Part shown: positions 1 through 61,289 of the stretch, one piece after another
How positions within the stretch are numbered: the first letter of the stretch is position 1
Layout of the letters: each line of letters opens with the position of its first letter
DNA from: a virus
Virus record (IMG/VR): IMGVR_UViG_3300037297_000065
Coordinates: 1-61,289 of that record
DNA: 61,289 nucleotides
Reading direction: 5' to 3' (one strand)
Notes under the pieces: model-generated
Databases searched by the model: none
Seen by the model: the letters and a program-made list of their open reading frames with translations, nothing else
Told to the model about the DNA's origin: nothing
Made by a program: the position numbers and the translations under genes

Positions 1-127
1 GGACATAACGTTTCGGCAATTACCGCCGGTAATTTATGACGTAGATTCAATCTATGTTGGCTGGGTAGATGGTACGATTGGCAACACATTAGAAATTGCG
101 TTTAGTGCTGGCGCTTTTGCCGCGACC
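1..127. repeat. Terminal overlap identical to 61163..61289 (contig closes into a circle)
   Basis: Direct comparison: nt 1-127 = nt 61163-61289 (127/127); unique length 61,162 bp. Confidence 0.95.
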
Positions 128-3058
128 GATGGCGCAGCAATTTCGACTTATGCATGGTCGTCACCAGACGGGAGTGTTGTTGCTGGAAGTACGGCAACGG
201 CAGCGGTAACTTATCGTTTCCCGGTCGGCTTTCGGCATGTACAGCTTATTGTGACCGATAGCGGCGCGAGAACAACGACGCGACAAATTCCCGTGTTGGC
301 GCACGGATCAGGTTTTTTGCCAGAAGATAGCTACGGCGGCGCGACTATAAATGGTTCTGCTGAAAACGGGTGGTCGGCAACGATAGAAGCTTTTGACGAC
401 GTTGAAAGCCGCCTGGACCTTGAGCAATGCGTTATCTGGTCAGTGGAGCATTTTTCAAATGGCGAGATGCCATCCGAGAGCGATGAAGGCCCGCTCATTG
501 GCAATGTTGAATTTCACGGCAGATTACGCACTGAATCCGATGCGGCGCGTGAAGATGAAAACTATATCATCAATGCAACCACGGCTTATGAGATTGAAAG
601 TGTTTCCCAACAGTTGCAACGCCTGCACTCCCCCATTCTTACGACTATCAATGATACATCGCCGACGGCGTGGGACGAAATCGACACAATGACGCCCTGG
701 CGTTCGGTGGTATACGTCCTTGCCGAATACAGTACATTTCTAACTTCGCATTCATTGAATTTTGATGATAAGACCGATACTTATATTGAGCGCGAGCTTA
801 CGGTTGCCGAACAAGACCTTTGGAGCGCCGTCAATTATATTATGAGCGGCGTAAATGCGCGCATGGAATTAGATTGTCGTGGTAAGTCTTTTGTATCGCG
901 GTCTGCAAATTATCTCACGTCCGCCGAACGTAATGCACTTACGGTTGTGTTGAGCGACGGCTCTAATAAAGACTGGATTAATATCGGGATTGGCGTCGAT
1001 AGCGCGCAATCAACCGGGATTGTCAATGGGAGCGGCGGCGCTTTCAACACGGCAACAGAAGAAGTTACGCCGCTTTTGTCCATTGCACCGGGGAGCGCAC
1101 AGGAAGCCGCGCCGGGGATCGGCAATTTACCGGGACAAATTCTGGAGGCGGATATTTCTGATGAAAATGCACAAGCCGAAATAAATCAACGTACCGGCGA
1201 CCATTTTGCAGCCGTCAATCCCGCCGACGGATTGACGCTTGATTGTAATGGCGGGTATTGGATTTTGCAGCCCTCGCATTCTGAATGGTTTAAATTCACA
1301 GTTGCCTCTGATGATACGCTGGGGCGCAATACCTATACAACTTCTGACAGATGGACACTTACAGAAATTAGCCATACATTTAGCAATGAAACGAATATCC
1401 GGACGGTACAGCTTCGATTTCGTCTTGAGACTCAAGGCGTTGCCGGGCAGACACAGCCTATTATTCCTGCGTTTGGCGTTGATTATTATTTGCCCGAATT
1501 GCCGCCGTTTTCGCCGCTTCCCGAACTCGCACTAGAACCGTGGTGGCAAGGAAACAACAGTATTGGGTATGTGCCACCATTTTATCAAAAGCCCCCGTCG
1601 AAGCCGGACTTATTCGTGGGACCGCCATCGAACGGTAATACAATTGTTTGTTGGGACCGTAAGAGTACATCGACGAACGAAAGCGATTTATTCCTATCGA
1701 TAAATCTCTTGGGTACTAATCTCTCATTCCGACAGATTTCGCCAACAAGCGCAGAAATCAAGGACTTTAAATTTAAAAGCCCTAAAAACTCACTAGAGGC
1801 GTATTGTTTAACGTGGGATGGGATTAATTCGAAATTTTGGTATACTGAAAATTTCACTGGCAACCCGGTTGATTGGACTGAAAACGCCATAGACACAAAC
1901 GAGTGGTCGCGTATCGTCCTGACAGATGAAGGCGTGTACATTATTCGGTCTGAAATTCCGACCGGGATAGCAATAAATGAATCATTATCCATCCCCGGTA
2001 CGAGCGACATCGGCGATCAATTAGCGCTATATACGTCGCCGCACGTGACCTATACATTGGATTTTTCGAATACCATTACGTGGGAGGCTAATGGTAGGCA
2101 GGATGCGTTTTATCGCTCAGACGATAATTGGGCGACTCAAAACGCCTTCAGGTGGAATGTGGGAGAATTTGGAGGCTTTTGGTCAAGCAACGCACCGTTA
2201 GATTTCGAGTTCCCTCCTTATAACGCGACGCATACCTATAGTATTGAAATTGATGGTAATAACGAGCGCTGGAAGTGGACGTTTGAAGATACCGTTTACG
2301 GAGATAACTCCGGGTCAATTGATGTTGACATAAACGGCGATGCCAGCGGTACCGGGTCGGCGTATAGCCGGTACAGCAGTGATGACGGGGTGAGTTGGGC
2401 AGCGGCGGTTGCTATCGGGACCGCGCCGGGCGTGGGGTCGGCGTGTGGTTTTGACACCATAAAAATCGGCGATAGCGCCATTGGCGGCGGTAACAACAAG
2501 GCGCGTATCACGACAACCGAAGGTGGCGCATATGCCGATGAAACAAATACGCCGGCGTCAGTATTCAGCCAGGGTATTATGGTTGCGATTCCGTTCTGGC
2601 AAATCCCCGGCGCGGCTACAAAGAATATCAATGATAACACGCCGCATTATTATATTGCGTCGCGCTGTGTCACGGCTAACGGAGACGCACTATGGAAAAT
2701 TGCCGACGCTGCTGCCGTTGCCATTAGTCCCGATGCTGATGCCACCGCGTACACCGCTAACGGTATCGCGGTGTCACAATTGAGTTCATCGATTATTGCC
2801 GTTATTATGACCATTGCTATCACGCCGCACCTATACACCTCAATCGATGCGGGCGCGACTTGGGATGACCGGGGCGAAATCGGCTTAAATGCTGTGAGTG
2901 TTCGAATGCGGCAGGGTGATTTACTTGGCCTACAACTATTTGGCGCAGGCGGCACGAACGATCTTTGGTATTCGTCGAATTTCGGCGTGTCGATACGTGG
3001 CATGAACGGCCCAAACCACGGTGACCGTGCTATGCGTGGAATCGAGGTATGGGGATGA
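2..3058 (+). CDS. Tail fibre/receptor-binding protein, distal ~1018 codons of the junction-spanning ORF that starts at 60762
   Basis: Frame open from nt 2, in phase with 60762.. across the overlap; PKD-like stretch VTYRFPVGFRHVQLIVTDSG; Asp-box/BNR motifs SSDDGVSW, SIDAGATW; follows tape measure. Confidence 0.7.
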   Translation, partial: DITFRQLPPVIYDVDSIYVGWVDGTIGNTLEIAFSAGAFAATDGAAISTYAWSSPDGSVVAGSTATAAVTYRFPVGFRHVQLIVTDSGARTTTRQIPVLAHGSGFLPEDSYGGATINGSAENGWSATIEAFDDVESRLDLEQCVIWSVEHFSNGEMPSESDEGPLIGNVEFHGRLRTESDAAREDENYIINATTAYEIESVSQQLQRLHSPILTTINDTSPTAWDEIDTMTPWRSVVYVLAEYSTFLTSHSLNFDDKTDTYIERELTVAEQDLWSAVNYIMSGVNARMELDCRGKSFVSRSANYLTSAERNALTVVLSDGSNKDWINIGIGVDSAQSTGIVNGSGGAFNTATEEVTPLLSIAPGSAQEAAPGIGNLPGQILEADISDENAQAEINQRTGDHFAAVNPADGLTLDCNGGYWILQPSHSEWFKFTVASDDTLGRNTYTTSDRWTLTEISHTFSNETNIRTVQLRFRLETQGVAGQTQPIIPAFGVDYYLPELPPFSPLPELALEPWWQGNNSIGYVPPFYQKPPSKPDLFVGPPSNGNTIVCWDRKSTSTNESDLFLSINLLGTNLSFRQISPTSAEIKDFKFKSPKNSLEAYCLTWDGINSKFWYTENFTGNPVDWTENAIDTNEWSRIVLTDEGVYIIRSEIPTGIAINESLSIPGTSDIGDQLALYTSPHVTYTLDFSNTITWEANGRQDAFYRSDDNWATQNAFRWNVGEFGGFWSSNAPLDFEFPPYNATHTYSIEIDGNNERWKWTFEDTVYGDNSGSIDVDINGDASGTGSAYSRYSSDDGVSWAAAVAIGTAPGVGSACGFDTIKIGDSAIGGGNNKARITTTEGGAYADETNTPASVFSQGIMVAIPFWQIPGAATKNINDNTPHYYIASRCVTANGDALWKIADAAAVAISPDADATAYTANGIAVSQLSSSIIAVIMTIAITPHLYTSIDAGATWDDRGEIGLNAVSVRMRQGDLLGLQLFGAGGTNDLWYSSNFGVSIRGMNGPNHGDRAMRGIEVWG

Positions 3059-5238
3059 CCACGATAGAGCGCATCGCGGCGAAGTATCGCAAACAGAACA
3101 ACCTGGATTTTATTCAGGGAGTTTTGGGAACCGAAGACGGACGTGTATTAGTTGATGAAGCGGTAAGCAATCAGCTTGTGTATGTCCGGTTCAGGCAGGC
3201 CGGTGGATATACGTCGCCTTCTCGTCATTATGCACGCGGTAACATTCCATTGTCTTACGCCGGCGTGCCGGTTATCCTGCAACGAAACGAAAATAATCAA
3301 CTTGAGGTCGTCGGCGTCTACCGCGAAGGCGGCGTGGTAGCGGGGTTCGGCGACGGGTTAGGCAACACCTCGACGGCGGAGAATATGTGGACCGACGCCG
3401 GAAAATGGCCATATCTTTACTGTACCGCCATGACCGGCGGCGACGGCACGCAAGCCACGGCGAGCACTACTGAGGTCGGCGTTTCAGAGTGGAATTATAT
3501 CGATGCCAACGGGAATTATACTTTATTCCCCGGGGGGTTGATTGATTTATCCGGTGACATTCCCGACGCAGGGGAGTGGCTAGTGGCATTAGTTTATCTC
3601 AATCAGGATAATGAATTAGCGTCCAGCATATCCACCGCACAGGATGAAAATATCGACCCGCTCGATTTCACCGACCGGCAAGAGGCACTTGATAATGCCA
3701 TTGACTTATTCGTGCCAATTCGATTTTGGGTGCTGCGCGGTGGCGCAACGACAATTACGAACAAAGATCGTCTCGAAGACGCGCGTATATGGATCAACGA
3801 CCGGGTTGGCCTTGGCAGCAACGTGCGGCTTTTGGATGGTATTACAAAAACCGTCAAAGCGGCAGGCGGCGACTACACGACCATCCAAGACGCCTACGAT
3901 TATTTCGCCGGTGGCAAACTTGTAACTGACTGCACGATTGAAGTGGACGCCGGAACTTACACCGAGGCGCTGTTGCTTGACGATCTGCTCGTAGCTTCGC
4001 CAGATCAATTAGAAATTATTGGTGATACGCGCGCCCTAACCGGATTTGGGTATGTCAACAACGTGCATCCTGGCTCAGCGGTGTGGGCTGCAACCACTGC
4101 GTATAGCGGAACTGACCCGCGTTCAATCGTCGTACCAACCGTAGCGAACGGCTTAGAATACATGGCGACGGTTGGCGGCACATCGGGTGGCGCTGAGCCG
4201 ACATGGCCGACCTCAATAGGCGGGACTGTCGTCGATGGGACGGTTACGTGGACAGCAATAGGCATCCCGAACAATCGGCAAGGCCTGACGAATGGCGGAT
4301 CAACAAACGGAGGCTGTCAACTCCTTGTCTCTGGCGTAACGCTCACGGTTTTGGTGTCAGGCGGAAACCCGAATTTTGCCGCAGATAGTTGGGTAGCGGG
4401 TGACACCGTGATCTGTTGGGACGGTACGAATGTAAGCAAAGTCACACTCACGGCGGCAGGGGGGAGCACGCTAACCGCAGCCTCATGGCCTGCCGGCTTA
4501 ACCAATTTCGGTGCTGCCATTGTGTTGAAGCCCGACCGAATTATTCAAACAACCACATCGGATTTTGTAATAACTGCGACGAGTGGCGGTGTTAAGCTGA
4601 CAGGGTTTCACATCGAAACATTAAGCGCATCGGTTACAATATACGTTAACGGAGGACAGCTAAATATTGCGTCATGCTCTATACGTAATGATACCTTCAT
4701 AGCCGCGCTTGCATTGGCAGGCGGCTCGGCCAATGTAGATGGCACATCTCATATATGCGAAAATGGCGCACACTCTGCCGGCGCAACGGCAAACGGCTCA
4801 ATGAACGCCGATTTTGTAACTAGTATTGATGGCGCAGTATATTCGCTGTTTAGCTATGTCCGTTCACGTTCCAGCGTCGTTACCGCAACATCAGCGTCGC
4901 GCTCGTGTTTTTTCGGCGACGATGCAGGCAGAATAAACGCATCCGGGTCATATGCCATAAATGGGCTGTATGGCTTTCGTGCGCGCGGTAACGGCACGGT
5001 TCTTGGAACCAGCAGTTTCGCGCTTGATTGCACAACGGGCGTACACGTAACTGATAATGGTGTGATCCGGTGTTTTAGATTATCCACGCGCAATAGTACA
5101 ACTGGCTTTCTTGCTGATGTTTCGGCCTCCATTTCCGCCGTGCAGACAAGTAGTCGCGCGGATAACAACACAGCGAACTACAGCCCGGCTACATCGAACG
5201 TTCCGAATACCGCATTGGGGATAATCACATGGAGTTAA
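3049..5238 (+). CDS. Tailspike-like protein, probable right-handed beta-helix (pectin-lyase fold)
   Basis: 729 aa; GDYTTIQDAYDYF motif typical of pectinesterase/beta-helix proteins; Gly/Thr/Ser-rich repeats; overlaps previous tail gene stop. Confidence 0.55.
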   Translation: MGMTTIERIAAKYRKQNNLDFIQGVLGTEDGRVLVDEAVSNQLVYVRFRQAGGYTSPSRHYARGNIPLSYAGVPVILQRNENNQLEVVGVYREGGVVAGFGDGLGNTSTAENMWTDAGKWPYLYCTAMTGGDGTQATASTTEVGVSEWNYIDANGNYTLFPGGLIDLSGDIPDAGEWLVALVYLNQDNELASSISTAQDENIDPLDFTDRQEALDNAIDLFVPIRFWVLRGGATTITNKDRLEDARIWINDRVGLGSNVRLLDGITKTVKAAGGDYTTIQDAYDYFAGGKLVTDCTIEVDAGTYTEALLLDDLLVASPDQLEIIGDTRALTGFGYVNNVHPGSAVWAATTAYSGTDPRSIVVPTVANGLEYMATVGGTSGGAEPTWPTSIGGTVVDGTVTWTAIGIPNNRQGLTNGGSTNGGCQLLVSGVTLTVLVSGGNPNFAADSWVAGDTVICWDGTNVSKVTLTAAGGSTLTAASWPAGLTNFGAAIVLKPDRIIQTTTSDFVITATSGGVKLTGFHIETLSASVTIYVNGGQLNIASCSIRNDTFIAALALAGGSANVDGTSHICENGAHSAGATANGSMNADFVTSIDGAVYSLFSYVRSRSSVVTATSASRSCFFGDDAGRINASGSYAINGLYGFRARGNGTVLGTSSFALDCTTGVHVTDNGVIRCFRLSTRNSTTGFLADVSASISAVQTSSRADNNTANYSPATSNVPNTALGIITWS

Positions 5239-5624
5239 TCTACATCGTAGTCAATCGCGCAACACAGCACGTATTTGCGAATGAAACCATAGAGCCGCCA
5301 GCGGGCGCGTATCGGGATGATGCTTATGAGGTCAAACCGTACAAAGGTAGACCCCCAACGCTCGAACAGCGTGACGATGATGGCAATGTCATCATTGAAG
5401 CTGATCTTGACCCGACGCTTGATCTGTCAGTTGAAGAACTTCGCAGCCTTGAGTATGAGGCGCGCGGGCTGACGCCGGAACTGTCTATGGAGTTGCTACT
5501 CGATGATATTGTTGCCGATTTAAACGGCCTGCTATCACAAGAGACGAAGGATAAAATAAAGGCACTCAACGACGAACGCCAGAAGATAAAAGATAAGTAC
5601 CCGAAGTTGGTAGCGCCAAAATGA
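5229..5624 (+). CDS. Hypothetical acidic protein
   Basis: 131-aa ORF, start overlaps tailspike stop, stop overlaps next start (ATGA). Confidence 0.5.
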   Translation: MELIYIVVNRATQHVFANETIEPPAGAYRDDAYEVKPYKGRPPTLEQRDDDGNVIIEADLDPTLDLSVEELRSLEYEARGLTPELSMELLLDDIVADLNGLLSQETKDKIKALNDERQKIKDKYPKLVAPK

Positions 5625-6229
5625 CCGACACCCTCGCCGCCGAATTTATAGAGCTTGTTTCGCGCCATCTTACGACTGAAGGGCAGCGACGTACAATTAT
5701 GCAGGCGTGTTGCCCTTCAGTTGCGCGCCAGTTAAAATTTAGCGGTTCGCCATCTGAATTCGCCGGCGCGCTTTGGGAGCGGCTGAGCGCCTACGGGGAG
5801 ATGGTTCCGGGTAGGCCGGCGACGGTTGCGCTTTTGGAGCAATTAAAAGAAAATGTAGGCGTGGATCAACGCCGACAAATCGATAATCTGGCTTATGCAA
5901 TTCAATTTGAACACATGCGAAACAATCCTAACGCGCCGCCTCCGCCAACCGACGATATTCACCAACAATACCAGAATACTGCGCTTTTTGGCCTTCGCGC
6001 CGATGTGTCTGAATTAATGCCGGTTGTAAAAACAGTTGAACGCATTGAGAATGATGTAAAACATCACGGAGTTGTACTGTTCGGAAATGGCGATTCGCGG
6101 ATGGGGCTTGTGTCGCTTGTTAGAGATTTACGTAAGTTTGCGCCGGTTATTATACTTTTATTTATGATTTATGGTATAAGTATTGTGATGCTATTTTTGC
6201 TTTTCCTGGGAGTCTATCATGGCGCTTGA
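5621..6229 (+). CDS. Membrane-anchored protein (helical N-domain, C-terminal TM helix)
   Basis: 202 aa; C-terminal FAPVIILLFMIYGISIVMLFLLFLGVY hydrophobic helix; position after tail genes. Confidence 0.5.
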   Translation: MTDTLAAEFIELVSRHLTTEGQRRTIMQACCPSVARQLKFSGSPSEFAGALWERLSAYGEMVPGRPATVALLEQLKENVGVDQRRQIDNLAYAIQFEHMRNNPNAPPPPTDDIHQQYQNTALFGLRADVSELMPVVKTVERIENDVKHHGVVLFGNGDSRMGLVSLVRDLRKFAPVIILLFMIYGISIVMLFLLFLGVYHGA

Positions 6230-6323
6230 GTTGTTTTTCTTAGGCGTGATTATTCTTACAATCGCTTTTGCGCTTGTGGCATACCTGTCATGGCGCGCAT
6301 TTAGACAAAATGGAGATGATTAA
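6219..6323 (+). CDS. Small single-pass membrane peptide (34 aa)
   Basis: ATG overlaps previous stop; MALELFFLGVIILTIAFALVAYLSW..; TAA abuts next ATG; below ORF-track cutoff. Confidence 0.35.
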   Translation: MALELFFLGVIILTIAFALVAYLSWRAFRQNGDD

Positions 6324-6764
6324 ATGAAAAACTTAATTGTGTTTATGTTCGTTCTCGCGCTACTGGTGCTACCCAGCGCCGTGCGCGCCGATGAAGACGC
6401 GCCGATGATCGAAGGCGTTCTTTTGCCCGACTGGGCAAGTTTGCTTGCATTCGGCACGCTCAGTCTCTCGCTGCTGGTAACAGCGGCTACCGAGGTAACT
6501 AAGCGTGTCTTGACCCTTATCGGTTTGTATAAGGACGGTTTGGGCCGCTGGATTGTCGGCGTGTGGGCCTTTGGCTTCGTGGGACTGGCGCTTGCGTCTA
6601 ATCTGCTCGACGCCGGCGCGGTTGTGGACGCGCGGGTTGAATGGCTCTACCAGTTGATGCTATTGATGCTGACGCTCCTGGGCGCGCCGACCGCGTATTC
6701 GTGGGCGAAGGCGACCGGACTGGTTCGATCCGTATCGGACGATTCGGGCGACGTGTTGGAATAG
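6324..6764 (+). CDS. Holin-like polytopic membrane protein
   Basis: 146 aa, N-terminal signal/TM plus about 3 TM helices; end of late operon. Confidence 0.45.
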   Translation: MKNLIVFMFVLALLVLPSAVRADEDAPMIEGVLLPDWASLLAFGTLSLSLLVTAATEVTKRVLTLIGLYKDGLGRWIVGVWAFGFVGLALASNLLDAGAVVDARVEWLYQLMLLMLTLLGAPTAYSWAKATGLVRSVSDDSGDVLE

Positions 6765-7244
6765 TTGTCTGTTGGTATGAAGCGTGATACAATCCATTAT
6801 CAGATGCGAATAGCTAGCATCAATACCAACGGCAGCGCGGACAGTGACGCGCCTGGAAGCCACCACGAAGAGGAGCGACGCATTAATTACGGTTGATGCG
6901 TGTGTTGATAATTTGGGAGTGGACAGCACGGACGAAGAAAATAAGCCGAGCGGGTGCAATTCCCGCCCGTTGGTATGTTGAGTGATGCGAAAAAGCCCGT
7001 GACTGGTGAAGGCAAGCCGGGGACCTGGATCGGCGTTAGTAGGAAGTAACGCCCAAAAGAGCCTTAACTTTGGGTTTTGCGGAGTTCCCGCCTCAAAAAC
7101 TCCGGCCTTTAAAAACCGCCCGCGCGTGAGCATCTGGCTCTAGGCCATGCGCGCGGGCAATACTACGGAACTAATCGCCGTCGCCCTAGCTAATCACGTG
7201 AGCGGCGTAGTTCAAAAAGCGCCGGTGCGCACCGGCGCTCACAA

Positions 7245-7316
7245 TGCGGGATAGAGCAGAGCCAGCTCGTGAGGTTCATATCCTCAAGGTCGCAGGTTCA
7301 AATCCTGCTCCCGCAC
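7245..7316 (+). tRNA. tRNA-Met (anticodon CAT; could be Ile2 if lysidinylated)
   Basis: Hand-folded cloverleaf: acceptor TGCGGGA/TCCCGCA, D stem GAGC/GCTC, anticodon stem TGAGG/CCTCA with loop TTCATAT, T arm GCAGG-TTCAAAT-CCTGC; D-loop lacks GG. Confidence 0.85.
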
Positions 7317-7422
7317 TTATCGCGCAGCGGGATACCGCCGAAGCCGATGATGGAACGGCAATGGAGATACAGGCGGCCTAATGACTCCCGTCCATCTAAG
7401 GCGCGAGCATTGCGCAAGCAAG

Positions 7423-7452
7423 AAAAAATCCCGACGACGGTCGGGATTTTTT
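7423..7452. terminator. Bidirectional rho-independent terminator between convergent blocks
   Basis: A6-ATCCCGAC-GACG-GTCGGGAT-T6; lies between tRNA-Met (+) and stop of 7454..7741 (-). Confidence 0.75.
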
Positions 7453-7453
7453 A

Positions 7454-7741
7454 TTATTTAGAAGCTACACTCTCGCTCAACGAGGCTTCTAAATTTTTCG
7501 CGATCTCTTCCATATACTCTCTTGCAACAACTTCGTATTTTGCCGGAACACTAATCGTAAATGTCGCCGTTCCGTCTTGGTCAAATCTCATCGCCATTGG
7601 TTCGTGTCCGCGCTGGCGTTCATGTAGAAGCCACAAGAAAAACTCCGCGCGCGTTTGCGTCTGACTAAGTCGCGGCTCCATGCCGCTTAATTTCGAGTCT
7701 TGCGAGAGCGCAGGCTCGCGCCCGGTTAGTTTGTCGTTCAT
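7454..7741 (-). CDS. Hypothetical protein
   Basis: 95-aa ORF, last gene of leftward block. Confidence 0.5.
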   Translation of the reverse strand: MNDKLTGREPALSQDSKLSGMEPRLSQTQTRAEFFLWLLHERQRGHEPMAMRFDQDGTATFTISVPAKYEVVAREYMEEIAKNLEASLSESVASK

Positions 7742-7867
7742 TTTTTCACCTCAGATAGATCAAACAAGCGCTTGAGCGCTTCGCCGCCGCGTGTTTTTTC
7801 TTCATCATACCCACTGCCAAGTAGCGGGAAACTTATACCCGCGCCACCCATTCGAACAATCGGGACT

Positions 7868-8224
7868 TTAATCTATTTCAATTTCCCCAAAACTCATATA
7901 ATCAATATAATATCTACCATTCTGCATATCAGTGCGCAATGTTACAAATTTGCCCGACAATGATTTGTCTTCCGTAATCGGAACCTTTAACCATAAACTT
8001 GTTTGTGGCGCGCACGGCAGTGTTTCATCTGTGATGATATGAATATGCCATTTTTGAGTGTCGGGTACATCAACCCATCCCGTGACTGATATCGCGTTAC
8101 GAGACTCGTTATCAGGTGAATCAAAGCCGATACTGTTTATCTCAAATTTTGCATTCCATACTTGAAAACGGAGAGGGTTCATTTTGGGATGATAATTCAT
8201 TGAAAAGTAATTAGGTGCAATCAT
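7868..8224 (-). CDS. Hypothetical protein
   Basis: 118-aa ORF, co-directional with neighbours. Confidence 0.5.
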   Translation of the reverse strand: MIAPNYFSMNYHPKMNPLRFQVWNAKFEINSIGFDSPDNESRNAISVTGWVDVPDTQKWHIHIITDETLPCAPQTSLWLKVPITEDKSLSGKFVTLRTDMQNGRYYIDYMSFGEIEID

Positions 8225-8277
8225 TCTAGTTCTTCCTTTACGGTTTCGCTAGCGCTTCTTTTACTACACGCTGAATT

Positions 8278-8520
8278 TCATTCCTCGCCTTCCTTTTGCA
8301 CATAAATCTTCAGGCGGGGTTTAATGCCAAGCTCACTGACATTAAGTACGGCATCAATACCCAGCCATTTACCGTTCATTTTGATGCCAAGCATGTAGCC
8401 GCCGTCATGTGTATTCAATATGATTGACGCTTCGCCGGGGCCGGGATCGAATGGCACGATTTCGACACCGAGAAAATCGGCGATAGCGCGTATTGTTTCG
8501 TTATGTTTTTTCGCGGTCAT
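8278..8520 (-). CDS. Hypothetical protein
   Basis: 80-aa ORF; start overlaps upstream stop (ATGA). Confidence 0.5.
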   Translation of the reverse strand: MTAKKHNETIRAIADFLGVEIVPFDPGPGEASIILNTHDGGYMLGIKMNGKWLGIDAVLNVSELGIKPRLKIYVQKEGEE

Positions 8521-8705
8521 TCCTTACCTCGTAACTTCTTCTTGTCTAGCCAAAACACAAAAATCATCAACCAACGCAAAGTAATCGGCAATAGTATCAC
8601 GCTATACCCGGCCACAAGAATACTGTCCGCTCCTATATAGACCAGCAGGGGCAAAATCAGAATACTTGCCAAGTCTGTGCTTGCAAAAATTGTTGTTTTG
8701 CTCAT
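8517..8705 (-). CDS. Small membrane protein (2 TM)
   Basis: 62 aa, hydrophobic; C-terminus KKLRGKE; ATGA overlaps on both sides. Confidence 0.5.
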   Translation of the reverse strand: MSKTTIFASTDLASILILPLLVYIGADSILVAGYSVILLPITLRWLMIFVFWLDKKKLRGKE

Positions 8706-8977
8706 TCCTTACCTCGTAGTTTCTTCGCCATTTTGTAAAGTCGTTCATCGAGTGCGCCTCCGGTGGTGGCGACCAGCGGCAGAACGCGATCTCCGCGTGA
8801 CCACCAGACGCCGGTTTGTATCCACTGGCGCTGGACTATCACGCGCCAGATCATCGACGCGCTGACATTCTTGGATCGAATCACCCGCAGCCATAACATG
8901 CCGGCGGTACGGGTAAACGGCCCCTGTGCGGCAAATTGTAGACGGGCAAGCGCTTCGAGTTCAGATGGCGCAGGCAT
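8702..8977 (-). CDS. Hypothetical protein
   Basis: 91 aa; C-terminus KKLRGKE repeats that of next gene; start overlaps integrase stop. Confidence 0.45.
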   Translation of the reverse strand: MPAPSELEALARLQFAAQGPFTRTAGMLWLRVIRSKNVSASMIWRVIVQRQWIQTGVWWSRGDRVLPLVATTGGALDERLYKMAKKLRGKE

Positions 8978-9987
8978 TATTCCTCCACGCGCCTTAAGCG
9001 CGCCTCCAGGTCGCTCACATCGACGTGAGCGTAATAGTCTTTCGTCGTCTGTATGTCCATGTGCCCGATCACGTGCGCGATATCCTCCAGGCTCAGTCCA
9101 GCGCTGCGCAACCGCGTTGCCTTCCAGTGCCTAAAGTCGTGTGGCGTGATGTCACCGAGGCCAAGCGCGCGAGAGGCGCGCACCGTGACCCAGGACGCCA
9201 TTTGTCGGCTAAACGGCTCGCCGGCCTTACCCGGCTTGTGCCACACGAACAGCGGTTCGTTGTGGTCGGACGACGCACCGCGCGCTTCCATGTATTCGTC
9301 GATGAAAAACACCGCCTCGCGCAGCCACAGGTGATACTTATGGTTCTTCTTCCCGGTCACGAGCACGCGCCAGTAGCCGCCCTGCGCGGCCTGCTCCAGC
9401 GCCATCGGTGGAAAGTCACCGGTGCGCAGTGATAGTATCTCGGAGATGCGCCCACCGCTGTCGTGGAGCACGCGGATCAGCGCCGCGTCGCGTAGCCGGT
9501 CAAGCTCCCAGATGTGTAACTTGTCTTCTTTCAGATCATCGGGTGGCGTTAGGTCGCTGTGATAGGTTAGTAGACGCTCGATGCCTTCAGGGATTTCGGG
9601 CGGGCTGGTTTCAGGGTTGTAATCCGCCGCGTCGCCCACCACGTCGTCGAATGCCTCACTCATCTTCTCCATCGGCCAATCGCGGGGGAGGAGATCGTTA
9701 AGGGCGCACCATTCAAGAAAAGTTCTGACATCCACTACGTAGGCGCGGGCCGTGAGCGCCGACAGTCCGCGCTCACGTAGAAAAATCAAAAAGTTGGCGA
9801 GCAGGTTGACGCGCTCGCCGCTGTAGTCGGGTAGAGAGGTAGTAAAGCACACACGCGGATTATCGGCGTCGCCTGGGTCGCAGAAGTGCGCCAGAGCCGC
9901 GCGGTAGTGGCTTTGCGTGCCGGTGGCGCGTGACTTGACGCGGGGGGAGCGGAGGTATTCGTGGGTGAGGGAAAGGAGGTCAGCCAT
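8977..9987 (-). CDS. Tyrosine recombinase (XerC/D-like integrase)
   Basis: Catalytic signature GGRISE (Arg I), HDFRHWKATRL (H-x-x-R), VIGHMDIQTTKDYYAHV (His..Tyr); 336 aa. Confidence 0.9.
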   Translation of the reverse strand: MADLLSLTHEYLRSPRVKSRATGTQSHYRAALAHFCDPGDADNPRVCFTTSLPDYSGERVNLLANFLIFLRERGLSALTARAYVVDVRTFLEWCALNDLLPRDWPMEKMSEAFDDVVGDAADYNPETSPPEIPEGIERLLTYHSDLTPPDDLKEDKLHIWELDRLRDAALIRVLHDSGGRISEILSLRTGDFPPMALEQAAQGGYWRVLVTGKKNHKYHLWLREAVFFIDEYMEARGASSDHNEPLFVWHKPGKAGEPFSRQMASWVTVRASRALGLGDITPHDFRHWKATRLRSAGLSLEDIAHVIGHMDIQTTKDYYAHVDVSDLEARLRRVEE

Positions 9988-9990
9988 TTT

Positions 9991-10497
9991 CTATACTCGA
10001 AAATGATTACCTGAATAGACTTCAAATTCGTGCTCAACGATCTTTTTAACTAGGTCGAAGAACGCAATCCCGGTTTCGTCTGTACATTGCAGGCCGTTGT
10101 TTGCGCCAGGCCAACCCGCGATAACCCCGCGAAAGCCGGATGCATTAACCATTTCTTTTGGTGCATAAAAATATAGGCCAAGTTCGCATTTGAACATCTC
10201 AACCGATATCACAAAGCGTTCATCGGTTGACATAAGCGAAAAAAGGCGATTCTTATACATATCGGAGAAATCGACTTCTTTGGGTTCCGCGAGCCATAAT
10301 AGGCGATAGAGTCCTGCCGGGGTGTTAGTTGGTGCGTAGCTACCGCATTCAATATATTTTAAGTCACCACTGCGCACTGACGGCATGATTAAATCGCGGA
10401 TATAAGCCTCGACCGGATCGCCGCCGGACGCATAATGTTGATCCCAATTAAAGCCATCCTGAAGCATGGCTTCTACTCGCTGAATCTTTTCTATCAT
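9991..10497 (-). CDS. Hypothetical protein
   Basis: 168-aa ORF, 3 nt upstream of integrase. Confidence 0.55.
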   Translation of the reverse strand: MIEKIQRVEAMLQDGFNWDQHYASGGDPVEAYIRDLIMPSVRSGDLKYIECGSYAPTNTPAGLYRLLWLAEPKEVDFSDMYKNRLFSLMSTDERFVISVEMFKCELGLYFYAPKEMVNASGFRGVIAGWPGANNGLQCTDETGIAFFDLVKKIVEHEFEVYSGNHFRV

Positions 10498-10652
10498 ACT
10501 TTACTCCAATAGGGTAGGGGCTTGCGCCCATGCTTTCTATCACCGCCTCCATTATACCATTTTTTGCTTTTCATAGCAAAAGACAAAATCGTCCAAAACA
10601 CAGTGCGCGAACCACAGAATCAAAAACCGCGCCCTTTCGAGCGCGGCTCTTT

Positions 10653-12035
10653 TTACTCTGCGCAGAGTTCGTCTATCTGCGCGTCGTAGCTTCCAGGTGG
10701 CCCCATACCGCCCCAACGTCGCACTGTTCGCCTGCCATTTTCGTCAGTCCCGACGACAAAAGCGCCGTTTTCGGGCGGGTTGGCGGGTTGAACCCGGTTT
10801 CGACCGGGGGAAACCGGGGGCGCGGGTTGGGTTGGGTCTAGCGATTTTTGCGTTTTCGGCGGCTCGATGGACACGATTTCACCCTTCGGATAGTCGTAAG
10901 AAGTCGCCCACTTTGGACTCTGGATAATTTGCGAAACAGTCATGTGTTCCCCTACGTCATTCAGTGTCAACGTGTACGCCGCGCCAGTTCGCGGTTGATA
11001 CATGAATCCCATCTCGGCGAGCCATTTCGTCATGGTGCGCCAGGTCGGATCGGTTACGCCGGCGTGAGCGGTCATGCGGGCGCGCGAGTACCCCATTGGT
11101 TCGTCATCAATTTTGTGCTCGCCCCAACGCAGAAATGCAATCGCCGCGTTGCGCCATGCGGTACGGTGTGCTTGCTCCTGCCGCGCTTTCTCGGCGTCCT
11201 CCAGGTCCTCTTGCGTGTACACGCGCCCGGCAATGGTAATCTCACGCTCCGGTTCTGGCTCAGGCTCAGGCGCAGGAAGCGCCGGCCAATCATGCCCCGG
11301 CAGCGGCACCCATTCGCCGGCGTTGTTGTCGTATTGAAGGCCAAGCTCTTCGAGAATCATACGCCGGCGTACATCGATGGCGATAATCACGCTGAGCCAG
11401 CGTGCGCCGTACAGTAGTGCAACCAAGAACGCGCTAAAAACTACGGCGACTAACAGTATCCCGCCAACCAACTTAAAGATGTAATCGGTTTGGCGGTCGA
11501 TATCTGCCTGCTGAGCGACTTTAGCCGCTTGGTCGGCATCCACTTCGGCTTGCCTAGCCTCGGCGGATTTGATATTTGCTTCTGCCCCGTCGAGCGTAAC
11601 GACGATTGCCGTCTGCGTGATTTCCAACTCTCTGCCGTACAGCGCAATACTGCCCGCCGTCGCGGTCAATCCAACACTTACGGCCTGCTGCGTCGCGTTG
11701 GCGTTGTACTGCTCGACCTGGAGTGTGGCGGCAGCGCTGCGCTCCTCAGCTTTCAGCGTGGCATCGGCGGCGGCTTGCGTCGCCTGTACCTGAGCTTGCG
11801 CCGCCTGAGCCGCCAGCGCATCCGAAGCGCTGACGGTGTTCTGTTTATCGATAGCATCTTGCGTTGCAATCCAGGCGAGCGCCTGGGCCGTGCTCATGGC
11901 GTTGTCGGCCTCGATACCCGGCGCAAGTGCGCCCGACGGGACCGTGGCGTAAACAATAACCTGCTCTGCGGGCTGCATCACATCGCAGCCGGCCAACAAG
12001 AGAACCGAAGCGCACGCGAGTGCTAGCAGTTTCAT
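10653..12035 (-). CDS. Lipoprotein with Ala/Gln-rich coiled extracellular part, TM helix and C-terminal cytoplasmic domain
   Basis: MKLLALACASVLLLAGC lipobox; TM LVGGILLVAVVFSAFLVALLY; PEPEPEPE linker; start chosen at ATG 12035 (track used upstream GTG). Confidence 0.6.
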   Translation of the reverse strand: MKLLALACASVLLLAGCDVMQPAEQVIVYATVPSGALAPGIEADNAMSTAQALAWIATQDAIDKQNTVSASDALAAQAAQAQVQATQAAADATLKAEERSAAATLQVEQYNANATQQAVSVGLTATAGSIALYGRELEITQTAIVVTLDGAEANIKSAEARQAEVDADQAAKVAQQADIDRQTDYIFKLVGGILLVAVVFSAFLVALLYGARWLSVIIAIDVRRRMILEELGLQYDNNAGEWVPLPGHDWPALPAPEPEPEPEREITIAGRVYTQEDLEDAEKARQEQAHRTAWRNAAIAFLRWGEHKIDDEPMGYSRARMTAHAGVTDPTWRTMTKWLAEMGFMYQPRTGAAYTLTLNDVGEHMTVSQIIQSPKWATSYDYPKGEIVSIEPPKTQKSLDPTQPAPPVSPGRNRVQPANPPENGAFVVGTDENGRRTVRRWGGMGPPGSYDAQIDELCAE

Positions 12036-12115
12036 TTTCCCTTTTTCCACATATCGACGCCAATCACAAGAAACACAAGGCCAAAGAAAAACAAAATCAC
12101 TGGTATTATTTCCAT
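12032..12115 (-). CDS. Small TM peptide (27 aa)
   Basis: MEIIPVILFFFGLVFLVIGVDMWKKGK; TGA overlaps lipoprotein ATG (ATGA); below ORF-track cutoff. Confidence 0.3.
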   Translation of the reverse strand: MEIIPVILFFFGLVFLVIGVDMWKKGK

Positions 12116-12125
12116 CGTTTTATCC

Positions 12126-12479
12126 TTATTCTCCTAATTTCTTCATCGGCCGGATCCGCGCTGCCGCAAGTAAACTATTGGCGAAGTCTTCGGTCAGATC
12201 GGCGTCTTCCTCTCGCTCGGCGACGATCTGTACCGCGCCTGACTCCAGTTTCTCCAAAATCCGTAGTACCTGTGCCTGTTGCTCGGCAACCTGGCGCACC
12301 AGTTCATCGAGTTCTTGGCGTTCTTTGTCGCGCTCGGCGGCCAACGCTAAGGCGTCTGCAATAATGCCGCGCGTATCGCGTCCGGCGTCTTCCTGCTCGG
12401 CAAGATAGTCAAACGCCACCTGCTCTTTTTCGGGATGGAGTCGAAACGAGATAACGCGATTATACGCACGGCTAGACAT
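12126..12479 (-). CDS. Ribbon-helix-helix protein, ParR-like adaptor candidate
   Basis: N-terminus RVISFRLHPEKEQVAFDYL fits RHH beta-strand/helix; coiled C-part; ATG overlaps ParM stop (ATGTCTAG); gene order parM-parR. Confidence 0.5.
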   Translation of the reverse strand: MSSRAYNRVISFRLHPEKEQVAFDYLAEQEDAGRDTRGIIADALALAAERDKERQELDELVRQVAEQQAQVLRILEKLESGAVQIVAEREEDADLTEDFANSLLAAARIRPMKKLGE

Positions 12480-13512
12480 CAATGACTCCATTGGCTTCAT
12501 AGAAACGCGCCAACTTCATGCCACCGCGGACATTCGCCAGGTGCAGCGCATCCAGGTCGTCGGCGGGTAAAACGCGCCCGTGGTCGAGGATGGGCAGCAA
12601 TCTGTCATAAAGCGCCGCACTACCACCGCCAGTGAGAATGATGGTATCCCACCTGGCCGGCCCACCGGCGACCTCCTGGTAGGCGTTGGCAATACGATTG
12701 AGCACTAAGCCCGCCGCATTTGTTGCTTCGGTGTGACACGGGTACTCCCGGCCACCGCCCGTATACGCCCCGGTGCGCAGCGCGTCCCGTAGCCGGTTTG
12801 CCGGCACGGTCGTTGTACTCTTGAATATGTCGGCGTACCGGGCGCGCAAGTCACGCTCGAACGCGCGCATGACGTTTTGGATACCGACCTCCACGCTCTC
12901 ATTAACGGCGTAGTCTAGTTGGCCGCCACGCGCTACGGAGATCATGTCAGTTGTGAAGCCGCCGATGTCAATCACGAGACTTTCGCCGCCGTTGATGTCC
13001 GGTCGCGCATAGGCCAACCCGGAGTCTTTTAAAACGACGTTCATCAAGCCGCCCACCGGCTCGTCAAATGTCATTGCGCCGGCGACGGTAAACTTTGCGG
13101 TGCGTCCCTCGGTTTCGACGGTGTACTCTCCCACCGTCGCTTCGAGCAGATCATCGGCGTAGGTGATGTCTCGCGGCGCGTGGGATGCAAATACAAAAAC
13201 CCGCCCGCCACGTTTGTAAAGCTGCGCAAGAGAAATAGCCGTGAGGATATCGTAGTACCCTTTCTGATAACGCGCTGCGCCGGAGCGCCGCTGTACCGGG
13301 CCACGCTTCTCGGCCATTTCGCCGTAAGCAAACGGTGTGCCATTGACGCGGGCATAGCCGGCGGGCGGATTGTCGCGCGAGTGCGCCATGATCTGATTCC
13401 ACTCTGCGGTGGATAGCTCGGCGAGGGCATGGGACCAAACGGCCTCACGGCTCGCGGCGCGGGCTTTTATGTCGCTGTTGCCCGCGTCCAAAACGACGAT
13501 ATTCGCGCTCAT
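12472..13512 (-). CDS. parM: Actin-like ATPase of the ParM/StbA family
   Basis: Phosphate-1 VVLDAGNSDIK, phosphate-2 VIDIGGFTTD, adenosine ILTGGGSAAL; start set at MSANIVV (SD CAGGAGG upstream), not the longer track ORF. Confidence 0.8.
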   Translation of the reverse strand: MSANIVVLDAGNSDIKARAASREAVWSHALAELSTAEWNQIMAHSRDNPPAGYARVNGTPFAYGEMAEKRGPVQRRSGAARYQKGYYDILTAISLAQLYKRGGRVFVFASHAPRDITYADDLLEATVGEYTVETEGRTAKFTVAGAMTFDEPVGGLMNVVLKDSGLAYARPDINGGESLVIDIGGFTTDMISVARGGQLDYAVNESVEVGIQNVMRAFERDLRARYADIFKSTTTVPANRLRDALRTGAYTGGGREYPCHTEATNAAGLVLNRIANAYQEVAGGPARWDTIILTGGGSAALYDRLLPILDHGRVLPADDLDALHLANVRGGMKLARFYEANGVIDV

Positions 13513-13554
13513 ACGCGCCTCCTGTTTACGTTTGTCGATTACAAATGTATACGA

Positions 13555-13583
13555 AGTGTAGCACGCGCGGGCCGGCGTGTCAA
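13555..13583 (-). promoter_or_regulatory. Sigma-70-like promoter of the parM operon
   Basis: TTGACA-17 nt-TACACT on minus strand; imperfect palindrome ACGTTTGTCGATTACAAATGT (13528-13548) between -10 and SD. Confidence 0.6.
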
Positions 13584-13588
13584 GAATC

Positions 13589-13618
13589 AAAAAAAGCCCC
13601 ACCGTGTTGGGCGGGGCT
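13589..13618 (-). terminator. Rho-independent terminator after pentapeptide gene
   Basis: Minus strand GCCCCGCC-CAACAC-GGTGGGGC followed by T7. Confidence 0.7.
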
Positions 13619-13627
13619 ACTTGCGGG

Positions 13628-14065
13628 TTATTCGATCTCCTTCGCCGCTTCCTGTGCAACCTTTGGCGCACTTTCGACGCCGAACGGTTTTAGTGAGGCG
13701 TATACCCAGCGACGTAAATCGTCGGGAATATCTAATGCTGTCATTTTGCTCCAGCACCAATCTCGTGACACGAGCACGAGTCCTGCGATCCCGCGTTTTT
13801 GCCAGTCGTTCCCGGCAGCCTGCCGGAGAACTTCGGCAATTAGGTCGTGTGATTGCCAATTCAGTTTCACCCTGCTGAGATTTGCCCCGTTCAGTTTCAC
13901 CCCGCTGAGGTTCGCGCGCCAGAGGGCCGCCTCGCTGAGGTTCACCCCACTAAGGTTCGCCTCGCTGAGGTTCGCCTTGCTGAGGTCCGCACGGACTCCC
14001 TCCTCTTCACCCCGTAGCCATAAACCGTGTTTCCTTACGATTTCACCTATTTTATTTTCGGTCAT
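13628..14065 (-). CDS. Pentapeptide-repeat protein
   Basis: ADLSK ANLSE ANLSG VNLSE AALWR ANLSG VKLNG ANLSR VKLN consecutive pentads; 15-nt periodicity in DNA 13860-13990. Confidence 0.9.
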   Translation of the reverse strand: MTENKIGEIVRKHGLWLRGEEEGVRADLSKANLSEANLSGVNLSEAALWRANLSGVKLNGANLSRVKLNWQSHDLIAEVLRQAAGNDWQKRGIAGLVLVSRDWCWSKMTALDIPDDLRRWVYASLKPFGVESAPKVAQEAAKEIE

Positions 14066-14160
14066 CTTTTTTCTCCTTGCCGCGCCTGCGGCTTATAAAT
14101 CTTCGCCTGTGCGTGTACTTGGAACCGGGGCAGTTTTACGCCGTACCCAGGGCGACCATA

Positions 14161-14556
14161 TTAGACGTTGCCGTTTTCAACCTGACGTTCTGCCCAGTTT
14201 TTGAGATATTCCGCCACGTCCGGTGGCGTCATGGCGTCGCCGAAGTGATTCAACGGTGCGTCGTCTTCGCTGTCGATCATAGCTGAAATCTGTACCGTGA
14301 GTTTATCCACGTGTATTGCATTGATTTCATTGGCGGTAAGATTAGGCACGAATGCCTCAACTAAACGTTCTTCGCAGTCCCATCGATCCGAGGGTTGATA
14401 TTTTGGCATTTCATTTCTCCTTATTTCTTGCTGATACATTCTGTCTATTGCTGCTTCCACAATATCGGTCATTGTGCCCCACCCTGCGTCTTGCAGGGCG
14501 TCGAGTTGCCCGCGCGTGGCGGGCAATAGTCGGATGGTGGTTCTGTGGCGGGTCAC
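14161..14556 (-). CDS. Hypothetical protein (possible RHH N-terminus)
   Basis: 131-aa ORF; TIRLLPATRGQLDAL.. strand-helix pattern. Confidence 0.5.
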   Translation of the reverse strand: MTRHRTTIRLLPATRGQLDALQDAGWGTMTDIVEAAIDRMYQQEIRRNEMPKYQPSDRWDCEERLVEAFVPNLTANEINAIHVDKLTVQISAMIDSEDDAPLNHFGDAMTPPDVAEYLKNWAERQVENGNV

Positions 14557-14927
14557 CGGGCACCCGCCTCAATGCGCATCTGCGCGATTACCAATTCCCA
14601 TGCGCGCTGATTTGGCATTTCGGTTACTTCGCCATTGACGAGGGCTTTCTTCGCAGCGGCATGCATTTTGCGGGGCGCGCGTTCTGAGCCGGACAAATTG
14701 TAATACCAATCAATTTTTGCTAGTTGACTGTAGTTATGTCGAGAGAACTTTTCGTCACCTGTCGGGAAAAAGCCTTCAATTTCTGCAAATTCAGCGTCAG
14801 CGGCGATTTCGATTTCAGCTTCGGTCATGGTGGCGACCTCGGTAGCGATTTCTTCGGCGGTCGGATCGGCGTTGAGATAATCAAGAAAGTCCGGGTATTG
14901 TTCTTGGTTCCAATTGCTGGGGATCAT
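14553..14927 (-). CDS. Hypothetical acidic protein
   Basis: Start moved to ATG 14927 behind SD AGGAGAAGCAAA; track start was GTG 14957. Confidence 0.5.
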   Translation of the reverse strand: MIPSNWNQEQYPDFLDYLNADPTAEEIATEVATMTEAEIEIAADAEFAEIEGFFPTGDEKFSRHNYSQLAKIDWYYNLSGSERAPRKMHAAAKKALVNGEVTEMPNQRAWELVIAQMRIEAGAR

Positions 14928-14969
14928 TTTGCTTCTCCTGTATGTTCGCTCATTCACTTAACTGTCTAT

Positions 14970-14998
14970 ATTATATGTCCAAACAGACACATTGTCAA
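14970..14998 (-). promoter_or_regulatory. Consensus sigma-70 promoter
   Basis: Minus strand TTGACA-17 nt-TATAAT, perfect hexamers. Confidence 0.7.
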
Positions 14999-15014
14999 GT
15001 GTTTTGTTGTGTCT

Positions 15015-15089
15015 TTTTGGTTAGAAAAAACAAATCTTTCCAAAACAAAAAAGCGCGACGCCGCGGAGGTATCGCGCACTAGTTCATTT
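15015..15089 (-). repeat. Intergenic terminator-spacer element, copy A
   Basis: About 80% identical over ~75 nt to 15861..15934 (TTTTGGTTAGAA..CTTTCCAAAACAAAAAAGCGCGACGCC..CTAGTTCATTT). Confidence 0.8.
15042..15077 (-). terminator. Rho-independent terminator
   Basis: Minus strand GCGCGA-loop-TCGCGC then TTTTTTGTTTT. Confidence 0.7.
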
Positions 15090-15121
15090 TTCTATCTCCT
15101 TATTTTATACGCTTTATTGCT

Positions 15122-15379
15122 TTAATCTATGTATTCGATATATGACCCTCCCTCCACTTCGTTTATCTCAAACTTGCGGTGGGTTTTTTTGTACAGGCGA
15201 TAACCGTAGTTCTCTGTACTTGTAATCACGGCGTTATACCCGGTGCCACAAGCAACCCTTGCGGCGCGTCGCGCCATCTTCGGTGTTAGTTTTTCGGATG
15301 GTGAAACGCCGTTAAGTCTAACGATGCTTACCCCCCCCTCTGTTTGAACTGTGAACTCTTTCTGCTCCTGCTGTTTCAT
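15122..15379 (-). CDS. Hypothetical protein
   Basis: 85-aa ORF in a promoter/terminator-delimited unit. Confidence 0.5.
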   Translation of the reverse strand: MKQQEQKEFTVQTEGGVSIVRLNGVSPSEKLTPKMARRAARVACGTGYNAVITSTENYGYRLYKKTHRKFEINEVEGGSYIEYID

Positions 15380-15389
15380 TTTTTATCTC

Positions 15390-15803
15390 CTATAGATCAA
15401 AGTATTCTTTAACTCGATAGACTTCGCAGTTGAGCGCGCCCTCACTCAATACGAATTCGTTTTCCTCTTCCAGGTAGAACTTGATGCGCTCTACCGGAAC
15501 CTGCGCGACCACGATATAGCCATCTTCGCCCGCGAATTCGATATCGAATTCATCGGTGAAACTGCTGTTGTCGCGCCATTCGATTGAGGTATTCAACACT
15601 TCTTCTGTGCCGTGGTAGAGTTCAATCGTGTCGCCGAACTCTTCGCGTGCTGCCGCGATAAGGCACGCCTGAACTTCTTTGTCGATTTCAAAACCAGAAT
15701 TCCCGTTGAAATTATGCGCCATGACTGCGCCTTCGATTTCATCGATTTCTCTCAGTTCATTAATCAGTTCATAGAAGTCCATACCAATCTCCAAAGTGTT
15801 CAT
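15390..15803 (-). CDS. Highly acidic small protein (DNA-mimic candidate)
   Basis: 137 aa, very rich in Asp/Glu by eye; alternative start 15782 behind GGAG. Confidence 0.55.
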   Translation of the reverse strand: MNTLEIGMDFYELINELREIDEIEGAVMAHNFNGNSGFEIDKEVQACLIAAAREEFGDTIELYHGTEEVLNTSIEWRDNSSFTDEFDIEFAGEDGYIVVAQVPVERIKFYLEEENEFVLSEGALNCEVYRVKEYFDL

Positions 15804-15815
15804 TTATCTAAACAC

Positions 15816-15845
15816 ATTATACTATATAGTGTTCAAAAATGTCAA
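15816..15845 (-). promoter_or_regulatory. Consensus sigma-70 promoter
   Basis: Minus strand TTGACA-18 nt-TATAAT, only 12 nt before ATG 15803. Confidence 0.7.
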
Positions 15846-15860
15846 CAGTTTGTGCGGTGA

Positions 15861-15934
15861 TTTTGGTTAGAATTTTCAAACTTTCCAAAACAAAAAAAGC
15901 GCGACGCCCCGTAGAGCGCCGCGCTAGTTCATTT
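15861..15934 (-). repeat. Intergenic terminator-spacer element, copy B
   Basis: Paralogue of 15015..15089. Confidence 0.8.
15892..15924 (-). terminator. Rho-independent terminator
   Basis: Minus strand GCGCGGCG-loop-CGTCGCGC (G.U only on minus-strand RNA) then T7. Confidence 0.7.
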
Positions 15935-16170
15935 AACACCGTCGATCCTCCGCCAAAGCGGAGGCAGATTTTTGCAGCGCGCGGTTTATGCACTGGCTCT
16001 CGAAACCAGTAACCCCGCGCTGCGGTTTTTTTAATGGTCACCTCCTTTTCAATAGCGACTATCGCATTATGGCGATGTTGACTGAATCCGCTGTGTTGCG
16101 ACGGCGATAAATGTATCTTACTCCGCGCGCTGGTGGAGTAGCGACTTGAGCTTGATTCTCACGATCCTTT

Positions 16171-16222
16171 CCTTGAGAAAGCCCCCGGCCCCAGTCCTGC
16201 GCGAACTACCGAGATCGGGGGC
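16171..16222 (-). terminator. Terminator-like long hairpin after 16234..16521
   Basis: Minus strand GCCCCCG..28 nt..CGGGGGC followed by TTTCTC. Confidence 0.4.
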
Positions 16223-16233
16223 ACGAAAATTGT

Positions 16234-16521
16234 TCACTTCACGTAGGCGAAGCTTTTCAGCGCATCGTGTATCGCGCCTTCAAGATGATCGAATGTGTTG
16301 GCGTTGCACTCGATGAGCACCTGCACGAACAGACGGAACACGTGCGCCATCGCTTCGTATTTGTCGTCAGGTACGATATCATATGGCGGAAGATCATCAT
16401 AGTCGATGGTTTCATAGTCACCAAGCCGAATTGTCAGCGTATCGCCATCCGGGTCGTGACGGATAATCATCTCAAACGTCGCGTTATCAGTCTTGATTGT
16501 GGTTTTTGTTTCGTCCATCAT
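16234..16521 (-). CDS. Acidic small protein
   Basis: 95-aa ORF, Asp-rich (DPDGDTL, DYDDLPPYDIVPDD). Confidence 0.5.
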   Translation of the reverse strand: MMDETKTTIKTDNATFEMIIRHDPDGDTLTIRLGDYETIDYDDLPPYDIVPDDKYEAMAHVFRLFVQVLIECNANTFDHLEGAIHDALKSFAYVK

Positions 16522-16598
16522 TTCGCCTCACTTAATCGCTAGCGACGGTTTCCCCGCCGTTTCTTCCCGATATTGCTCAAGCCACGTCGCGCCGCCCT

Positions 16599-16946
16599 TC
16601 AGCGCCTTGCCAACGCTTTCTCGTCGAGCTTCAATGCCCCGGCGACATAGTGATACGTCACCTGATCGCCCATCCATCGCTTCAGGATCGGCGCGACGTC
16701 ATATTTGACCTTCGCCCGCCCGGCGCGCACCTGGACGTACCCCATTTCATCGGCGTAGTTGTCGCCGGTGAGTTCCCGATACCGCTCCATCAGCGGCCCC
16801 AAAGCCCATTTTGCCGCGTCCATCTGCGGCTCGACCTCACGTTTCACCGTTTCAATTTCGTCGCGCCCGCGCCGGTACACGTCGGCGAGCGCCTGGATTT
16901 GATCTTCGAGTTCTCGGAGTTCTTGCTCTGTTGAAGCATCTGTCAT
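16599..16946 (-). CDS. Possible Mu Gam-like host-nuclease inhibitor
   Basis: Start at MTDASTEQ behind AGGAG; N-terminal coiled coil then GYVQVRAGRAKVKYD pattern recalled from Gam family; weak. Confidence 0.4.
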   Translation of the reverse strand: MTDASTEQELRELEDQIQALADVYRRGRDEIETVKREVEPQMDAAKWALGPLMERYRELTGDNYADEMGYVQVRAGRAKVKYDVAPILKRWMGDQVTYHYVAGALKLDEKALARR

Positions 16947-17030
16947 TATCTTTTCTCCTATTTTCATTTCAAAAAATCCCGCCGCGTCTTAGCAAACCCC
17001 CACGGTTAAAAAAGAACAGCGGCGGGGAGT

Positions 17031-17093
17031 GGCTGGGGCGGGAGTCGAACCCGCTTGCGCATTCCTGCGCCCCATCGACGTACCCCGTCAGCC
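17031..17093 (-). other. Degenerate tRNA-like element (T arm plus acceptor only)
   Basis: Minus strand GCGGG-TTCGACT-CCCGC then CCCAGCC-A; 5' strand GGCTG pairs 5 of 7; no D arm; GCGCA-GGAA-TGCGC tetraloop replaces anticodon arm. Confidence 0.4.
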
Positions 17094-17188
17094 AGGTAGA
17101 TAAGCTTTGTCGCTTACATGCAATTTATCGGATTTTTCAGATAGTGTGCCCGGCGCTTTCACGCCGGGCGAAGATGATATAACTCGGC

Positions 17189-17368
17189 TTATCGCCATGC
17201 CGATTTTTTTGCCATCGCGCCGTCAGTGGTAGTGGCGCGACACGAACGCGATAGCAAACATATACAATCCTTCAATGGATTTACACACTGCGCCAGTGTA
17301 ATTTCTTTTGATGTACAAACTTTCCTCTCGGCTACCACACCGATAGAAAGCCGGTCAATTGTGAGCAT
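17189..17368 (-). CDS. Possible 59-aa Cys-rich peptide
   Basis: AGGAGG 4 nt before ATG; just under ORF-track cutoff; lies between tRNA-Gly and tRNA-like element. Confidence 0.25.
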   Translation of the reverse strand: MLTIDRLSIGVVAERKVCTSKEITLAQCVNPLKDCICLLSRSCRATTTDGAMAKKSAWR

Positions 17369-17400
17369 TGCGCCTCCTGTGCGTTACTCTAAAGATCAAT

Positions 17401-17472
17401 AGCCGGCGGCGGGACTCGAACCCGCGTTTTCTGGTTGGAAGCCAGTTGCTCTACCTCTTGAGCTACGCCGGC
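17401..17472 (-). tRNA. tRNA-Gly (anticodon TCC)
   Basis: Hand-folded: acceptor GCCGGCG/CGCCGGC, D arm GCTC-AAGAGGTA-GAGC, anticodon loop CTTCCAA, T arm GCGGG-TTCGAGT-CCCGC; one A.A at 27:43. Confidence 0.85.
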
Positions 17473-17479
17473 GATGACT

Positions 17480-17668
17480 CTAAATTCTCGTGAACCTGAT
17501 GGCACCTCTCACGACTTCACGCTTCATCTTTCCTTCTTTCGCCAACGCCTCACATGCGAAGATCGTGTCAAGGTCGGTTGGCGTGATAACATGGCCGACC
17601 GGAAGCGCCTTGAGTTGCGCGGTAATAGCTGTGTTGTCGCGCGCGAATTGCACCGCTTTTTTGTTCAT
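17480..17668 (-). CDS. Hypothetical protein
   Basis: 62-aa ORF; ATG overlaps upstream stop. Confidence 0.45.
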   Translation of the reverse strand: MNKKAVQFARDNTAITAQLKALPVGHVITPTDLDTIFACEALAKEGKMKREVVRGAIRFTRI

Positions 17669-17814
17669 AGCACCCTCTCATATTCGATCCCGCCACACCA
17701 GTAAGCTGCGTATGTCCTGAACTCTGCGGCATGCTCTGCGCAAAAATACCCGCATTCACCGTTCGCTGCACGCAAAAAAACTATTGCGTTATCGTTACAG
17801 TCGTTACATCTCAT
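17665..17814 (-). CDS. Small zinc-ribbon-like protein (49 aa)
   Basis: AAAGGAGAGAAAA before ATG; CNDC ... CGYFC Cys pairs; TGA overlaps next ATG; below ORF-track cutoff. Confidence 0.45.
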   Translation of the reverse strand: MRCNDCNDNAIVFLRAANGECGYFCAEHAAEFRTYAAYWCGGIEYERVL

Positions 17815-17854
17815 TTTTCTCTCCTTTGGGCGCGCTTTCACGCGCCCGTTTTTT

Positions 17855-19273
17855 CTAGTCTTCGAAATAGCTCATGTCTTGTGACTCTTCCTCAAACATA
17901 ACAGGCTGTCCGTGCTCGTCACGCGGGAAGTGTTTATCGAGTACACTTTTTGCATTATCACCGTCCGATTCATTCCACTCCTTGATGAGCGCACTCACCG
18001 CTTCGTCTGGCGTCGCGTTCGTCAGGTCGAGATTCGAGCGCTCGATTACGGCTCGCGCTTCTTCTACGCGCGCCTCCAGTCCGTCGCTTACAATCAGTTC
18101 GTCGCACATAGTCACGGCACGAGTGAGCAAGTCGGTGTGTTTGCCAAACCACGCCACGACGCCGCAAGCGGTTTTTGGATCGTTGGAATAGTCGGCGATG
18201 TCATCGACGCCCAGGGCAAAAAGTGCTTCGAGTTTGGATATGCCCTTGTTGATACAGAAGTCGGTGAATTTTTGTAGGTTTTCCTCATTTTCTGACCAGT
18301 GTGGGATAGGGATCGCCGTTGTGATTGTCGCTTGCGGTTCTTCGACAATTTCGCCGGTGTCGTTATCGACGATATAGTCATCTTCGCCGCTTGCTAACAT
18401 GGGTGTACCGCCCGCCTCAAGCAGTGCGGTTTCTTGCAAACCCGCCAAGCGCGCCTCAACCCAGGTTTGTTCAACTTCAATGAAAAGTAACCACTTTTTA
18501 TAGCGCTTGCGCTTGCCTTCTTTTGTCGGCGTCGATATTTCTTTTTCCACACGACGCAACACCATCGGGATACCTGTCAAGCGACCAGCGAGTTGTTTAA
18601 TCGCTGCGAGATTGGCGCTAATGTTCTTCAGATCGTAGACACTTGTTGTATGAACCGTCATATACCCAAGTCTCGCCAGTTCTGGCAGGATAACACGCAG
18701 TCGGCCAACCGGCTTGCATCGACGCTTTTTGTCTTGATGATCTTTCAGCAGGCACGGTTGCCCGCGCTCCGACGGTGGATAATGCACCACTTCGCCGTCG
18801 CATCGGTGGAGTAGTTGCCCGGCACTATATGCCTCGCGCCAGGCATCAAAGCATTGATCTATATCGTCATACGGAAGCATGATACGAATCGCGCGGGGTT
18901 CGTTTCCGTAAATTTCTTTGAAGCGCGTTGGGCTGTTCGTGTCGGTATCATTGAATTCAACCCGAAAATAGTCTAAGTCCTTTCCGGGGCGATTTTCTCC
19001 TTTTGGCGCGCCTTTTCGGATATGGCCGATTTCTGGGAAACCGGCTGCGCGTGTCGTCAAACCTTTGATTGGCATAGTCAAATCTCCATCTCTAATTAGT
19101 TGTTCTTGTTCGTGAATTTCTGCCTGAGCAGTCGCCCAAGCCCGCTGTAGCGTATCTTGTATGTTGTCGCCCGGCTCAAGCTCAACGGTAAGACTAGCGA
19201 AAGCATCACGACTTTCGTAGTTTCCCACGTTGATTTTTGCCGAGCGGCTTACAGTGATTTGTGCAATTCTCAT
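17855..19273 (-). CDS. Early protein, possibly phiC31 gp3-like (RDF-like family)
   Basis: 472 aa; GHIRKGAPKGENRPGKDLDYFRVEF..YGNEPRAIRIMLPY resembles the G-x-IR-x-G..P..LD-x-FR motif recalled for that family. Confidence 0.4.
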   Translation of the reverse strand: MRIAQITVSRSAKINVGNYESRDAFASLTVELEPGDNIQDTLQRAWATAQAEIHEQEQLIRDGDLTMPIKGLTTRAAGFPEIGHIRKGAPKGENRPGKDLDYFRVEFNDTDTNSPTRFKEIYGNEPRAIRIMLPYDDIDQCFDAWREAYSAGQLLHRCDGEVVHYPPSERGQPCLLKDHQDKKRRCKPVGRLRVILPELARLGYMTVHTTSVYDLKNISANLAAIKQLAGRLTGIPMVLRRVEKEISTPTKEGKRKRYKKWLLFIEVEQTWVEARLAGLQETALLEAGGTPMLASGEDDYIVDNDTGEIVEEPQATITTAIPIPHWSENEENLQKFTDFCINKGISKLEALFALGVDDIADYSNDPKTACGVVAWFGKHTDLLTRAVTMCDELIVSDGLEARVEEARAVIERSNLDLTNATPDEAVSALIKEWNESDGDNAKSVLDKHFPRDEHGQPVMFEEESQDMSYFED

Positions 19274-19617
19274 TATCGCATTCCTGCGATTAAATCTGCT
19301 TGCGTCTCGCGTTCATCTCGCCATCGCTCTAACTCATCCCACGCCTTTAGCGCATCGTGTAGCCGCTCACCGCTCGTGATGTAACGGTGTGTTTGCGGGT
19401 ATTGAGCTTCGATGAAGAAGCTCAGCCACGCCGGGCACTCGGCAAGGTTGACGAGGTCGCCTTGCAATACCTCGTGGTAGGTATCATTGCCGCGCGTTGA
19501 ACGCTGCAATGTCATGCCGGTCACGATAAAGACAGACGCACACCCGCGTCCGGCACCGCCGGGGTAGACCCGACACTCTGTCCCGTCGTTCGGGATTTTA
19601 TTGATAAGCTCGGTCAT
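19273..19617 (-). CDS. Hypothetical protein
   Basis: 114-aa ORF, 1-nt overlaps on both sides. Confidence 0.5.
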   Translation of the reverse strand: MTELINKIPNDGTECRVYPGGAGRGCASVFIVTGMTLQRSTRGNDTYHEVLQGDLVNLAECPAWLSFFIEAQYPQTHRYITSGERLHDALKAWDELERWRDERETQADLIAGMR

Positions 19618-19847
19618 TATTCTATCTCCTCTAATAATGCGCGCAGCCGTTCACGTGCATCAGGGTAATATTTTTCGCAGTCAAGGATAAATCTCATTAT
19701 CTGCGCTAGCGGCGAAAGCGTATCAAATAAACATATATTCTCTTGTTGGTCGCCCATTCCCGCGCCCTTAAGAGCGACCGACGAAATTAGTTCTGACGCC
19801 TTCAGTCGGCGCGCCAGGGCGATTAAGTCTTTATCCAAATAATCCAT
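19617..19847 (-). CDS. Hypothetical protein
   Basis: 76-aa ORF with GGAGAAAAATAAAATG-type SD. Confidence 0.5.
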   Translation of the reverse strand: MDYLDKDLIALARRLKASELISSVALKGAGMGDQQENICLFDTLSPLAQIMRFILDCEKYYPDARERLRALLEEIE

Positions 19848-19877
19848 TTTATTTTTCTCCTTATTTTGATCTGTCTT

Positions 19878-19989
19878 ATCACCCGCCTGGGGTTACACCC
19901 GCCCAGGTCCCCTCGCCGTCAACTGACAGGCTCGCCATCCCTTCCGCCCGAACGCTCTGGCCTTAGCCGGAACGTTCGGGCCGGGTGAT
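19878..19989 (-). other. Predicted multi-helix structured element in intergenic region
   Basis: Closing helix ATCACCCG/CGGGTGAT; inner hairpins CCTGGG..CCCAGG and CCCGAACG..CGTTCGGG; no ORF. Confidence 0.35.
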
Positions 19990-19992
19990 GTG

Positions 19993-20238
19993 TTAGTTAT
20001 ACGCCTCATCATATACGTCGTGTGCTTCGACGATTTCATCAGATGTAATGGTCATGGTGTCACCGTCACAAAAGTGGACAATGATATTGCCGTTTTTCAT
20101 TTGCCAGTGCGTCGCGCCGTGCAAATCGTTATAAAAGAACCATCGAATTTTATGATTAAGACTATTTATACGAAACATGATCTTATCTCCTGTATGCTTC
20201 ATTATCTTCGCAATCGACTGTGCGGTCATTGAACCCAC
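19993..20238 (-). CDS. Hypothetical protein
   Basis: 81-aa ORF. Confidence 0.5.
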   Translation of the reverse strand: MGSMTAQSIAKIMKHTGDKIMFRINSLNHKIRWFFYNDLHGATHWQMKNGNIIVHFCDGDTMTITSDEIVEAHDVYDEAYN

Positions 20239-20409
20239 CCGCCGCCTGGTTACGGTCAGTCGCGTTTGTCGTCTACCGATTGTCGCTCGCTACTTAGCCT
20301 AGCCGGATTTACACCGGAAGCTGTCGGTTATTTGGTTTTTAAGGTACCCGGCCCAGCTCATCAGTGCGGGGCGGCCAGTTCCCGCAGACGCCCGTGTGGG
20401 CGTTTCGCT

Positions 20410-20598
20410 TTATCCGTAGATTAGCGTATCGTTGCCGTTGATCGTCCAGTTCTCTGCGTCGCCTTCCGAGATTTCGTACTCGCCGGCCTTGGTGAGAATT
20501 GCGCTCGCCGCCGTATTCATTCCCTCGAATGGCCATCCGTCCATTTCGCCGCTACCGTCTTCGTTGACCGTGATTGTGAAGGTGATTTCGTTCGTCAT
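20410..20598 (-). CDS. Hypothetical acidic protein
   Basis: 62-aa ORF behind CAGGAGATTTAAA SD. Confidence 0.45.
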   Translation of the reverse strand: MTNEITFTITVNEDGSGEMDGWPFEGMNTAASAILTKAGEYEISEGDAENWTINGNDTLIYG

Positions 20599-20663
20599 TT
20601 TAAATCTCCTGTTTGCTTGCGTTGTTTACTTAACTGTCTATAGTTTATCACGCTTCCGTGTCT

Positions 20664-20709
20664 CACTATAGTGTCATATGTCATATGACATCTTGACGTT
20701 TGTCATATA
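20664..20709. promoter_or_regulatory. Operator-like palindrome cluster
   Basis: CACTATAGTG (10-bp palindrome), TGTCATATGACA (12-bp palindrome), TGTCATAT three times (20672, 20679, 20701). Confidence 0.45.
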
Positions 20710-21026
20710 CGCTTGGCGTTATCAGTCAACCATACCAACCAGTTGTTAGCATTGACCCGATACGCACCTCCCTCTTTATACGCCCCAACCGTAAGCGCGA
20801 AATCTTCATTGCGTCGAAGCCGCTGTGTGAGCGCCTGCGCAGTAAAAACGTTGCCGCGCGTATTTCGGTATCCAAGTAGGTTGGCAACCATCGCCGCATC
20901 TGGTAAGGTGCAGGTATCGGACGTCTGTAATACGAATCGCGGAAGGGTTCTCCCGCCATATTCAAACTTGCCGAGGATGAAGTCCCCGGCGATGATACGG
21001 TTGTTGTTGGTAAGAAAGATGTTCAC
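20703..21026 (-). CDS. Hypothetical protein
   Basis: 107-aa ORF. Confidence 0.5.
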   Translation of the reverse strand: MNIFLTNNNRIIAGDFILGKFEYGGRTLPRFVLQTSDTCTLPDAAMVANLLGYRNTRGNVFTAQALTQRLRRNEDFALTVGAYKEGGAYRVNANNWLVWLTDNAKRI

Positions 21027-21295
21027 TATCTTCCTCCATAACTTAATTCGAGTGGACTTTTGTAGTATTCGGTCATTACTTCATCGTAGTCAATGCCGCT
21101 ATATAAAAAGAAGGTTGGGATTGCACCTTCATGCATTGGTTTCGGATCGCCCGTTCGGTGCGGATGAAGCTCCTCGTGTATCCACCACATTTTGGGATAG
21201 TTGTCTGAGACTGTCGGCTTCCAACCATTGGCGATTAAGGCTTCGACCAAGGCTATTTTTTCTTCTGTGGTGAATGTGCTGTTTTGATTTTTCAC
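21026..21295 (-). CDS. Hypothetical protein, first gene of leftward block
   Basis: 89 aa; GTG start behind AGGAG. Confidence 0.5.
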   Translation of the reverse strand: MKNQNSTFTTEEKIALVEALIANGWKPTVSDNYPKMWWIHEELHPHRTGDPKPMHEGAIPTFFLYSGIDYDEVMTEYYKSPLELSYGGR

Positions 21296-21525
21296 GCTGC
21301 TATCTCCTGAGCAGTCTCAACTTCTAATAAAATAATATCATTCCTTGCCGTTTTACCTCAGTGCCATTTGTCACATGAACCGCATGATATTCTGCAATAG
21401 TAAAGTGCGTGGAAGGTGTTGTACAATGGTGATACATTATTTACGATAAGGAATAAGGTGATGTGCATTCGTGGTAGTAGCTCAAGCGCCGGGCGTTAGT
21501 TCGGCGCACTTTTAAGGAGAAAAAA

Positions 21526-22128
21526 ATGGGCCTCAAACCCGACCACTGGATTAAAAAAATGGCACGCGAGCACGGCATGATTGAGCCGTTTGTCGAGCAG
21601 CAAGTGCGCGAAAGGGACCCTGCCCCACCGGGATATTATACCTATCCGGTTCCGCCGAGGGCAATCTCATATGGCGTGTCATCCTACGGTTACGACATCC
21701 GCATAGCAGACGAGTTTAAGATTTTCACGAATGTACACAACGCGATTGTCGATCCAAAGGCGATGCAAGAAGACAGCTATGTAGATTTCAAGGGCGAGAT
21801 TTGTGTTATCCCACCGAATAGCTTCGCGCTGGCGCGCACGATTGAGTATTTTCGTATTCCGCGTAACGTGCTCGTTATTACGGTTGGCAAAAGCACCTAT
21901 GCGCGCTGCGGGATCATCGTCAATGTGACGCCCTTTGAACCGGAATGGCAGGGCTATGTCACGCTCGAAATCAGCAACACCACGCCGCTGCCGGCACGCA
22001 TCTATGCCAATGAAGGAATCGCACAGTGCTTATTTTTTGAAGCTGATGAGGAATGTGAAGTGTCTTACGCTGACAGAAAGGGCAAATATCAAGAACAGCC
22101 GGCGCGCGTTGTAGTAGCAGAGGTATAG
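21526..22128 (+). CDS. dcd: dCTP deaminase
   Basis: Near-colinear with remembered Dcd: [70 protein letters not shown]. Confidence 0.92.
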
Positions 22129-22409
22129 TGATACACATCATTCAAAAGCGGCGCGAGCGACGCGACGGCAAAAAGCCACTTTTAACCTACGTCGGCATTT
22201 ACATTTCCGACACCGGAGAACGCCGCCCCCTATGCGGCTCTGCGCTTGCTGCATATATAGTGGCAGACGAAAACGGTGACAGGGGTATGGTAACCTGCAA
22301 ACATTGCTTACGCGCTCTCTCGTGGCGTCCTGGACGTTTGGCGGCGCGGGTTGTATCGATCCGATACGGCGTGTATTTTTCGCCACGGAGTAAAATGAGG
22401 TTGATATGA
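22128..22409 (+). CDS. Small zinc-finger-like protein
   Basis: 93 aa; Cys at CGSAL and CKHC. Confidence 0.45.
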   Translation: MIHIIQKRRERRDGKKPLLTYVGIYISDTGERRPLCGSALAAYIVADENGDRGMVTCKHCLRALSWRPGRLAARVVSIRYGVYFSPRSKMRLI

Positions 22410-22888
22410 CAATTAAATGGGTTCCCGAAATGTCGATTTTCGATCACCCACCTAATGTGGCACTGGTAAACCCCGTCAATTGCGCCGGCGTGATGGGGGC
22501 AGGGCTGGCGAAAGAGTTTAAGCGTCGTTTTCCCGAAATGTACAATGTGTACAAAGACATGTGCGCGCACCATGAGCTTTTTATCGGTTCATGGCTTCCA
22601 ATTTGGCATTCGAGTTTCGGCGAAAACATGCGAGTAATCGTAATGTTTCCAACTAAAATCAACTGGCGCAATTCGTCTAAGCTTGAATACATTGACGCCG
22701 GGTTACGAAGCGCGTGCCCGGCTTTTGAAACTTGCGTCGAATTGTATGATTGTGCCGGCGTAGCGCTCCCTAAACTTGGCTGCGGCCTCGGCGGGCTTGC
22801 GTGGCCGGACGTACGCGCGTTGATGATCGAGTACCTGGAGTCGCTTGATGTGTTGTGCTACGTGCATGGAGAAGCGCCCGATGCCTAA
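22406..22888 (+). CDS. Macro-domain protein (ADP-ribose binding/hydrolase candidate)
   Basis: VNPVNCAGVMGAGLAKEFKRRFP N-terminal signature; LPKLGCGLGGL. Confidence 0.65.
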   Translation: MTIKWVPEMSIFDHPPNVALVNPVNCAGVMGAGLAKEFKRRFPEMYNVYKDMCAHHELFIGSWLPIWHSSFGENMRVIVMFPTKINWRNSSKLEYIDAGLRSACPAFETCVELYDCAGVALPKLGCGLGGLAWPDVRALMIEYLESLDVLCYVHGEAPDA

Positions 22889-23180
22889 ATATGCTGCCCG
22901 CGTCGATGCCAATCAAAACGAGATCGTCAAGCAACTTCGCGACGTTCCCGGCCTGGTAGTTGTTGTCACTAGTGCGGCGGGCAATGGCTTTGTGGATATT
23001 GTGGTGATTGATACTATCACGCGGGATGCGTATCTAGTCGAGATCAAAGCCAGCGAAAAAAAGAAACTCACCGAAGCCGAAAAGGAGTTAGCTAAATCAC
23101 TTGACTACGCACTGCCGTGGGTACGTATTCATAACGCCGAAGAATTTATCGAAATAATGAACGAGGAACGCGCGAAATGA
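22881..23180 (+). CDS. PD-(D/E)xK nuclease, VRR-NUC-like
   Basis: GFVDIVV ... LVEIK (D...E-x-K); ATG overlaps macro stop; start moved from track 22845. Confidence 0.55.
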   Translation: MPKYAARVDANQNEIVKQLRDVPGLVVVVTSAAGNGFVDIVVIDTITRDAYLVEIKASEKKKLTEAEKELAKSLDYALPWVRIHNAEEFIEIMNEERAK

Positions 23181-23593
23181 ACCTACAAGACAGGCTAGCC
23201 AAAATTCGCAAGCTCGTCTCACCATTATGCGAAATACGAAGGCTGTCAGTGTTCCCGGACGAATACCAAAAACGCTGTAAGGCGCTGGATAGCGTCAGAT
23301 TATTCATGTGGTGGTGGTCGTACTACGATGATCTTCAATTGTTGGACGCGGTACTGCAACGCGCCGACGGCCCCGAAAACCCGTATTGCCTACTCAATGA
23401 TGATGAGGTTTTTTCCGCTATGGAGTTCACTGAATACCGGATGAATATCATCAAGGCGGAGTTGGAAACTCGCGACATCGCACCGTTTGGCGCTTCGTGG
23501 CCGCACGCATGCACATGCGATGATAATTGGTGGTGGCTCTGCGATATATGGCGCAAGACATGCCGGAGCAAGGATGCTGAATATGTTAGGTGA
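23177..23593 (+). CDS. Hypothetical Trp/Cys-rich protein
   Basis: 138-aa ORF, ATGA overlap. Confidence 0.5.
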   Translation: MNLQDRLAKIRKLVSPLCEIRRLSVFPDEYQKRCKALDSVRLFMWWWSYYDDLQLLDAVLQRADGPENPYCLLNDDEVFSAMEFTEYRMNIIKAELETRDIAPFGASWPHACTCDDNWWWLCDIWRKTCRSKDAEYVR

Positions 23594-23624
23594 GTTATCA
23601 CCATTTGTTAAATAAGGAGAAAAC

Positions 23625-23969
23625 ATGATCGAAGTTAGCAAAGATCGATATGGAGAGAGGCTTTGGTGCGGACCAACAAAAGTAGTCGGTAATGACTGTA
23701 TCTATCGTGGTTGCTTCAACGAACACGACTGCGGGCGCACCAATAGCCAGGGCGCTTGGGTGCGTGATTCATGGTGCGCAACGAATTACAACAAAGGTTG
23801 CCCCGACAAAGATAGCGAAGACTATCAAGTTGTTGCGTGCTGTGATGAACCCAAATTTCACCCTATTAAGCGTGGGCAGTATCATAAAGTTTGTCTCAAC
23901 TGCCGAGCGCGCTTACCCGTGGAAATTGTTCGGATTATTCTTCAAGATCGTGAATTGCAAGAGGAGTAA
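23625..23969 (+). CDS. Cys-rich hypothetical protein
   Basis: 114 aa with 12 Cys; AAGGAGAAAAC SD. Confidence 0.5.
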   Translation: MIEVSKDRYGERLWCGPTKVVGNDCIYRGCFNEHDCGRTNSQGAWVRDSWCATNYNKGCPDKDSEDYQVVACCDEPKFHPIKRGQYHKVCLNCRARLPVEIVRIILQDRELQEE

Positions 23970-23972
23970 GCC

Positions 23973-24203
23973 ATGTCAACGCCAACACTAGTCGAGATTG
24001 TTCGCTTTTTTGACTATATAGATGAGTGGAGCATATCCAAGCGCTGCGACATAATTATGGGGCACTTTGGTATTGATGAAAGCGGCGCGGCCATTCTGGC
24101 TGCACAATCTATTATCGTTGAAGCGAATGAGTGGATGAACGAATCGCAATTTGATGAGGCGGTAGAGCTGGCGCGCAACTTGACACCGCGCACCGACTCG
24201 TAG
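23973..24203 (+). CDS. Hypothetical acidic protein
   Basis: 76-aa ORF. Confidence 0.45.
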   Translation: MSTPTLVEIVRFFDYIDEWSISKRCDIIMGHFGIDESGAAILAAQSIIVEANEWMNESQFDEAVELARNLTPRTDS

Positions 24204-24365
24204 TACAATATCCTTGCGCCGAGAAAAGTCGGCGCGGCTTGTAACGGAGCCTAAACGACAACAAACGACAATCCCGTTTTCTTGGGTGTCCTGTCTTTGG
24301 CCCGTTGTCGGCCACCGTTACAGGGCAGGCCACCCAAGAGGATGGGATTTTTTTATCTAAGGAGA

Positions 24366-24815
24366 ATGATGATGATCTACAAAGAGGTAACGATACGTCA
24401 ACTAAATGCAATCGCGGCAGAGGGGATTGAACACGATGTTGTGTGCTATACCAGGGGTACTGATATATACACCTATTTTTTGGTACGTGTTCACGCTAAA
24501 TACTGCGGTCTCTGTAAGGGCACGGGTGAAGTTCCCTATATTGGTGGTGCACGAAACGAAATGATGTATTGCCGTGATTGCAACGGCGCGGGCTTTGTTT
24601 CATCTAGTGAAACATTTGATACCGGGGTTAAGGCCATTGTGGGGATCGCAAGGCTTCTTAAAATCACCGAGTCGCTTATAGATGTTGCGCCGTTTGAAAG
24701 CTGTGATATGTGTGGCTACTGTGGGCACTACAAAGGCCACGAAGATGATTGTACTTGGCTTGTGGCAAAACAGGCACTTGACGAGATGAAAAGCGCGGCG
24801 CTGTTGGATGAATAA
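24366..24815 (+). CDS. Protein with DnaJ-type CxxCxGxG zinc-finger repeats
   Basis: CGLCKGTG and CRDCNGAG; AAGGAG SD before triple ATG. Confidence 0.5.
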   Translation: MMMIYKEVTIRQLNAIAAEGIEHDVVCYTRGTDIYTYFLVRVHAKYCGLCKGTGEVPYIGGARNEMMYCRDCNGAGFVSSSETFDTGVKAIVGIARLLKITESLIDVAPFESCDMCGYCGHYKGHEDDCTWLVAKQALDEMKSAALLDE

Positions 24816-24898
24816 AAAAAAGCCGCGTGACCAGCGCGACGGGCGGCAAAGGCGGCGAGCCTTGTCGCCGTTATAACATAAAATAAAGGAGAATAACA

Positions 24899-25258
24899 AT
24901 GAGCAACCCCTACACCCTACACACCCCCTACACCGTTGGCGGGTCGCGCTGGCTTGACCCCGGTGACGACAAATGGCATCAACAAATTTATTGGATATGG
25001 CAAGACGCACACGAGCGCAATATGCTGTATGCGATCCCGTCGCGTGACTCTAAAGGACAGCTTGTGCGCGTGCATTTCTATGCTATGCAGGATACTTTCG
25101 CCAACCTGAAAACGTTTTTGGAGATGGTGGCTCAGTCAGGTTGGGGAAACGAACGCAATGGTTTTATTTTGCGGTGGGCAAAAATTAATTACTCGTGGAG
25201 TGATGCCGACGGAATGAAGTTCGAGTTTGAAGCGCATATGGTGAGGGATGAATCATGA
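24899..25258 (+). CDS. Hypothetical protein
   Basis: 119-aa ORF, AAGGAGAATAACA SD. Confidence 0.5.
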   Translation: MSNPYTLHTPYTVGGSRWLDPGDDKWHQQIYWIWQDAHERNMLYAIPSRDSKGQLVRVHFYAMQDTFANLKTFLEMVAQSGWGNERNGFILRWAKINYSWSDADGMKFEFEAHMVRDES

Positions 25259-25749
25259 TTTACATTTCTATGTACCTCGCGGCAATTGTCGCCGCAAACT
25301 TGACCGTCGCCACCTTTGGGCCTGACTGGTCGATTGTCAACGCTTTCTTGTTCATCGGTCTGGACCTCACAGCGCGCGACAGGCTTCACGATCAATGGCA
25401 AGGCAATCTCGCGCGTAATATGTTTTTGTTGATTGCTTCCGGTGGCGCACTATCGGCGGCATTGAATATCGGCGCGCTAAAAATCGCCATTGCCTCAACC
25501 GCCGCCTTCGTCTGCGCCGGCGTGGTAGATACCATCGCGTATCATATGATGAAAGACCGCGCGCGCCTCGTTCGGATCAACGGCAGTAACCTGTTTAGTG
25601 CAGCGGCGGATAGCTTGGTTTTCCCGGTGCTTGCGTTTGGCTTTCCGCCGCTGTGGGGGGTCATCGCCGGGCAATTCATTGCTAAGGTTTGCGGCGGCTT
25701 TATATGGAGTATGGTGTTTTATGTTGCGGCTAACCTGTCTCGGAAATAA
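25255..25749 (+). CDS. YhhQ/VUT (DUF165)-like membrane transporter, queuosine-precursor transporter candidate
   Basis: 164 aa, polytopic; ANLTVATFG, IGLDLTARD, FSAAADSLVFPVLAFG match remembered family pattern. Confidence 0.6.
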   Translation: MIYISMYLAAIVAANLTVATFGPDWSIVNAFLFIGLDLTARDRLHDQWQGNLARNMFLLIASGGALSAALNIGALKIAIASTAAFVCAGVVDTIAYHMMKDRARLVRINGSNLFSAAADSLVFPVLAFGFPPLWGVIAGQFIAKVCGGFIWSMVFYVAANLSRK

Positions 25750-25789
25750 TCATTTTCAACACCTAAATAAAAACCGCTGGGGCGTGCTA

Positions 25790-26356
25790 ATGACACCGCA
25801 GCATGGCGGAACCTGGAAAGAACGACTTGAGTCCTGCCTAGTCTTTGCTTGTGACAATGACCGCTTTAACGCTTCTTATTCGGATGAAAGCTTTTTAAAG
25901 ATGCTCAACTTAGTTGAACCATATGCCGAAAAATGCAAATGGATACTCGCGCCTGATGTAGTGGGCGATGCCACCGGCACGCTTGCCGAGTTTCCAGAGT
26001 GGTACAAGATTATAGCGCCGCGTTACCCCGTGGCGCTTGCCGCTCAGAACGGTATGAAACCCGGTGACGTTCCCTGGGATCAAATTGCCGCGCTGTTCAT
26101 TGGTGGAGATGACAGGTTTAAGGATGGATTGGACGCCGCTACGCTTGTCTTAGAAGCAAAGCGGCGCAAAAAGTGGGTACACATCGGGCGCGTTAATACC
26201 CGGCGACGTGTTCTAATGTCTGCAAAGCTGGGTGCAGATAGCATAGATGGCACACATGAAGTGTTTGAGCCTAATGTAGCTATTCCCAGACTAAACCGCT
26301 GGATGAGAGAGGCCCGCGCTATTATAGATGGAACACAAATGATGTTGCCGTTCTAG
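25790..26356 (+). CDS. Short TGT-fold protein, DpdA-like DNA transglycosylase candidate
   Basis: ALFIGGDDRFKD and KLGADSIDGTH resemble TGT AIGGLSVGE and GIDMFDC; start uncertain (ATG 25790 or GTG 25784). Confidence 0.45.
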   Translation: MTPQHGGTWKERLESCLVFACDNDRFNASYSDESFLKMLNLVEPYAEKCKWILAPDVVGDATGTLAEFPEWYKIIAPRYPVALAAQNGMKPGDVPWDQIAALFIGGDDRFKDGLDAATLVLEAKRRKKWVHIGRVNTRRRVLMSAKLGADSIDGTHEVFEPNVAIPRLNRWMREARAIIDGTQMMLPF

Positions 26357-26503
26357 TCATTTTCACACTAAATGCCACCTGTAGTATAATTACTTCGCAC
26401 AAAGAAAAGGCCGGGCGGCAACCCGGCGCGGCGGAAATGATACGATTGGCGGCACGTCTTTAGTATATCAAATGGTAAGAATATGTCAAATAGGAGATGG
26501 ACT

Positions 26504-26857
26504 ATGCAGGTCAATATGCCAGACTTTCTCAAACTAGATCACGAAATTAATGAGTTGAACGGTCTATTGGGGCGACCAATTATTGAAGCAAGTACCTTAG
26601 CCGTGGCCGCCGGATGTCATTTTTCAGACGCAGTGAGGCTCTTATTGCACCTAGTTGCAATTGGCGCGGCAGAAATGGGTACGCACGTCTTTCATATGGC
26701 GCATCCGGAAACGCCGCCCGCACTTACAACGACAGACACATACGAGTTTCCACTTTTTTGTGACATCTGCGAAGAGGAATTTGAAGCGTCCGAAGCGTGG
26801 TGTCAACCTTTTTTTCTTTTAAAAGAAACGATTGAGCTTGTGGTAAATGGCAAATAG
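26504..26857 (+). CDS. Hypothetical protein
   Basis: Start at ATG behind AGGAG (track 26483). Confidence 0.45.
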   Translation: MQVNMPDFLKLDHEINELNGLLGRPIIEASTLAVAAGCHFSDAVRLLLHLVAIGAAEMGTHVFHMAHPETPPALTTTDTYEFPLFCDICEEEFEASEAWCQPFFLLKETIELVVNGK

Positions 26858-26868
26858 GAGTTTTGACA

Positions 26869-27972
26869 ATGGGTAAAAAACTTTACTTCCCCACCGATGA
26901 AGGCGGGATTCAGTTCAAAACAGAGCGTCGCGTCGGTGACGTGCGCATACCGAACTACATCTACGATTTGTGGATGCCCTTGATTGGCTCAGACGCCATA
27001 GGCGTTTACGCGGTCTTTTGTCGGCTTGAGCGCTCTGGTGGTATTAAGGGTATAACGATGCAAGATATTGCCAACGCCTGTCGGATAGGAAAGGCAAAGC
27101 TTGCGAAGCTCATGAAGATACTTGAGGAATGTGAATTCATTGAAACGAAAAAACCGACCGGGCAAGCGCGCTTATGGCACTATACGACCGAGATTACGGT
27201 CAAAGACCCAGCTCAAGAAATTTCAAAGGAAATCATAGAAGAATATCAACCCTCGCGCGGTTATGAGCCGCTAACGCCTTGGCTCTCCGAGGAAGAATCC
27301 CCGGAAATACCAAATGGTACGTCCGACAGTACCAAACAGTACGTTGACGAAATACCAAATGGTACGTCTACTGTTGAATCTTCTATTTTGCACCCTCTAT
27401 TAGTTGAAAATAGCGCCGCTAGCGCGACGCCGCCCCCGCCGCAAGCGACGGAAGATGCTCAAGATACCCAAGACGCCCAGACCGTTGAAGCGAAGGCACA
27501 AACGCTACAAGACGTTCTCAGAATGAACGTCAAAGCAATCAAGGCGTGGGCCAAAGGTGCAACGCAAGACGAACGTAAGGCACTCGTGGCGCTGGAGAGC
27601 AAAAAAGACAAGCCGCGTCAAGGCGTTTTAGACATCGCGGGAGTCGTCAACCAGCGCATTTTCAATGGCGCGCTGTACATCGCCTACGGATATCAAAACG
27701 GCGACACGAGTTTTCTCAACAAGGGACAGGTCGTCAACCTGTACCGTGAGGCGAGGCGCATCGAAGAGAAGGGCATCACCGCAGACGATTTGCTGAGGTT
27801 CAACGAATGGTGGCAAAAATCTAATGAATGGAAGGGGGGCGGGCCGCATCTTTTGCGTAAGCCGTCGTTAATCCTCACAAAATGGGCCGAATTCACGGCG
27901 CAGCAGCAAGTGATTCGGTGGCAGATGCAACAACAAGCTGCGCGTTATGCTAATATCGAAGTATTTGGATAA
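26869..27972 (+). CDS. Replication initiator-like wHTH protein
   Basis: N-terminal ITMQDIANACRIGKAKLAKLMKILEECEFIE wHTH; lies two genes upstream of DnaB. Confidence 0.5.
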   Translation: MGKKLYFPTDEGGIQFKTERRVGDVRIPNYIYDLWMPLIGSDAIGVYAVFCRLERSGGIKGITMQDIANACRIGKAKLAKLMKILEECEFIETKKPTGQARLWHYTTEITVKDPAQEISKEIIEEYQPSRGYEPLTPWLSEEESPEIPNGTSDSTKQYVDEIPNGTSTVESSILHPLLVENSAASATPPPPQATEDAQDTQDAQTVEAKAQTLQDVLRMNVKAIKAWAKGATQDERKALVALESKKDKPRQGVLDIAGVVNQRIFNGALYIAYGYQNGDTSFLNKGQVVNLYREARRIEEKGITADDLLRFNEWWQKSNEWKGGGPHLLRKPSLILTKWAEFTAQQQVIRWQMQQQAARYANIEVFG

Positions 27973-27986
27973 AGGGGAAAAGAGCA

Positions 27987-28496
27987 ATGATTTTTCAGCA
28001 TACATGGCAGAGCGTTTTAGCTGGTCGCAAGACGCAAACGCGGCGAGTAGTAAAACCGGGCGAAGTACGCAGCCATTTATCTAATGGTGTGCTGGCGAGC
28101 GGTCGCCTTAAGTGGCAAGTCGGACGCACCTACGCCGTACAGCCAAAAATGAGTAAGCCGGCGATATGGTTTCATCGGGGGTTAGATATTTTGGACTTTG
28201 ATGTAAGTTCAAAAGAAGCGAAAGAACACCGGGCGGGCCTTGGTTATCGCGAGATGCGTATCAAGCTAGTGGGCATTCGCCTAGAGCGGCTGCAAGATAT
28301 TGACAGGGCCGGGCTAAAAGCGGAAGGGTTCGAATCTTTTGAAAGTATCAGCGTTGATATTGACGGGTATGTAGATCAAACGTCATGGAGCGCACTAGAT
28401 TGTTTTATTGAGTCCTGGGACATGCACCACAGGCCCGGCACGCGCTGGGAAGATAACCCGCAGGTTTGGGTATTTGATTTTGAGTTGGTGAAATAA
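27987..28496 (+). CDS. ASCH-domain protein
   Basis: N-terminus QSVLAGRKTQTRRVVKPGE typical of ASCH/PUA-like fold. Confidence 0.6.
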   Translation: MIFQHTWQSVLAGRKTQTRRVVKPGEVRSHLSNGVLASGRLKWQVGRTYAVQPKMSKPAIWFHRGLDILDFDVSSKEAKEHRAGLGYREMRIKLVGIRLERLQDIDRAGLKAEGFESFESISVDIDGYVDQTSWSALDCFIESWDMHHRPGTRWEDNPQVWVFDFELVK

Positions 28497-29938
28497 TGAC
28501 CGACCTCACCATCCTTAAAAAAACACAGCAAGAAACGGCCATCATGCAGCAGTGGACCGAGGCGTCCAAACAGCTTATCGCTTGTTGCCTGATAGAGCCG
28601 GACATGCTAGACCACGCCTTCGACGTAAAGCCCGAACACCTCTATGGCCAGTGGGCGGACGTGTGGGCCAGCCTTCAAAAACGCGCGGTTAACGGCGCGG
28701 TAGATTTGCGCGGCGTGCTGGGTGGACTTCCCGACGACTGGCGCGAGTCGTTAGTCAACCAGGCATACACGCAAGCCGATGCTGACGCGATAGCGCACGA
28801 ACTTGTTAGCTACCAGCGCGAGGTCATGCCGGTCAAGGCTTATGTGGTTGAATACGTCAACCGGGTCAAGGATGCCTATCGCCGGCAGTATAATCTTGAA
28901 ACGGTCGGCAGTCTCGCTAAGGCGTCGCTGGACTTAAAAGCCGACATTGATAAGGCCGAGAGCGTCGCAGTAGACCGTCTTGTCTCAAATGATACGAGCG
29001 CCAATACCATCACGTGGATGTCAGAGATCGCCGAGGACGTTATCGCCGAGCTATGGCACAACGTCGAAAACCCGGCAGATATACGCGGAATGATAACGGG
29101 GCTGCGCGATTTAGATCGTTCCGTTGGCGGCTTTGAGCCTAGCAATTACGTCTTGATTGGCGGGCGGCCATCGATGGGAAAAAGCGCACTTGTATTTGAG
29201 ATTGCTAAGCGTTTCGCAAAACAGGGACACACCGGTCTTGTCTTAACATCCGAAACGAGTAAGCGCATGTTCCTACTCCGTATGGCGTGCTCAAGCGTCG
29301 GCGTCAACTACCAGTCGGAATTTAAGACCGGGCGGCTCAATCCGGGTAACGAAAAGCGCCGTACACGTGACGGTGACATTTCGACCTGGGATGCACTCGA
29401 TATGGAAATTGGGCGATTAAGTCAGTTGCCGATTGCACATGTTTCGGCAAGTCATACGCCGGCGGAATTATACGCCTTGGCTTACCGGATGCAGCGCGTC
29501 AACGACCTTAAATTTGTTTTGGTTGATACGATCAACCTACTCGCCAATGACACAGAGACGAGCAACGAACATAGGGCACTTACGAATCGAAGCGCTCAAC
29601 TCGCAAGGATAGCGCACGACTTGAACGTCTTGACCATCGCCACGTGGCAGTTGTCGCGTAACGTTGAAAAGTCAGACGACAAGGTGCCCACCCTCGACCA
29701 CTTCCGGGAGAGCGGGAGCAGTGAAGAGCACGCCGATATTGCAATATTCGTCTATCGCCCGGAATATTATAAAAAAATGGGCAAGGAGCACAAGGGCACA
29801 ATGCCCAACGGTGATGAGATTACCGACGACGAAGTGGTTGCCATCATTGCCAAAAACCGCGATGGCCAATCGGCGCGCTGGGTACGGATGGCGTTCGATC
29901 GTGCTTACGCGCGCGTGCGTAACCGGGAGGTGACCTGA
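28496..29938 (+). CDS. dnaB: Replicative DNA helicase DnaB
   Basis: 480 aa; Walker A GGRPSMGKSAL; ESGSSEEHADI; IIAKNRDG. Confidence 0.9.
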   Translation: MTDLTILKKTQQETAIMQQWTEASKQLIACCLIEPDMLDHAFDVKPEHLYGQWADVWASLQKRAVNGAVDLRGVLGGLPDDWRESLVNQAYTQADADAIAHELVSYQREVMPVKAYVVEYVNRVKDAYRRQYNLETVGSLAKASLDLKADIDKAESVAVDRLVSNDTSANTITWMSEIAEDVIAELWHNVENPADIRGMITGLRDLDRSVGGFEPSNYVLIGGRPSMGKSALVFEIAKRFAKQGHTGLVLTSETSKRMFLLRMACSSVGVNYQSEFKTGRLNPGNEKRRTRDGDISTWDALDMEIGRLSQLPIAHVSASHTPAELYALAYRMQRVNDLKFVLVDTINLLANDTETSNEHRALTNRSAQLARIAHDLNVLTIATWQLSRNVEKSDDKVPTLDHFRESGSSEEHADIAIFVYRPEYYKKMGKEHKGTMPNGDEITDDEVVAIIAKNRDGQSARWVRMAFDRAYARVRNREVT

Positions 29939-30366
29939 TGCGCGGCACCGGCGTCGTGACGAACGTATTTGATACAAGCCGCCTCAGATGTCTTTTACTT
30001 GACGAACTTGATTCAATGGTGTATGCAAATGAACGAATTCCAGCAAAGGGGTTTTTGTTTTTACAGGCACTCGCTGATTTGCTACTCATTGAGCAGATTC
30101 GCTTGTTGCAGGCCATGAAAAAGAGCCAGCGCACAAAAAAGGAGCTTTCGCGCTGTTTTTTGGAGCGACAGGCGCTCGCGTTTCAGGCGACGCGCGCGGC
30201 GAAAAAATGGGACTATGAAGCCGATCTACCGCTTGATTTTTTATCACGCTCGTTTAAAACGTCTGGTGGACAGCATTGGCTTTGGAATGATATGGTAAAG
30301 CGCGGCGTGTATGAGATGCCCGCGGTGTGGTATGAAATACAAGAGAAAGACAATGAACAAAATTAA
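29938..30366 (+). CDS. Hypothetical protein
   Basis: 142-aa ORF, ATGA-type overlap with dnaB. Confidence 0.45.
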   Translation: MRGTGVVTNVFDTSRLRCLLLDELDSMVYANERIPAKGFLFLQALADLLLIEQIRLLQAMKKSQRTKKELSRCFLERQALAFQATRAAKKWDYEADLPLDFLSRSFKTSGGQHWLWNDMVKRGVYEMPAVWYEIQEKDNEQN

Positions 30367-30655
30367 CTGTGAACCAATGCTTAGCCAACCACCACAACGC
30401 GCGCCCATGTTGAGCCAAGCCCACGGCGGCGCATCGCAGCGTTCACTTTTCGGCGGTCTTCAAAACATGCGCGCTTTTTATGGCGTGTGCGACTGGTGCG
30501 ATGCGCATTGGTGGGATAACCCGATCGAGCGCTGGGCGTGGCGTATTGATGACTGTACCGACGTGTGTCCGGTGTGCGGGGAAGTACTGGACTGGTACGA
30601 TAAGGTGGAAGTCGAGCGAGAGAAAAAAATGCGAGGGGGCGAGCAATGCGAATAA
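30311..30655 (+). CDS. Cys-rich hypothetical protein (start uncertain)
   Basis: CDWCDAHWW..CPVCGE; alternative ATG 30353. Confidence 0.4.
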   Translation: MRCPRCGMKYKRKTMNKINCEPMLSQPPQRAPMLSQAHGGASQRSLFGGLQNMRAFYGVCDWCDAHWWDNPIERWAWRIDDCTDVCPVCGEVLDWYDKVEVEREKKMRGGEQCE

Positions 30656-31431
30656 TATCTTTGGGTTGGGGCGTTCAATCGTGGGCGCTCGCTGCGATGG
30701 TGGCCCTCGGTGAGTTGCCAATGGTAGATGCAGCAGTTCATAGCGACACGCAATTTGAGCGGTCGGAGACTTACGAGTTTGCGAAACAGTGGACGCCGTG
30801 GCTCGAAGCGCGCGGGGTGCGTGTTGTGACAGTGAAGCCGCGCAAAAATTCGATGGTGCTGTTTGATGATACCGGGCGCACTATGCTTCCCTTGTACACG
30901 AAAGACACAAATGGAAACGGCGGAATGCTCAAGCGAACCTGTACGAACAGATGGAAGATTGCCCCCCAGCGTCGTTGGGCTAGTGATGAATTAGCTCGAC
31001 GCGGTTTAAAAAAGACACCTGGCGTAATTGAAAAAATGCTTGGTATCACGTCCGATGAAGCACACCGCGCCAAGACCAACGACGTGAAATACATCGTCAA
31101 TAAATATCCATTCCTAGAAGATGGCTGTTGGTTGTCGCGCGCTGCGGTCGTGCGATGGCTCAAAGATCACGATCTACCTATTCCGGTTAAGAGCGCGTGT
31201 CTTATGTGCCCGTACCACAGTCGCGCAGCTTGGGACGAAATCAAGTTATCAGGTAGTGGGGACTGGCAGCGTGCGCTTGAAATTGACGAGGCGATACGCA
31301 ACAAACGCAAACGCGCTGGATACACATGCTATTTAGTGCCAGAACTCGTGCCATTAGAGCAGATTTGCGCACAGATGAGTTTATGGAACGACGCGCCGAC
31401 GCTGTGCGGCAACGTCGGTTGTTTTTTATAG
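30646..31431 (+). CDS. PAPS-reductase-family (PP-loop superfamily) protein
   Basis: CTNRWKIAPQRRW resembles conserved C..KV.PL motif; PP-loop position reads SLGWGVQS; C-terminal CLMCPYHS. Confidence 0.55.
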   Translation: MRIISLGWGVQSWALAAMVALGELPMVDAAVHSDTQFERSETYEFAKQWTPWLEARGVRVVTVKPRKNSMVLFDDTGRTMLPLYTKDTNGNGGMLKRTCTNRWKIAPQRRWASDELARRGLKKTPGVIEKMLGITSDEAHRAKTNDVKYIVNKYPFLEDGCWLSRAAVVRWLKDHDLPIPVKSACLMCPYHSRAAWDEIKLSGSGDWQRALEIDEAIRNKRKRAGYTCYLVPELVPLEQICAQMSLWNDAPTLCGNVGCFL

Positions 31432-31441
31432 GAGACGAACA

Positions 31442-31525
31442 ATGCGAAAAAACATAGTCATCGCAGTTATCATCTGGTTCGCTATCAATTCGCTGATGGA
31501 GCGAGGCTATCCGTGTGATGAATGA
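31442..31525 (+). CDS. Small TM peptide (27 aa)
   Basis: AGGAGACGAACA SD; MRKNIVIAVIIWFAINSLM..; below ORF-track cutoff. Confidence 0.35.
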   Translation: MRKNIVIAVIIWFAINSLMERGYPCDE

Positions 31526-31551
31526 ATATCAACAAAAAAGGAGGTGTAAAT

Positions 31552-32982
31552 ATGTGGCAGATCAACAATTCAGACTTGGTTGAGTGGCTAGAAAATTATG
31601 ACGGTCCTAAATTCCATGCCGTCCTTAGCGATCCGCCATACGGACTAGCGTTCATGGGTAAAAAATGGGATAGCTTCACTACACCCCAAGTCTTTCAAAC
31701 CTAGGTTACTGAATGGGCGACGCTGCTAATTGAACGTGCTCTATACCCCGGCGCAGTCTGTGCGTTTTATGGTGGTACACGAACAGCGCATCGATTGGCG
31801 TCAGGGTTGGAGGACGCAGGGCTTGAGTTGTTCGATGCTGTGGCGTGTTGGAGTTACGGAAGCGGATTCCCGAAAAGTCACGACATAAGTAAGGCCATCG
31901 ACCGTGAAGCCGGGGCGGAGCGGGAGGTGGTGGGAAGAAAGTTTTATGGCGACGGCAAACCAAGCCGAATACAAGCGGATCAAAACGACTTGAGGCATGA
32001 TGGATACGCGAGACCGTGGCGCGATAACCCAGAGCACGTAGAAAGAATGCATAGTGAAACCCTTCCCGCCACGCCCGACGCCGAATGTTGGGACGGCTAC
32101 GGCACGGCTTTAAAGCCGAGCTTTGAGCTTGTATATCTCTGCCGAGCGCCACGCAGCAACTTGCGCTATGTTGATCTCGCATTGCAGTATGGGACAGGGG
32201 CGTTGAACGTGGATGGGTGTAGGGTCGGGACGGATGATACAACAGTGCGGCATAACTCATCATCATCATCATATATGACGGGCGAAATTGGGGCGATTCA
32301 ACCCAAGCAAAGCGAGTACACAACCGGCTCTATCAAAGGCCGCTATCCACCCAACACGCTCTTATGCCACCACCCGACTTGCACCGAGGCGGCATGCGTC
32401 GAGGGGTGTCATGTATTGGAAATGGGGAGGCAGAGCGGGGAGGGGGCAAGCAAGTCGGGCTTTCGTGGGGCGGGGATAAATGACCCAACGTTTAAAGCAC
32501 CGGAATATGCATCAACGATACGCGGTCATAACGACTTCGACACCGCCGCGCGCTTTTATCCTCAGTTTCGTTATGCGGCGAAGGCGAGCCGAAGTGAGCG
32601 GGATAAGGGGTTAGAGGGATTTGAGGTCAAGCAGAAATACGCGCAAGATGGAAGCTGGGCAAGCCACGAGGTTTTTAGTGGTGCATCAGGCGATGAAGCC
32701 CGGAGAGCCAAGCATCCCGCTAACCCAACCTATAACCCGCACCCCACGCTTAAGCCTATCGCCATGAATAAATGGCTTGCAACGCTTTTGTTGCCGCCAC
32801 CGCTCGATACACCGCACCGAATCTTAATCCCTTTCGCGGGTACAATGAGCGAGGGTGTTGGCGCAATGCAAGCCGGTTGGGATGAGATCGTAGGTGTGGA
32901 AACGGACGTTGAGTATTGTGGGCTTGCACAAGCAAGGATGCGGTATTGGGAGGGTATAGGAACGCAACAAAAATTATTTTAG
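31552..32982 (+). pseudogene. N4/N6 DNA methyltransferase interrupted by one in-frame TAG (31702-31704)
   Basis: SDPPYG N-terminal motif and FAGTMSEG C-terminal motif lie in one frame split only by TAG, at a position where I recall homologues having Trp (TGG). Confidence 0.8.
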
Positions 32983-33009
32983 ATTTGTGTTTTACAAATG
33001 CGGGGGTGA

Positions 33010-33039
33010 TTGACACACGCCACCACGCCATGATACAAT
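33010..33039 (+). promoter_or_regulatory. Sigma-70-like promoter ahead of structural module
   Basis: TTGACA-18 nt-TACAAT. Confidence 0.6.
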
Positions 33040-33077
33040 GGCATTGATAGCAGCTTCATTCTCTTTTTCTCCTTACG

Positions 33078-33103
33078 AGGGGCGCTCAATCGGTAGCGCC
33101 CCT
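33078..33103 (+). terminator. Hairpin about 40 nt downstream of the promoter (attenuator/terminator-like)
   Basis: AGGGGCGCT-CAATCGGT-AGCGCCCCT followed by TTGACTTTTTT. Confidence 0.4.
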
Positions 33104-33133
33104 TTGACTTTTTTATTCCTCTTGCCTTATAAT
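33104..33133 (+). promoter_or_regulatory. Second sigma-70-like promoter
   Basis: TTGACT-18 nt-TATAAT, overlapping the T-tract of the hairpin. Confidence 0.55.
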
Positions 33134-33162
33134 GAATTTGATAGTTATTCTAAGGATGATCG

Positions 33163-33261
33163 ATGGAGATTTTTATTGTTCTCGCCGTCATGTTCGTTTT
33201 TGTGTTTATCGCCGGTGGCGTTGCTGGCGTGGCGCTATATAAGTTCTGGACGGATAAATGA
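33163..33261 (+). CDS. Small TM peptide (32 aa)
   Basis: AAGGA SD; MEIFIVLAVMFVFVFIAGGVAGVALYKFW. Confidence 0.35.
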   Translation: MEIFIVLAVMFVFVFIAGGVAGVALYKFWTDK

Positions 33262-33298
33262 TGACTGATGTGGACTGCTACACGGGGCAGTGATATCG

Positions 33299-33385
33299 AT
33301 GAAGCGCATTTGGCCCTGGCTGGCGTTCTTTGTATTTGAGGCGCTGTGCTTTATCGGCGCGGTGTTGCAGGCGGGGAGTGTATGA
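33299..33385 (+). CDS. Small TM peptide (28 aa)
   Basis: MKRIWPWLAFFVFEALCFIGAVL; TGA overlaps next ATG. Confidence 0.3.
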   Translation: MKRIWPWLAFFVFEALCFIGAVLQAGSV

Positions 33386-33621
33386 GTAAGCCCGTCTCGT
33401 TTCTCGCGTCATTTCCGCCTATTCAAAGCGCCATAAAAATCACGGGCAACGGTGATGGAATGCGAATACAACTCGACATTCCAGAAAGCGAAATGGGCGA
33501 AGCGGCAAAGCTCATACTTTACCGCCAATGTATTGTAAGGGTCACGATTCAACCAGAGGATTATCAAGTTGTCAAAGAAAGTACGGTTACTGGCCGGATC
33601 AAGGCAAAAAGGCGAGAGTAG
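33382..33621 (+). CDS. Hypothetical protein
   Basis: Start at MSKPV (ATGA coupling); track start 33346. Confidence 0.45.
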   Translation: MSKPVSFLASFPPIQSAIKITGNGDGMRIQLDIPESEMGEAAKLILYRQCIVRVTIQPEDYQVVKESTVTGRIKAKRRE

Positions 33622-34213
33622 CAAGGCCGTTCAAGCTTGCAACGATTATTTACGGATGGGGCCGGGGCGGTCTCTTTTTCGTCTTATTGAAAAATATAAT
33701 GAATTAGAAGAAAGTATAACGGTTCCAACACGTGCGAAGGGTACCGTTAATAAGTGGTCTGCCGACTACGCATGGCAAGAACGCGCCGAGTCTTACGACG
33801 TTCGTATAGAGGAACAAAAGAATAAACGCGCCGAAGAAATTATGAATTCCGGTCTCGCGCTTGAACACGAGCGTACCAAAAAGTTAAAAGAGCTTTACGC
33901 ATTACTTGAAAAGCAGCTTTTTGAAACTGACCCCGCCACGGGTGTTTTACATAATCTTTGGTTGAAAGATTATAAATCAATCGGTCAGGGCGAGGCGCTT
34001 GAAATTGAACGTTTTAATGCACCCCTTATCAGAGAAATTCGCGCCACGCTCGATGATATTGCAGCGGAAACAGGCGGGCGTGTAAGGCAAGTTCAAGCAA
34101 AGAGCCTCAATATCGACCTTGATTCTCTAACAAATGAAGAGCTGACGCGAGTCGTCGCAGGGGAAGACATTACGTTGATTCTAGCACAGAGGGGTCAGAA
34201 AAAAGCAACGTGA
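33569..34213 (+). CDS. Terminase small subunit candidate
   Basis: HTH-like AVQACNDYLRMGPGRSLFRLIEKY; coiled C-part; position upstream of TerL. Confidence 0.5.
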   Translation: MSKKVRLLAGSRQKGESSKAVQACNDYLRMGPGRSLFRLIEKYNELEESITVPTRAKGTVNKWSADYAWQERAESYDVRIEEQKNKRAEEIMNSGLALEHERTKKLKELYALLEKQLFETDPATGVLHNLWLKDYKSIGQGEALEIERFNAPLIREIRATLDDIAAETGGRVRQVQAKSLNIDLDSLTNEELTRVVAGEDITLILAQRGQKKAT

Positions 34214-34220
34214 GGATGAC

Positions 34221-34835
34221 ATGGGGTTAACAAGTTTTTCGGCGGCAGTACAGCGGCTTTGGGAGCGATGGTTGCACGGAGAGGAATTGTTACCATCCCC
34301 AAAGGTGGGCTTACAATCTTCGGAATACGCAGAATTGAACAAAATCGACGGTGCAGCGACCAACGGACTATGGGGCGTTGAAGATAGCCTGGCGTATCGC
34401 GTGGCGGAAATAGAAGATCACATACATAGTGTAGGTCATTTTTACGGACAATCCGCCGGCGATACTTTTTTTGAAGAAAACAATCTGACACCGTGGGTTA
34501 TTACGGCGGGGGCCGGCGAAGCGTTCGGCGATTGGTTGCAAGTGTCAAACGGCGACGAAATTAGTAATCCTAAATATGACCCGCATTTACTTTGCGTGTC
34601 CTCCACCTCTTCGGCGACGGCAATTTATTTAGTGCAGTTCGGTGCGGGTGAATCGGGCGCGCAAGTTGTTATCGGTTCGGCGTGGTTTAAGGCGTCTGCT
34701 ACACTACGCAGCGCGCCAGAAGAGGTACAGGCGCGCCGCGTTGACAATACCGATAAATTATGGCTACGTTGCAAATCGACGGTGGAACTTGCGACCATCA
34801 GTGTCATTATAGGGTTACACACCTACCCAGGATAA
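34221..34835 (+). CDS. Hypothetical protein between TerS and TerL
   Basis: 204-aa ORF. Confidence 0.5.
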   Translation: MGLTSFSAAVQRLWERWLHGEELLPSPKVGLQSSEYAELNKIDGAATNGLWGVEDSLAYRVAEIEDHIHSVGHFYGQSAGDTFFEENNLTPWVITAGAGEAFGDWLQVSNGDEISNPKYDPHLLCVSSTSSATAIYLVQFGAGESGAQVVIGSAWFKASATLRSAPEEVQARRVDNTDKLWLRCKSTVELATISVIIGLHTYPG

Positions 34836-34839
34836 TAGC

Positions 34840-36192
34840 GTGACTGATCTTTCTACTCGCGCGCAGGCTGAAATTCTACTTCGCCAACGCCTTGGCATCT
34901 GGCGCGTTGCGATTTCTGCGCAGTCAGATGATTATGAGTTTCGCGGCGGAAATTTGGCGGCGTTGCAAGATGCGGCGTCTCCGGAAATTCTTTTAGCCGG
35001 CCCCGCCGGAACCGGTAAGACCCTGGCGTTACTTGCAAAGGTGCATCGTGCGTTGTGCGATCATGCCGGCGCACGCGCGCTTATTGTGCGCAAAACGCGC
35101 GCTTCGCTTTCCGAGACGGCGCTGCAAATTTACGAAGATGATGTACTCGGCAGCGATCACAACATCGCTGACGGACCGCAGCGCGATTATCGCCGTCACT
35201 ATAATTACCCCAATGGCTCGCAGCTCGTCACCGGCGGGTTAGACAAACCGTCTCGCATCATGTCGTCGGGATATGACATGATCTATATTCCCGAAGCCAC
35301 CGAGATTACCGAAAAGGACTACAACGTGCTCTTGACGCGCCTCCGCGCCGGCGTTCTTCCAATGGAGCAAATGATTTGCGACGCCAACCCCGGCCCACCG
35401 ACGCATTGGATTAAGCGCCGGTCAGATAGTCAGCAGATGCGATTTTTACAGAGTTGGCACAAGGACAACCCCGCTTTTTATTATGCCGATGGCACACTTA
35501 CCGAACGCGGCGCGCGATATATGGAAAAGCTCGACGCGCTTACCGGAACCGACCGCGACCGCCTGCGCGACGGCAAATGGGTGCAGGCCGAGGGCGCAAT
35601 TTACAAAAACTTCACCAACGACAACATCGGCGAACAGGCGGCATATGATCCGGCGCTAGGCGCAATTTATTGGGGTTGTGATGATGGGTATGCGCGCGGC
35701 GAAGGGCCCGGTACAGTATCATATCATCCGCGCACCATTTTAATGGGACAGGTAACGCCGGTGGGCGGCCTGCACATTTTTGCAGAATACTATGCAACGG
35801 GCGAGACGCACGATGCGAGTATTGATGCGGTGCTGGCACTGGGCTACCCGCCGCCCGCGTTGTGTTACGTCGATCAGGCCGCGAAGGGGTTTAGATTGGC
35901 GTTGTCCATGAAAAATTTACCGAACACCGCCGGTAACGACAGCGCAAAATATAACGTCGCCAACGGCATCAAAAACGTGCGTCGCCTCGTAGGAGATGGA
36001 CACGGGCGGCGTTTACTGAGGGTGCATCCCGGCTGCCAAAATCTTATTACCGAAATGCAAAGTTATGCGTATAACCCCGGCAGCAGCGCCAGTGCTGCCG
36101 GGGAACCTGCGCCGCTAAAAATCTATGATGACGGCCCCGACGCGCTTCGATACCTGAGCCGCGTAGTGTGGTACGCGAGGGAATATGAGTAA
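34840..36192 (+). CDS. terL: Terminase large subunit
   Basis: Walker A LLAGPAGTGKT; 450 aa; precedes portal. Confidence 0.85.
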   Translation: MTDLSTRAQAEILLRQRLGIWRVAISAQSDDYEFRGGNLAALQDAASPEILLAGPAGTGKTLALLAKVHRALCDHAGARALIVRKTRASLSETALQIYEDDVLGSDHNIADGPQRDYRRHYNYPNGSQLVTGGLDKPSRIMSSGYDMIYIPEATEITEKDYNVLLTRLRAGVLPMEQMICDANPGPPTHWIKRRSDSQQMRFLQSWHKDNPAFYYADGTLTERGARYMEKLDALTGTDRDRLRDGKWVQAEGAIYKNFTNDNIGEQAAYDPALGAIYWGCDDGYARGEGPGTVSYHPRTILMGQVTPVGGLHIFAEYYATGETHDASIDAVLALGYPPPALCYVDQAAKGFRLALSMKNLPNTAGNDSAKYNVANGIKNVRRLVGDGHGRRLLRVHPGCQNLITEMQSYAYNPGSSASAAGEPAPLKIYDDGPDALRYLSRVVWYAREYE

Positions 36193-38386
36193 AAAATTTA
36201 GTTTAGTAGAGGCGAAGGTTCAGAGCGTCCAGTCCTTTGACGACGGACACGACGGTACCGGGTCGATTAAAGACCTAATCGGTTTTTTTCAGCGCGGCGA
36301 AATCTTGCCGGCGTGGGGGTATCGCGACCGGCTGCGCCAACTCCGTGAGTATTATTTTCATCCGCGCAATTTGATGATACAGGGCGCGTTCGCTAATCTT
36401 GCGAAGAAACAATCGAGCGCGCCGTGGGAAGTTTCCGGTCCCGCCAACGCTTCGTATTGGCAGGATATTCTCGCCAATGCGCAATTTGGTGCGGGTTGGG
36501 ACGCTTTTGTTCAGATAATGCAGCTCAATTTTTTGCGGTATGACACCGGCGCATATATGGAGGTTATTGGCCCCGGTCCCGCCGATGGACCGTTGTGGGG
36601 TGCAGTAACGGGTGTTGCGGCGCTTGACCCGCTGCGCTGTTGGCCGACCGGTGACCCGGTGTACCCGGTCGTATATTATGACGATGACGGCGGCAAGCAC
36701 GTTATGCATCACTCCCGTGTCCATCAAATTGTGGATATGCTGGACGGTGATGCGCGCCATCCAGGATGGGGCACGTGCGCGCTAAGTCGCGCGATTTCGG
36801 CGGCGATGCGTGAAATTCTCATGGATCGCTATATCAATATGTCAGTTGATGACAAGCCGATGCCGGGCATGATGGTTGTCAGCGGCATGATGAAAGAGCA
36901 ATTTAACGTTGTGCTGCGCAGCTATATGAATCAAATCGGCAGCGATGACATGGGCGTCTTTGGGCAAATGATGATGTTGTTCGGTATTGACCCGGATATT
37001 TCACCGACGGTAACACCGGTGTCATTCTCGACTGCGCCGGAAAAGTTCGATTGGGTCAACTATGTTGAACTGGATGCCAAACTACTAGCACTTGCTATCG
37101 GCGTTGACCCGCAGGATATCCTACCGCTTTCGAGCGGTAACCTTGGCACCGGTACACAAACCGAAATCCTAGCAGCGCAGGCGCGCGGCAAAACCGAAGG
37201 GGATTTTCGCACAAAACTAACGCGGGCGATTAATTGGAAGGTATTGCCCGAATCCTACGAGTTTAAGATTACGTACCAAGACGACCAGAGCGATCTCACT
37301 CGCGCGCAAATTGCCGCACAGCATGCCGCGACAATTCAAACCGTTTCGGGTGCGCTTACCACGAATGAAATCCGCCGCTACCTCGTGGCGGTGGATGATA
37401 CGTTCCGCGATATCCTCTCCAATTCTGATGGCACGGTTCGCAACCTCGCGGACGCTGATCCCAAAACCGAGGCGCAGGTTATAGCGGATAGCGAATCGGA
37501 AACAGTAACGGAAGCGCCGGCGGTCGAAAACCCGCAGGTGGGAACCGCATCTCAAGACGAGGAAACGCGCCCGGAGAACATCACGGCAGAGGATCGACTC
37601 AACGGCGCGCAAATTGATGCGGCGGTTCGGATTTTGGATGGCGTAGTAGATGGAAGTCGCGTTCCAAGCGTAGCGGTTGAGTTGTTGCTTACGCTTGGCC
37701 TAAGCCGACCGCGCGCTGAACAAATGGTAGATGATACCGTAGCGGGTGTCGCCCCGATTACGGCAATCAACAAAGCGTTATATGCGACCGGATTTAAGGA
37801 ATGGAATCGGACCCGTGCGCAGTTCATCGATTCGCTTTCACGTACGCTCGCATTACCCACAACCGGCGTTCGTGCGCTCGCCGCACTTAAGCGCCGGTTG
37901 CGCCAATCGCTTTATCGGTGGGGACAGATGGCATTTGAGGATGGGTTGGCCGAGGGCGGCGTAGACTTGACGGAAATCACAGTAGCAGACCGCGGTATTG
38001 TATTCGCATGGTTGCAAGACCAGGAGAAATTTATCCAGAAGCTCGGCGACGAAATTTATCCCGGTCAATTAACGCCGGCGCAAGCGAGCATGAAGGCGTC
38101 GCTGTGGGCGAACAAAAGTTTACGTGAAATTCACCAGCAGGGTATCGTGCAGGCTGATAAGGCCGGGATGCGTAAATGGAAACTCGGCGCAACCGAACAA
38201 CACTGCGTGACATGCTTGGGATTGAATGGCCAGGTGCACCGTATGGAAACTTGGCAGCGCGCAGGATTGTTACCAGGAGTAGACAAGCTTGATTGTAAGG
38301 GCTACAATTGTGATTGTAAGCTCGATAAAACGACCGAAAAGGCACGAGGCAGCCTGACGGCGTATAAGTGGTACACTGCCGCTTAA
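36185..38386 (+). CDS. Portal protein fused to MuF/SPP1 gp7-like head-morphogenesis domain
   Basis: 733 aa directly after TerL; C-terminus HCVTCLGLNGQVHRME..CKGYNCDC like MuF-family Cys motif. Confidence 0.65.
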   Translation: MSKKFSLVEAKVQSVQSFDDGHDGTGSIKDLIGFFQRGEILPAWGYRDRLRQLREYYFHPRNLMIQGAFANLAKKQSSAPWEVSGPANASYWQDILANAQFGAGWDAFVQIMQLNFLRYDTGAYMEVIGPGPADGPLWGAVTGVAALDPLRCWPTGDPVYPVVYYDDDGGKHVMHHSRVHQIVDMLDGDARHPGWGTCALSRAISAAMREILMDRYINMSVDDKPMPGMMVVSGMMKEQFNVVLRSYMNQIGSDDMGVFGQMMMLFGIDPDISPTVTPVSFSTAPEKFDWVNYVELDAKLLALAIGVDPQDILPLSSGNLGTGTQTEILAAQARGKTEGDFRTKLTRAINWKVLPESYEFKITYQDDQSDLTRAQIAAQHAATIQTVSGALTTNEIRRYLVAVDDTFRDILSNSDGTVRNLADADPKTEAQVIADSESETVTEAPAVENPQVGTASQDEETRPENITAEDRLNGAQIDAAVRILDGVVDGSRVPSVAVELLLTLGLSRPRAEQMVDDTVAGVAPITAINKALYATGFKEWNRTRAQFIDSLSRTLALPTTGVRALAALKRRLRQSLYRWGQMAFEDGLAEGGVDLTEITVADRGIVFAWLQDQEKFIQKLGDEIYPGQLTPAQASMKASLWANKSLREIHQQGIVQADKAGMRKWKLGATEQHCVTCLGLNGQVHRMETWQRAGLLPGVDKLDCKGYNCDCKLDKTTEKARGSLTAYKWYTAA

Positions 38387-38397
38387 GAGAGGTCAAT

Positions 38398-38919
38398 ATG
38401 AAAACCTATAGATTGATTGATGGCAAGTGGGGGAATTGGCGCGCAGCGCAGTATGCATCCGAGTGTTTTATAGTTCGTCGCGATGTTCCTGATCGAAAAG
38501 ATGTAATTTTAGTAGACGCTAGTGGAGAGGTTGATACAGTCAAGCCGGACGGCGATACTTTCTGCTATAGCGAAGAAATAAGCGGCGCTTACTGCCCTGC
38601 TCTTCTACGCCACACAGCTCACCTCACTCTAGACTCCGATGAATTCCACGCGCTCGCTAACCTTAAATTCACTATTCCCGAAACGAATGTACAGGATGAT
38701 ATCTTCAGTGCACTCGCCAAACTCAAGGCGGCGCTTGAGCGTGCGGAGAGCAAGGAAGCGCCCCGCCACGCATATCTTATACGAAGGGACTTTTGTGGCC
38801 GGCAACGCGCCGTCTTGGAAATATCTAATGAGCGCATAACCGAAAACGAAAAAGGGTACTCTACCGATCTAAGCGACGTTTCGTTTGGCGGGGACAATGA
38901 ACCAGAGGTCACATCATGA
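38398..38919 (+). CDS. Hypothetical protein
   Basis: Start at MKTYRL behind AGAGGTCAAT; ends ..EVTS. Confidence 0.5.
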   Translation: MKTYRLIDGKWGNWRAAQYASECFIVRRDVPDRKDVILVDASGEVDTVKPDGDTFCYSEEISGAYCPALLRHTAHLTLDSDEFHALANLKFTIPETNVQDDIFSALAKLKAALERAESKEAPRHAYLIRRDFCGRQRAVLEISNERITENEKGYSTDLSDVSFGGDNEPEVTS

Positions 38920-39215
38920 AGGGCGGAACATTCAATACGATTCTAAATTGGCGCAAGGCATCAGATCGGGAACTTTTGTATGCTATAAAAGACCTGCGTC
39001 GATTTGATTATTATACAGATGAAATGCTTTTAATTCTTCATGAAATAGGATGGAATGAACGCTTTCTTTGCGCACCGCATGGAGATGATAACCCTGGAAA
39101 GTTGGCGTATGAAATCTATCAAGAACACACAAATTGTGACTTTATAAAGAAATATCGTTCGGTTGCATTGGGTAATATTAGTGTCTTTTTGAGGCAAACA
39201 GAGGTCACATCATGA
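38916..39215 (+). CDS. Hypothetical protein bracketed by 18-nt direct repeats
   Basis: 99-aa ORF; ends ..EVTS; CAGAGGTCACATCATGAA at both ends. Confidence 0.5.
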   Translation: MKGGTFNTILNWRKASDRELLYAIKDLRRFDYYTDEMLLILHEIGWNERFLCAPHGDDNPGKLAYEIYQEHTNCDFIKKYRSVALGNISVFLRQTEVTS

Positions 39216-40537
39216 AAATTTCCATTGTCGGGTTCGGTAAACTAGGCAGCGCGCTTGCCGCTGCTTTTGTGTCACGTCATGAGATCATAATTCCTATTGA
39301 AAACCCGGTTCGATACGCTTGGCCTTTTTGGGTGTATGCCTTTGATAAATCCTCTGATGCATTCACCGCCCCACTCCAATCTACCTACCCCGAACCGCAG
39401 GTAAGCGAATTATTGAGTGAAGCAAATGCGCGCGGCAATCTTGAACTCCACACGATGGACAACGCCGCCAAAATTACCGACACTAGTGTAACCTTTGTCA
39501 TCGTACCCACGCCATCGCTTTCTGATGGTAGTTTTGATACCAACTATTGCATTGAAGCGATGCTCTCCATCGGAGAAGCTATCAAAGACAAGGACGCCTA
39601 TCACCTCGTGGTGCTTTCGTCTACCGTCATGCCGAGCGACTGCGAGACTAAGATTATTCCCGCGCTTGAATTGGCAGCCGGGCGCAAGCTTGGGGATATG
39701 CTGGGTTTCTGTTATTCGCCGGCGTTTATTGCTCAGGGAAGCGTGGTAGATGACTTTCTTGATCCTGACTTCGTGCTGATTGGCGGAAACGAACTCGACG
39801 CCGAACGGCTCAAGATGATATACGAAGAGTTGAATCCTAGCTTTCCCGGCGAAGAGACGCAATACGCCTTGATGTCTATCTCCTCTGCCGAAGTAACTAA
39901 ACTCGCGCTTAATACCTACATCACGCTTAAAATCTCGTTCGCCAATACCCTCGCGGTGTTTTGCCACCGCACGCCGGGCGCGCATGTCGATGACGTAACC
40001 GGCGCGATGGGATTAGATAGCCGTGTTTCACCAAAGTTTTTTAAGGGTGCGACCGGGTACGGCGGGCCGTGTTTTCCGCGTGACGGACGCGCGATGATAA
40101 AGGCGCTTGACAAAGCCGAACTCTGGAACGGGTACGCGGGGATACCGTACATCAGCGTGAAGATTAATCAAGTGCATGTCGAATTCGTCGGGGAGTTGGC
40201 GCGGGAAGTGCTGCCGGAGGATGGCTCTGTTCTTGTCCTGGGTGCAGCCTATAAAGTCGGGACGCCCATTACCGAAGAAAGTTTCGGACTGGCGCTCGCT
40301 GACTACTTGGCGCTCGCCCGTGTTGAAGCCATGACCATTGACCCAACGCTTGACGGTTGGTCGGACTTCGACGCGCTCGTGAGGCAGGCCGACGTGATTG
40401 TTGTCGCGTTGCCCTACACGCATTTCCAGCATCTCCCCTATCAACCAGGGCAAACGATCATAGATTGTTGGCGCTCGCTTGACCCTAACGACCTTCCCTC
40501 CGGCGTGCGATATGTTCCACTGGGGGTAGGAAAATGA
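39212..40537 (+). CDS. Nucleotide-sugar dehydrogenase (UDP-glucose/GDP-mannose dehydrogenase family)
   Basis: VGFGKLGSALA Rossmann motif; GGPCFPRD catalytic-Cys motif; 441 aa. Confidence 0.7.
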   Translation: MKISIVGFGKLGSALAAAFVSRHEIIIPIENPVRYAWPFWVYAFDKSSDAFTAPLQSTYPEPQVSELLSEANARGNLELHTMDNAAKITDTSVTFVIVPTPSLSDGSFDTNYCIEAMLSIGEAIKDKDAYHLVVLSSTVMPSDCETKIIPALELAAGRKLGDMLGFCYSPAFIAQGSVVDDFLDPDFVLIGGNELDAERLKMIYEELNPSFPGEETQYALMSISSAEVTKLALNTYITLKISFANTLAVFCHRTPGAHVDDVTGAMGLDSRVSPKFFKGATGYGGPCFPRDGRAMIKALDKAELWNGYAGIPYISVKINQVHVEFVGELAREVLPEDGSVLVLGAAYKVGTPITEESFGLALADYLALARVEAMTIDPTLDGWSDFDALVRQADVIVVALPYTHFQHLPYQPGQTIIDCWRSLDPNDLPSGVRYVPLGVGK

Positions 40538-41175
40538 CATTACCCTTTGACCGCCCGGAGGCGCTCGCGCTCAACGAAGCGCGCATGAGTCGCGTCAAGA
40601 GCCTGGGCATCATTCAACCCGGTATGCGCGTGCTTGACATAGGTGCGGGCATAGGGCATTTGTCGAAATATCTGCTCGATTGGGGCTGCGAAGTCGTGGC
40701 ACTAGAGGGCAGGAAAACAAATGTCGAAGAGGCGCGGCGCAGGTATCCGGGGTTGGATATTCGGGTATGTGATGTTGAAAAAAGTTTTCCTGTATTTATC
40801 GTTGCATTTGATGTCGCCTTGATATTTGGGGCGCTCTACCACTTCAGAGACCCTGATAGTGCGTTTGGGCACATTCAATTTACGGCGCGCCCCTCGTTTA
40901 TTTTATTGAGCACGGTTGTCACTGATACTCAACAGTTGAAAAAGTTTCAGGTACTAGAAAACAATAACGTGGACCAAGCCCTTAACGGTTTGGGTTGTAG
41001 ACCATCACTATCATATATTGAAGAATATTTGATATATCGACTTGGCTATCACTCAATCGAAAATATATCACAACCCGAACACCCCGATTACCAATGGACA
41101 CCGCAAAATGATGGTCAGTGGCGACGTGACGGAAAGTTACTGAGGCGATTCTTTATATTCGAGAGGTCAAAATGA
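40534..41175 (+). CDS. Class I SAM-dependent methyltransferase
   Basis: Motif I VLDIGAGIGHLS; 213 aa. Confidence 0.7.
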   Translation: MTLPFDRPEALALNEARMSRVKSLGIIQPGMRVLDIGAGIGHLSKYLLDWGCEVVALEGRKTNVEEARRRYPGLDIRVCDVEKSFPVFIVAFDVALIFGALYHFRDPDSAFGHIQFTARPSFILLSTVVTDTQQLKKFQVLENNNVDQALNGLGCRPSLSYIEEYLIYRLGYHSIENISQPEHPDYQWTPQNDGQWRRDGKLLRRFFIFERSK

Positions 41176-41270
41176 GTAAATCACAATGGTGCGTGTTAAT
41201 GACTGTTGCGGTAATTGCCGCCGGTTTAGCCGTGTTGATAGATACGTTTTCGCGCCTAGCGGCGCAGTGA
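41172..41270 (+). CDS. Small TM peptide (32 aa)
   Basis: GAGAGGTCAAA SD, ATGA overlap; MSKSQWCVLMTVAVIAAGLAVLI. Confidence 0.35.
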   Translation: MSKSQWCVLMTVAVIAAGLAVLIDTFSRLAAQ

Positions 41271-41278
41271 GAGGCCAA

Positions 41279-42337
41279 ATGAAAATCTTAGTTGCGGGAG
41301 CCGGCGGTTTCATCGGCGGCCACCTAGTGGAGTTCTTGAAAGATAAAGGGCATTGGGTGCGCGGCGTTGACATCAAGCATCACGAACACCGCAAGGTACA
41401 AAACTGTGATGAGTTCGATCTCGCCGACCTGACGCACTACGGTGCGGCGGTCAATGCCTGCCGTGGTATCGACTGGGTGTTTCAGCTTGCCGCCGACATG
41501 GGCGGCATGGGCTACCTCGCCGAACACGACGCCGACATGATGCGTATCAATACGCGCATTAATTTGAATATGCTGGAAGCGGCGCGACAGTCTGGCGTTG
41601 AGCGGTATTTTTTCAGTTCATCGGCGTGCGTCTATCCCAACCGGGACGCCGAACACGCCGACCTCGCAGAGAGTGACGCCTACCCCGCCAACCCTCACAA
41701 CGAGTACGGCTGGGAAAAACTCTACACCGAACGCCTATGCGCCGTTTACAAGCGCGATTATGGTTTGGACACCCGCGCGGCGCGGTTCCATAACTGTTAT
41801 GGCGAATACGGCACATGGCGGGGCGGGCGCGAGAAAGCGCCGGCGGCGTTATGCCGGAAGGTTGCCACGAGTAAGTTAGCGCGCAATGACGGCGCGGCGG
41901 AGATTGATGTGTGGGGCGATGGGTCAGCGCTGCGGAGTTATATTCATGTGGATGATTTGATTGATGGAATATGGCGGCTGATGGGGATGAACGAGAGGGA
42001 TGTATATCAAGCAGCATCCCGATTGGGCGTACATATTACCGGTATAAGTATTGAATCTCGCGCAAAATTATACCAAGTTATGCTATCGCAACCTCTCAAC
42101 CTCGGCGATACTCACATGGTCACGGTTGACGAATTGGCCTATACGGTCGCTCGCACCGCCGGCGTTGAACTGGCGATTAATCATGTTGATGGCCCGGTGG
42201 GGGTACAGGCGCGTAATGCCAATATCGATTATGCGAAAGAATTACTGAACTGGGAGCCGCAAATTCAGCTTGAAGATGGAATTGCGCGGCTGTACCAATG
42301 GATAGAGGATGAGGTGCGTAATGCAAGTCTGGTTTGA
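41279..42337 (+). CDS. gme: GDP-mannose 3,5-epimerase-like SDR
   Basis: GAGGFIGGHL, LAADMGGMG, SSACVYP, GTWRGGREKAPAALCRK match remembered GME sequence block for block. Confidence 0.8.
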   Translation: MKILVAGAGGFIGGHLVEFLKDKGHWVRGVDIKHHEHRKVQNCDEFDLADLTHYGAAVNACRGIDWVFQLAADMGGMGYLAEHDADMMRINTRINLNMLEAARQSGVERYFFSSSACVYPNRDAEHADLAESDAYPANPHNEYGWEKLYTERLCAVYKRDYGLDTRAARFHNCYGEYGTWRGGREKAPAALCRKVATSKLARNDGAAEIDVWGDGSALRSYIHVDDLIDGIWRLMGMNERDVYQAASRLGVHITGISIESRAKLYQVMLSQPLNLGDTHMVTVDELAYTVARTAGVELAINHVDGPVGVQARNANIDYAKELLNWEPQIQLEDGIARLYQWIEDEVRNASLV

Positions 42338-42917
42338 CGTTGGCGCGCACATCGGGCAGTCTACCCTTGCCGCCGCGCGCGGCAACCCTGACCTGACCGT
42401 CTATGCCTTTGAACCAATCCCGGCGCTTGCTGCCGCGCTTCACGAAAAAGCGCCGGCGAATTATAAAGTGCAAAATCTTTCCGTCAGTGATACTAATGGT
42501 ACAGCAGAGTTTTACGTACACGGCGCGTCTGAGACCAGTTCCTTACTTCCATTCGATGCGCAGGGCAAAGCCGCCTGGGGCGCGGCTTTTGGCGATACCG
42601 AAACCATTCAAGTACCAACGATTCGACTTGATGCCTTTATGTATAAGCACCAGATAGCGGACGTTGACTATATCAAGGTTGACACGCAGGGCCACGACCT
42701 TGCGGTTGTGCGCGGCTTGGGTGAACGTATCAAAGATGTACGTGATATTCTGGTCGAGGTGCAATTGCAGCCACTCTATGTCGGCGCGAGCAAAAAAGAA
42801 GATGTGGTAAACTATATGAAAGCACGCGGTTTTTTGTTGGTGAGCGCGACGCCACAGACGCGCGGGAAAGAGGAGAATTTGTTATTTAGGAGAGGCGATG
42901 AAAGCCTACTTGTTTGA
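42321..42917 (+). CDS. FkbM-family methyltransferase
   Basis: FDVGAHIGQST..VYAFEP..N..VSDTNG pattern; start 42309 or 42321. Confidence 0.7.
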   Translation: MQVWFDVGAHIGQSTLAAARGNPDLTVYAFEPIPALAAALHEKAPANYKVQNLSVSDTNGTAEFYVHGASETSSLLPFDAQGKAAWGAAFGDTETIQVPTIRLDAFMYKHQIADVDYIKVDTQGHDLAVVRGLGERIKDVRDILVEVQLQPLYVGASKKEDVVNYMKARGFLLVSATPQTRGKEENLLFRRGDESLLV

Positions 42918-43620
42918 CGATCACACGGTTGAAATCGACCCACGCGCTGCCGAAATTGGCGGGTCATTTCAGGCACGTAAAAATGGACTACCCGCGGCGT
43001 GGGATGAAAAGACGCTTAAGTTTTTCTATGAACAAACGGCGAAGGTTGAATACCCAGTCGTGCTGGACGTGGGCGCAAACACCGGAAGCTTCACGTTGCT
43101 GGCAACGTTGCATCCGGGGATGAAGGTATGGGCGTTTGAGCCGAATCCGTTGGCGGCAGAAATTTTACACAATAACTGCGGAACAAACGATCTTTTAGAA
43201 GACCGCGTACAGATACAGGCGCATGCATTAGGCGAGCCGCATGACTATACTACTCTTTTCTGGAACCTTCATATACCAAAGAATAACCAAAGCGGCCTTG
43301 CCACACTCGCGCAAATCCCCGCGCGTTTTAAAGACTATACGACCGAAGTAACGATGCTGTTTACTATTGACGATTATAACCGCGATGGCGAGTGGTGTCA
43401 CTTCATCAAAATCGATACCGAGGGTTACGAGCTTTTCGTCTTGCGTGGCGGTGAGAAAACCATCAGATTTTACAGGCCTCAAATGCTTATTGAATACTAC
43501 GCGCCCAACACTCGCCAGTTTGGATACGAACCTAAAGCAATCACCGACTTACTTGAAAGCTGGGGCGCGAAGTGGGAGCAGGTCAGCAACGAGGATATAT
43601 GGGTGACGTGGGATGATTGA
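42898..43620 (+). CDS. FkbM-family methyltransferase
   Basis: VLDVGANTGSFT..VWAFEPNP pattern. Confidence 0.7.
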   Translation: MKAYLFDDHTVEIDPRAAEIGGSFQARKNGLPAAWDEKTLKFFYEQTAKVEYPVVLDVGANTGSFTLLATLHPGMKVWAFEPNPLAAEILHNNCGTNDLLEDRVQIQAHALGEPHDYTTLFWNLHIPKNNQSGLATLAQIPARFKDYTTEVTMLFTIDDYNRDGEWCHFIKIDTEGYELFVLRGGEKTIRFYRPQMLIEYYAPNTRQFGYEPKAITDLLESWGAKWEQVSNEDIWVTWDD

Positions 43621-44377
43621 CGACCTCCGCGCGTATTGGGATGCGCAACCCTGCAACGCCAACCACTCGAATGCCGAACCGAGCAGTTTGGAGTATTTCG
43701 AACAGGTTCGACGGCGTAAATATTTTGTAGAGCCGCATATCCCCGACTTCGCGCAGTTTCAGCGCTGGCGCGGGAAGCGCGTCCTTGACCTCGGCTGCGG
43801 ACTGGGTACAATGGCGGTCGATTTCGCACTTGCCGGCGCAGACGTAACCGCGCTGGATTTTTCATCCGAGTCGCTTTTTTTAGTAGCGCAGAATTTTCGC
43901 CGGCACGATCTGAACGGATTACTCGTTAACGCCAACATCGAAGAGCGTTTAGTCTATCTCTCCGGCTTCGATCTTGTCTTCGCATTCGGTGTCTTGCACC
44001 ATACTCCCCGCCCCGAACGCGCTATCGCCAACGCTTACCACTACCTAAAACCCGGCGGCGAATTCCGCCTCATGGTGTATCACAAATGGAGCACAAAGGC
44101 GGCGGCGGTAGCGTTGGGATTAGCGCGACCGGAGGCGCAGGCGGGATGTCCGCTCGCGCGCACGTATACGCGGCGCGGGGTACGGCGATTACTCAAGCGC
44201 GCGGGGTTTCGGGTTATTTCAATGCGGGTCGATCATATCTTCCCGTGGCGCATCGCGGACTATAAGGCGTATCGGTACGTCAAGGCGCGCCCTTGGCGAT
44301 GGCTACCAGCGCGCGCGTTCCGTTGGCTAGAAAAACATTTAGGCTGGCACCTCTTAGTAGTTGCCCGAAAGGATTGA
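43613..44377 (+). CDS. Class I SAM-dependent methyltransferase
   Basis: VLDLGCGLGTMAVDFA..DVTALDFS. Confidence 0.7.
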   Translation: MIDDLRAYWDAQPCNANHSNAEPSSLEYFEQVRRRKYFVEPHIPDFAQFQRWRGKRVLDLGCGLGTMAVDFALAGADVTALDFSSESLFLVAQNFRRHDLNGLLVNANIEERLVYLSGFDLVFAFGVLHHTPRPERAIANAYHYLKPGGEFRLMVYHKWSTKAAAVALGLARPEAQAGCPLARTYTRRGVRRLLKRAGFRVISMRVDHIFPWRIADYKAYRYVKARPWRWLPARAFRWLEKHLGWHLLVVARKD

Positions 44378-44379
44378 AC

Positions 44380-45162
44380 ATGCTGAGTATTTTCACGACC
44401 TGTAGACCATTTAACGACGAATCAGACGACGGGCGATATATTGCCGCCATTCAGCGGTATTGCCTACGCACACTCAAAGAAACCGGGCAAGAAGTTTTTT
44501 TGGTTTATGACGACGGCGGTGCATCCGAAGTCGCCGCCGAATTCAACTTCAAAACCCTCAAGCGCGTGCGCCGCCACGCCAGTGGTGCGCCGTCGCTGCG
44601 TTATGCGTTCAAGGCGGCAATTAAAGCGGCAACGCACGATGTTATCATGTACACGAATGCGGACATCATGTTTTTAGATGATTTGCTCCCCGCCGTCGAA
44701 GCACTTCAGTCACGTGGTTTTGAAAAATGGATGGCGACAGGTGGACGCTGGGATGTCAGTCCGTTGGGACTAAAACCGTGGCCGGTGGGCGAGACTGGCT
44801 GGCAGCGGATATTGCGCGACGAAATGCACCGTCAGAACCGCTTTCACGGCGGCGGCGCGCTCGATTATTTCATTTTCTCGCGTGGACTGTATGAAGACAT
44901 TCCGGCGTCGCTCGCTATCGGGGCGTGGAAATGGGACAACTGGATGATATGGCAAGCGCTGCAAAAGAATGCAGAGGTTATCGATACGAGTGCCGCAATT
45001 ACGGCTGTGCATCTTGACCATCCAAAAAAAGGCGCGAGAGAAAGCAGTGAAGCGGTCGCCGCCAACCATGCCGAATGTCAGGGTAAGGTCTGCACTACAA
45101 GCAACAGTCAATGGCGACTGACGAAAGAATTTGAATTTGTAAAACGCGACGAAACAGCATGA
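44380..45162 (+). CDS. Possible GT-A-fold glycosyltransferase
   Basis: 260 aa; IFTTCRPF..VFLVYDDGG..YTNADIMF (DxD-like); weak. Confidence 0.4.
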   Translation: MLSIFTTCRPFNDESDDGRYIAAIQRYCLRTLKETGQEVFLVYDDGGASEVAAEFNFKTLKRVRRHASGAPSLRYAFKAAIKAATHDVIMYTNADIMFLDDLLPAVEALQSRGFEKWMATGGRWDVSPLGLKPWPVGETGWQRILRDEMHRQNRFHGGGALDYFIFSRGLYEDIPASLAIGAWKWDNWMIWQALQKNAEVIDTSAAITAVHLDHPKKGARESSEAVAANHAECQGKVCTTSNSQWRLTKEFEFVKRDETA

Positions 45163-45199
45163 CAAAACGACGATCCTGGCGACGCGAGTTGGCGAAACG

Positions 45200-45436
45200 A
45201 TGGAAGCGATTTATTTGGAGGCCAAAGAAACGATGAATTCAACGACTGAGTGCGGGGTTGCATATATTCAATCAATCGACCTTTCTCCCGCTATCATTGA
45301 TATGTTTCTTGCCGACTACTGCGCGGAGAAAATCGGCATTGAAAAACAAATCATAGGATTAGAAACCCGTTACCGCGCACTATGCAAAATCATCAAGCGA
45401 CTCGAAGATGCGCGCAATACCACGGAGAATCAATGA
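45200..45436 (+). CDS. Hypothetical protein
   Basis: 78-aa ORF; stop overlaps next ATG. Confidence 0.35.
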   Translation: MEAIYLEAKETMNSTTECGVAYIQSIDLSPAIIDMFLADYCAEKIGIEKQIIGLETRYRALCKIIKRLEDARNTTENQ

Positions 45437-46212
45437 AACGCAAAGTGTTTGCTTCGGTATTTGCGACGATCATTCTTCTTGAGTGTTTATTGCGCGTGTT
45501 CGATCCCTACGGATACACTGCTTTACAGGCATCTCACTTCATTGTAAACGCCGGGTACATCACGCATCCAACACGCGGCTATGCGCTCGCTGACCGCTGT
45601 TACAAAAATTCACAGTGGGGGTATTGCGTCGAAAACGGCGCGCGCGTTGTGCCAGACACGAATTTAAACGCGCGTAAAACGCTTGTACTGGTGGGCGATA
45701 GCGTGTTGTTCGGTTGGGGTGTAAATAATGCGGATACTGCCGCCAACCTCATTGCTAAAGCGCTTCCCGATTGGCGCGTGATAAACGCCGCCGTGCCGGG
45801 ATATTCATCCGAGAATATCTATGCGACATTCGAGCAATACCGCGAAGTCGCCGACCTGACTGTATATCTCGTAACGCCAAACGATATTGAGGTAAGTTTT
45901 CCCCGCGACGTTTTTGAATACGCGCCTCGGTCAGGCGATATAATGACACTCGAATATTTGAGGATGATTTACGCATACGCGCAGCCGATTGAACATGCAC
46001 CGGTGCGCTATTTGAACGATCTATACAGGTTACATCAGGCGGGCGTGATTTTGGTCGGGTTCGAGGATAATCCAACGTTGCCCCACTATGCCTATAAAAT
46101 CTCACGGTACAGCGAGACGCTGTCGATGTTCGACGGACACCCATCGATAGAGGGGCAACGCGAGATCGCCGCGCAGATGATAGGGATTGTGCAGGCACTA
46201 ATTGCAACTTGA
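45433..46212 (+). CDS. Signal-anchored SGNH/GDSL hydrolase (glycan esterase/acyltransferase candidate)
   Basis: N-terminal TM; block I LVGDSVLFGWG, block III TPND, block V DGHPS. Confidence 0.6.
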   Translation: MKRKVFASVFATIILLECLLRVFDPYGYTALQASHFIVNAGYITHPTRGYALADRCYKNSQWGYCVENGARVVPDTNLNARKTLVLVGDSVLFGWGVNNADTAANLIAKALPDWRVINAAVPGYSSENIYATFEQYREVADLTVYLVTPNDIEVSFPRDVFEYAPRSGDIMTLEYLRMIYAYAQPIEHAPVRYLNDLYRLHQAGVILVGFEDNPTLPHYAYKISRYSETLSMFDGHPSIEGQREIAAQMIGIVQALIAT

Positions 46213-46255
46213 CACAAAATTACCGTTGATATAAACTGTTAGAAACAACCTTAAG

Positions 46256-46309
46256 CGCCACCGCTCAAAGAGAGCGCCGCGCTACGCCACCGCTCAAAGA
46301 GAGCGCCGC
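46256..46309 (+). repeat. 25-nt direct repeat x2 (period 29)
   Basis: CGCCACCGCTCAAAGAGAGCGCCGC at 46256-46280 and 46285-46309; each holds hairpin CGCTC-AAAGA-GAGCG. Confidence 0.85.
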
Positions 46310-46330
46310 AAAACATAGAACGCCGCGAAA

Positions 46331-46364
46331 GCCACCGTTCATTAATTTGAACGGCGGCTTTTTT
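46331..46364 (+). terminator. Rho-independent terminator after first glycan block
   Basis: GCCACCGTTCA-TTAATT-TGAACGGCGGC then T6. Confidence 0.7.
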
Positions 46365-46379
46365 ATTTGGGGTTACCCG

Positions 46380-47318
46380 ATGCCCTATATGATCGTAGAC
46401 AGGCCAAACAAATATTGTGTGTATAAACGTGGCGCGAATGGTAGGCCAGTTGGGTCTGCGCTGGGGTGTCATGTCACACGCACGGGCGCTGTCTTGCAAA
46501 TCGCAGCAATTGAATCTTCGGAACGCAAAGCGGTTGACCCTGACGAATTGGATGAAGTCTTTGCCAAATACCACGATATCGTGAATATGTCAGCGTCGGA
46601 GCTGGAGCGGTGGGCAGAAACAGAATATAGCGGTTTGGCGAGTTTGAGCGACGCACCCATCAAACGCAACTTACGCCTACTGCGCACTCCGAAATCGGAA
46701 TGGATCGCGCGTGACATCACCGACGCCAACCGTACCATTGCATTTGTGTCTCGGATGCGTAATGCGGAACAGGGTAAACCGGTACGCGCGGATGTACCGT
46801 ACAGCAAGCGGGATATCAGTCTCATGAATTGGGCATATAACCCGCGTAAAGGTACACCCGTTGCGATGGAGTTGACGATTTTTAAACAGGCCGGCGGCTT
46901 GCGCCGCATGTTTTTGGTAACTTCAAATTCTTACGAAGATCGTGAATGTGAAACCATTACGACAAAGGCGCTGAGCGAATACGTTGAAAGTCAATGGGAG
47001 GGCGATGCATGGAAGGGGAATAATTTTTTATTGTTCGGGCATCGCGGCGCGCCCATCGGCGCTATCACGTTCGCCGAAATGATCGGCTCTTTTTTAGTAG
47101 AGGTCGCCGCAGAACTCGATACACCCTATGCGCGCAAGCGTTGGGATTATATCGAAGCGCATCCAGATATGGAATGGGGCGCATCTCACGGCTTTGATTT
47201 TGACCAAAATAAAAAAACGATTGATGGGGTTTACCATCATATTGAAAAATTTGAAACGACGGTTTTACCGCTAGTGCGCGCCGCCAACGCGCTGACATTA
47301 GCAGGAGTAATAGCATGA
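46380..47318 (+). CDS. Prohead protease with N-terminal DUF3140-like domain
   Basis: N-part VNMSASELERW..ISLMNWAYNP resembles DUF3140; C-part upstream of scaffold and MCP; start after terminator. Confidence 0.55.
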   Translation: MPYMIVDRPNKYCVYKRGANGRPVGSALGCHVTRTGAVLQIAAIESSERKAVDPDELDEVFAKYHDIVNMSASELERWAETEYSGLASLSDAPIKRNLRLLRTPKSEWIARDITDANRTIAFVSRMRNAEQGKPVRADVPYSKRDISLMNWAYNPRKGTPVAMELTIFKQAGGLRRMFLVTSNSYEDRECETITTKALSEYVESQWEGDAWKGNNFLLFGHRGAPIGAITFAEMIGSFLVEVAAELDTPYARKRWDYIEAHPDMEWGASHGFDFDQNKKTIDGVYHHIEKFETTVLPLVRAANALTLAGVIA

Positions 47319-48010
47319 GAATTGGACGGTTTGAAATTCTGAAGCGACAAATGAAGCTCGACGACGAAGCCGCAGAAAAGCTTAAAGAATCCTTTGAGAC
47401 TATCGCGGCGATTCTGGATAGCAACGGCATCGCGCATAAGCAACTCAAAATGGAAATTGACGAAGAAAAGGTTGCCGGTGTTATCGCCGAGGCCATCAAC
47501 GGAGCGATGGGCGAAGCAACGCCCGAAAACGTGGTGGACATTGCGCGCGGCATTGCCGCGCAACTTGCAGAAATGTTTATGTCGGCGGAAGTCGATGTGA
47601 CGGAAGAAGAGCAGATGGCAATGAGCGAAACGCCGGTGAGCGAGGATGATATGAAGGCGCTCGCTGAATTCCGCGAAAAGCAGTATCAGCAACAAGAGAA
47701 GCTTCATGTGTTGCTTGATCGCTTGATTGGCGAAACAGTTGATGACGCCGAAACGATCGAGATTTTGAGTGATAGCTACAAAGCTATCAAAGAAGAGCTT
47801 GGCGTGGTGAGCAACTTGGCGAGTGCGGTAAAAGCGCTCGCGGATGACATCAAAGGCGTTAAGCGACAACTCGCAATGCGTCCGCGCGCATCCATATCAG
47901 CCGATACACTGGCGCGCCCTGATGAGGTCTCAGAAGAGGTTAAAAAAGAAATGGAAAACACCGATAAGGTCTTTGACGAATACCTGGGCCTTTGGCTGAA
48001 AAAGGAATAA
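47315..48010 (+). CDS. Scaffolding protein
   Basis: 231 aa, acidic, helical heptad-like; between protease and MCP. Confidence 0.6.
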   Translation: MRIGRFEILKRQMKLDDEAAEKLKESFETIAAILDSNGIAHKQLKMEIDEEKVAGVIAEAINGAMGEATPENVVDIARGIAAQLAEMFMSAEVDVTEEEQMAMSETPVSEDDMKALAEFREKQYQQQEKLHVLLDRLIGETVDDAETIEILSDSYKAIKEELGVVSNLASAVKALADDIKGVKRQLAMRPRASISADTLARPDEVSEEVKKEMENTDKVFDEYLGLWLKKE

Positions 48011-48014
48011 TTCA

Positions 48015-49454
48015 ATGGAAGAAAAAGCTTTCACCACAGAACAAATTAAAGAGCTTGCGGCGATTTTCAACGAAGTGCGAAAGAACACGCCGGCAAGTAC
48101 CACGCTTCCGGCGGGTGGCCAACTGCATGGACCGCTAACCGACAGTTCGGGTAACTGGTCGGTTTTGTCGGGCCTGGGCGTGCGTCCTGAAATGTGGTCG
48201 GCGATGACTCGCCCGCGTTCGTTGGTGCGCGCCCTGCAAGCACCGATGCGTAGTTTCAACTATAATGAACTGCTCGAAATTCAGACCGGCGTAACTCCCG
48301 GCAGTGGCACAAACGCAACCGGCTTTTGCGCCGATCCGCCCGACGTGACCGGCGATATGAAAGTCTGCCGGCAGAATATCGTCTTCGGCGACTATTACGG
48401 CAAGACCAAATTGAATTCCATTCCGCAGGTTGGGCAGGTGCGCAACTACGCAGATGTAACGCGCCAGATCATCAACGCGGGGCCGGGCGAAAATCCACTT
48501 ATCCCCGATTTTATGTACCGCCTTGACGATACGCAATCGGTGCTGCAATACAACCTATGGCTTTTTGGTCAAAGTGTTGAATTGACACTGGAGCGCGTCC
48601 TTATCCAGGGTAACAGCACATTAACCAGCGTCAACACGCAACTTGGGTTTATTTCTGAGTTTGACGGTCTTGACCGTCTTATCAAAACGGGGTATACCGA
48701 TGCCGTGACCAGCAAGGCGTGCTCGGCGGTTGATAGTTACGTGTTGGAGTTTGAGGCCGCGTTGGGAAATACCATTCCCGGCGACGCTGAGAGTCGATAC
48801 ATCCAAGACGCGCTGAATGATATGATCTATGCGCTCAACACACGCGCCGAAGACAACATGGTCAATGACTTCGTGTTGGCGGTTGTGATGCGCAAAGAAC
48901 TGTTCCGCCGTATTACCGATTACATCGCGTGCAACTATGCGAGTTCGCGATGTAGCGTCAACGGCACGAACACGCGCCTGAACATCGAGGGAAGCGATTT
49001 CATCCGGCTTCGTGACGGAATGCGAACCGGAAAATACATCCTGGTGGATGGTGTTGAATACCCGGTCATTTTCTCAACCGGCATCGATCTGGAAGGCACG
49101 GCGCAGGATACATTCCGCACGGATATCTATTTCGTGCCCATCAGTGGCAAGGGGCGTCCGCTCACATATCTTGAATACTTCCCGATGGACAACCCCTACG
49201 CAACGGAGGCGTCGAACTTCCCGGTCGAGGGACGACGCGCCGCGTACAATAACGGGCTGTGGATGGCCGGCGTTGAAGAAACCGCCATGTGCAACGAATA
49301 TCATTTCGCATCTCGAATGCGCTTGATTTTGACGCCGTTCCTGGCGGGCAAAATCACCGACATCACCTTCACCTACGATACCGACATGACACGCGATCCG
49401 TACAGTGGCGAGTCGATGTACGCGGATGGTGGCGTAAGCTACCGCACAAGCTAA
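48015..49454 (+). CDS. Major capsid protein
   Basis: 479 aa after scaffold; followed by strong terminator. Confidence 0.75.
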   Translation: MEEKAFTTEQIKELAAIFNEVRKNTPASTTLPAGGQLHGPLTDSSGNWSVLSGLGVRPEMWSAMTRPRSLVRALQAPMRSFNYNELLEIQTGVTPGSGTNATGFCADPPDVTGDMKVCRQNIVFGDYYGKTKLNSIPQVGQVRNYADVTRQIINAGPGENPLIPDFMYRLDDTQSVLQYNLWLFGQSVELTLERVLIQGNSTLTSVNTQLGFISEFDGLDRLIKTGYTDAVTSKACSAVDSYVLEFEAALGNTIPGDAESRYIQDALNDMIYALNTRAEDNMVNDFVLAVVMRKELFRRITDYIACNYASSRCSVNGTNTRLNIEGSDFIRLRDGMRTGKYILVDGVEYPVIFSTGIDLEGTAQDTFRTDIYFVPISGKGRPLTYLEYFPMDNPYATEASNFPVEGRRAAYNNGLWMAGVEETAMCNEYHFASRMRLILTPFLAGKITDITFTYDTDMTRDPYSGESMYADGGVSYRTS

Positions 49455-49463
49455 CGACCTTAA

Positions 49464-49532
49464 ACGAGGTGGGCTGTCCTGCTAGCGGACAAGTGGCGTG
49501 ACGGCCTCTCTCGCCCGCTCACCTCGTTTTTT
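49464..49532 (+). terminator. Long compound hairpin plus T6 after MCP
   Basis: ACGAGGTG...CACCTCGT closing helix, inner TGTCC/GGACA hairpin, then TTTTTT. Confidence 0.6.
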
Positions 49533-49540
49533 GAGAGACT

Positions 49541-49572
49541 TATGAGGCTATGAGGCTATGAGGCTATGAATG
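49541..49572 (+). repeat. Tandem 8-mer TATGAGGC x3.5 forming chained mini-ORFs
   Basis: Units at 49541, 49549, 49557 and partial at 49565; ATG AGG CTA TGA x3 overlapping by ATGA, ending on GT2 ATG 49566. Confidence 0.9.
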
Positions 49573-50672
49573 AAGTTTCAGTCGTAATCCCGGTTGGGCC
49601 GTCACACCTGAGCATCGTCGAACGCGCTCACGCCAGCGCAAAAAAACAAACCGTTCCTGTGGACGTGTTTGTCATCGTAGACAATGAAAAAAAAGGCCCG
49701 GCATGGGCGCGCAACCGGGGATTAGAAAAAGTACAAACGAGGTGGGTGATCTTTCTAGACGCCGATGACGAACTTGAGCCAAGGTTTGCTGAAGAGTGCC
49801 TACAGGCTGGCGCGTGGCCGAATCGATATGTCTATACTGATTGGTTTGAAGGCGAAACGCAGCACTGCCCACCGGATCATTGTTGGACTGGTGAAGCTTT
49901 TGAGCCGGGGGGCGGCTGGAAACGCGAAGGCGATAAAAAAGTTTGGCACGGCGGCGGCGCGTGGCATGTGGTTACAACGCTGCTCCCGGCGCACTGGGTA
50001 CGACACATTGACGGCTTCGATGAAGCCTACCGGCACGGCTCAGAGGACACGGCGTTTTATTGGAAACTGCAAGCGCTTGGGTGTTGCGGCTTACATCTTC
50101 CAAAACCTTTATTTCGATACCACAGCAACCCGAACTCTCGGTCATTGCGATGGATACAACACCCCGATTTTAAAGAGGCATCACGAACGATACAAGAGCG
50201 CTATGGAGGCCAAAAACTAATGGGATGCTGTAATAAGCCAGGGTCAACGGTCAAAACGCCGATGGGCGCAAAACAACCCGGTGACGTGTTGGTGCAGGTA
50301 CTTTGGAAAAATAAAACAAACTGGGAAGGTCCGATAACACAGCGGCTTTACCCGCGCACAAAATGGCCGCGTATGATTTGGGTAGACCCGGCAGATGCAC
50401 ACGCCGCGCCGAATCGAGTACGCAAAGTCGAAACACCCGCCCCGCCGCCGCTACCGGAGACACCAGCGTGGGAAGAAGCGTCGATAGAAGAAACAAAGCC
50501 AATTACGACGCTAACAGCGCTGGGCCACGCGATGGGTATAGGTGAGCGAAACAATCGCTATCGCCCGCAGATTGCGCTACCGGAAGCGTTGAACAATGAA
50601 ACCTTTATTCGGGTAGGGCAAAAACGCATTGACGATTTTTGGGAAGATCGATGGGGTATTGAAGATGATTGA
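49566..50672 (+). CDS. Family 2 glycosyltransferase with C-terminal extension
   Basis: VSVVIPVGPSH, FLDADDEL (DxD). Confidence 0.75.
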   Translation: MNEVSVVIPVGPSHLSIVERAHASAKKQTVPVDVFVIVDNEKKGPAWARNRGLEKVQTRWVIFLDADDELEPRFAEECLQAGAWPNRYVYTDWFEGETQHCPPDHCWTGEAFEPGGGWKREGDKKVWHGGGAWHVVTTLLPAHWVRHIDGFDEAYRHGSEDTAFYWKLQALGCCGLHLPKPLFRYHSNPNSRSLRWIQHPDFKEASRTIQERYGGQKLMGCCNKPGSTVKTPMGAKQPGDVLVQVLWKNKTNWEGPITQRLYPRTKWPRMIWVDPADAHAAPNRVRKVETPAPPPLPETPAWEEASIEETKPITTLTALGHAMGIGERNNRYRPQIALPEALNNETFIRVGQKRIDDFWEDRWGIEDD

Positions 50673-51444
50673 ACCGATCTTTGCCCGAACACACCACCAC
50701 TATGATAGTTATACGGATTATTGGCGGCTTGTTGAACTTGCCGATTATCCGATTTGCGCTGTGGGCGAGCTTGACCCGGATAGTGACAACACCTATATCA
50801 TCACACCGGTAAACGGCGAATGGTCGAATGGCTGGGAAAATCCGAAAGCTAAAATCGTTGCGTGGCTACTCGAATGGTACGACGAATGTCCGCAAATTTC
50901 CGGCGTGTCCGAATACTGGACTTCCGACCGCTGGTACGCGCAGCAACTTGGCGTGCGCTATGTGCCATTTGGTTCACACCCAAAATTAGTTGAGGCGACC
51001 TATACGCCGGCGCGCGCAAAGTGGGACGTCGCGTTACTCGCTTACCTTGCGCCGCAGCGCCGCAGCGCTATCATCACACAGCTTAAAGAACTTGGGTTGT
51101 CGGTTGCGCCTAACGGCTGGGGAGACACACGAAACGATGTTCTTGCGCATTCAAGAATGATGCTGCACATTCACCAACATACGCGCTTCCCGTGTGTACC
51201 CGTACAACGTTTCGCGCTTGCGGCCTGTGCCGGATTACCGCTTCTGAGTGAACGAATGCACGATGCATACCCAATGCAAGACGCCGATTTTGAAAGCGCA
51301 GCGTATAGCGCGCTAGCGCAACGCGCGAAAGGCCTACTTAACAACGCGGCGTTTCGCAGTACGGCGGCGGCACTTAGCAAGCGCTTGTGTTTTGAGTTTA
51401 ATTTTGGTGCAAATGTCAAGCGCGCGTTGGAGGGTAAGATATGA
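50665..51444 (+). CDS. CgeB/Glyco_trans_1_2-like glycosyltransferase module
   Basis: QRFALAACAGLPLLSE core; ATGATTGA overlap with GT2. Confidence 0.45.
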   Translation: MIEPIFARTHHHYDSYTDYWRLVELADYPICAVGELDPDSDNTYIITPVNGEWSNGWENPKAKIVAWLLEWYDECPQISGVSEYWTSDRWYAQQLGVRYVPFGSHPKLVEATYTPARAKWDVALLAYLAPQRRSAIITQLKELGLSVAPNGWGDTRNDVLAHSRMMLHIHQHTRFPCVPVQRFALAACAGLPLLSERMHDAYPMQDADFESAAYSALAQRAKGLLNNAAFRSTAAALSKRLCFEFNFGANVKRALEGKI

Positions 51445-52340
51445 ATATCTTAATGGCCTTCCATCACTTTCCAGTGAGTACCGGGCGATATGTTGCCGAT
51501 GGATTACGCCGACAAGGGCACGACGTGCGCACGATTGGTAAGCCGCGTGGCGTCGATACGGGCTGGGGTGATAGACGCTGTGATCCGCGCTATGTTCATC
51601 GATGCGCTGGTGATTATGATATGTATTGGCGCGACTGGCGGCCTGATTTTATTCTTGTAACCGATCCCTACACGGATAAGGCGTGGCGACACAAGCATTA
51701 TTCGGATGTACCACACTATTGCTATAACACGTGCAACAATGTCACCAATTTAGTACATCCAAGTTATGACCATTATTTCGTCGCGCACTATCATGCAAAA
51801 GCAATGCCGTATCGAGAAGACGGTGGGTATACCTGGGTGCCGAATGCTTATGATCCTGTCTGGCATACGCCGTCAAAAATTCCATTTGAACACCGCGCCT
51901 ACGACGTGGCTTTTTGCGGTTCGCTACACACTGACCGGCGTATGGTTATGGATGCGTGCAAAAGCGCCGGACTGAGCATCAAAATCGCGCACGGGCCGAT
52001 TTACCAGGAGTACACCGAAATTTACAATAACGCACGTTTCGCCGTCGTCACTTCAACGCACGGACACAGCGGCGCGAGTTACCGATTTTTCGAGAATGCT
52101 ATGCAGGGATGTATCGTGTTGTCGGGACCGTGTGAAGATCGGACATTATTCGATCCCCAACCGCAGGGATATTTGTGGTTCGAGACGCCGCAGCACGCGG
52201 CTCAGTTGGCAATGTATTACAAGCAAAATTCAGAAGAGGCTAAAAAGTTAATTCGTCAGTCGCAAGCTTGGGCAGCGCCGCATACTTGGGACGCGCGCGG
52301 ACAGATGATTGTGAACTGGCACAAGAGGCAAAAGCAATGA
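51441..52340 (+). CDS. CgeB/Glyco_trans_1_2-like glycosyltransferase
   Basis: YRFFENAMQGCIVLSGP core; ATGA overlaps. Confidence 0.5.
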   Translation: MNILMAFHHFPVSTGRYVADGLRRQGHDVRTIGKPRGVDTGWGDRRCDPRYVHRCAGDYDMYWRDWRPDFILVTDPYTDKAWRHKHYSDVPHYCYNTCNNVTNLVHPSYDHYFVAHYHAKAMPYREDGGYTWVPNAYDPVWHTPSKIPFEHRAYDVAFCGSLHTDRRMVMDACKSAGLSIKIAHGPIYQEYTEIYNNARFAVVTSTHGHSGASYRFFENAMQGCIVLSGPCEDRTLFDPQPQGYLWFETPQHAAQLAMYYKQNSEEAKKLIRQSQAWAAPHTWDARGQMIVNWHKRQKQ

Positions 52341-54037
52341 ATATTTCGATTGTATCCGGCACCTACAACCGGATTGAATATCTAAAAAACATGATGCAGT
52401 CTGCGCGAGCGTGTATTCCGCGTGGCCTTGACCACGAATTTGTAATCGTGGATGGCGGGTCAGACGACGGCAGTCTTGAATGGTTGCGCGAACAGACTGA
52501 TACCGTATTGATCGAAGACGGTAATTTGGTTGGCGCGATTTCAGCTTTTACGCGCGGCGCGTTCCGCGCGTGTGGCGATTATGTCGTGATGGCGAATGAT
52601 GATATTGCGTTTCATCCCGGTTCCATCACCGCCGCCCTGGTGCATTTGGAGAATAATCCTCGCTGTGGCGCTGTGGCGTTCCAAGATAATCGTCCGATTT
52701 ACGAGAACTATCCCAGAGACCACTATAAGACTCAAATGCAGTGCATTGAAACGGCAGATGGCGAAGAATGGACAATGCCTTATGCGCAGGTCGGTATGTT
52801 CCGAAAATGGCTCGGTGACGCCGTGGGGTGGTGGGGCGCAAATGATGAAATTATGAGTAAGGCGCGAAAATACGGTGGTGATAATTTTTTATCGGCGCGT
52901 ATTGTCGAAGAGGGATACACGATCGATGAACTCCCCACTGCGCGCTGTGAAGATCATGTCGCCAATGATGTGCTGAGGCTGGTAGACAATCAGAGTTACG
53001 GCGGCCAACACACCGATTCTAAGTTATTTCGCCGGCGGTTCCCTGATTGTGCAAAATTCCCTGCCGCGACGCGTATCAAGTCGCCGCAGTCCCGGCAATT
53101 GCGTATTCTGTATTTGCCGATTTATGAGCCTGGGCATTCGGTACAGCACGTAAATAAACGCGGGTTGCGCGAGGCGTTTCGGCATGTTGGGTTGGTATGG
53201 GAAATCGACTACCTGAATACCAAAAACATTTCAGCGCGCTTGCCGCAGATTATTCGACACTGGCAACCCGACCTGCTTTTTACGCAGTTGCACGATGCAC
53301 GAACGATCAACGCCGGGACTATCAAGGCGTGTAAGGCAGCTTATGAGGGCTTGCGTGTGGTGAACTGGCACGGCGACGCGACGCGACAGATTGCTCCATC
53401 CTATCAAGCGCTTATGCGAGAGATCGATTTGCAGTTGATCGTGGACGCCGCCGGGCTGAAGCAATACGAAACCGAAACCCACTATTGGCAGGTATCCTAT
53501 GAAGAGCCGGTGGGCGACTTACCTAATATGCCAGCTTATGACATTGTGTTTCTTGGCAACAACTACAATGCGCCACGCCAGGCGCTTTACGAGACGCTAC
53601 GCGGTACTAACGCCTCAGTAGGTATTTATGGACGCGGTTGGCAGCAGGCGGACGGACAAAATCTCTACGACTTTGCGCCGGGAGTCGCGCTTTACAAAAA
53701 CGCGCGGCTTGCCGTTGGAGATACTTTCCCTGGCACAAGCGCATTTGTAAGCAATCGCTTTTTTCAGGTCTTAGCGGTAGGCGGCGCGATGATGATGCAA
53801 CAAATCACGCCGGAATTCGAGCGCTATAATCCAGGCCTGATTGATGGCGAACACTATATCGGGTGGGATAATTTGGACGACTTGAAAGATAAGCTTACTC
53901 ATTGGCTCGATGGCCGGCGCGAAAGCCGGCGCACTGCTATTGCCAAAGCGGCACAGGAGATTGTCGTAAAGAATTATTCATTTGACGCCCAGGTAAAAAA
54001 GCTGTGGATTGATATTTTCCCGGAGGTCTTCAAATGA
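52337..54037 (+). CDS. Fusion of GT2 and CgeB-like glycosyltransferase domains
   Basis: ISIVSGTYNR, VIVDGGSDDGS, ANDDIAF (GT2); NRFFQVLAVGGAMMMQ..HY..W (CgeB-like). Confidence 0.7.
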   Translation: MNISIVSGTYNRIEYLKNMMQSARACIPRGLDHEFVIVDGGSDDGSLEWLREQTDTVLIEDGNLVGAISAFTRGAFRACGDYVVMANDDIAFHPGSITAALVHLENNPRCGAVAFQDNRPIYENYPRDHYKTQMQCIETADGEEWTMPYAQVGMFRKWLGDAVGWWGANDEIMSKARKYGGDNFLSARIVEEGYTIDELPTARCEDHVANDVLRLVDNQSYGGQHTDSKLFRRRFPDCAKFPAATRIKSPQSRQLRILYLPIYEPGHSVQHVNKRGLREAFRHVGLVWEIDYLNTKNISARLPQIIRHWQPDLLFTQLHDARTINAGTIKACKAAYEGLRVVNWHGDATRQIAPSYQALMREIDLQLIVDAAGLKQYETETHYWQVSYEEPVGDLPNMPAYDIVFLGNNYNAPRQALYETLRGTNASVGIYGRGWQQADGQNLYDFAPGVALYKNARLAVGDTFPGTSAFVSNRFFQVLAVGGAMMMQQITPEFERYNPGLIDGEHYIGWDNLDDLKDKLTHWLDGRRESRRTAIAKAAQEIVVKNYSFDAQVKKLWIDIFPEVFK

Positions 54038-54309
54038 ATAACGATTTTGATATTCTAAGCATTGCTACGTGGCGGCTCTCCTACATGCTCACGAGCGAAG
54101 CAGGGCCATATCGCATCTTTGAGCAACTACGCGCCATGTGTAATCCCGGCGGCTTGTTTGATTGCGTATTCTGTACATCGATATGGGTTGCTGCCATTTT
54201 GCTTATTCTATGGTTTTCGCCCTTTCGCCCGCTGGTACAGGTGCTGGCGATTTCAGGTGAGGCACTTAGAAAAGCGCACGATTCGGGGATAATGTATGCC
54301 GGGAGCTAA
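54034..54309 (+). CDS. DUF1360-like membrane protein
   Basis: ATWRLSYMLT..LFDCVFCTSIWVAAILL matches remembered DUF1360 pattern. Confidence 0.55.
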   Translation: MNNDFDILSIATWRLSYMLTSEAGPYRIFEQLRAMCNPGGLFDCVFCTSIWVAAILLILWFSPFRPLVQVLAISGEALRKAHDSGIMYAGS

Positions 54310-54862
54310 AGCGACTTTTACGCTGAATACGCCGATCGCGGGACAAGATTTTGTTGAATTCGCGCGCATTGCCCCCGATTTGTTTCGGCGCAAGGTTCCA
54401 TCGGCGGCGCGGCGCGTGACACGGTTTGCAAAAAGTGAGCTTAAAGCACTGACACCGGAACCCGCGAAGCATCCTATTCGGTGGACGCCTGCCAAACAGC
54501 AGAACAGGCCACCTAATACGCGCTTTGGATACTATAGCAAACAAAAGGCAGCTTATTTTGCTACTAATGGTTTTGGGCGTGGCATTCCGTCGCCTCGTAC
54601 CGGTACCCTTAAGGAAAGTTGGGAAGTACGCACTCGGATTGAATCGGACGCGAGCGGCGAGTTTACAATTGAAAATTCAGCGCCAGCCGCGCGATATGTC
54701 ATCGGGAAAGATCAACAGCGGTTTCACGCCATCACGGGATGGCCGAATATTACCGATGCGACATTTCGAAACATAGAAGACCGTATCGCTGAATTTGCAA
54801 GCGAAGAACTTGCACACTTGCACACATCGTTGATTGATGATTATTTGGAGCGATTCGGATGA
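54296..54862 (+). CDS. Head completion/neck protein candidate
   Basis: Position only, between capsid region and tail genes. Confidence 0.35.
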   Translation: MPGAKATFTLNTPIAGQDFVEFARIAPDLFRRKVPSAARRVTRFAKSELKALTPEPAKHPIRWTPAKQQNRPPNTRFGYYSKQKAAYFATNGFGRGIPSPRTGTLKESWEVRTRIESDASGEFTIENSAPAARYVIGKDQQRFHAITGWPNITDATFRNIEDRIAEFASEELAHLHTSLIDDYLERFG

Positions 54863-55788
54863 GCTACGCATCATTGGCAGATGTCATTCGAGAACTCAAA
54901 ACGCAGCGCGTGACGCAAGGCGCAGACGCTTATAGTGCAGAGGATGCTGCGTGGTTGTCGCGTTTTTTAGATCAGGTAACGCATCGTATCAATATCAAAG
55001 TGGCACCCCGCACGCGCCGACAATATTTTGAGCCGTGGAAGAAAAGTGAGACTTTCCCGATGCATAGCCGGTATGTGAATTCGTCTGAAGGTAGTCTTGA
55101 ATTACCTCATCCGCTGTTATCGCTTTCATCGCTCAAAGTCAACAATACGGAAGTGTCGAGTTCACTTTATGGTGTACAACCCTATGCGAGCACGGCTTAT
55201 GAAACGCCGTATCAATACCTTTGGCTGGCAGAAAACGCCATGTATAGTTATACGTGGTATACGGTTGTGTGTGCGAATTGTCCAACGAGTCGAACGCCAC
55301 AAGTCACGGTGGCCGATACCTGGGGTTATCATCGTGATTATACCAGCGCTTGGCAAAAGGCTGATGAATTACAGGCGGGTATCGCGGCGTCGGCAACAAC
55401 GCTCACCGTTGCCGATGTAGACGGCGCGGATTATTACGGTTTTTCGCCGCGTTTCAGCTATGGGCAACTCATTCAATTGACAACAGGCGGAACCGCGGAG
55501 TGGATGCGTATCACGGCGACCGATACAGCTACCAATACCCTAACGGTGCTACGAGAACAAAACGGCACAACTGCCATTGTGCATACGATAGATACACCAG
55601 ATATTGACGTGTTCTATCCAGAGGAAAGCATTAATCGCGTGACCGCGCGTCAGGCAGCGTTTCTTTACGCGCGGCGCGGCGCGTTTGAAGCCTCGCAGAG
55701 TGATGGTATGGGCGGACAAACGACTTATCCACAAGACCTATTAAACGAGCTAAACGGCGTATTGCAGGAGTATGTCAATGCCTGGTGA
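54859..55788 (+). CDS. Head-tail connector (gp6-like N-terminus) candidate
   Basis: MSYASLADVIRELK..DAAWLSRFLDQV resembles gp6-like connector N-termini. Confidence 0.4.
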   Translation: MSYASLADVIRELKTQRVTQGADAYSAEDAAWLSRFLDQVTHRINIKVAPRTRRQYFEPWKKSETFPMHSRYVNSSEGSLELPHPLLSLSSLKVNNTEVSSSLYGVQPYASTAYETPYQYLWLAENAMYSYTWYTVVCANCPTSRTPQVTVADTWGYHRDYTSAWQKADELQAGIAASATTLTVADVDGADYYGFSPRFSYGQLIQLTTGGTAEWMRITATDTATNTLTVLREQNGTTAIVHTIDTPDIDVFYPEESINRVTARQAAFLYARRGAFEASQSDGMGGQTTYPQDLLNELNGVLQEYVNAW

Positions 55789-56287
55789 ACGCAAAGATAT
55801 TCGACGGCGTATCGCGGCGGTTTTGCGCGATGAATTATCCGATGATGGCTGGGAAATTTTTCATTATTGTTTGGTTATTGGAGAGGGTCAAAAATATATT
55901 ACCATCCAAACTGGCGCGACGCGATATGAATTTTTAGACGCCAACTTTACAGCCGAGATATTGCAGGTGCGTGTGTTGGCAGTAACGGCCTATCGCACCG
56001 AGGGCATTGAGAGCGAAATTGAAGATATGCATGATGATATGATTGATGAAGTTCGTGTTGTACTTTTGAGTGATCTTGGCAATGGCGACGACTCGGGGCA
56101 ATTTTTAGTCAGTACGGACTATCCAACGCCGCCGACCTACCTTGACTATCGCGTAGGCGGTGTAACGCTTGTAAGCGACGAAGGTGCCGTAACAAGGCAA
56201 GAAAGCGGAACAAATCAGGTTTCGCTAGTAACAGAATTTGTTCTAGAGGTTCCGATTTTAACAGAAGTGGAATGTTCATTTCCATAG
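55772..56287 (+). CDS. Neck/tail terminator candidate
   Basis: Position immediately upstream of tail tube gene. Confidence 0.35.
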   Translation: MSMPGERKDIRRRIAAVLRDELSDDGWEIFHYCLVIGEGQKYITIQTGATRYEFLDANFTAEILQVRVLAVTAYRTEGIESEIEDMHDDMIDEVRVVLLSDLGNGDDSGQFLVSTDYPTPPTYLDYRVGGVTLVSDEGAVTRQESGTNQVSLVTEFVLEVPILTEVECSFP

Positions 56288-56297
56288 GAGTTAGCAA

Positions 56298-57170
56298 ATG
56301 GCTGATTTATCAAACGTAAGAGAAGCCCTGCGCGGCGGGCTAACATATATCGGTTTTTCCAATTACAATAGCGATGGACGCCTTGAGCCGTTGACCGGCG
56401 CACTTACGGCCGGTGACCAGGATGGATCGGGCGGCACCAATCAACTGGTAGGCGCACAGTCCGCTCCCGTCCCATTGCCAGAAACCGAAACGATTTTGTG
56501 GCCGGGTGACGATGGCGTGATCGACAGTATTCAGGTCGAGCCGGAGGCGGTCGGCGAAGGCGTGATTGTGACCGCCGAATTCGATCTTGATATTCACGCG
56601 GCGTTGCAAGGCACAAGTGTTAAAGAGATCGGAGACATGGTATCGGGCGCACTGTTCCCGAAAAATCCAACTTATTCGAAAAGCTGTGTCATCATCAACC
56701 AATTCAAATCGATCTCGCGCAAGACCGACGCAAAAGGATTGCCAATCGATGCTTCATATATTCTCATCAACGCGCAGCTTGTCCCGATTGGCGGTTCTCC
56801 GCTCGAAAGCCGGGCGCGGTCTGACAACCAATACCGCCTGACAACCGGCAAGCGCAGTCGCACGCCCTGGAATACCAGCGTAAGCACGGACTATGGCGTC
56901 TGCGAAACCGGTATTATCGAGTTCCATTCTGAATATTCACTCGATGTACAATCATGGCTTGGCGATGGCGCAGAAACCGTTTTCAATCTCGGCAAAACGC
57001 CCGTCGAGGCAAGCAGTGATAAAGTTGCTGTATGGGTTGATGGCGTGCTGCAAACCTATACGGTGAATTATACGGTGGATACTTCGGCGGCAACTATAAC
57101 ATTTGTAGCGCCTCCCGCAAATGACGCTTATATCGTGGCGCTTTATCAATATCTGAGGGACTGCGTGTAA
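56298..57170 (+). CDS. Major tail (tube) protein candidate with Ig-like C-terminus
   Basis: 290 aa directly upstream of G/GT chaperone pair. Confidence 0.5.
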   Translation: MADLSNVREALRGGLTYIGFSNYNSDGRLEPLTGALTAGDQDGSGGTNQLVGAQSAPVPLPETETILWPGDDGVIDSIQVEPEAVGEGVIVTAEFDLDIHAALQGTSVKEIGDMVSGALFPKNPTYSKSCVIINQFKSISRKTDAKGLPIDASYILINAQLVPIGGSPLESRARSDNQYRLTTGKRSRTPWNTSVSTDYGVCETGIIEFHSEYSLDVQSWLGDGAETVFNLGKTPVEASSDKVAVWVDGVLQTYTVNYTVDTSAATITFVAPPANDAYIVALYQYLRDCV

Positions 57171-57502
57171 TGAATCAAAAAGAGGTCAAATTTACGGGGC
57201 TAACGGCGACTATTAAGCGCTTAAAGGTGCGAGATCGTTTAGTGAGAACGGCAATTTATCAGAAGTTGAATGCACGCTTTGATGACGTGTTGTCAGACGC
57301 GGCGTGGGAATATGCCGGGATTTGTACGCACATCGTCGCGCTCGAAGGGTGCGAAGACTGGACGCCCACCACAGCGGAAACGCCAGAAAAAGAGGCCAAC
57401 GCACAGTTCGAGGCGTGGCTTAATTTGCCGATTTCAATTGGTGATTGGCTCGTTGGGGCCTCATTGGTTTTTGAGGCCGATATTGAAAAAAAAGCGGACT
57501 AG
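57170..57502 (+). CDS. Tail assembly chaperone (G)
   Basis: 110 aa between tube and tape measure; ends just after A8 slippery run. Confidence 0.7.
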   Translation: MNQKEVKFTGLTATIKRLKVRDRLVRTAIYQKLNARFDDVLSDAAWEYAGICTHIVALEGCEDWTPTTAETPEKEANAQFEAWLNLPISIGDWLVGASLVFEADIEKKAD

Positions 57503-57798
57503 TCCGGCGTAGAGAAAACTTGCTCGTTCGTGATCGCATATACCAGCACGCGAGAGCAAACGCCGGACTGCCGCCAATATATACGCCAGAATCAATTGAG
57601 GACTTTAGCTTCGGCACAATGGAGTATTACTATTTTATCGAACGGCTGGCGACGGCGTATGAAAAACACGGCATTTTACCAGACGCGGGAGGGATGTTGG
57701 ATCAGGATCAAAAACTAATGGACGACATTTACCTATGGCTGGCGATTTATGGCGAAGAATATCAATCTGTTTTGGCGGAGATGAAACGTGAGCAGTGA
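57170..57798 (+). CDS. Tail assembly chaperone GT fusion via -1 frameshift at 57487-57493
   Basis: A AAA AAA heptamer; -1 frame open from 57493 to 57798 (track ORF 57520..57798 is in that frame). Confidence 0.65.
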
Positions 57799-60325
57799 GC
57801 GCGTAGCAACAAACGTTTTACGATGGCAGACCGACCAAGCATCTCTTAATACCACGCTGCAAGGAGCTAAGGCGGTGGCGGATGCACAGCTTGAGGCCGC
57901 CGACGCCAACCGCATACTTGCAAAATCTGCCGATGTTGCCACGATCGAGGTTCAAAAACAAACCCGCGCGCAATCCAAATCCTTTAAATCTGCCAGCAAA
58001 GAGGCGGTTGATTATGGCGACCGCATTAAAACGGTACGCGACGAAACCGAGGCACTTGGAGACGCCGATAGCGCGCTGGTTGCCGTTGCGGGCCTGGCCG
58101 CAAGCGGAATAGCGGGAGAGGCAGGGCGCGCCGCCGGCTCTGTGTTGGTACTTGGTGCTGATTTATTGGCAACGGCGGAGGCGCTTCCGAAGCTGGGCAC
58201 TTCATTGGTTGAAATTGGGGCAAAAGCAAATGCGCTTCCGGGTATTTTGGGTGCATCGTCAACGGCATTTGCAGGTATTGCGACGGGTGCGCCACCGGCG
58301 GCAGCAGGTCTAGCCTCGATTGTTGGCGCAATTGCGCCTATCGCGGTTACGGCGGCAGCAATTATCGCGCCGGTCGCCGCATTGATTAAGGTATTTAATG
58401 ATGCAAAGCAGGCCACGCAGGACTTTTTAGATCAACAAGAGGCGTCAGCAGAAGCACAAAAAAACGCGGTAACGCGCGCCGCAACGCTTACCGAAGACCA
58501 GTTACTTAAAGAGATTGAACTGGCAGAAAAACGCCTGGGGCTGAGCGAGGGTTATGTTTCTGCTCTTGAAGGCCAGCGCAAGCGCGTTGATGAATTGACG
58601 GCAGATTTAGGCGCGGCGTTTGACCCGCTTAGGCGTAATGTGCTAGCAATTACCGCAGGGCAACTTGATGAAAAACTTACCACTGCAAACGAAGAACGCG
58701 CCAAAGAGGAAGAGGCGCTACGCATTCTAAAAGACCAAATTCTTCCGGTTGTGCAAGCGCGCGAGGCGGAGGCAGCGGTAATACAAAGCGGGTTAATGGC
58801 GGCGCGTGATTTAGCCGCCGCCGAACAGCGCCGCACCGAACTTCTCCGCTCCGGTACGCTGCAATCTATCAATGATGAAATTATCAAACGCCGCGAGTCA
58901 GTCTCTGCTATTGACGCCGAACTCGCCGAACTTGAAAAGCTTGACCAAACCAACGAAGATGTTATCGCGCGTATAGATGAATTGAACGCGGCGCGTGATG
59001 ATGAATCTGTCGCGCTTACTATGCTGGTCAACGATATTCAACCCGTTATTGCGGCGCGCGAAGCCGAAAGCGCGGCACTCAAACAACAAATCAGCGATAT
59101 TCAATCTGCAGCCGATAACGAACTTGAGCGCGGGCGCATTATCAAAGACCTGACAACCGAACAGCGTATTGCAGGGCAGGAACAAGCGCAAGCGCAGATT
59201 GAAGCCCTGCGCGAACAGCGCGCAGCGTTAATGGAATTAGATCAGACCTCAGAAGAAGTGCAGAGCGCACTTGCAGAAGTAAACGCGAAGCTCAAAGAAG
59301 CGGAAGGAGATTTTAAATTCTACGCAGGTACGGCGGCGCGTAGTGCAGCAATGACAAATGAGCTACAGGCGGCGGAAGAGGAACGTGCACAGAAAACACT
59401 TGCAACTAATGAGAAACTCGCAAGTGATATTGACCGCATCGAGACGCAGGCGGCGGATAAACGTCGCGATATGCAGCGTAAACTTGCCGATGATTTGGTT
59501 GATCTTGCAACCGATATAGCGCGTGATACCGAAGATGCATTCAGGAGCCTGCAACAGGATCGTCAGGATTTGGCGCGCGACCTGAACAGAGACCTTGCTT
59601 CTAGTGAGCAAGACGCCGCATTTGAGCGGTTGGATGCACAGGTTGAAATACAGCGCGAAGAGGCGCGCGCATTCCGCGAGCACGCAAACAAATTACAAGA
59701 CCTTCGCCGACAACAACAATTTGAGGAACTTGATTTGATTGCCAACCGCGACTTTGCGGCGCTGTTTCGATCCCGGCGACAAGCCGCGTTTCAAGAACAA
59801 ACGCTTGGCATTGAAGCAACGCGCACTCAGGGGGAACGTCAATTAGCCGCCGACCAGGAATTACAGGACATTGCACGCAACGCCGAACGCGAACGACAGG
59901 CGCGATTAGTGCAATACGAACAACAATTACAGGATACACAACTTGCGTTTGACCGGGAACGCGAAACAATTGAAATCAACAGGCAGCGCGCGCTAGAAGA
60001 TTTGCGCTTGAACTATCGGCGCGAAGAACGGTTGCTTATCGAAAAAACGCAACGTGAGTTACAGATTCGTAGCACTGCCGCGCAACAGGAATTACAACTC
60101 ATTAATCAGGCAGCACAGCAACGCATACAATTACAACAACAAGCCAATCAAAATATTCTGCAACAGTTTGCAAGTTTTTTTCCGGCGTTACAAGGGCTGG
60201 CAAATCGCGCGCAGCAAATTTTTAATCAGAACCAAATCAATACGAATATCACCATGCAGTCGCAAGTTAACCCGGTCGGAGTGGGTCGCGCAGTGGGTGA
60301 GATTGTGTCGAGGATTTTAGGCTAA
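57788..60325 (+). CDS. Tape measure protein
   Basis: 845 aa, Ala/Gly hydrophobic N-part then long Glu/Gln/Arg coiled coil; canonical position. Confidence 0.85.
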   Translation: MSSERVATNVLRWQTDQASLNTTLQGAKAVADAQLEAADANRILAKSADVATIEVQKQTRAQSKSFKSASKEAVDYGDRIKTVRDETEALGDADSALVAVAGLAASGIAGEAGRAAGSVLVLGADLLATAEALPKLGTSLVEIGAKANALPGILGASSTAFAGIATGAPPAAAGLASIVGAIAPIAVTAAAIIAPVAALIKVFNDAKQATQDFLDQQEASAEAQKNAVTRAATLTEDQLLKEIELAEKRLGLSEGYVSALEGQRKRVDELTADLGAAFDPLRRNVLAITAGQLDEKLTTANEERAKEEEALRILKDQILPVVQAREAEAAVIQSGLMAARDLAAAEQRRTELLRSGTLQSINDEIIKRRESVSAIDAELAELEKLDQTNEDVIARIDELNAARDDESVALTMLVNDIQPVIAAREAESAALKQQISDIQSAADNELERGRIIKDLTTEQRIAGQEQAQAQIEALREQRAALMELDQTSEEVQSALAEVNAKLKEAEGDFKFYAGTAARSAAMTNELQAAEEERAQKTLATNEKLASDIDRIETQAADKRRDMQRKLADDLVDLATDIARDTEDAFRSLQQDRQDLARDLNRDLASSEQDAAFERLDAQVEIQREEARAFREHANKLQDLRRQQQFEELDLIANRDFAALFRSRRQAAFQEQTLGIEATRTQGERQLAADQELQDIARNAERERQARLVQYEQQLQDTQLAFDRERETIEINRQRALEDLRLNYRREERLLIEKTQRELQIRSTAAQQELQLINQAAQQRIQLQQQANQNILQQFASFFPALQGLANRAQQIFNQNQINTNITMQSQVNPVGVGRAVGEIVSRILG

Positions 60326-60765
60326 TGCCAGAGACGCCGGTACGCCAAGCAAATTATCAAATCGCCGCGGGGAACAATAACGCTGCCGGGTTGGTGACAT
60401 TAGAGGGAACACAGGCCGACGCGGAAGATTACCCGCGCACCTTTGGTACTGTGAGGAGTTATGGATTTTATGATCCCGGCTTGCAACGCGTAAAACCGAG
60501 TGGCGAGAAACAATTTAGCGGCTACCCTACCACGTCTTGGCAATTGGCGGTGGTTACAAAGGCGCAAGAAAAATATCTACGTGACACTTATTGTAGCGGC
60601 GGATATAGCGGATTGGTGACGGTGCGAACGACAACCGACAACAATGATGATTCATTCGCTAATTACAATGCTGTGATATGGCTCCCTAAGCTCAGTGAGC
60701 AGGATTGGGTCGGGCGTTATTCTCGAAATTATGTTATTCAATTTAGAAAGATGGTCGCGTTATGA
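60325..60765 (+). CDS. Distal tail protein candidate
   Basis: 146 aa, ATGA-type overlaps with TMP and next tail gene. Confidence 0.35.
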   Translation: MPETPVRQANYQIAAGNNNAAGLVTLEGTQADAEDYPRTFGTVRSYGFYDPGLQRVKPSGEKQFSGYPTTSWQLAVVTKAQEKYLRDTYCSGGYSGLVTVRTTTDNNDDSFANYNAVIWLPKLSEQDWVGRYSRNYVIQFRKMVAL

Positions 60766-61289
60766 GCTTGATGGAGGCGCTGTCAACCGGACAGAAAACA
60801 AAACTGCGCGATTATAAATATGCCGCTACGCAGTATATTTCGTTTTTACCGCAGACCGAAGTACATACCGGCTCTGTGACTGCCGTACCGTCTACAACCT
60901 CATTTGCATCGCTGACTGTTTCGACTTCGACGGGTAGCACGGCAAACATTAAGGCCGGCATGGTATGTCGTATCAGTAAAAGCAGTGACTACAAAAAGGC
61001 GTTCTTTTTTGGTCGAGCGCGCAAGGCGGCGGCAGGCACAACGGTTTATATCAATGAAACGAGCGCCAATATCGAGGTCGGTGATAAAATTGCTTTTTAT
61101 GACGATTATGCAGTGTTGCCTAAGCTCAGTCGTGAAAGCGGCGGCGTTCGCTTGGTTGACTGGGACATAACGTTTCGGCAATTACCGCCGGTAATTTATG
61201 ACGTAGATTCAATCTATGTTGGCTGGGTAGATGGTACGATTGGCAACACATTAGAAATTGCGTTTAGTGCTGGCGCTTTTGCCGCGACC
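60762..61289 (+). CDS. N-terminal part of junction-spanning tail fibre gene (continues at nt 128 of the circle)
   Basis: ATG overlaps previous TGA; no stop before window end; last 127 nt duplicate nt 1-127. Confidence 0.7.
   Translation, partial: MSLMEALSTGQKTKLRDYKYAATQYISFLPQTEVHTGSVTAVPSTTSFASLTVSTSTGSTANIKAGMVCRISKSSDYKKAFFFGRARKAAAGTTVYINETSANIEVGDKIAFYDDYAVLPKLSRESGGVRLVDWDITFRQLPPVIYDVDSIYVGWVDGTIGNTLEIAFSAGAFAAT
61163..61289. repeat. Terminal overlap identical to 1..127
   Basis: 127/127 identity with window start. Confidence 0.95.

Follow-up and report, generated by a model that had tools for sequence, protein, structure and literature searches.

A ParM/ParR-type partition cassette in a complete 61-kb tailed-phage genome that probably persists as a plasmid

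A virus record that is complete at 61,289 nt (this whole stretch of DNA is the window analyzed here) is a phage genome with an intact actin-like ParM/ParR-type gene pair. The region from 13.62 to 10.62 kb looks like a self-contained type II (ParMRC-like) segregation cassette that was taken up by a temperate tailed phage and most likely serves to keep a circular, low-copy plasmid prophage stably inherited, a reading to which we assign a probability of about one half. Homology, gene order, translational coupling, a conserved operator, and intact catalytic motifs are directly observed (Table 1), and by analogy a plasmid state of the phage is probable, its gene set being already known from Bacillus "plasmid prophages". 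Profile searches identify a terminase, a portal, a DnaB-like helicase, and, weakly, an O/DnaD-like initiator, and a single replicon unites virion, packaging, and replication genes with plasmid maintenance genes (ParMR). The contig break falls inside a gene and the ends overlap by 127 bp (DTR), which indicates a circular assembly; headful packaging of permuted virion DNA would account for such an assembly equally well.

Table 1. Features of the partition region and its surroundings, in window positions
Feature	Position	Strand	Evidence or remark
Intrinsic terminator	13595..13618	-	9-bp stem, 7 GC pairs, T7 run; ends upstream pentapeptide-repeat gene, insulates par unit
Par-unit sigma-70-type promoter, predicted	13555..13583	-	TTGACA-17-TACACT, TG-extended, 10/12 matches
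Operator / candidate parC, 29-bp imperfect palindrome	13524..13552	.	Between -10 box and Shine-Dalgarno
parM-like actin-fold ATPase, 346 aa	12472..13512	-	phrog_691, PF21522, pSK41 ParM profile match
parR-like adaptor, 117 aa	12126..12479	-	RHH-like N-terminus, long helix, linker, conserved C-terminal helix
27-aa single-TM peptide	12031..12114	-	Sequence reading
460-aa lipoprotein	10653..12035	-	LAGC lipobox, A/Q-rich outer part, one TM helix
Intrinsic terminator closing par unit	10622..10646	-	CCGCGC-TCGAAAG-GGCGCGG, then TTTTT
Second sigma-70-type promoter, predicted	10551..10579	-	TTGCTA-17-TATAAT, TG-extended, 10/12 matches
168-aa protein	9991..10497	-	Stop 3 nt before recombinase ATG
Tyrosine recombinase, 336 aa	8977..9987	-	PF00589 E 1e-19, SAM-like N-domain
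Five small ORFs (91, 62, 80, 118, 95 aa) downstream of recombinase	7454..8977	-	No family matches
tRNA-Met	7245-7316		Candidate attP element
Cluster of three CGTTGGTAT-type 9-mers	6770..6976	.	ORF-free region; 6770 +, 6823 -, 6968 +

The first gene of the cassette encodes an ATPase that matches phrog_691 ("partition protein") with an E value of 5e-28 and PF21522 with an E value of 9e-10, above the cut-off; matches to PF17989, PRK13917, and PRTRC_D fall below the cut-off, and the Pfam search detected none of the MreB, FtsA, and actin families at E<=0.1. The best solved-structure relative of the family is pSK41 ParM (3js6), which the family profile matches over the full length (residues 3-337, E 1.3e-6). 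The window protein retains each of the 64 family-invariant residues, among them those of the DxGN, DIGGxTTD, and LTGGG motifs (D9/G11/N12, D182-G185/T187-D189, and G295-G297; phosphate-1, phosphate-2, and adenosine motifs), in full agreement with the original prediction of an actin-like ATPase with all ParM phosphate and adenosine motifs. These motifs are invariant among more than 300 homologs, and the plasmid relatives are annotated as ParM/StbA; its sequence places the ATPase in a ParM/StbA family.

The next gene has its own GGAG, and the overlap between its ATG and the parM stop is 8 nt. Among 127 related loci that we compared, 93 could be evaluated for the partner, and in 85 of these the same ~110-aa protein directly follows parM; an HMM of this conserved partner matches the window protein at E 6e-13. 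The alignment contains a conserved strand-like V-x-S-F-R-L segment and a conserved C-terminal helix with an invariant F99, and the structural model (pLDDT 80) consists of an extended N-terminus, two helices, a linker, and a C-terminal helix. These features are compatible with an N-terminal RHH fold and a C-terminal ParM-binding peptide. Of the translationally coupled RHH protein proposed originally, the coupling stands; the RHH fold was not confirmed by structure searches: Foldseek and PDB profile searches returned no RHH or ParR fold, only coiled-coil noise, and a monomer model cannot show a dimeric ribbon.

The palindrome previously noted in the leader (13528-13548) is real and forms the inner part of the 29-bp imperfect palindrome, with the hexamers GTATAC at 0, GTAATC at +10, and GTAAAC at +23. 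The corresponding 16-bp motif, GTWTAC-N4-GTAWAC with at most one mismatch, occurs once in the 61-kb genome, at the par leader, and such boxes lie upstream of parM in 80 of the 98 related loci that could be evaluated for them, so that the proposed ParM/ParR-like pair and its operator prove to be conserved together as a cassette. In the first locus set, 42 of the 45 occurrences of the motif in 513 kb were located no more than 120 nt upstream of parM. Given the single copy in the genome and the concentration of the relatives' copies upstream of parM, the palindrome is more than a chance occurrence, and apparently is the local copy of a family-wide operator. The window carries one box and one half box (~1.5 boxes), fewer than classical parC sites; a search of the window for iterated ParR-binding repeats, which the original prediction had called for, found none, nor an iteron array or a second site.

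The predicted par promoter was confirmed; it is the best sigma-70-like site within 6.5-14.3 kb, and the terminator in front of it is a strong one. The single leftward operon envisaged at the outset was not borne out: between the lipoprotein gene and the 168-aa gene lie a terminator (hairpin at 10646-10627, followed by the T-run) and a second promoter, which makes two transcription units, parM-parR-peptide-lipoprotein and 168-aa gene-recombinase, more likely than one. A relative (L072) has the same terminator-promoter layout, with TTGACA-17-TATCAT at the equivalent place. With its own promoter and operator and with terminators on both flanks, the par cassette would be expressed independently of the lytic cascade. 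In a rival reading, the phage would be strictly lytic, with an actin-like filament that organizes the cell interior during infection and a recombinase for genome processing, for example, concatemer resolution. Some lytic phages do use cytoskeletal proteins, and family searches of the genome, like the earlier reading, recognized no CI/Cro-type repressor, but the unrecognized small regulators leave ample room for one, and the terminators insulate the cassette from the early operon. Furthermore, the combination of a tyrosine recombinase with partition genes is a hallmark of temperate phages (PMC8026635), and we regard a strictly lytic lifestyle as very improbable.

Downstream of parR, the membrane peptide and the lipoprotein, as well as the 168-aa gene of the second unit, were all found at or close to where they had been predicted. 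The TGA of the 27-aa peptide overlaps the ATG of the lipoprotein (ATGA), which indicates translational coupling. Residues ~273-380 of the lipoprotein form a predicted cytoplasmic winged-helix-like domain (model pLDDT 79), the top structural matches of which are nearly all winged-helix domains (Z 5.3-7.1). The C-terminal domain is common to the lipoprotein and the gene downstream of parMR in locus L071, and the protein represents a small family with a shared architecture; an ESM Atlas search with it gave no usable match. For the 168-aa protein, there was no match in Pfam, PHROG, or NCBIfam. It is conceivable, albeit quite unlikely, that the par unit is a three-part machine in which the lipoprotein acts as a membrane tether for the phage episome or for ParR bound to DNA, with ParM filaments working against a fixed anchor; a phage of filamentous Chloroflexota would then possess an actin-type partition or replication-site system that is anchored in the membrane.

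Under the preferred plasmid-prophage reading, the terminators on both sides would insulate the cassette, and its own near-consensus promoter would drive it. The RHH-like ParR would bind the GTATAC/GTAAAC boxes, which lie downstream of the -10 box and ahead of the Shine-Dalgarno sequence, repressing the operon and marking the DNA, and its conserved C-terminal helix would recruit the actin-like ParM. ParM filaments would then drive sister phage genomes apart, so that a low-copy circular plasmid prophage would be stably inherited, the most likely use of the cassette. Multimer resolution would fall to the tyrosine recombinase, transcribed from its own unit, in line with the proposal made for B83, IEBH, and their relatives.

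In pSK41, ParR is an RHH protein encoded downstream of parM, and the centromere is located upstream of parM. The window shares with this type II ParMRC system of Staphylococcus aureus the downstream partner and a candidate upstream site, but its ATPase is very distant in sequence, and in place of the several direct repeats that make up the pSK41 parC there is a single 29-bp imperfect palindrome (for the pSK41 ParMRC context, see PMC4911067). Most circular plasmid prophages carry Xer-related recombinases, and B83, IEBH, and many Bacillus cereus plasmid prophages encode a ParM-like protein with an RHH adaptor and, usually, a Xer-family recombinase (PMC8026635, PMC6669507, PMC11526630); this combination, invoked in the original prediction, is indeed a recognized circular plasmid prophage toolkit (PMC8026635, PMC6669507). 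Like the window, the Bacillus plasmid prophages (vB_BtS_B83, IEBH, Bp8p-C, and the B. cereus s.l. groups of PMC8026635) are complete tailed-phage genomes in which an actin-like ATPase gene is followed directly by that of a small RHH-type adaptor (RHH-like in the window), with a putative centromere where the operon begins, a tyrosine recombinase with Xer models as the best matches, their own replication initiator and helicase, and partition genes opposite in strand to the late genes. In contrast, the window ATPase shows only 22-26% identity to Bacillus plasmid ParM/StbA, a superfamily-level relation; its family is centered on Anaerolineae/Chloroflexota MAGs; instead of a described iteron region, the candidate binding site is a compact palindrome; the transcription unit also includes the gene of a membrane-anchored winged-helix protein; and the plasmid state is putative.

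The recombinase has a two-domain architecture (PF02899, residues 65-95; PF00589, residues 163-323) with the R-K-HxxR-H-Y residues, the HDFRH (HxxR), GH, and Y motifs being visible in the translation, and ~60 extra N-terminal residues; it is probably active. The designation of this protein as XerC/D-type held in part: the XerC, XerA, and XerD models rank first among its matches, but the scores of the XerC, XerD, XerA, and XerS models (79, 74, 78, and 54 bits) are far below the cut-offs (335, 330, 220, and 267), and the accompanying caveat, that it could be a true integrase, stands. A relative with at least 90% identity exists on a 67-kb contig. A degenerate DNA pattern of the recombinase motif gave no match in IMG/VR. 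The Anaerolineae homologs (33-40% identity, one per genome) are probably host Xer proteins and hence uninformative.

If the enzyme is an integrase, the phage would be an integrative temperate one, with attP in the non-coding/tRNA region at 6.77-7.45 kb and with ParMR acting in an AlpAC-like manner to position or transport replicating phage DNA after induction or infection. The recombinase matches the PHROG integrase families phrog_216 and phrog_1 and misses the Xer cut-offs, and the gene order is lambda-like: the end of the late genes, the ORF-free region with three CGTTGGTAT sites and tRNA-Met, small ORFs, and int. With its own promoter, the trailing small ORFs (the first coupled to the recombinase by TAATG, the run ending at a bidirectional terminator at 7420-7455), and the nearby repeats and tRNA, the recombinase resembles an int-attP module, and an attP close to it is possible. 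There are only two exact copies of CGTTGGTAT in the genome and one with a single mismatch, all within 207 bp, making the cluster a candidate for recombinase arm or resolution sites. In PMC4446434 and PMC5539076, the AlpAC/alpS system of the Corynebacterium glutamicum prophage CGP3 is described as an actin-like protein with a DNA-binding adaptor and a site near the operon, and AlpC/AlpA/alpS of this integrated prophage are needed for efficient viral DNA replication. The window resembles it in the phage-encoded actin-like protein, adaptor, and specific site, compared by organization rather than by sequence, but CGP3 is integrated, and there AlpC is reported to serve replication and transport after induction. 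Several observations weigh against integration of the window phage. Profile searches recognized no Xis-like protein or excisionase among the window proteins (the 91-aa ORF, by eye an excisionase-type HTH protein, was rejected by an HTH_17-like profile, Pfam, and PHROGs), and no repressor was recognized either. The tRNA-Met is a full gene with 77-88% identity to Anaerolineae tRNA-Met genes that stops at the gene ends, that is, generic tRNA similarity, and a tRNA-like remnant at 17.0-17.1 kb matched nothing; neither comparison supported an attP there. An insulated, self-regulated cassette also suits expression in a lysogen more than it suits a role early in lytic growth. A search of 401 Anaerolineae genomes yielded no integrated relative, but it is uninformative because its query, the presumed capsid protein, matched nothing anywhere (0 matches in these genomes, PLSDB, and INPHARED) and the Anaerolineae are only a putative host group. 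Overall, no integrated copy, attB, or episomal relative came to light. There were no matches in a near-identity DNA search of 8977-13700 against INPHARED, in single-protein scans (ParM, recombinase, and the Gp3-like protein) of IMG/VR and GTDB genomes, or with a two-sequence Gp3-like alignment as the query. On balance, we consider an integrative lifestyle rather unlikely, compared with plasmid maintenance.

Members of this ParMR family are also common on chromosomal contigs of Anaerolineae MAGs (0.1-3 Mb), beside ordinary genes and defense islands, with synteny conserved in six MAGs, so that the cassette alone is not diagnostic of the plasmid state; chromosomal cassettes of the same family fit an integrative phage, too. 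They also raise the possibility that ParMR is a promiscuous passenger, that is, a recently captured mobile module with little or no role in the phage, or a lysogenic-conversion module that acts on the host cell (cytoskeletal or membrane, together with the lipoprotein, CorMR-like). Indeed, comparison of the window with 126 related loci shows parM and parR as the only common genes, the flanks differing throughout, and parM, the lipoprotein gene, and int have a GC content of 60-61%, in a mosaic with low-GC genes, compared to 51.7% for the genome. Chromosome-encoded ParMs are documented (PMC12270681), and other roles of such proteins are on record (PMC12270681, bioRxiv 10.1101/2025.06.27.661541); in filamentous cyanobacteria, a chromosomal ParMR has been co-opted as CorMR. 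The organization of these systems (cParM of Desulfitobacterium and Clostridium; CorMR of Anabaena) is the same ParM-ParR arrangement outside plasmids, and many members of the window family are similarly chromosomal, in filamentous Anaerolineae, but the window copy belongs to a phage, and the copies nearest to it come from phage fragments. A related phage fragment (38-kb contig) encodes the closest ParM (64% identity); it has the same terminator-promoter-box-SD layout, with a Gp3-like early gene upstream and a member of the same membrane-protein family downstream, which suggests that the module is stably kept in this phage lineage. Together with the intactness of every invariant ParM residue, this makes a mere passenger unlikely.

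If the phage is episomal, as the plasmid-prophage reading holds, ParM-type plasmid prophages would extend from Firmicutes to a phage that shares partition genes with Anaerolineae (Chloroflexota), the putative host group; to our knowledge, no phage-plasmid has been described in Chloroflexota. The ParM/ParR family itself is large (more than 300 proteins) and previously unnamed, and its sharply conserved operator offers a handle for the study of ParR-box binding and filament dynamics. The chromosomal ParMR copies raise the question of the role of this system in filamentous bacteria.

The region at 8977-13618 contains all the elements listed in the original prediction, namely, a promoter, a leader palindrome, an actin-like ATPase, a ribbon-helix-helix (RHH)-like partner, a transmembrane (TM) peptide, a lipoprotein, a 168-aa protein, and a tyrosine recombinase. 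These had been assigned to one leftward operon; however, a terminator and a second promoter intervene between the lipoprotein and 168-aa genes, so that two transcription units are more likely. The GC content of 8977-13512 is mosaic: 60-61% in parM, the lipoprotein gene, and the recombinase gene (66-75% at third codon positions) and below the genome mean of 51.7% elsewhere, with values of 46% for the 168-aa gene, 36% for the TM peptide, and 38% for a 118-aa ORF. Downstream of the recombinase, a 25-nt junction sequence is repeated with 92% identity at two consecutive gene boundaries (8517-8541 and 8702-8726), so that two small ORFs share a K-K-L-R-G-K-E end and an SD-ATGA coupling signal.

Features of the two minus-strand transcription units, in the order of transcription
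Feature	Position	Strand	Remarks
Pentapeptide-repeat gene	end 13628	-	upstream of the par unit
Strong terminator	13618-13595	-	follows the pentapeptide-repeat gene
Promoter	13583-13555	-	TTGACA-17-TACACT
Imperfect palindrome, 29 bp	13552-13524		hexamers GTATAC, GTAATC, GTAAAC
parM	13512-12472	-	346 aa; ATG at 13512 preceded by AGGAGG, after the palindrome
Partner gene	most likely start ATG 12479	-	own GGAG; 8-nt overlap with the parM stop
Hydrophobic peptide, 27 aa	12114-12031	-	its ATGA end is the start of the 460-aa protein gene
460-aa protein	begins at the peptide's ATGA	-	predicted lipobox (LAGC), Ala/Gln-rich region, one TM helix, 245-aa cytoplasmic part
Clear hairpin and T-run	10646-10622	-	after the stop of the 460-aa protein
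Promoter	10579-10551	-	TTGCTA-17-TATAAT; between the hairpin and the 168-aa gene
168-aa gene, then recombinase		-	recombinase ATG 3 nt past the 168-aa stop
91-aa ORF		-	TAATG coupling to the recombinase; a further four small ORFs follow
Bidirectional terminator	7420-7455		end of the small-ORF run

The ATPase matches phrog_691 ('partition protein', E 5e-28) and scores over the cut-off for PF21522 and slightly under it for PF17989 (Alp N-terminal domain); among NCBIfam models, PRTRC protein D and 'plasmid segregation protein ParM' rank at the top, both far under their cut-offs. With tblastn, it retrieves plasmid-borne ParM/StbA genes of Bacillus, Acinetobacter, and Xanthomonas (22-29% identity). 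A search of 5.8 billion proteins yielded 312 relatives among the candidates scored, mostly at about 50% identity and 343-346 aa long, the named ones being annotated as 'ParM/StbA family protein'. The window ATPase retains all invariant columns of the family alignment, including three nucleotide-binding motifs, and a profile of 34 relatives matched pSK41 ParM (3js6) over its full length (E 1.3e-6), the sole match in PDB. Grouping with non-segregation actins, which would have spoken against the original prediction, is not seen for this protein as far as HMM libraries show.

We compared the window with parM-bearing loci drawn from GTDB genomes (47), IMG/VR (1), and JGI metagenomes (80). ParM was the only window protein that recurred across these loci; tblastn picked up the partner in two of them, and the Gp3-like early protein was seen in a single locus. 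Clustering of neighbors identified a protein of about 105-130 aa immediately 3' of parM in the relatives, and an HMM of this family matched the product of window 12126-12500 (E 6e-13); the partner was found in 85 of the 93 evaluable loci. In its alignment, a conserved N-terminal M-S-x-V-x-S-F-R-L precedes two helices, and a variable linker leads to a C-terminal motif that is also conserved, L-S-x-x-F-x-x-S-V-K-K-A-x-x-P-G. In the AlphaFold model (pLDDT 80), the N-terminus is extended, helices span residues 16-31 and 36-79, and a linker connects them to a helix at 97-108, as would be expected of a monomeric RHH adaptor bearing a ParM-binding tail; searches of PDB by structure and by sequence gave no confirmation of the RHH fold. 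An HTH_17 (excisionase/MerR-type) gene lies just upstream of the cassette in 47 of 84 loci and is missing from the window. Across these loci, the parM-partner module is conserved and its surroundings are not.

In the relatives, the parM leader of about 80 nt contains one or two 16-bp palindromes, GT(T/A)TAC-N4-GTA(A/T)AC, spaced by 23 bp. The motif occurs 45 times with at most one mismatch in 513 kb of locus DNA, and 42 of these sites fall within 120 nt upstream of parM; in a larger set, 80 of 98 loci carry at least one box and 60 carry two. The window box (13552-13537, one mismatch) is the sole match at this stringency in the genome, for which 5.6 matches with up to two mismatches are expected by chance. 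It abuts a half box ending in GTAAAC, and the same compressed arrangement, behind the same terminator and TTGACA promoter, is present in the nearest relative fragment, L072. The leader palindrome, originally suggested as a candidate parC or operator, is accordingly this locus's version of a site found throughout the family, located where an autorepressor would bind; small as it is, it may also act as a centromere. Iterated ParR-binding repeats (an iteron array), proposed as a further check, were not found in the window. The next relative, L003, carries many CACATAC-type repeats around its promoter. This locus (980-1170; third-closest ParM) lacks the two palindromes, and its repeats, at least eight of the CACATAC/ACATAC type over about 190 bp, flank a TTGACA-17-TACAAT promoter on both sides, a layout resembling R1-type parC. 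The identification of the cassette as ParMRC-like is well supported and, in our assessment, highly probable.

The third gene of the first unit has about a dozen relatives of 400-460 aa in an HMMER search of 1.84 billion representatives; they are built alike, with a lipobox, an outer part of low complexity, a TM helix, and a cytoplasmic domain that is conserved. Among the collected loci, the family is present in L071 only. The lipoprotein model (pLDDT 79, above 90 over residues 61-180) yields structural matches that are nearly all winged-helix domains (DtxR-like, Cdt1, MarR, IscR, PadR, IclR), with middling but uniform scores (Z 5.3-7.1 over model residues 59-166). Such a protein, membrane-anchored, possibly DNA-binding, and co-transcribed with ParMR, is the single feature here for which we know of no precedent; any role for it is speculative.

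Nearly all GTDB matches to the ParMR family come from Anaerolineae/Chloroflexota MAGs. At least 12 lie on contigs of 0.1-3.07 Mb, and one metagenome match is on a 1.3-Mb contig; the chromosomal neighbors include a MalK-like ABC ATPase, an MFS transporter, an esterase, a glycosidase, a histidine kinase, a radical-SAM enzyme, BREX BrxL, and a type I methylase. Six MAGs (L011, L012, L014, L016, L019, and L020) share common flanks and an identical chromosomal position of parM-parR (at about 9900-11400 in each), with an MFS transporter on one side, a pectinacetylesterase-like gene and a phosphodiester glycosidase on the other, and a single upstream GTATAC-N4-GTATAC box; these copies look like a stably inherited chromosomal ParMR of filamentous bacteria (compare the reports on cParM and CorMR). 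Three other chromosomal cassettes with an upstream HTH_17 gene (L013:11761-13431, L007:12569-13375, and L010:11394-12971) adjoin defense genes (BREX BrxL, a weak BrxA-like match, and type I HsdM methylase), which suggests a location at the edges of genomic or defense islands. That the cassette is frequently chromosomal agrees with a recent account of ParMs encoded by chromosomes (PMC12270681) and weakens the notion that ParM means an episome.

In a tree of 83 full-length ParMs, the window protein pairs with that of L071 (support 0.998), followed by L003. Both L071 and L072 come from a related phage, as fragments. Upstream of its parM, L072 carries the Gp3-like early gene (46% identity); in L071, a membrane protein gene comes after parM-parR, and the cytoplasmic domain of its product can be aligned to the window lipoprotein (28% identity, E 3e-6). 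The module is thus retained in this lineage of phages. A single relative of parM from IMG/VR, at 47% identity, is on L002 (an 81-kb contig; 9992-11026 and 12253-13416), where a MazG-like gene and one of TnpB/IS605 OrfB type lie next to it; the 141-aa gene downstream falls outside the ParR family in clustering.

The recombinase combines PF00589 with a SAM-like N-domain and is an integrase by PHROG. It had been described as XerC/D-type, and the XerC, XerA, and XerD models do rank first, yet with 74-79 bits against cut-offs of 220-335; the enzyme is thus a tyrosine recombinase of the generic two-domain kind, its catalytic motifs intact, and no Xer orthologue. It has few close relatives: a single cluster shares at least 90% identity (contigs of 3-67 kb), and the next matches reach 41% at most. 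The near-identical recombinase or a ParM at 64% identity is carried by contigs of 67,311, 16,690, and 38,249 bp. Three distant relatives (P0124, P0125, and P0127; 36-44% identity, about 490 aa) join an N-terminal TIR domain to the tyrosine-recombinase domain. Single matches in Anaerolineae genomes (33-40% identity) are probably the Xer proteins of those genomes themselves. Three CGTTGGTAT-type 9-mers, two of them exact (no others exist in the genome) and one with a single mismatch, cluster in a 207-bp stretch inside the ORF-free region and, with the adjacent tRNA-Met, are candidate target sites. Identity of this tRNA to the tRNA-Met genes of Anaerolineae is only 77-88% and does not reach past the gene; a tRNA-like remnant at 17.0-17.1 kb had no match.

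The window, a complete IMG/VR virus record of 61,289 bp, carries a 127-bp repeat at both ends, and both ends cut through ORFs, leaving the first and last incomplete; the break is therefore arbitrary and the assembly circular. An episome in circular form, a replicative form, and virion DNA with circular permutation are equally compatible with this. A rightward block encodes a DnaB-like helicase, a weak O/DnaD-like initiator, terminase, and portal; the leftward block, from about 21.3 to 7.4 kb, holds the par genes and the recombinase. Neither a CI/Cro-like repressor nor an excisionase was recognized in the window. The N-terminus of a 131-aa protein (14161-14556, minus strand) reads as RHH (T-T-I-R-L-L, then two short helices), making it a possible Arc/CopG-type regulator; it has no Pfam or PHROG match. 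A 472-aa protein (17855-19273, minus strand) matches PF18897 (Gp3-like, recombination directionality factor-like; E 1e-35), its counterpart, at 46% identity, being at L072:2286-3686; no serine integrase was seen in the window.

Most of the experimentally known circular plasmid prophages that have been tabulated encode one or two Xer-related tyrosine recombinases, and several groups in B. cereus combine a protein resembling ParM with an RHH protein and a Xer-family recombinase (PMC8026635); in B83, ParM (ORF32) is flanked by an RHH adaptor (ORF31) and a XerC-like gene (ORF33) (PMC6669507). The argument from actin-type partition plus a Xer-like recombinase was thus already established, and the present case is a further member of that class. 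The best single reading, with a probability of about 0.5, is that the cassette maintains a plasmid prophage, with the recombinase acting as a resolvase. The main rival, an integrative phage using the cassette in the manner of AlpAC, has its precedent in the actin-like protein and adaptor of the integrated Corynebacterium glutamicum prophage CGP3 (PMC4446434 and PMC5539076); we consider it rather unlikely here. The kind of element is known already; what is new is in the details, that is, the ParM/ParR family, its operator, and the membrane partner.

What the first reader, a model, noticed from the sequence alone, without database searches (positions are those of the whole stretch)
39212..46212. 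Sugar-nucleotide and methyltransferase block inserted between portal-MuF and the capsid protease
Eleven co-directional, abutting or overlapping ORFs sit inside the head-gene cluster.
- A nucleotide-sugar dehydrogenase (VGFGKLG; GGPCFPRD).
- A class I SAM methyltransferase.
- A 32-aa TM peptide.
- A GDP-mannose 3,5-epimerase-like SDR (LAADMGGMG, SSACVYP, GTWRGGREKAPAALCRK). It carries an insertion of about 30 aa (RDVYQAASRLGVHITGISIESRAKLYQVMLSQ) that I do not recall in GME.
- Two FkbM-type methyltransferases and another class I methyltransferase.
- A possible GT-A protein, a 78-aa hypothetical protein and a signal-anchored SGNH hydrolase.

The block ends with its own terminator. The enzymology predicts an L-galactose/L-gulose- and uronate-type glycan that is multiply O-methylated and perhaps O-acylated. 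Its position inside the late structural operon favours virion (capsid/tail) glycosylation. As far as I recall, that is known from few phages (some mycobacteriophages) and from chloroviruses. Alternatives are remodelling of the host envelope glycan during infection, or DNA hypermodification.
Basis: partly seen in the sequence, partly recalled or inferred. Interest (0 to 1): 0.8.

Follow-up and report, generated by a model that had tools for sequence, protein, structure and literature searches.

The report
Phage sugar-tailoring block feeding capsid-linked glycosyltransferases
A temperate phage carries, inside its head-gene cluster, a 7-kb set of sugar-making and sugar-methylating genes that most likely works with four glycosyltransferase genes next to the capsid gene to coat the virus particle with a decorated glycan; so far this has been shown experimentally only for a few mycobacteriophages and giant algal viruses.

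Summary
Window 39212-46212 carries ten (not eleven) co-directional, abutting or overlapping ORFs. They are a nucleotide-sugar 6-dehydrogenase, a GDP-mannose 3,5-epimerase (GME)-like SDR with a real ~33-aa insertion, two FkbM and two class I methyltransferases, a GT-A-fold protein, an SGNH-like protein with an N-terminal anchor, and two small ORFs. A strong terminator follows.

Four glycosyltransferase genes and a DUF1360 membrane protein sit directly after the capsid gene (49566-54309).
- In every relative with sequence there, the first of these glycosyltransferases (GT2a) follows the capsid gene and has co-diverged with it (r = 0.82).
- Relatives fill the neighbouring space with other glycan-tailoring enzymes: O-methyltransferases, sulfotransferases, aminotransferases.
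- In most relatives the portal-protease slot is empty. One holds a sulfotransferase and one an FkbM methyltransferase.
- Fusion proteins link GT2a to FkbM and Methyltransf_24 domains.
- In mycobacteriophage Corndog, the glycosylation cassette occupies the same portal-protease slot.

Best reading (confidence about 0.55): the block is the accessory sugar-supply and tailoring half of a cytoplasmic virion-glycosylation system. Remodelling of the host envelope is the main rival (about 0.22). Nothing has been tested biochemically.

The parts
38368..39215 (+). Two ORFs of unknown function (183 aa and 99 aa) at the start of the variable portal-protease slot
   Evidence: No Pfam or PHROG hit. The 183-aa ORF is present in L017; no tblastn match to it in L001 or L019. 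The 99-aa ORF is absent from L017 and is flanked by the duplicated junction AGAGGTCACATCATGA at 38904 and 39200.
39212..40537 (+). Nucleotide-sugar 6-dehydrogenase (UDP-Glc/GDP-Man dehydrogenase family), 441 aa; substrate unresolved
   Evidence: PF03721 2.8e-21, PF00984 1.6e-20, PF03720 weak. TIGR03026 188.6 bits (cut-off 189.8). Best PDB match 3vtf UDP-glucose dehydrogenase, 123 bits; AlgD GDP-mannose dehydrogenase 94 bits. GGPCFPRD is aligned to GGSCFPKD.
40534..41175 (+). Class I SAM methyltransferase, 213 aa
   Evidence: Methyltransf_23/11/31/25 at E 1e-9 to 3e-11. Only 66% identical to the L017 copy while flanking genes are 93-98% identical, so it has been exchanged by recombination.
41172..41270 (+). 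32-aa ORF with one TM-like segment; doubtful gene
   Evidence: Kyte-Doolittle maximum 2.31. A 55-aa version sits at this position in L017 and none in L019.
41279..42337 (+). GDP-mannose 3,5-epimerase-like extended SDR, 352 aa, with a two-helix insertion at about residues 238-270
   Evidence: 282 bits to GME 2c59, split at query 237/271. SSAC, YGWEK and GGREKAPAALCRK motifs are conserved. In the AlphaFold2 model (pLDDT 87.9) the insertion forms helices 239-248 and 258-269. The insertion varies within the phage clade and is absent from bacterial homologues.
42321..43620 (+). Two FkbM-family methyltransferases (198 aa and 240 aa, overlapping by 20 nt)
   Evidence: PF05050 at 1.9e-25 and 2.8e-19. 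TIGR01444 at 96.2 and 86.2 bits against a cut-off of 37.7.
43613..44377 (+). Second class I SAM methyltransferase, 254 aa
   Evidence: Methyltransf_23/25/12/11 at E 1e-16 to 6e-19.
44380..45162 (+). GT-A-fold nucleotide-sugar transferase of an unnamed small family, 260 aa
   Evidence: Pfam GT2 only E = 8e-4. 23 homologues, all unannotated, with an invariant N-A-D motif. AlphaFold2 pLDDT 90.8. Foldseek matches K4CP, the WrtF fucosyltransferase, heparosan synthase and SpsA at E about 1e-6, TM about 0.55, and viral GT-A proteins.
45200..45436 (+). 78-aa hypothetical protein
   Evidence: No family hit. Conserved in L017 (100% identity) and L019 (57%), where it lies after the SGNH gene rather than before it.
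45433..46212 (+). SGNH-like hydrolase/acyl-esterase with an N-terminal hydrophobic anchor, 259 aa
   Evidence: Lipase_GDSL_2 at E = 5e-4, below threshold. A profile hits TesA at E = 1.4e-3 over blocks I-II. GDS, ND and DGH are conserved in the 35%-identical L019 homologue. TM-like residues 4-24 follow MKRK.
46327..46366 (+). Intrinsic terminator closing the block, preceded by two 25-nt direct repeats (46256-46280 and 46285-46309)
   Evidence: Hairpin AAAGCCACCGTTCA/TGAACGGCGGCTTT followed by TTTTTTATTT. The 46205-46385 stretch folds at -53.2 kcal/mol, z = -3.84. Conserved in L017 and, with sequence changes, in L019.
46380..49454 (+). Head-morphogenesis core: putative prohead protease, scaffold, major capsid protein (by position; not verified by profile)
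   Evidence: Collinear and homologous in all relatives. No Pfam, PHROG or PDB sequence hit for the capsid protein or the protease domain. The protease domain has an invariant His and Ser.
49462..49532 (+). Conserved branched hairpin plus U-run after the capsid gene, then an 8-nt tandem repeat (49541-49564) carrying SD+ATG units
   Evidence: Folds at -33.7 kcal/mol, z = -2.0. L019 carries a compensatory GAGG/CCTC to GGGG/CCCC change. Repeat copy number is 3 in the window and 2 in L017 and L019.
49566..50672 (+). GT2a: GT2-family glycosyltransferase with a conserved C-terminal CCG...GDVL...YPR domain; the lineage-wide partner of the capsid gene
   Evidence: PF00535 at 5e-11. Follows the capsid gene in every relative with sequence there. 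Pairwise identities of the capsid protein and GT2a correlate at r = 0.82, Mantel 0/2000. 185 representatives at E <= 1e-30. Fusions to FkbM and Methyltransf_24 domains exist.
50629..52340 (+). Two further glycosyltransferase-like genes (271 aa, start codon uncertain; 299 aa with a Glyco_trans_1_2 domain)
   Evidence: PF13524 at 0.0086 and 2.4e-9. The 271-aa protein is conserved after GT2a in L004, L005, L006, L009, L013, L014 and L015.
52337..54037 (+). GTd: GT2 + Glyco_trans_1_2 (CgeB-like) fusion, 566 aa
   Evidence: PF00535 at 1.4e-13 and PF13524 at 3.4e-10. Conserved in L003, L004, L006 and L013.
54034..54309 (+). DUF1360 small membrane protein that closes the glycosyltransferase cassette
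   Evidence: PF07098 at 8.3e-7. TM-like residues 38-73. Conserved after GTd in L003, L004, L006 and L013 and after GT2a in L016.

Best explanation
**Proposed system.** The block is the accessory, clade-specific half of a split, phage-encoded, cytoplasmic glycosylation system.

**Conserved half.** This is the cassette of soluble glycosyltransferases immediately after the major capsid gene: GT2a, a 271-aa GT, a 299-aa GT and the GT2+CgeB-like fusion.

**Role of the block (inferred).** It supplies unusual donors and tailors the product.
- The GME-like enzyme would convert host GDP-mannose into GDP-L-galactose or GDP-L-gulose.
- The dehydrogenase would make an NDP-hexuronate.
- The GT-A protein would add one further sugar.
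- The four SAM methyltransferases would O-methyl-cap the glycan.

**Timing and target (inferred).** All of these genes are transcribed with the late head genes. The most likely acceptors are virion proteins, above all the capsid protein, giving a clade-specific glycan coat.

**What is shown and what is not.**
- Shown: gene identities, the insertion, synteny, co-divergence and the fusion proteins.
- Inferred: the substrates, that the two halves act in one pathway, and the virion as target.
- The SGNH-like protein may not belong to the pathway.
For: 1. GT2a follows the capsid gene in 11 of 11 first-round relatives with downstream sequence, and in all 18 closest IMG/VR homologues. Capsid-family genes lie upstream in 26 loci.
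2. Pairwise identities of the capsid protein and GT2a correlate (r = 0.82, Mantel 0/2000) and have the same mean, 0.34. GT2a is therefore a vertically inherited core head-module gene, not a transient insert.
3. Of 139 ORFs within 7 kb downstream of the capsid gene in 26 loci, the Pfam matches were: GT2 33, Glyco_trans_1_2 16, Methyltransf_24 12, GT1 7, CmcI 4, epimerase 3, DegT 2, FkbM 2, hexapeptide 2, PIG-L 2. Sulfotransferases and an NTP-transferase also occur.
4. The portal-protease slot holds a sulfotransferase in L001 and an FkbM methyltransferase in L003, and is empty in most relatives.
5. Fusion proteins join GT2a to FkbM (P0176) and to Methyltransf_24 + GT2 + Glyco_trans_1_2 (P0167).
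6. All glycosyltransferases and methyltransferases lack TM segments. No priming lipid-carrier glycosyltransferase, flippase or polymerase was seen.
7. The genes are translationally coupled to late genes.
8. The same block sits in the same slot in three further contigs. Its enzymes are 61-78% identical in L019, where the capsid protein is 92% identical.
9. In Corndog, an O-methyltransferase-like gene (gp35; matches MycF and CalS11) and gp36-38 lie between the gene I take to be the portal (gp34; assigned by position, not annotated in the record) and the protease (gp39). A published source names gp38 as essential for capsid glycosylation.
Against: - There is no biochemical or proteomic evidence, and no acceptor site has been identified.
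- The capsid-protein assignment rests on position only.
- The SGNH-like protein has a positive-inside N-terminal anchor, which implies a periplasmic domain. A DUF1360 membrane protein is conserved at the end of the glycosyltransferase cassette.
- A strong terminator separates the block from the protease-capsid genes.
- Cyanomyoviruses carry GME-like + UGDH + GT clusters outside their head modules, and the literature attributes these to host-surface modification.
- Soluble glycosyltransferases could also act on host undecaprenyl-linked intermediates at the inner face of the membrane.
- Correlated divergence is expected for any two vertically inherited genes, so it shows that GT2a is a core gene, not what its target is.
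Confidence: 0.55

Rival explanations
1. Host-envelope glycan remodelling. The soluble enzymes would modify host LPS, capsule or S-layer glycan precursors at the cytoplasmic face during infection. The host's own export machinery would display the altered glycan, and the anchored SGNH enzyme would edit it outside the membrane. The effect would be to block superinfection or to stop progeny sticking to debris.
For: - The phage is temperate: integrase and an RDF-like protein are present.
- The SGNH-like protein has an N-terminal anchor, and DUF1360 is a membrane protein.
- Cyanomyoviruses such as P-TIM68 carry an epimerase, a UGDH and glycosyltransferases away from structural genes, and the literature calls these cell-wall modification genes.
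Against: - The genes sit in the late operon behind terminators, far from the integrase and immunity region.
- There are no GtrA/B/C-like proteins, Wzx/Wzy, acyltransferase_3 or priming glycosyltransferase.
- GT2a has stayed beside the capsid gene and co-diverged with it down to 18% pairwise identity of the capsid protein. That is atypical for host-interaction cargo.
Confidence: 0.22
2. Another cytoplasmic product. The enzymes would glycosylate a non-virion phage or host protein, or would build a soluble methylated oligo- or polysaccharide or a small-molecule glycoside during infection.
For: - The enzymes are soluble, and no acceptor has been identified.
- By my recollection, FkbM-type methyltransferases also act in cytoplasmic methylated polysaccharide and polyketide pathways. 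This was not tested here.
Against: This reading gives no reason for the conserved adjacency to the capsid gene or for the parallel with Corndog.
Confidence: 0.12
3. DNA hypermodification. The glycosyltransferases would glycosylate modified bases in phage DNA, and the block would supply the donors.
For: - The window encodes a dCTP deaminase-like protein (21526-22128) and a Vut_1/YhhQ-like transporter.
- Phage glycosyltransferases that hypermodify DNA are known (Pyle et al. 2024, as cited in PMC12619734).
Against: - No thymidylate-synthase-type hydroxymethylase, base kinase or DpdA-like enzyme was found at E <= 1e-3 among the ORFs scanned.
- The glycosyltransferases sit in the head module, not the replication module.
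- Four O-methyltransferases and a GME would be unusual for DNA glycans.
Confidence: 0.04

Closest known systems
Mycobacteriophage virion glycosylation (Che8, Corndog, Myrna; Freeman et al. 2023, read only through citing papers PMC12363180, PMC12619734 and PMC11256854)
   Same: - Phage-encoded glycosyltransferases modify capsid and tail-tube subunits.
- In Corndog, the cassette gp35 (sugar O-methyltransferase-like) to gp38 lies between the gene I take to be the portal (gp34, assigned by position) and the capsid maturation protease (gp39). This is the same slot as the block here.
   Different: - There is no detectable sequence similarity (phmmer E <= 1 finds nothing).
- The system here is split around the protease-scaffold-capsid genes.
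- It has five glycosyltransferase-type genes, four methyltransferases of other families, and its own sugar-nucleotide enzymes (GME-like, dehydrogenase).
- The host is unknown and not evidently an actinobacterium.
- Glycosylation is unproven.
Chlorovirus PBCV-1 autonomous capsid glycosylation (A064R GT-GT-methyltransferase, A061L; PMC9614988)
   Same: - Soluble, cytoplasmic, virus-encoded glycosyltransferases act together with SAM methyltransferases that O-methylate terminal sugars of the capsid glycan.
- Multi-domain GT-methyltransferase fusions also exist in the GT2a family.
   Different: - PBCV-1 is a eukaryotic giant virus with N-linked glycans on a double-jelly-roll capsid protein.
- Its genes are expressed early and are scattered around the genome.
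- No homology to the window's proteins was shown here.
Cyanomyovirus carbohydrate gene clusters (for example P-TIM68 gp177-185, S-SSM7, S-SCSM2R)
   Same: A GME-like epimerase (41-42% identical over its full length) and a UDP-glucose dehydrogenase homologue lie with glycosyltransferases within a few kb.
   Different: - These clusters sit among metabolic and replication genes of T4-like genomes, not in the head module.
- The literature interprets them as host cell-wall modification genes, untested.
- The cyanophage epimerases were not examined for the helical insertion. No FkbM methyltransferase is annotated in the P-TIM68 stretch shown.
GDP-mannose 3,5-epimerase of plants and bacteria (PDB 2c59, 8sg0)
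   Same: - 282-bit match across the whole fold.
- The SSAC, YxxxK and GGREKAP motifs are conserved.
- Bacterial homologues are about 50% identical.
   Different: - A 33-aa two-helix insertion after the helix ending RLMG, a 3-aa RND insert and a 3-aa deletion. All three features are confined to the phage clade (they appear together in P0001-P0004), and the insertion varies within it.
- Activity is untested.
Gtr-type and O-acetylase serotype-conversion cassettes of temperate phages (from general knowledge)
   Same: A temperate phage that carries glycan-modifying genes.
   Different: - There are no GtrA, GtrB or GtrC-like integral membrane proteins.
- The genes are not next to int/att.
- They are embedded in the late operon.

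Membership tests
GDP-mannose 3,5-epimerase (extended SDR, EC 5.1.3.18) | Sequence clusters with characterised GMEs rather than with GDP-fucose synthase, GalE or other SDRs | tested here: met
   282 bits to 2c59 and 280 to 8sg0, against at most 101 bits to GDP-L-fucose synthases. The NCBIfam GDP-fucose synthase model scores only 121 bits against a cut-off of 500.
GDP-mannose 3,5-epimerase (extended SDR, EC 5.1.3.18) | NAD-binding GxxGxxG, the S/Y/K triad, and the Cys (SSAC) / Lys (GGREKAP) acid-base pair. Residue roles are recalled from the A. thaliana GME literature. | tested here: met
   GAGGFIG, SSACVYP, YGWEK and GGREKAPAALCRK align to the GME residues, and these columns are invariant among 66 homologues.
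GDP-mannose 3,5-epimerase (extended SDR, EC 5.1.3.18) | Converts GDP-D-mannose into GDP-L-galactose or GDP-L-gulose | not testable with these tools
   Needs an enzyme assay. The effect of the 33-aa insertion is unknown.
UDP-glucose/GDP-mannose 6-dehydrogenase family | Three-domain architecture with a catalytic Cys in GGxCFxKD | tested here: met
   PF03721 and PF00984 are strong; PF03720 is weak (21.6 bits against 30). GGPCFPRD aligns to GGSCFPKD of 3vtf.
UDP-glucose/GDP-mannose 6-dehydrogenase family | Assignment to a substrate-specific equivalog (UDP-Glc, GDP-Man, UDP-ManNAc, UDP-GlcNAc) | tested here: not met
   All equivalog models score far below their cut-offs (AglM 180 against 670; TuaD 105 against 700). 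The generic TIGR03026 model scores 188.6 against 189.8.
FkbM-family methyltransferases | Match to TIGR01444 / PF05050 above the curated cut-off | tested here: met
   96.2 and 86.2 bits against 37.7; PF05050 90.4 and 70.3 bits against 22.7.
GT-A glycosyltransferases | Rossmann-like GT-A fold with an acidic DxD-type motif | tested here: met
   A confident model (pLDDT 90.8) matches GT-A enzymes at E about 1e-6 and TM 0.52-0.58. An N-A-D motif is invariant. No CAZy or Pfam family could be assigned (GT2 at E = 8e-4, below threshold).
SGNH/GDSL hydrolases | Conserved blocks I (GDS), II (G), III (GxND) and V (DxxH), and a profile match above threshold | tested here: inconclusive
   GDS and ND are conserved. 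Block V reads D-G-H rather than DxxH. PF13472 scores 21 bits against 32.9. A profile hits TesA at E = 1.4e-3 over blocks I-II only.
Phage-encoded virion glycosylation systems (mycobacteriophage type) | Phage-encoded glycosyltransferases genetically linked to virion structural genes | tested here: met
   The glycosyltransferase cassette follows the capsid gene throughout the lineage, and the block occupies the portal-protease slot as in Corndog.
Phage-encoded virion glycosylation systems (mycobacteriophage type) | Glycans covalently attached to capsid or tail-tube subunits | not testable with these tools
   Needs virions or recombinant procapsids and mass spectrometry.
Phage-encoded virion glycosylation systems (mycobacteriophage type) | Homology to the characterised glycosyltransferases (Corndog gp36-38) | tested here: not met
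   phmmer at E <= 1 finds no match between Corndog gp34-41 and the window's proteins.
Gtr-type O-antigen seroconversion | GtrA flippase, a bactoprenol-linked GtrB and a multi-TM GtrC, located next to int/att | tested here: not met
   No multi-TM glycosyltransferase and no such Pfam hits. The integrase is at 8977-9987, about 30 kb away.
Phage DNA glycosylation (hypermodification) | A base hydroxymethylase or other base-activating enzyme together with glycosyltransferases in the nucleotide-metabolism module | tested here: not met
   No such family was found among the ORFs scanned. Only a dCTP deaminase-like protein and a Vut_1-like protein turned up. Many ORFs remain unannotated.

The most novel reading that the evidence does not exclude
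A large, uncultivated lineage of tailed phages has capsid glycosylation built into its head module. At least 185 GT2a representatives at E <= 1e-30 exist in a library clustered at 50% identity. The glycan would diversify through exchangeable tailoring cassettes (methyl, sulfate, amino-sugar, uronate and L-hexose modules). This would be an O-antigen-like, hypervariable 'serotype' locus for virus particles. The 7-kb block would be its most elaborate known module, and the first in a phage to bring its own GDP-L-galactose/L-gulose supply for virion decoration.
Probability: 0.4. Interest if true: 0.82.

Novelty: new variant of a known kind. Interest (0 to 1): 0.64.

Why it matters
- **Scope.** Covalent glycosylation of phage particles has so far been shown for a few mycobacteriophages, where it alters antibody recognition. 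If this lineage glycosylates its capsids, the trait is widespread and old. The accessory modules would make sulfated, methylated, L-sugar- and uronate-containing coats.
- **Consequences.** This bears on phage stability, adsorption to non-host surfaces, grazing and immune recognition, and on the design of therapeutic phages.
- **Testability.** The question can be tested directly. The head genes plus the two cassettes (about 15 kb) could be expressed heterologously and the procapsids analysed by mass spectrometry.
- **New reagents.** The locus also offers a GME variant with a helical insertion, an unnamed GT-A family and a capsid-linked GT2 family with a new C-terminal domain.

Tried and rejected
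**Searches that found nothing**
- The INPHARED phage collection holds no relative of the capsid protein and only weak partial hits for GT2a and GTd. No cultured relative could be used.
- PDB sequence and profile searches gave nothing for the capsid protein, GT2a or the protease domain. The capsid and protease labels therefore rest on gene order.
- The word-indexed homologue search found only the SGNH-like protein itself. No alignment-based structure could be made for it.
- Freeman et al. 2023 is not in the held library, so it was used only through citing papers.
- Sigma-70 promoter and terminator scans were not enriched over shuffles (26 against 18.7; 28 against 24.9). Only the two individually strong, conserved hairpins were kept.

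**Ideas rejected**
- The block as recent foreign DNA: its GC content (0.47-0.56) matches the rest of the genome, and it is inherited within a clade.
- The GME insertion as an intein or domain gain: it is too short, forms two helices, and varies or is absent in close relatives.
- A tRNA-like stretch seen by eye in the L019 intergenic region: ARAGORN did not call it.
- The portal-protease slot as a site for glycan cargo only: L036 carries a pentapeptide-repeat protein there.

Full report
**1. What the window is**

The 61,289-nt window is a circularly closed phage assembly. Bases 1-127 repeat at 61163-61289. The same genome also occurs as a Logan contig from SRR12668987 and as a JGI contig.

It encodes:
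- an integrase (8977-9987, minus strand), a ParM-like protein, an RDF-like protein and a DnaB helicase;
- a large terminase (34840-36192);
- a 733-aa portal-like protein (36185-38386; Pfam portal only E = 0.0019);
- then, after the region in question, a protease-like gene, a scaffold gene and a 479-aa capsid gene.

The capsid and protease labels rest on order, size and conservation. No profile or PDB sequence search confirmed them. The 'MuF' label for the portal C-terminus was also not confirmed.

**2. The observation**

Between 39212 and 46212 there are ten + strand ORFs, not eleven. They are joined by 4-20-nt overlaps or by gaps of 2-37 nt.

| ORF | Assignment | Key evidence |
|---|---|---|
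| 39212-40537 | Nucleotide-sugar 6-dehydrogenase | Catalytic-Cys motif present; no equivalog model passes, so the substrate is open |
| 40534-41175 | Class I methyltransferase | |
| 41172-41270 | 32-aa ORF | Doubtful gene |
| 41279-42337 | GME-like SDR | 282 bits to A. thaliana GME against about 100 bits for GDP-fucose synthases; catalytic motifs conserved |
| 42321-42917, 42898-43620 | Two FkbM methyltransferases | Above curated cut-offs |
| 43613-44377 | Class I methyltransferase | |
| 44380-45162 | GT-A-fold protein | pLDDT 90.8; Foldseek to K4CP, WrtF, heparosan synthase and SpsA; only 23 unannotated homologues |
| 45200-45436 | 78-aa ORF | No family hit |
| 45433-46212 | SGNH-like protein | Weak hits; GDS, ND and DGH conserved; MKRK plus a hydrophobic N-terminus conserved in character |

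The 167-nt spacer after the block holds a strong hairpin with a U-tract (46327-46366; fold z = -3.84). It is conserved in relatives.

**3. The GME insertion**

The match to GME breaks at query residues 237/271, where GME has only three residues.
- The insertion is present in a 93%-identical homologue.
- A 70%-identical homologue has a different sequence of similar length at the same place.
- It is almost absent from a 77%-identical homologue (326 aa) and absent from a 60%-identical one.
- All sampled bacterial GMEs, about 50% identical, lack it.
- The model places two helices there at pLDDT about 70-80.

It is therefore a real, clade-restricted, variable surface elaboration. Nothing indicates a new activity.

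**4.

Directly after the capsid gene, behind a conserved hairpin with a U-run, lie five more genes:
- a GT2 glycosyltransferase (GT2a, 49566-50672);
- a 271-aa glycosyltransferase-like protein;
- a 299-aa Glyco_trans_1_2 protein;
- a 566-aa GT2 + Glyco_trans_1_2 fusion;
- a 91-aa DUF1360 membrane protein.

None of the glycosyltransferases or methyltransferases has a TM segment.

**5. Comparative evidence**

*Adjacency to the capsid gene.* Capsid-based scans of IMG/VR, metagenomes and GTDB genomes gave relatives at 36-70% identity. A GT2a homologue followed the capsid gene in every relative that had downstream sequence. The 271-aa GT, the fusion GT and DUF1360 also recur. A reverse scan with a GT2a alignment found 80 loci. 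A capsid-protein profile hits upstream in 26 of them, including all 18 closest.

*Co-divergence.* Across 29 genomes, pairwise identities of the capsid protein and GT2a correlate (r = 0.82; Mantel 0/2000). The means are equal, 0.34. GT2a is therefore a core head-module gene.

*Variable tailoring genes.*
- Relatives carry variable genes between the conserved glycosyltransferases: Methyltransf_24/CmcI-type sugar O-methyltransferases, sulfotransferases, an NTP-transferase and a DegT aminotransferase.
- A census covered 139 ORFs in 26 loci. It was dominated by glycosyltransferases and sugar-tailoring families. No priming glycosyltransferase, flippase or polymerase was among the families listed.

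*The portal-protease slot.* It is empty in most relatives. It holds a Sulfotransfer_1 protein in L001 and L008, an FkbM methyltransferase in L003, and a pentapeptide-repeat protein in L036.

*The block in other genomes.*
- The full block recurs in the same slot in three other contigs: L017, L018 and L019.
- In L019 the capsid protein is 92% identical, but the block enzymes are only 61-78% identical and the SGNH-like protein 33%.
- In L017 one methyltransferase has been exchanged (66% identical, against 93-98% for flanking genes).
- In L017, small ORFs are present or absent exactly at gene junctions.

*Size of the family and fusions.* The GT2a family has 185 representatives at E <= 1e-30 in a library clustered at 50% identity. 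It includes fusions of GT2a with FkbM, and of GT2a with Methyltransf_24, GT2 and Glyco_trans_1_2. These fusions tie methyltransferases of the kinds found in the block and in relatives to the capsid-linked glycosyltransferases.

**6. Mechanism**

The best-supported model is one split cytoplasmic pathway expressed with the late genes.
- The conserved glycosyltransferases build a glycan.
- The block adds donors: GDP-L-Gal or GDP-L-Gul from host GDP-mannose, and an NDP-uronate.
- The block also adds one extra transferase and up to four O-methylations.

The virion, above all the capsid protein, is the most likely acceptor, for three reasons:
- the long-term linkage of GT2a to the capsid gene;
- the absence of lipid-carrier and export functions;
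- two precedents, described in section 7.

The gene identities, synteny, co-divergence and fusions are shown. The substrates, the coupling of the two halves and the acceptor are inferred. The conserved C-terminal GGVSYRT(S/A) of the capsid protein is a speculative acceptor candidate only.

**7. Comparison with known systems**

*Corndog.*
- Mycobacteriophage Corndog is the nearest analogue. A published source names gp38 as essential for capsid glycosylation.
- gp35-gp38 lie between the gene I take to be the portal (gp34, assigned by position) and the capsid maturation protease (gp39).
- gp35 matches the sugar O-methyltransferases MycF, CalS11 and NovP.
- There is no sequence similarity to the window's proteins. 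This is positional and functional analogy, not family membership.

*Chlorovirus PBCV-1.* It uses soluble glycosyltransferases and methyltransferases (A064R, A061L) on its capsid glycan.

*Cyanomyoviruses.* They carry GME-like (41-42% identical), UGDH and glycosyltransferase clusters outside their head modules. The literature interprets these as host cell-wall modification. Phage-borne GME and UGDH are therefore not new, and the rival reading has precedent.

**8. Rivals**

- *Host-envelope remodelling (0.22).* It is favoured by the temperate lifestyle, the anchored SGNH-like protein, the DUF1360 membrane protein and the cyanophage analogy. It is disfavoured by the late-operon position, the lack of Gtr/Wzx/Wzy-type components and the capsid-gene linkage.
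- *Another cytoplasmic product (0.12).* It cannot be excluded.
- *DNA hypermodification (0.04).* It has no base-activating enzyme to support it, although a dCTP deaminase-like gene and a Vut_1-like gene exist elsewhere in the window.

**9. Verdict**

The finding is real and more interesting in context than in isolation. It is an elaborate, clade-specific tailoring module of a widespread, undescribed, capsid-linked glycosylation locus.

It is a new variant of a known kind of system. No biochemistry has been done, the host is unknown, and the only taxonomic pointer is a distant relative binned with a Thiotrichales MAG. Interest 0.64.

Noticed in passing
window 49566-54309: Four glycosyltransferase-type genes and a DUF1360 membrane protein lie directly after the capsid gene, outside the finding's coordinates. 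They turned out to be the conserved core of the system.
   Followed up: yes
window 46256-46280 and 46285-46309: Two exact 25-nt direct repeats (CGCCACCGCTCAAAGAGAGCGCCGC) lie between the SGNH gene and the terminator. Each forms a small hairpin. They are identical in L017 and degenerate in L019. Their function is unknown.
   Followed up: partly
window 49541-49564: An 8-nt tandem repeat, TATGAGGC, occurs three times just upstream of the GT2a start codon (two copies in L017 and L019). Each unit carries a GAGG Shine-Dalgarno sequence and an ATG that opens a 3-codon mini-ORF ending in ATGA. Copy number varies between relatives.
   Followed up: partly
window 38904-38919 and 39200-39215: The 99-aa ORF (38916-39215) is flanked by an exact 16-nt duplicated junction (AGAGGTCACATCATGA) and is absent from the 96%-identical relative L017. 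It looks like a single-gene insertion or deletion at a repeated gene boundary.
   Followed up: partly
L017 11043-11255, 11819-12052, 12764-13129; L019 10962-11171: Close relatives carry extra small ORFs exactly at gene junctions inside the block. Three of them (L017 70 aa and 77 aa, L019 69 aa) share a Cys/His-rich C..C...H...C.W motif. The window lacks all of them.
   Followed up: no
window 21526-22128; probably 25255-25749: The first ORF is dCTP deaminase-like (E = 4.8e-34). A Vut_1/YhhQ-like multi-TM protein, a Macro domain and a pentapeptide-repeat protein are also encoded among the non-structural ORFs of the window. They may relate to nucleotide or DNA modification, or to counter-defence.
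   Followed up: no
window 1-127 and 61163-61289: The two ends of the window are identical over 127 nt. The contig is therefore a circularly closed assembly of a 61,162-bp genome.
   Followed up: yes
window 9000-14000: The region holding the integrase, a 465-aa unknown protein and a ParM-like actin has GC 0.57-0.61, against about 0.50 elsewhere. The phage carries both an integrase and a plasmid-type segregation ATPase.
   Followed up: no
L017 1-1928: The relative from IMG 3300035150 encodes an N6/N4 DNA methyltransferase that, according to the precomputed Pfam hits, is interrupted by intein and LAGLIDADG domains.
   Followed up: no
L001 7187-7945: The closest block-less relative (capsid protein 70% identical) carries a Sulfotransfer_1 protein in the portal-protease slot. 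L006 carries two sulfotransferase-like genes after its capsid gene. Some members of the lineage may therefore make sulfated glycans.
   Followed up: partly

Follow-up and report, generated by a model that had tools for sequence, protein, structure and literature searches.

The DNA analysed here, referred to as the window, is a stretch of 61,289 nucleotides that holds the complete 61,162-bp genome of an uncultivated, temperate tailed phage encoding an integrase, together with a 127-bp terminal repeat. At positions 49566-54309, a cassette of five genes, GT2a, Cge1, Cge2, a GT2b-Cge3 fusion and a gene for a DUF1360 membrane protein, is wedged between the major capsid protein (MCP) gene and the head-tail connector genes, on the same (plus) strand and with the GC content of its neighbours. 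An earlier note on this DNA had placed GT2, CgeB-like, fusion and DUF1360 genes here, and the open reading frames, their motifs and Pfam matches (PF00535, PF13524 and PF07098) confirmed this. The overlap chaining that it described was also seen when the junctions were read: from GT2a to DUF1360 they are ATGATTGA, ATGA, ATGA and ATGA, with overlaps of 4-8 nt, and the DUF1360 gene shares 14 nt with the structural gene that follows it.

The product of the gene upstream of the cassette (48015-49454, plus strand, 479 aa) gave no match in Pfam or PHROG. When its AlphaFold (AF2) model (pLDDT 82.9, pTM 0.81) was compared with the PDB by Foldseek, the best 50 matches were all phage capsids of the HK97 fold, including those of Sf14, P23-45 and Bas63 (E about 1e-9, probability 1.0), in agreement with the earlier call of a major capsid gene. 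The MCP family comprises 642 clusters at 50% identity. A flexible C-terminal G-G-x-S/T motif, found in 67 of 68 distinct MCPs, might serve as a glycan acceptor; it occurs in every clade, whatever the cassette, and thus cannot be tied to glycosylation. The MCP gene is followed at 49459-49535 (plus strand) by a long, G+C-rich hairpin and TTTTTT (-33.7 kcal/mol, z -2.2), the predicted terminator or attenuator that the note had also recognized, and similar hairpins lie 3' of the MCP stop codon in relatives (L001, L003, L004, L005, L007, L012 and L025). A scan of the gap between MCP and GT2a showed no promoter-like site. Three tandem copies of TATGAGGC (49541-49564, plus strand) set GAGG Shine-Dalgarno-like boxes immediately 5' of the GT2a start codon; L001, a 98%-identical relative, has only two degenerate copies.

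GT2a (49566-50672, plus strand) is a GT-A glycosyltransferase (GT) that matches PF00535 with 43.3 bits (5e-11; cut-off 23.3 bits) and carries the motifs VSVVIPVG and LDADDE. Its GT-A domain spans residues 1-213, with L-D-A-D-D at 64-68 and E160-D161 invariant in an alignment of 25 homologues; beyond it come a disordered loop in which CC221-222 is invariant, then a small beta domain, a linker rich in Pro and a helix at the C-terminus. The top Foldseek matches of its AF2 model (pLDDT 79.7) were TarP, WrtF, RmlT and TarS; at a TM of about 0.4 and 15% identity, these reflect generic GT-A similarity. The tail of this GT2a is acidic. Among 96 GT2a orthologues, about 10 have an AT-hook-like (RGRP) tail and one has a terminal HhH_5 domain, hinting at DNA contact.

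Cge2 (51441-52340, plus strand; motif YRFFENAMQGCIVL) is a Glyco_trans_1_2 module of the CgeB/YkvP type (PF13524, 37.7 bits, 2.4e-9; cut-off 25 bits). Only some members of the lineage have it, and L003 has two copies. The fusion gene (52337-54037, plus strand) encodes an N-terminal GT2, GT2b, and a C-terminal Glyco_trans_1_2 module, Cge3; both halves exceed their cut-offs, as expected from the note's reading of a fused second GT2 (PF00535, 51.4 bits, 1.5e-13; PF13524, 40.4 bits, 3.6e-10). The protein shows VDGGSDDGS, ANDDIAF and NRFFQVLAVGGAMM; D-G-G-S-x-D, DD88-89 and G181-D182 of GT2b are conserved, and relatives whose MCPs are only about 32% identical still have the fusion. Weak sequence matches of GT2b were to DPMS, ArnC and a GtrB-like PHROG. 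Cge1 (50665-51444, plus strand; motif QRFALAACAGLPLL) is probably a very divergent module of the same type, corresponding to the C-terminal half of a GT-B enzyme. It scored 16.5 bits (E 0.0086) against PF13524, below the cut-off, only 3 of 16 of its orthologues matched this family, and a Cge1 profile found nothing among PDB sequences; in local hhalign comparisons, the Cge1 family was linked to the Cge3 family (E 3e-5, 73% probability) and to Cge2 (E 1e-4). The five GT modules originally counted are thus four firm ones and a probable fifth. Similarly, the three CgeB-type modules, described before as paralogues, are related at the superfamily level, with Cge2 and Cge3 matching at 97% probability (E 1e-11), but pairwise BLASTP among the three detected no significant similarity. 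They are ancient, very divergent relatives rather than recent paralogues. None of the four GT proteins has a transmembrane segment.

The last gene of the cassette (54034-54309, plus strand) encodes a small membrane protein of the DUF1360 type, 91 aa long, as judged by PF07098 (29.4 bits, 8.3e-7; cut-off 21 bits) and hydropathy, with an invariant CxxC where the hydrophobic stretch begins. This gene accompanies the GT genes in every clade and is found in 65 of 80 GT2a-bearing contigs; the protein is as conserved as GT2a, a point missed in the earlier note. Its role in the cassette is one that we infer. Connector genes resume at 54296-54862 (plus strand) with the first head-tail connector or tail-completion gene, a weak match to the HK97 gp10-like family (PF04883, E 0.0015), whose homologues also stand after the cassette in relatives.

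A second set of sugar genes lies upstream of the MCP gene at 39212-46212 (plus strand). Annotation of this sugar-supply and tailoring block showed four SAM methyltransferases, two of them FkbM, along with a nucleotide-sugar dehydrogenase, an SDR epimerase/reductase, a weak GT2 and a GDSL/SGNH hydrolase, whose signal-anchor suggests action outside the cytoplasm. The previous description of capsid genes flanked by glycan genes making up 19% of the genome therefore holds (11.7 kb of 61,162 bp). The block is also present in L001, and in more distant relatives the counterparts of its genes are located within the downstream cassette. The whole genome contains no open reading frame with more than three transmembrane-like segments, so proteins of the Wzx, Wzy, WaaL or oligosaccharyltransferase type are absent.

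We then asked how widely this layout is conserved. Sugar genes lie 3' of the MCP gene in all 39 related loci that have DNA downstream of it, and in 36 of these GT2a is at most about 2.3 kb away. The three exceptions have a Polysacc_synt_2 gene and an RmlD-like gene downstream of MCP; in two of them (L036 and L037) a GT2 was found too, and in the third (L034) the sequence ended. Of the viral contigs that bear a GT2a-like gene, 74 had enough upstream DNA for evaluation, and in 70 of them a gene of this MCP family precedes it in the same orientation. Pairwise identities of MCP and GT2a were correlated (0.81, Mantel p 0.001) to the same degree as those of MCP and portal (0.80), whereas MCP and the distal module showed no tight co-divergence (0.18). 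The linkage of GT2a to MCP persists even where other sugar genes, spanning as much as 9 kb, are inserted between them. In relatives, the conserved flanks GT2a-Cge1 and GT2b/Cge3-DUF1360 enclose a variable island of genes for methyl-, acyl- and sulfotransferases and sugar epimerases. Fusions occur repeatedly in the lineage, namely GT2a-Cge1 (L004, L006, L040 and P0140), GT2b-Cge3, GT4-GT2-GT2a and GT-methyltransferase, and these link the modules functionally. GT2a behaves as a core gene, and the layout is a trait of a large uncultivated lineage, not a one-off, which is a new finding of this analysis.

Taken together, the established gene identities, folds, catalytic motifs, synteny, co-divergence and missing export machinery led us to propose, with a probability of about one in two, that the cassette is a late-operon part of the head module in this temperate lineage and glycosylates a virion protein, probably the MCP, stepwise in the cytoplasm. 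We infer that the acceptor is a virion protein, and likewise which protein it is and the order in which the enzymes act. In this scheme, the 39212-46212 block would provide and tailor nucleotide sugars. GT2a, the soluble lineage-core enzyme inherited with the capsid gene and our proposed initiating transferase, would add the first sugar to a structural protein in the cytoplasm, most likely the MCP and perhaps its G-G-x-S/T tail. Cge1, Cge2, Cge3 and GT2b would lengthen the chain, and methyltransferases would cap the sugars. Because relatives have a swappable tailoring island, the glycan would vary between phages like a capsid O-antigen. The evidence for capsid decoration, as the note proposed it, is real but indirect: the lineage-wide position of the cassette, GT2a-MCP co-divergence, coupling to the connector genes, GTs without transmembrane segments, and no flippase, polymerase or ligase. 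Which protein, if any, bears the glycan cannot be read from the genes.

Several observations point away from a virion acceptor. The co-conserved DUF1360 protein sits awkwardly with a purely cytoplasmic capsid acceptor, which does not require it. The AT-hook-like or HhH tails of some GT2a orthologues fit the proposal poorly as well. It is possible, though rather unlikely, that DUF1360-tethered GTs decorate a lipid-linked or membrane-proximal host glycopolymer, such as a teichoic-acid-like polymer, S-layer glycan precursors or polyprenyl-phosphate sugars. Such a modification could block re-adsorption of progeny to debris or exclude other phages in the manner of TarP/Gtr, and lysogenic conversion is conceivable because the phage is temperate. 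TM-less human DPM1 is anchored by DPM3, a protein of roughly 90 aa, which recalls the pairing of the GTs with DUF1360. The closest solved folds to the GT2a model are wall-teichoic-acid (WTA) glycosyltransferases, including the prophage-encoded WTA GlcNAc-transferase TarP, and the integrase, the signal-anchored SGNH hydrolase and the GT2b matches are consistent with envelope modification as well. Authors working on pelagiphages interpret phage GT islands in this way (PMC7029224). However, conversion genes are usually sporadic morons with their own promoter, whereas this cassette is universal in its lineage, co-diverges with MCP as the portal does and is coupled translationally into the structural operon. 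In addition, a GT-C enzyme, a flippase and other polytopic membrane proteins are missing from the genome, and the GT2a fold matches are generic.

Less probable still is that the modified virion protein is not the MCP but a tail tube, connector, decoration protein or tail fibre, adjacency to MCP being operon history. Mycobacteriophages, as far as the source describes them, modify both capsid and tail tube subunits (PMC11600133); here the connector and tail genes that follow are coupled to the cassette, and the MCP motif has no specific tie to it. Against this, GT2a stays linked to MCP despite large insertions. Co-divergence with MCP is a weak argument, because any vertically inherited structural gene would co-diverge too. 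We consider it improbable that the phage escapes restriction through an oligosaccharide that the GTs would assemble on a modified DNA base just ahead of packaging: the AT-hook-like and HhH tails and a dCTP deaminase-like gene would fit, and post-replicative DNA glycosylation is known as a late process that continues until packaging and may be poly-glycosyl (PMC13326640), but Pfam searches of the larger ORFs found no thymidylate-synthase-like hydroxylase/hydroxymethylase, dNMP kinase, dCTPase or TET/JBP, a PDB sequence search of limited sensitivity with 26 unannotated ORFs found no such enzymes, the tail of GT2a in the window is acidic, the numerous O-methyl-, acyl- and sulfotransferases of the island are of a kind usual for surface glycans and not for known DNA sugars, and the GT genes are in the head module rather than a nucleotide-metabolism module. 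The conserved layout suggests, but does not prove, that particles of this phage lineage are routinely coated with sugar.

We compared the proposed virion glycosylation by this cassette with known systems. Like prophages with TarP or Gtr, this temperate phage encodes a GT2/GT-A enzyme, with TarP the best structural match to GT2a and a GtrB-like PHROG weakly matched by GT2b. Those are accessory genes, whereas the cassette is a core, capsid-linked operon segment; Gtr also depends on a GT-C enzyme and on the flippase GtrA, and its GtrB carries transmembrane helices of its own, none of which are found here. Chlorovirus PBCV-1, a giant virus of eukaryotes whose capsid is of the double jelly-roll type, encodes multi-domain GTs, some of them fused to methyltransferases, and produces nucleotide sugars itself. 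Its major capsid protein receives strain-variable, methylated, atypical N-linked glycans, for which neither the host ER nor export machinery is used. The phage lineage likewise encodes multi-domain GTs, GT-methyltransferase fusions and nucleotide-sugar enzymes, and would build variable, methylated glycans in a similar way. Its enzymes are unrelated to those of PBCV-1, and its GT genes lie in a head operon, whereas those of PBCV-1 are scattered. Glycosylation of PBCV-1 Vp54 by virus-encoded cytoplasmic GTs is treated in reviews (PMC5408694, PMC9614988).

The analogy to CgeB drawn in the earlier note goes no further than shared membership of PF13524, the family that contains CgeB. Cge2 and Cge3 pass its cut-off and Cge1 does not; the 26 Cge2 homologues are all unnamed members of PF13524, with no named CgeB relative among them. 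CgeB of B. subtilis appears to act in vitro, with activity described as weak, as a glycosyltransferase for CgeA, a hexameric protein of the spore crust, and is proposed to transfer sugar from a UDP-sugar to Thr112 of the assembled hexameric shell protein, other GTs extending the chain (PMC13577073). The phage has no CgeA homologue, and identity between its modules is below BLAST detection. In the archaeal magroviruses (Aoguangviridae), GT genes adjoin MCP genes (PMC11706807, citing Zhou 2023), so that there, too, capsid glycosylation is inferred from adjacency in uncultivated HK97-type viruses. They belong to another virus group and host domain, and that account speaks of a single GT, with no mention of a conserved frame of several GTs, of a membrane partner or of an analysis of co-divergence.

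The mycobacteriophages, like CgeB, offer a precedent for the proposed reading. According to papers citing Freeman 2023 (PMC11600133, PMC11256854 and PMC12619734), GTs and an O-methyltransferase of Che8 (cluster F1) and Corndog-type cluster O phages modify capsid and tail tube proteins, reportedly at the C-termini of the subunits (Freeman et al. 2023, PMID 37329881, as cited). Our phage has in common with them several GTs and O-methyltransferases of its own, predicted from its genes as soluble cytoplasmic enzymes. The Che8 GT (Q855A2) shares the GT-A fold of GT2a (rank 20, E 3.5e-8), but sequence homology of the cassette to the mycobacteriophage enzymes was not detectable, which would count against a virion acceptor. 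The Che8 GT genes are described as lying close to the genome's 3' end and at a distance from the capsid gene (PMC11256854), whereas the cassette lies between the MCP and connector genes, a position conserved across the whole MCP family. Additional features of the cassette are its CgeB-type GT-B modules and GT fusions, the membrane protein conserved along with it and the variable island of tailoring genes.

ORF and Pfam analysis bore out the open reading frames, motifs and junctions of the cassette (49566-54309) as an earlier note, made from the sequence alone, had described them. A protein was counted as a member of a Pfam family when its domain score exceeded the gathering cut-off. GT2a (49566-50672; 43.3 bits against a cut-off of 23.3) and the GT2b part of the GT2b-Cge3 fusion (52337-54037; 51.4 bits) both passed PF00535 (glycosyltransferase family 2, GT-A fold). 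Cge2 (51441-52340; 37.7 bits, cut-off 25) and the Cge3 part of the fusion (40.4 bits) passed PF13524 (Glyco_trans_1_2, the GT-B C-terminal domain of the CgeB/YkvP type), which was found in 26/26 Cge2 homologues as well. Cge1 (50665-51444) scored 16.5 bits, below the cut-off of 25, and weak PF13524 matches were seen in 3 of its 16 orthologues; profile-profile comparison linked the Cge1 family to Cge3 (E 3e-5) and to Cge2 (E 1e-4), and Cge1 is probably a distant relative of the PF13524 modules. Because Cge1 stays under the cut-off and has distant profile links only, the five glycosyltransferase (GT) modules originally proposed are better counted, from these scores, as four firm and one probable. 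The three CgeB-like modules had also been called paralogues. Cge2 and Cge3 are clearly related (profile-profile E 1e-11), with Cge1 more distant, but pairwise BLASTP between the three gave nothing significant, so that a recent duplication was rejected; by sequence, they are ancient relatives.

The residues expected of active GTs are well conserved: in GT2a, D65-A-D67-D68 (within L-D-A-D-D) and E160-D161 were invariant among 25 homologues, and in GT2b, D39-G-G-S-x-D44, D88-D89 and G181-D182 were present in at least 90% of 20 homologues. The structural model of GT2a places the GT-A domain at residues 1-213 (pLDDT above 90 across most of 1-80 and 140-210), followed by a disordered loop with an invariant Cys-Cys at 221-222, a small beta domain, a Pro-rich linker and a terminal helix. 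The closest solved folds were TarP, WrtF, RmlT, TarS and K4CP (E 4e-10 to 1e-8), the first four being wall-teichoic-acid and O-antigen GTs, and among viral models the GT2s of uncultured phages matched best, with the GT of Che8 at rank 20. Sequence searches of the PDB with GT2a, Cge2 and the fusion returned marginal generic matches only, and the Cge1 family profile had no match there. No named cellular relative of the major capsid protein (MCP), GT2a or Cge2 was found in a set of 5.8 billion proteins, in which all homologues were unnamed metagenomic proteins; thus the link to Bacillus CgeB rests on membership in PF13524.

The last gene of the cassette (54034-54309) was confirmed to encode a DUF1360-like membrane protein (PF07098, 29.4 bits against 21). 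It has 91 amino acids and a strongly hydrophobic stretch that opens with an invariant CxxC (KD19 hydropathy maximum 2.39 over residues 38-73). Transmembrane segments were predicted in none of the four GT proteins. Genome-wide, there was no ORF with more than three transmembrane-like segments, indicating that no flippase, polymerase, ligase or oligosaccharyltransferase is encoded.

The gene upstream of the cassette (48015-49454, plus strand) had no family match, but its model (pLDDT 82.9) matched HK97-fold phage capsids only, showing that it is the MCP gene, as had been claimed. The gene order fits this assignment: the terminase large subunit (TerL, 34840) and portal (36185) genes precede it, and protease-like and scaffold-like genes lie directly 5' of it. 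The window's head protease-like gene (46347-47318), which lies 5' of the scaffold gene, contains a DUF3140 insert, and at the same position the related locus L003 (2070-4244) has a 724-aa protein that combines protease-like ends, a 2',5' RNA ligase (LigT-like) domain and the scaffold. A long hairpin followed by T6 stands after the MCP stop codon, as do comparable hairpins behind the MCP gene in many relatives. Directly before the GT2a start are three tandem 8-mers, TATGAGGC (49541-49564), which yield three GAGG boxes in three different frames; a 98%-identical relative (L001) has two degenerate copies only. A scan of the MCP-GT2a gap found no promoter-like site. Behind the cassette the connector genes resume, as the earlier note had stated, with a weak HK97 gp10-like match, and tail tube-like, chaperone-like and tape-measure genes follow.

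The window has a 127-bp terminal direct repeat (1-127 identical to 61163-61289) and 61,162 unique bases, indicating that it is a complete phage genome, circular or terminally redundant, of 61,162 bp. All plausible genes from about 21.5 kb onward are on the plus strand, and the minus strand beneath the cassette holds short ORFs only, of at most 92 aa. Also encoded are a tyrosine integrase, an actin-like segregation protein, a Gp3-like recombination directionality factor, a dCTP deaminase-like protein, a macro domain protein, a DnaB helicase and two tRNAs. The helicase, a lipobox lipoprotein and the hairpin terminators suggest that the host is probably bacterial. The sole host labels among relatives, from six MAG bins (Chloroflexota 3, Bathyarchaeia 1, Thiotrichales 1, Gammaproteobacteria 1), were given no weight, the contigs longer than a few kb looking like whole phage genomes. 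Elsewhere, an EAD8 (Effector-associated domain 8) protein follows the tail genes (5621-6229; Pfam 1e-12), and the early region encodes a pentapeptide-repeat protein (13628-14065, minus strand; PDB matches down to 5.6e-10). The early region, transcribed leftward, also has a match to the type II hammerhead ribozyme (20348-20410, minus strand; Rfam RF02276, 41 bits, gathering score 37, E 6e-5). A DNA methyltransferase-like gene with a DPPY motif is seemingly split into 31522-31704 (60 aa) and 31795-32982 (395 aa), about 90 bases apart, which could reflect a frameshift, an intervening element or an assembly error.

A second set of sugar genes lies upstream of the head genes (39212-46212). It comprises a nucleotide-sugar dehydrogenase (TIGR03026, 188.6 bits against a cut-off of 189.8), an SDR epimerase/reductase, two FkbM and two other SAM methyltransferases, a sixth, weak GT2-like ORF (44293-45162) and, at its end, a GDSL/SGNH hydrolase-like protein (45382-46212). 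The last has an N-terminal signal-anchor (MKRKVFASVFATIILLECLL), suggesting that one step is extracytoplasmic.

The lineage is large and lies outside the deposited phages. The MCP had 275 homologues in a clustered protein set, all unnamed, and a profile search reached 642 clusters at 50% identity, with E-values of 1e-30 or better for 352. Against 50,697 deposited phage genomes, neither megablast of 46000-56000 nor tblastn of the MCP gave a match, tblastn of GT2a and the fusion gave short generic GT2 N-terminal matches only, none to a mycobacteriophage, and tblastn of the DUF1360 protein gave none. We mapped the window proteins onto 40 related loci, 39 of which have DNA 3' of the MCP gene. GT2a was found within about 2.3 kb of the MCP stop codon in 36 of the 39, including clades with just 27-28% MCP identity. 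The three exceptions (L034, L036 and L037) have a Polysacc_synt_2 dehydratase and an RmlD-like reductase downstream of MCP; a GT2 comes next in L036 and L037, L036 additionally having a formyltransferase and a PIG-L deacetylase, and the L034 sequence ends before that point.

Down to about 32% MCP identity the same frame is kept: MCP, GT2a, Cge1, a variable stretch of about 1.5-4 kb, the GT2b/Cge3 fusion, DUF1360 and the connectors. The 51 ORFs of this stretch scanned in 14 loci included Methyltransf_24 proteins (13), O-methyltransferases (5), rhamnosyl O-methyltransferase-like proteins (3), SDR epimerases/dehydratases (3), hexapeptide acyltransferases (2), PIG-L deacetylases (2), FkbM methyltransferases (2), a GT17 and a sulfotransferase, a content that identifies it, at the level of predicted families, as a tailoring island. 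In the window's own sub-lineage, the tailoring functions are placed upstream instead. The DUF1360 gene travels with the GT genes: it is directly behind GT2a in L009, L023, L026 and L039 and is detectable even in the most distant clade.

The reciprocal search started from 80 viral contigs that carry a GT2a-like gene. A same-strand MCP-family gene lay within 10 kb upstream in 70 of them (within 300 bp in 20 of these), whereas 6 had too little upstream DNA and 4 had no MCP gene within that range; DUF1360 was downstream of GT2a in 65. Many of these contigs have GT2a as the final domain of a GT4-GT2-GT2a fusion of 900-1,200 aa. Four such fusions, with GT4 of the Glycos_transf_1 family and 860-986 aa long, are L071 4150-7107, L067 4933-7785, L088 4345-7299 and L104 4936-7515; DUF1360 follows in the first three and was undetected in L104. 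A GT10 fucosyltransferase-like gene is immediately 5' of the fusion in L088. In the distant clades (L030 14674-16191 and L088 9155-10645), the second gene past DUF1360 encodes a protein of some 500 aa whose BNR/Asp-box repeats give a sialidase-like beta-propeller signature, below cut-off; it is possibly a sugar-binding or sugar-cleaving virion protein.

Pairwise identities of MCPs correlated with those of GT2a proteins (Spearman 0.81, Mantel p 0.001) as they did with those of portals (0.80, p 0.001), and with the Cge3 domain the values were 0.18 and p 0.09. GT2a is inherited together with the capsid, and the distal modules are exchanged.

By its universal presence, the vertical inheritance of GT2a, translational coupling into the structural operon, native composition and the lack of a promoter-like site of its own in the scan, the cassette resembles a core component of the head module and not an accessory moron. 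Soluble GTs with no export machinery fit the stepwise glycosylation of a cytoplasmic acceptor. These two points and literature precedent lead us to favour, at a probability of about 0.5, glycosylation of a virion protein, in which GT2a would be the acceptor-specific initiating enzyme and MCP is the likeliest acceptor. A conserved G-G-x-S/T motif lies about 4 residues from the MCP C-terminus, in a low-confidence tail of the model. HK97-fold shells generally have an outward-facing C-terminus, and the motif might be a glycan site. As a discriminator of glycosylation it failed, being present in every clade; the three loci with no detected GT2a have sugar genes too.

A broader and more tentative proposal is that glycosylation is a core step of head morphogenesis across this large, globally sampled, uncultivated lineage of temperate tailed phages, whose MCP family numbers at least 642 clusters at 50% identity. 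The capsid-co-evolving GT2a, together with the small CxxC membrane protein, would prime MCP; the exchangeable island, with its GTs and its methyl-, acyl- and sulfotransferases, would then assemble a phage-specific 'capsid O-antigen'; and this glycan would replace protein decoration and evolve under diversifying selection.

The co-conserved DUF1360 membrane protein fits poorly with glycosylation of a virion protein and is unexplained by it. It is conceivable that GT2a, through its invariant CC, and DUF1360, through its CxxC, share a metal site that tethers GT2a to the membrane, much as DPM1, which has no transmembrane segment, is anchored by the small DPM3; a membrane-proximal acceptor would then be favoured. 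Such a tether, if real, the TarP-like fold of GT2a and the signal-anchored SGNH hydrolase of the sugar block would all suit a cassette that modifies the host envelope, including lysogenic conversion of the Gtr/TarP type. We consider this unlikely, though more credible than glycosylation of DNA: the genome has no polytopic membrane protein and hence no GT-C and flippase, the cassette is universal rather than sporadic with GT2a co-diverging with MCP, and the MCP-GT2a gap showed no promoter-like site.

Glycosylation of DNA we rate as very improbable. Contact of GT2a with DNA is hinted at in that AT-hook-like RGRP tails end about 10 of 96 distinct GT2a orthologues (KRRGRPKSNG, RAGRPKKAN, QRGRPRKQG and KRKPGRPKKA in L028, L033, L145 and L190) and an HhH_5 DNA-binding domain (Pfam 4e-10) ends the GT2a-type ORF L088 4345-7299. 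The window's own GT2a has no such tail and ends acidic. No base-hydroxylating enzyme, as used in the T-even, RB69/DLP3 and TET-dependent systems, was found by a search of limited sensitivity. That search, by Pfam on the 20 larger ORFs and PDB phmmer on 26 further ORFs, gave no ThyA homologue, dCMP hydroxymethylase, TET/JBP, matching nucleotide kinase or dCTPase, and small or very divergent ones could escape it.

Phage virion glycosylation as such is already known. To our knowledge, its experimental demonstration as the work of phage-encoded enzymes is so far limited to a few actinobacteriophages, where it is seemingly an accessory trait. Here, sugar genes occur in practically all sampled members of a lineage whose diverged capsid clusters number in the hundreds, and they are inherited with the capsid gene. 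Several features are new: the sugar genes are integrated in the head operon and conserved throughout the lineage, GT2a co-diverges with the capsid, a constant frame encloses a variable tailoring island, GT modules of the CgeB type and fused ones take part, and a small membrane partner is obligatory. The function of the cassette is inferred. If the capsid is the acceptor, environmental phages would commonly have glycan coats as an integrated part of their structure, with a bearing on particle stability, surface adsorption and recognition by immune systems or grazers, GT genes listed as 'auxiliary metabolic' in metagenomes would need a different reading, and the cassette would be a compact, export-free, modular toolkit for protein glycosylation. 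The conserved frame with its variable middle offers a clear experimental handle.

The nearest functional parallel is in mycobacteriophages, in which capsid and tail tube proteins are reported to be modified by phage-encoded GTs and an O-methyltransferase (PMC11600133, PMC11256854, PMC12619734). Phage-encoded GTs with sugar methyltransferases are common to both systems; tblastn detected no sequence homology of the Che8 and Corndog enzymes to GT2a or the fusion, and only the fold is shared. In archaeal magroviruses, the adjacency of GT and MCP genes has likewise been read as capsid glycosylation (PMC11706807). CgeB seemingly glycosylates the hexameric shell protein CgeA, and a role as protein O-glycosyltransferase has been proposed for it (PMC13577073); Cge2 and Cge3 share PF13524 with it, and by analogy with that literature they may likewise act on a shell protein. 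The variable stretch of the cassette is, by its predicted enzymes, a tailoring island of the same kind as those of O-antigen loci.
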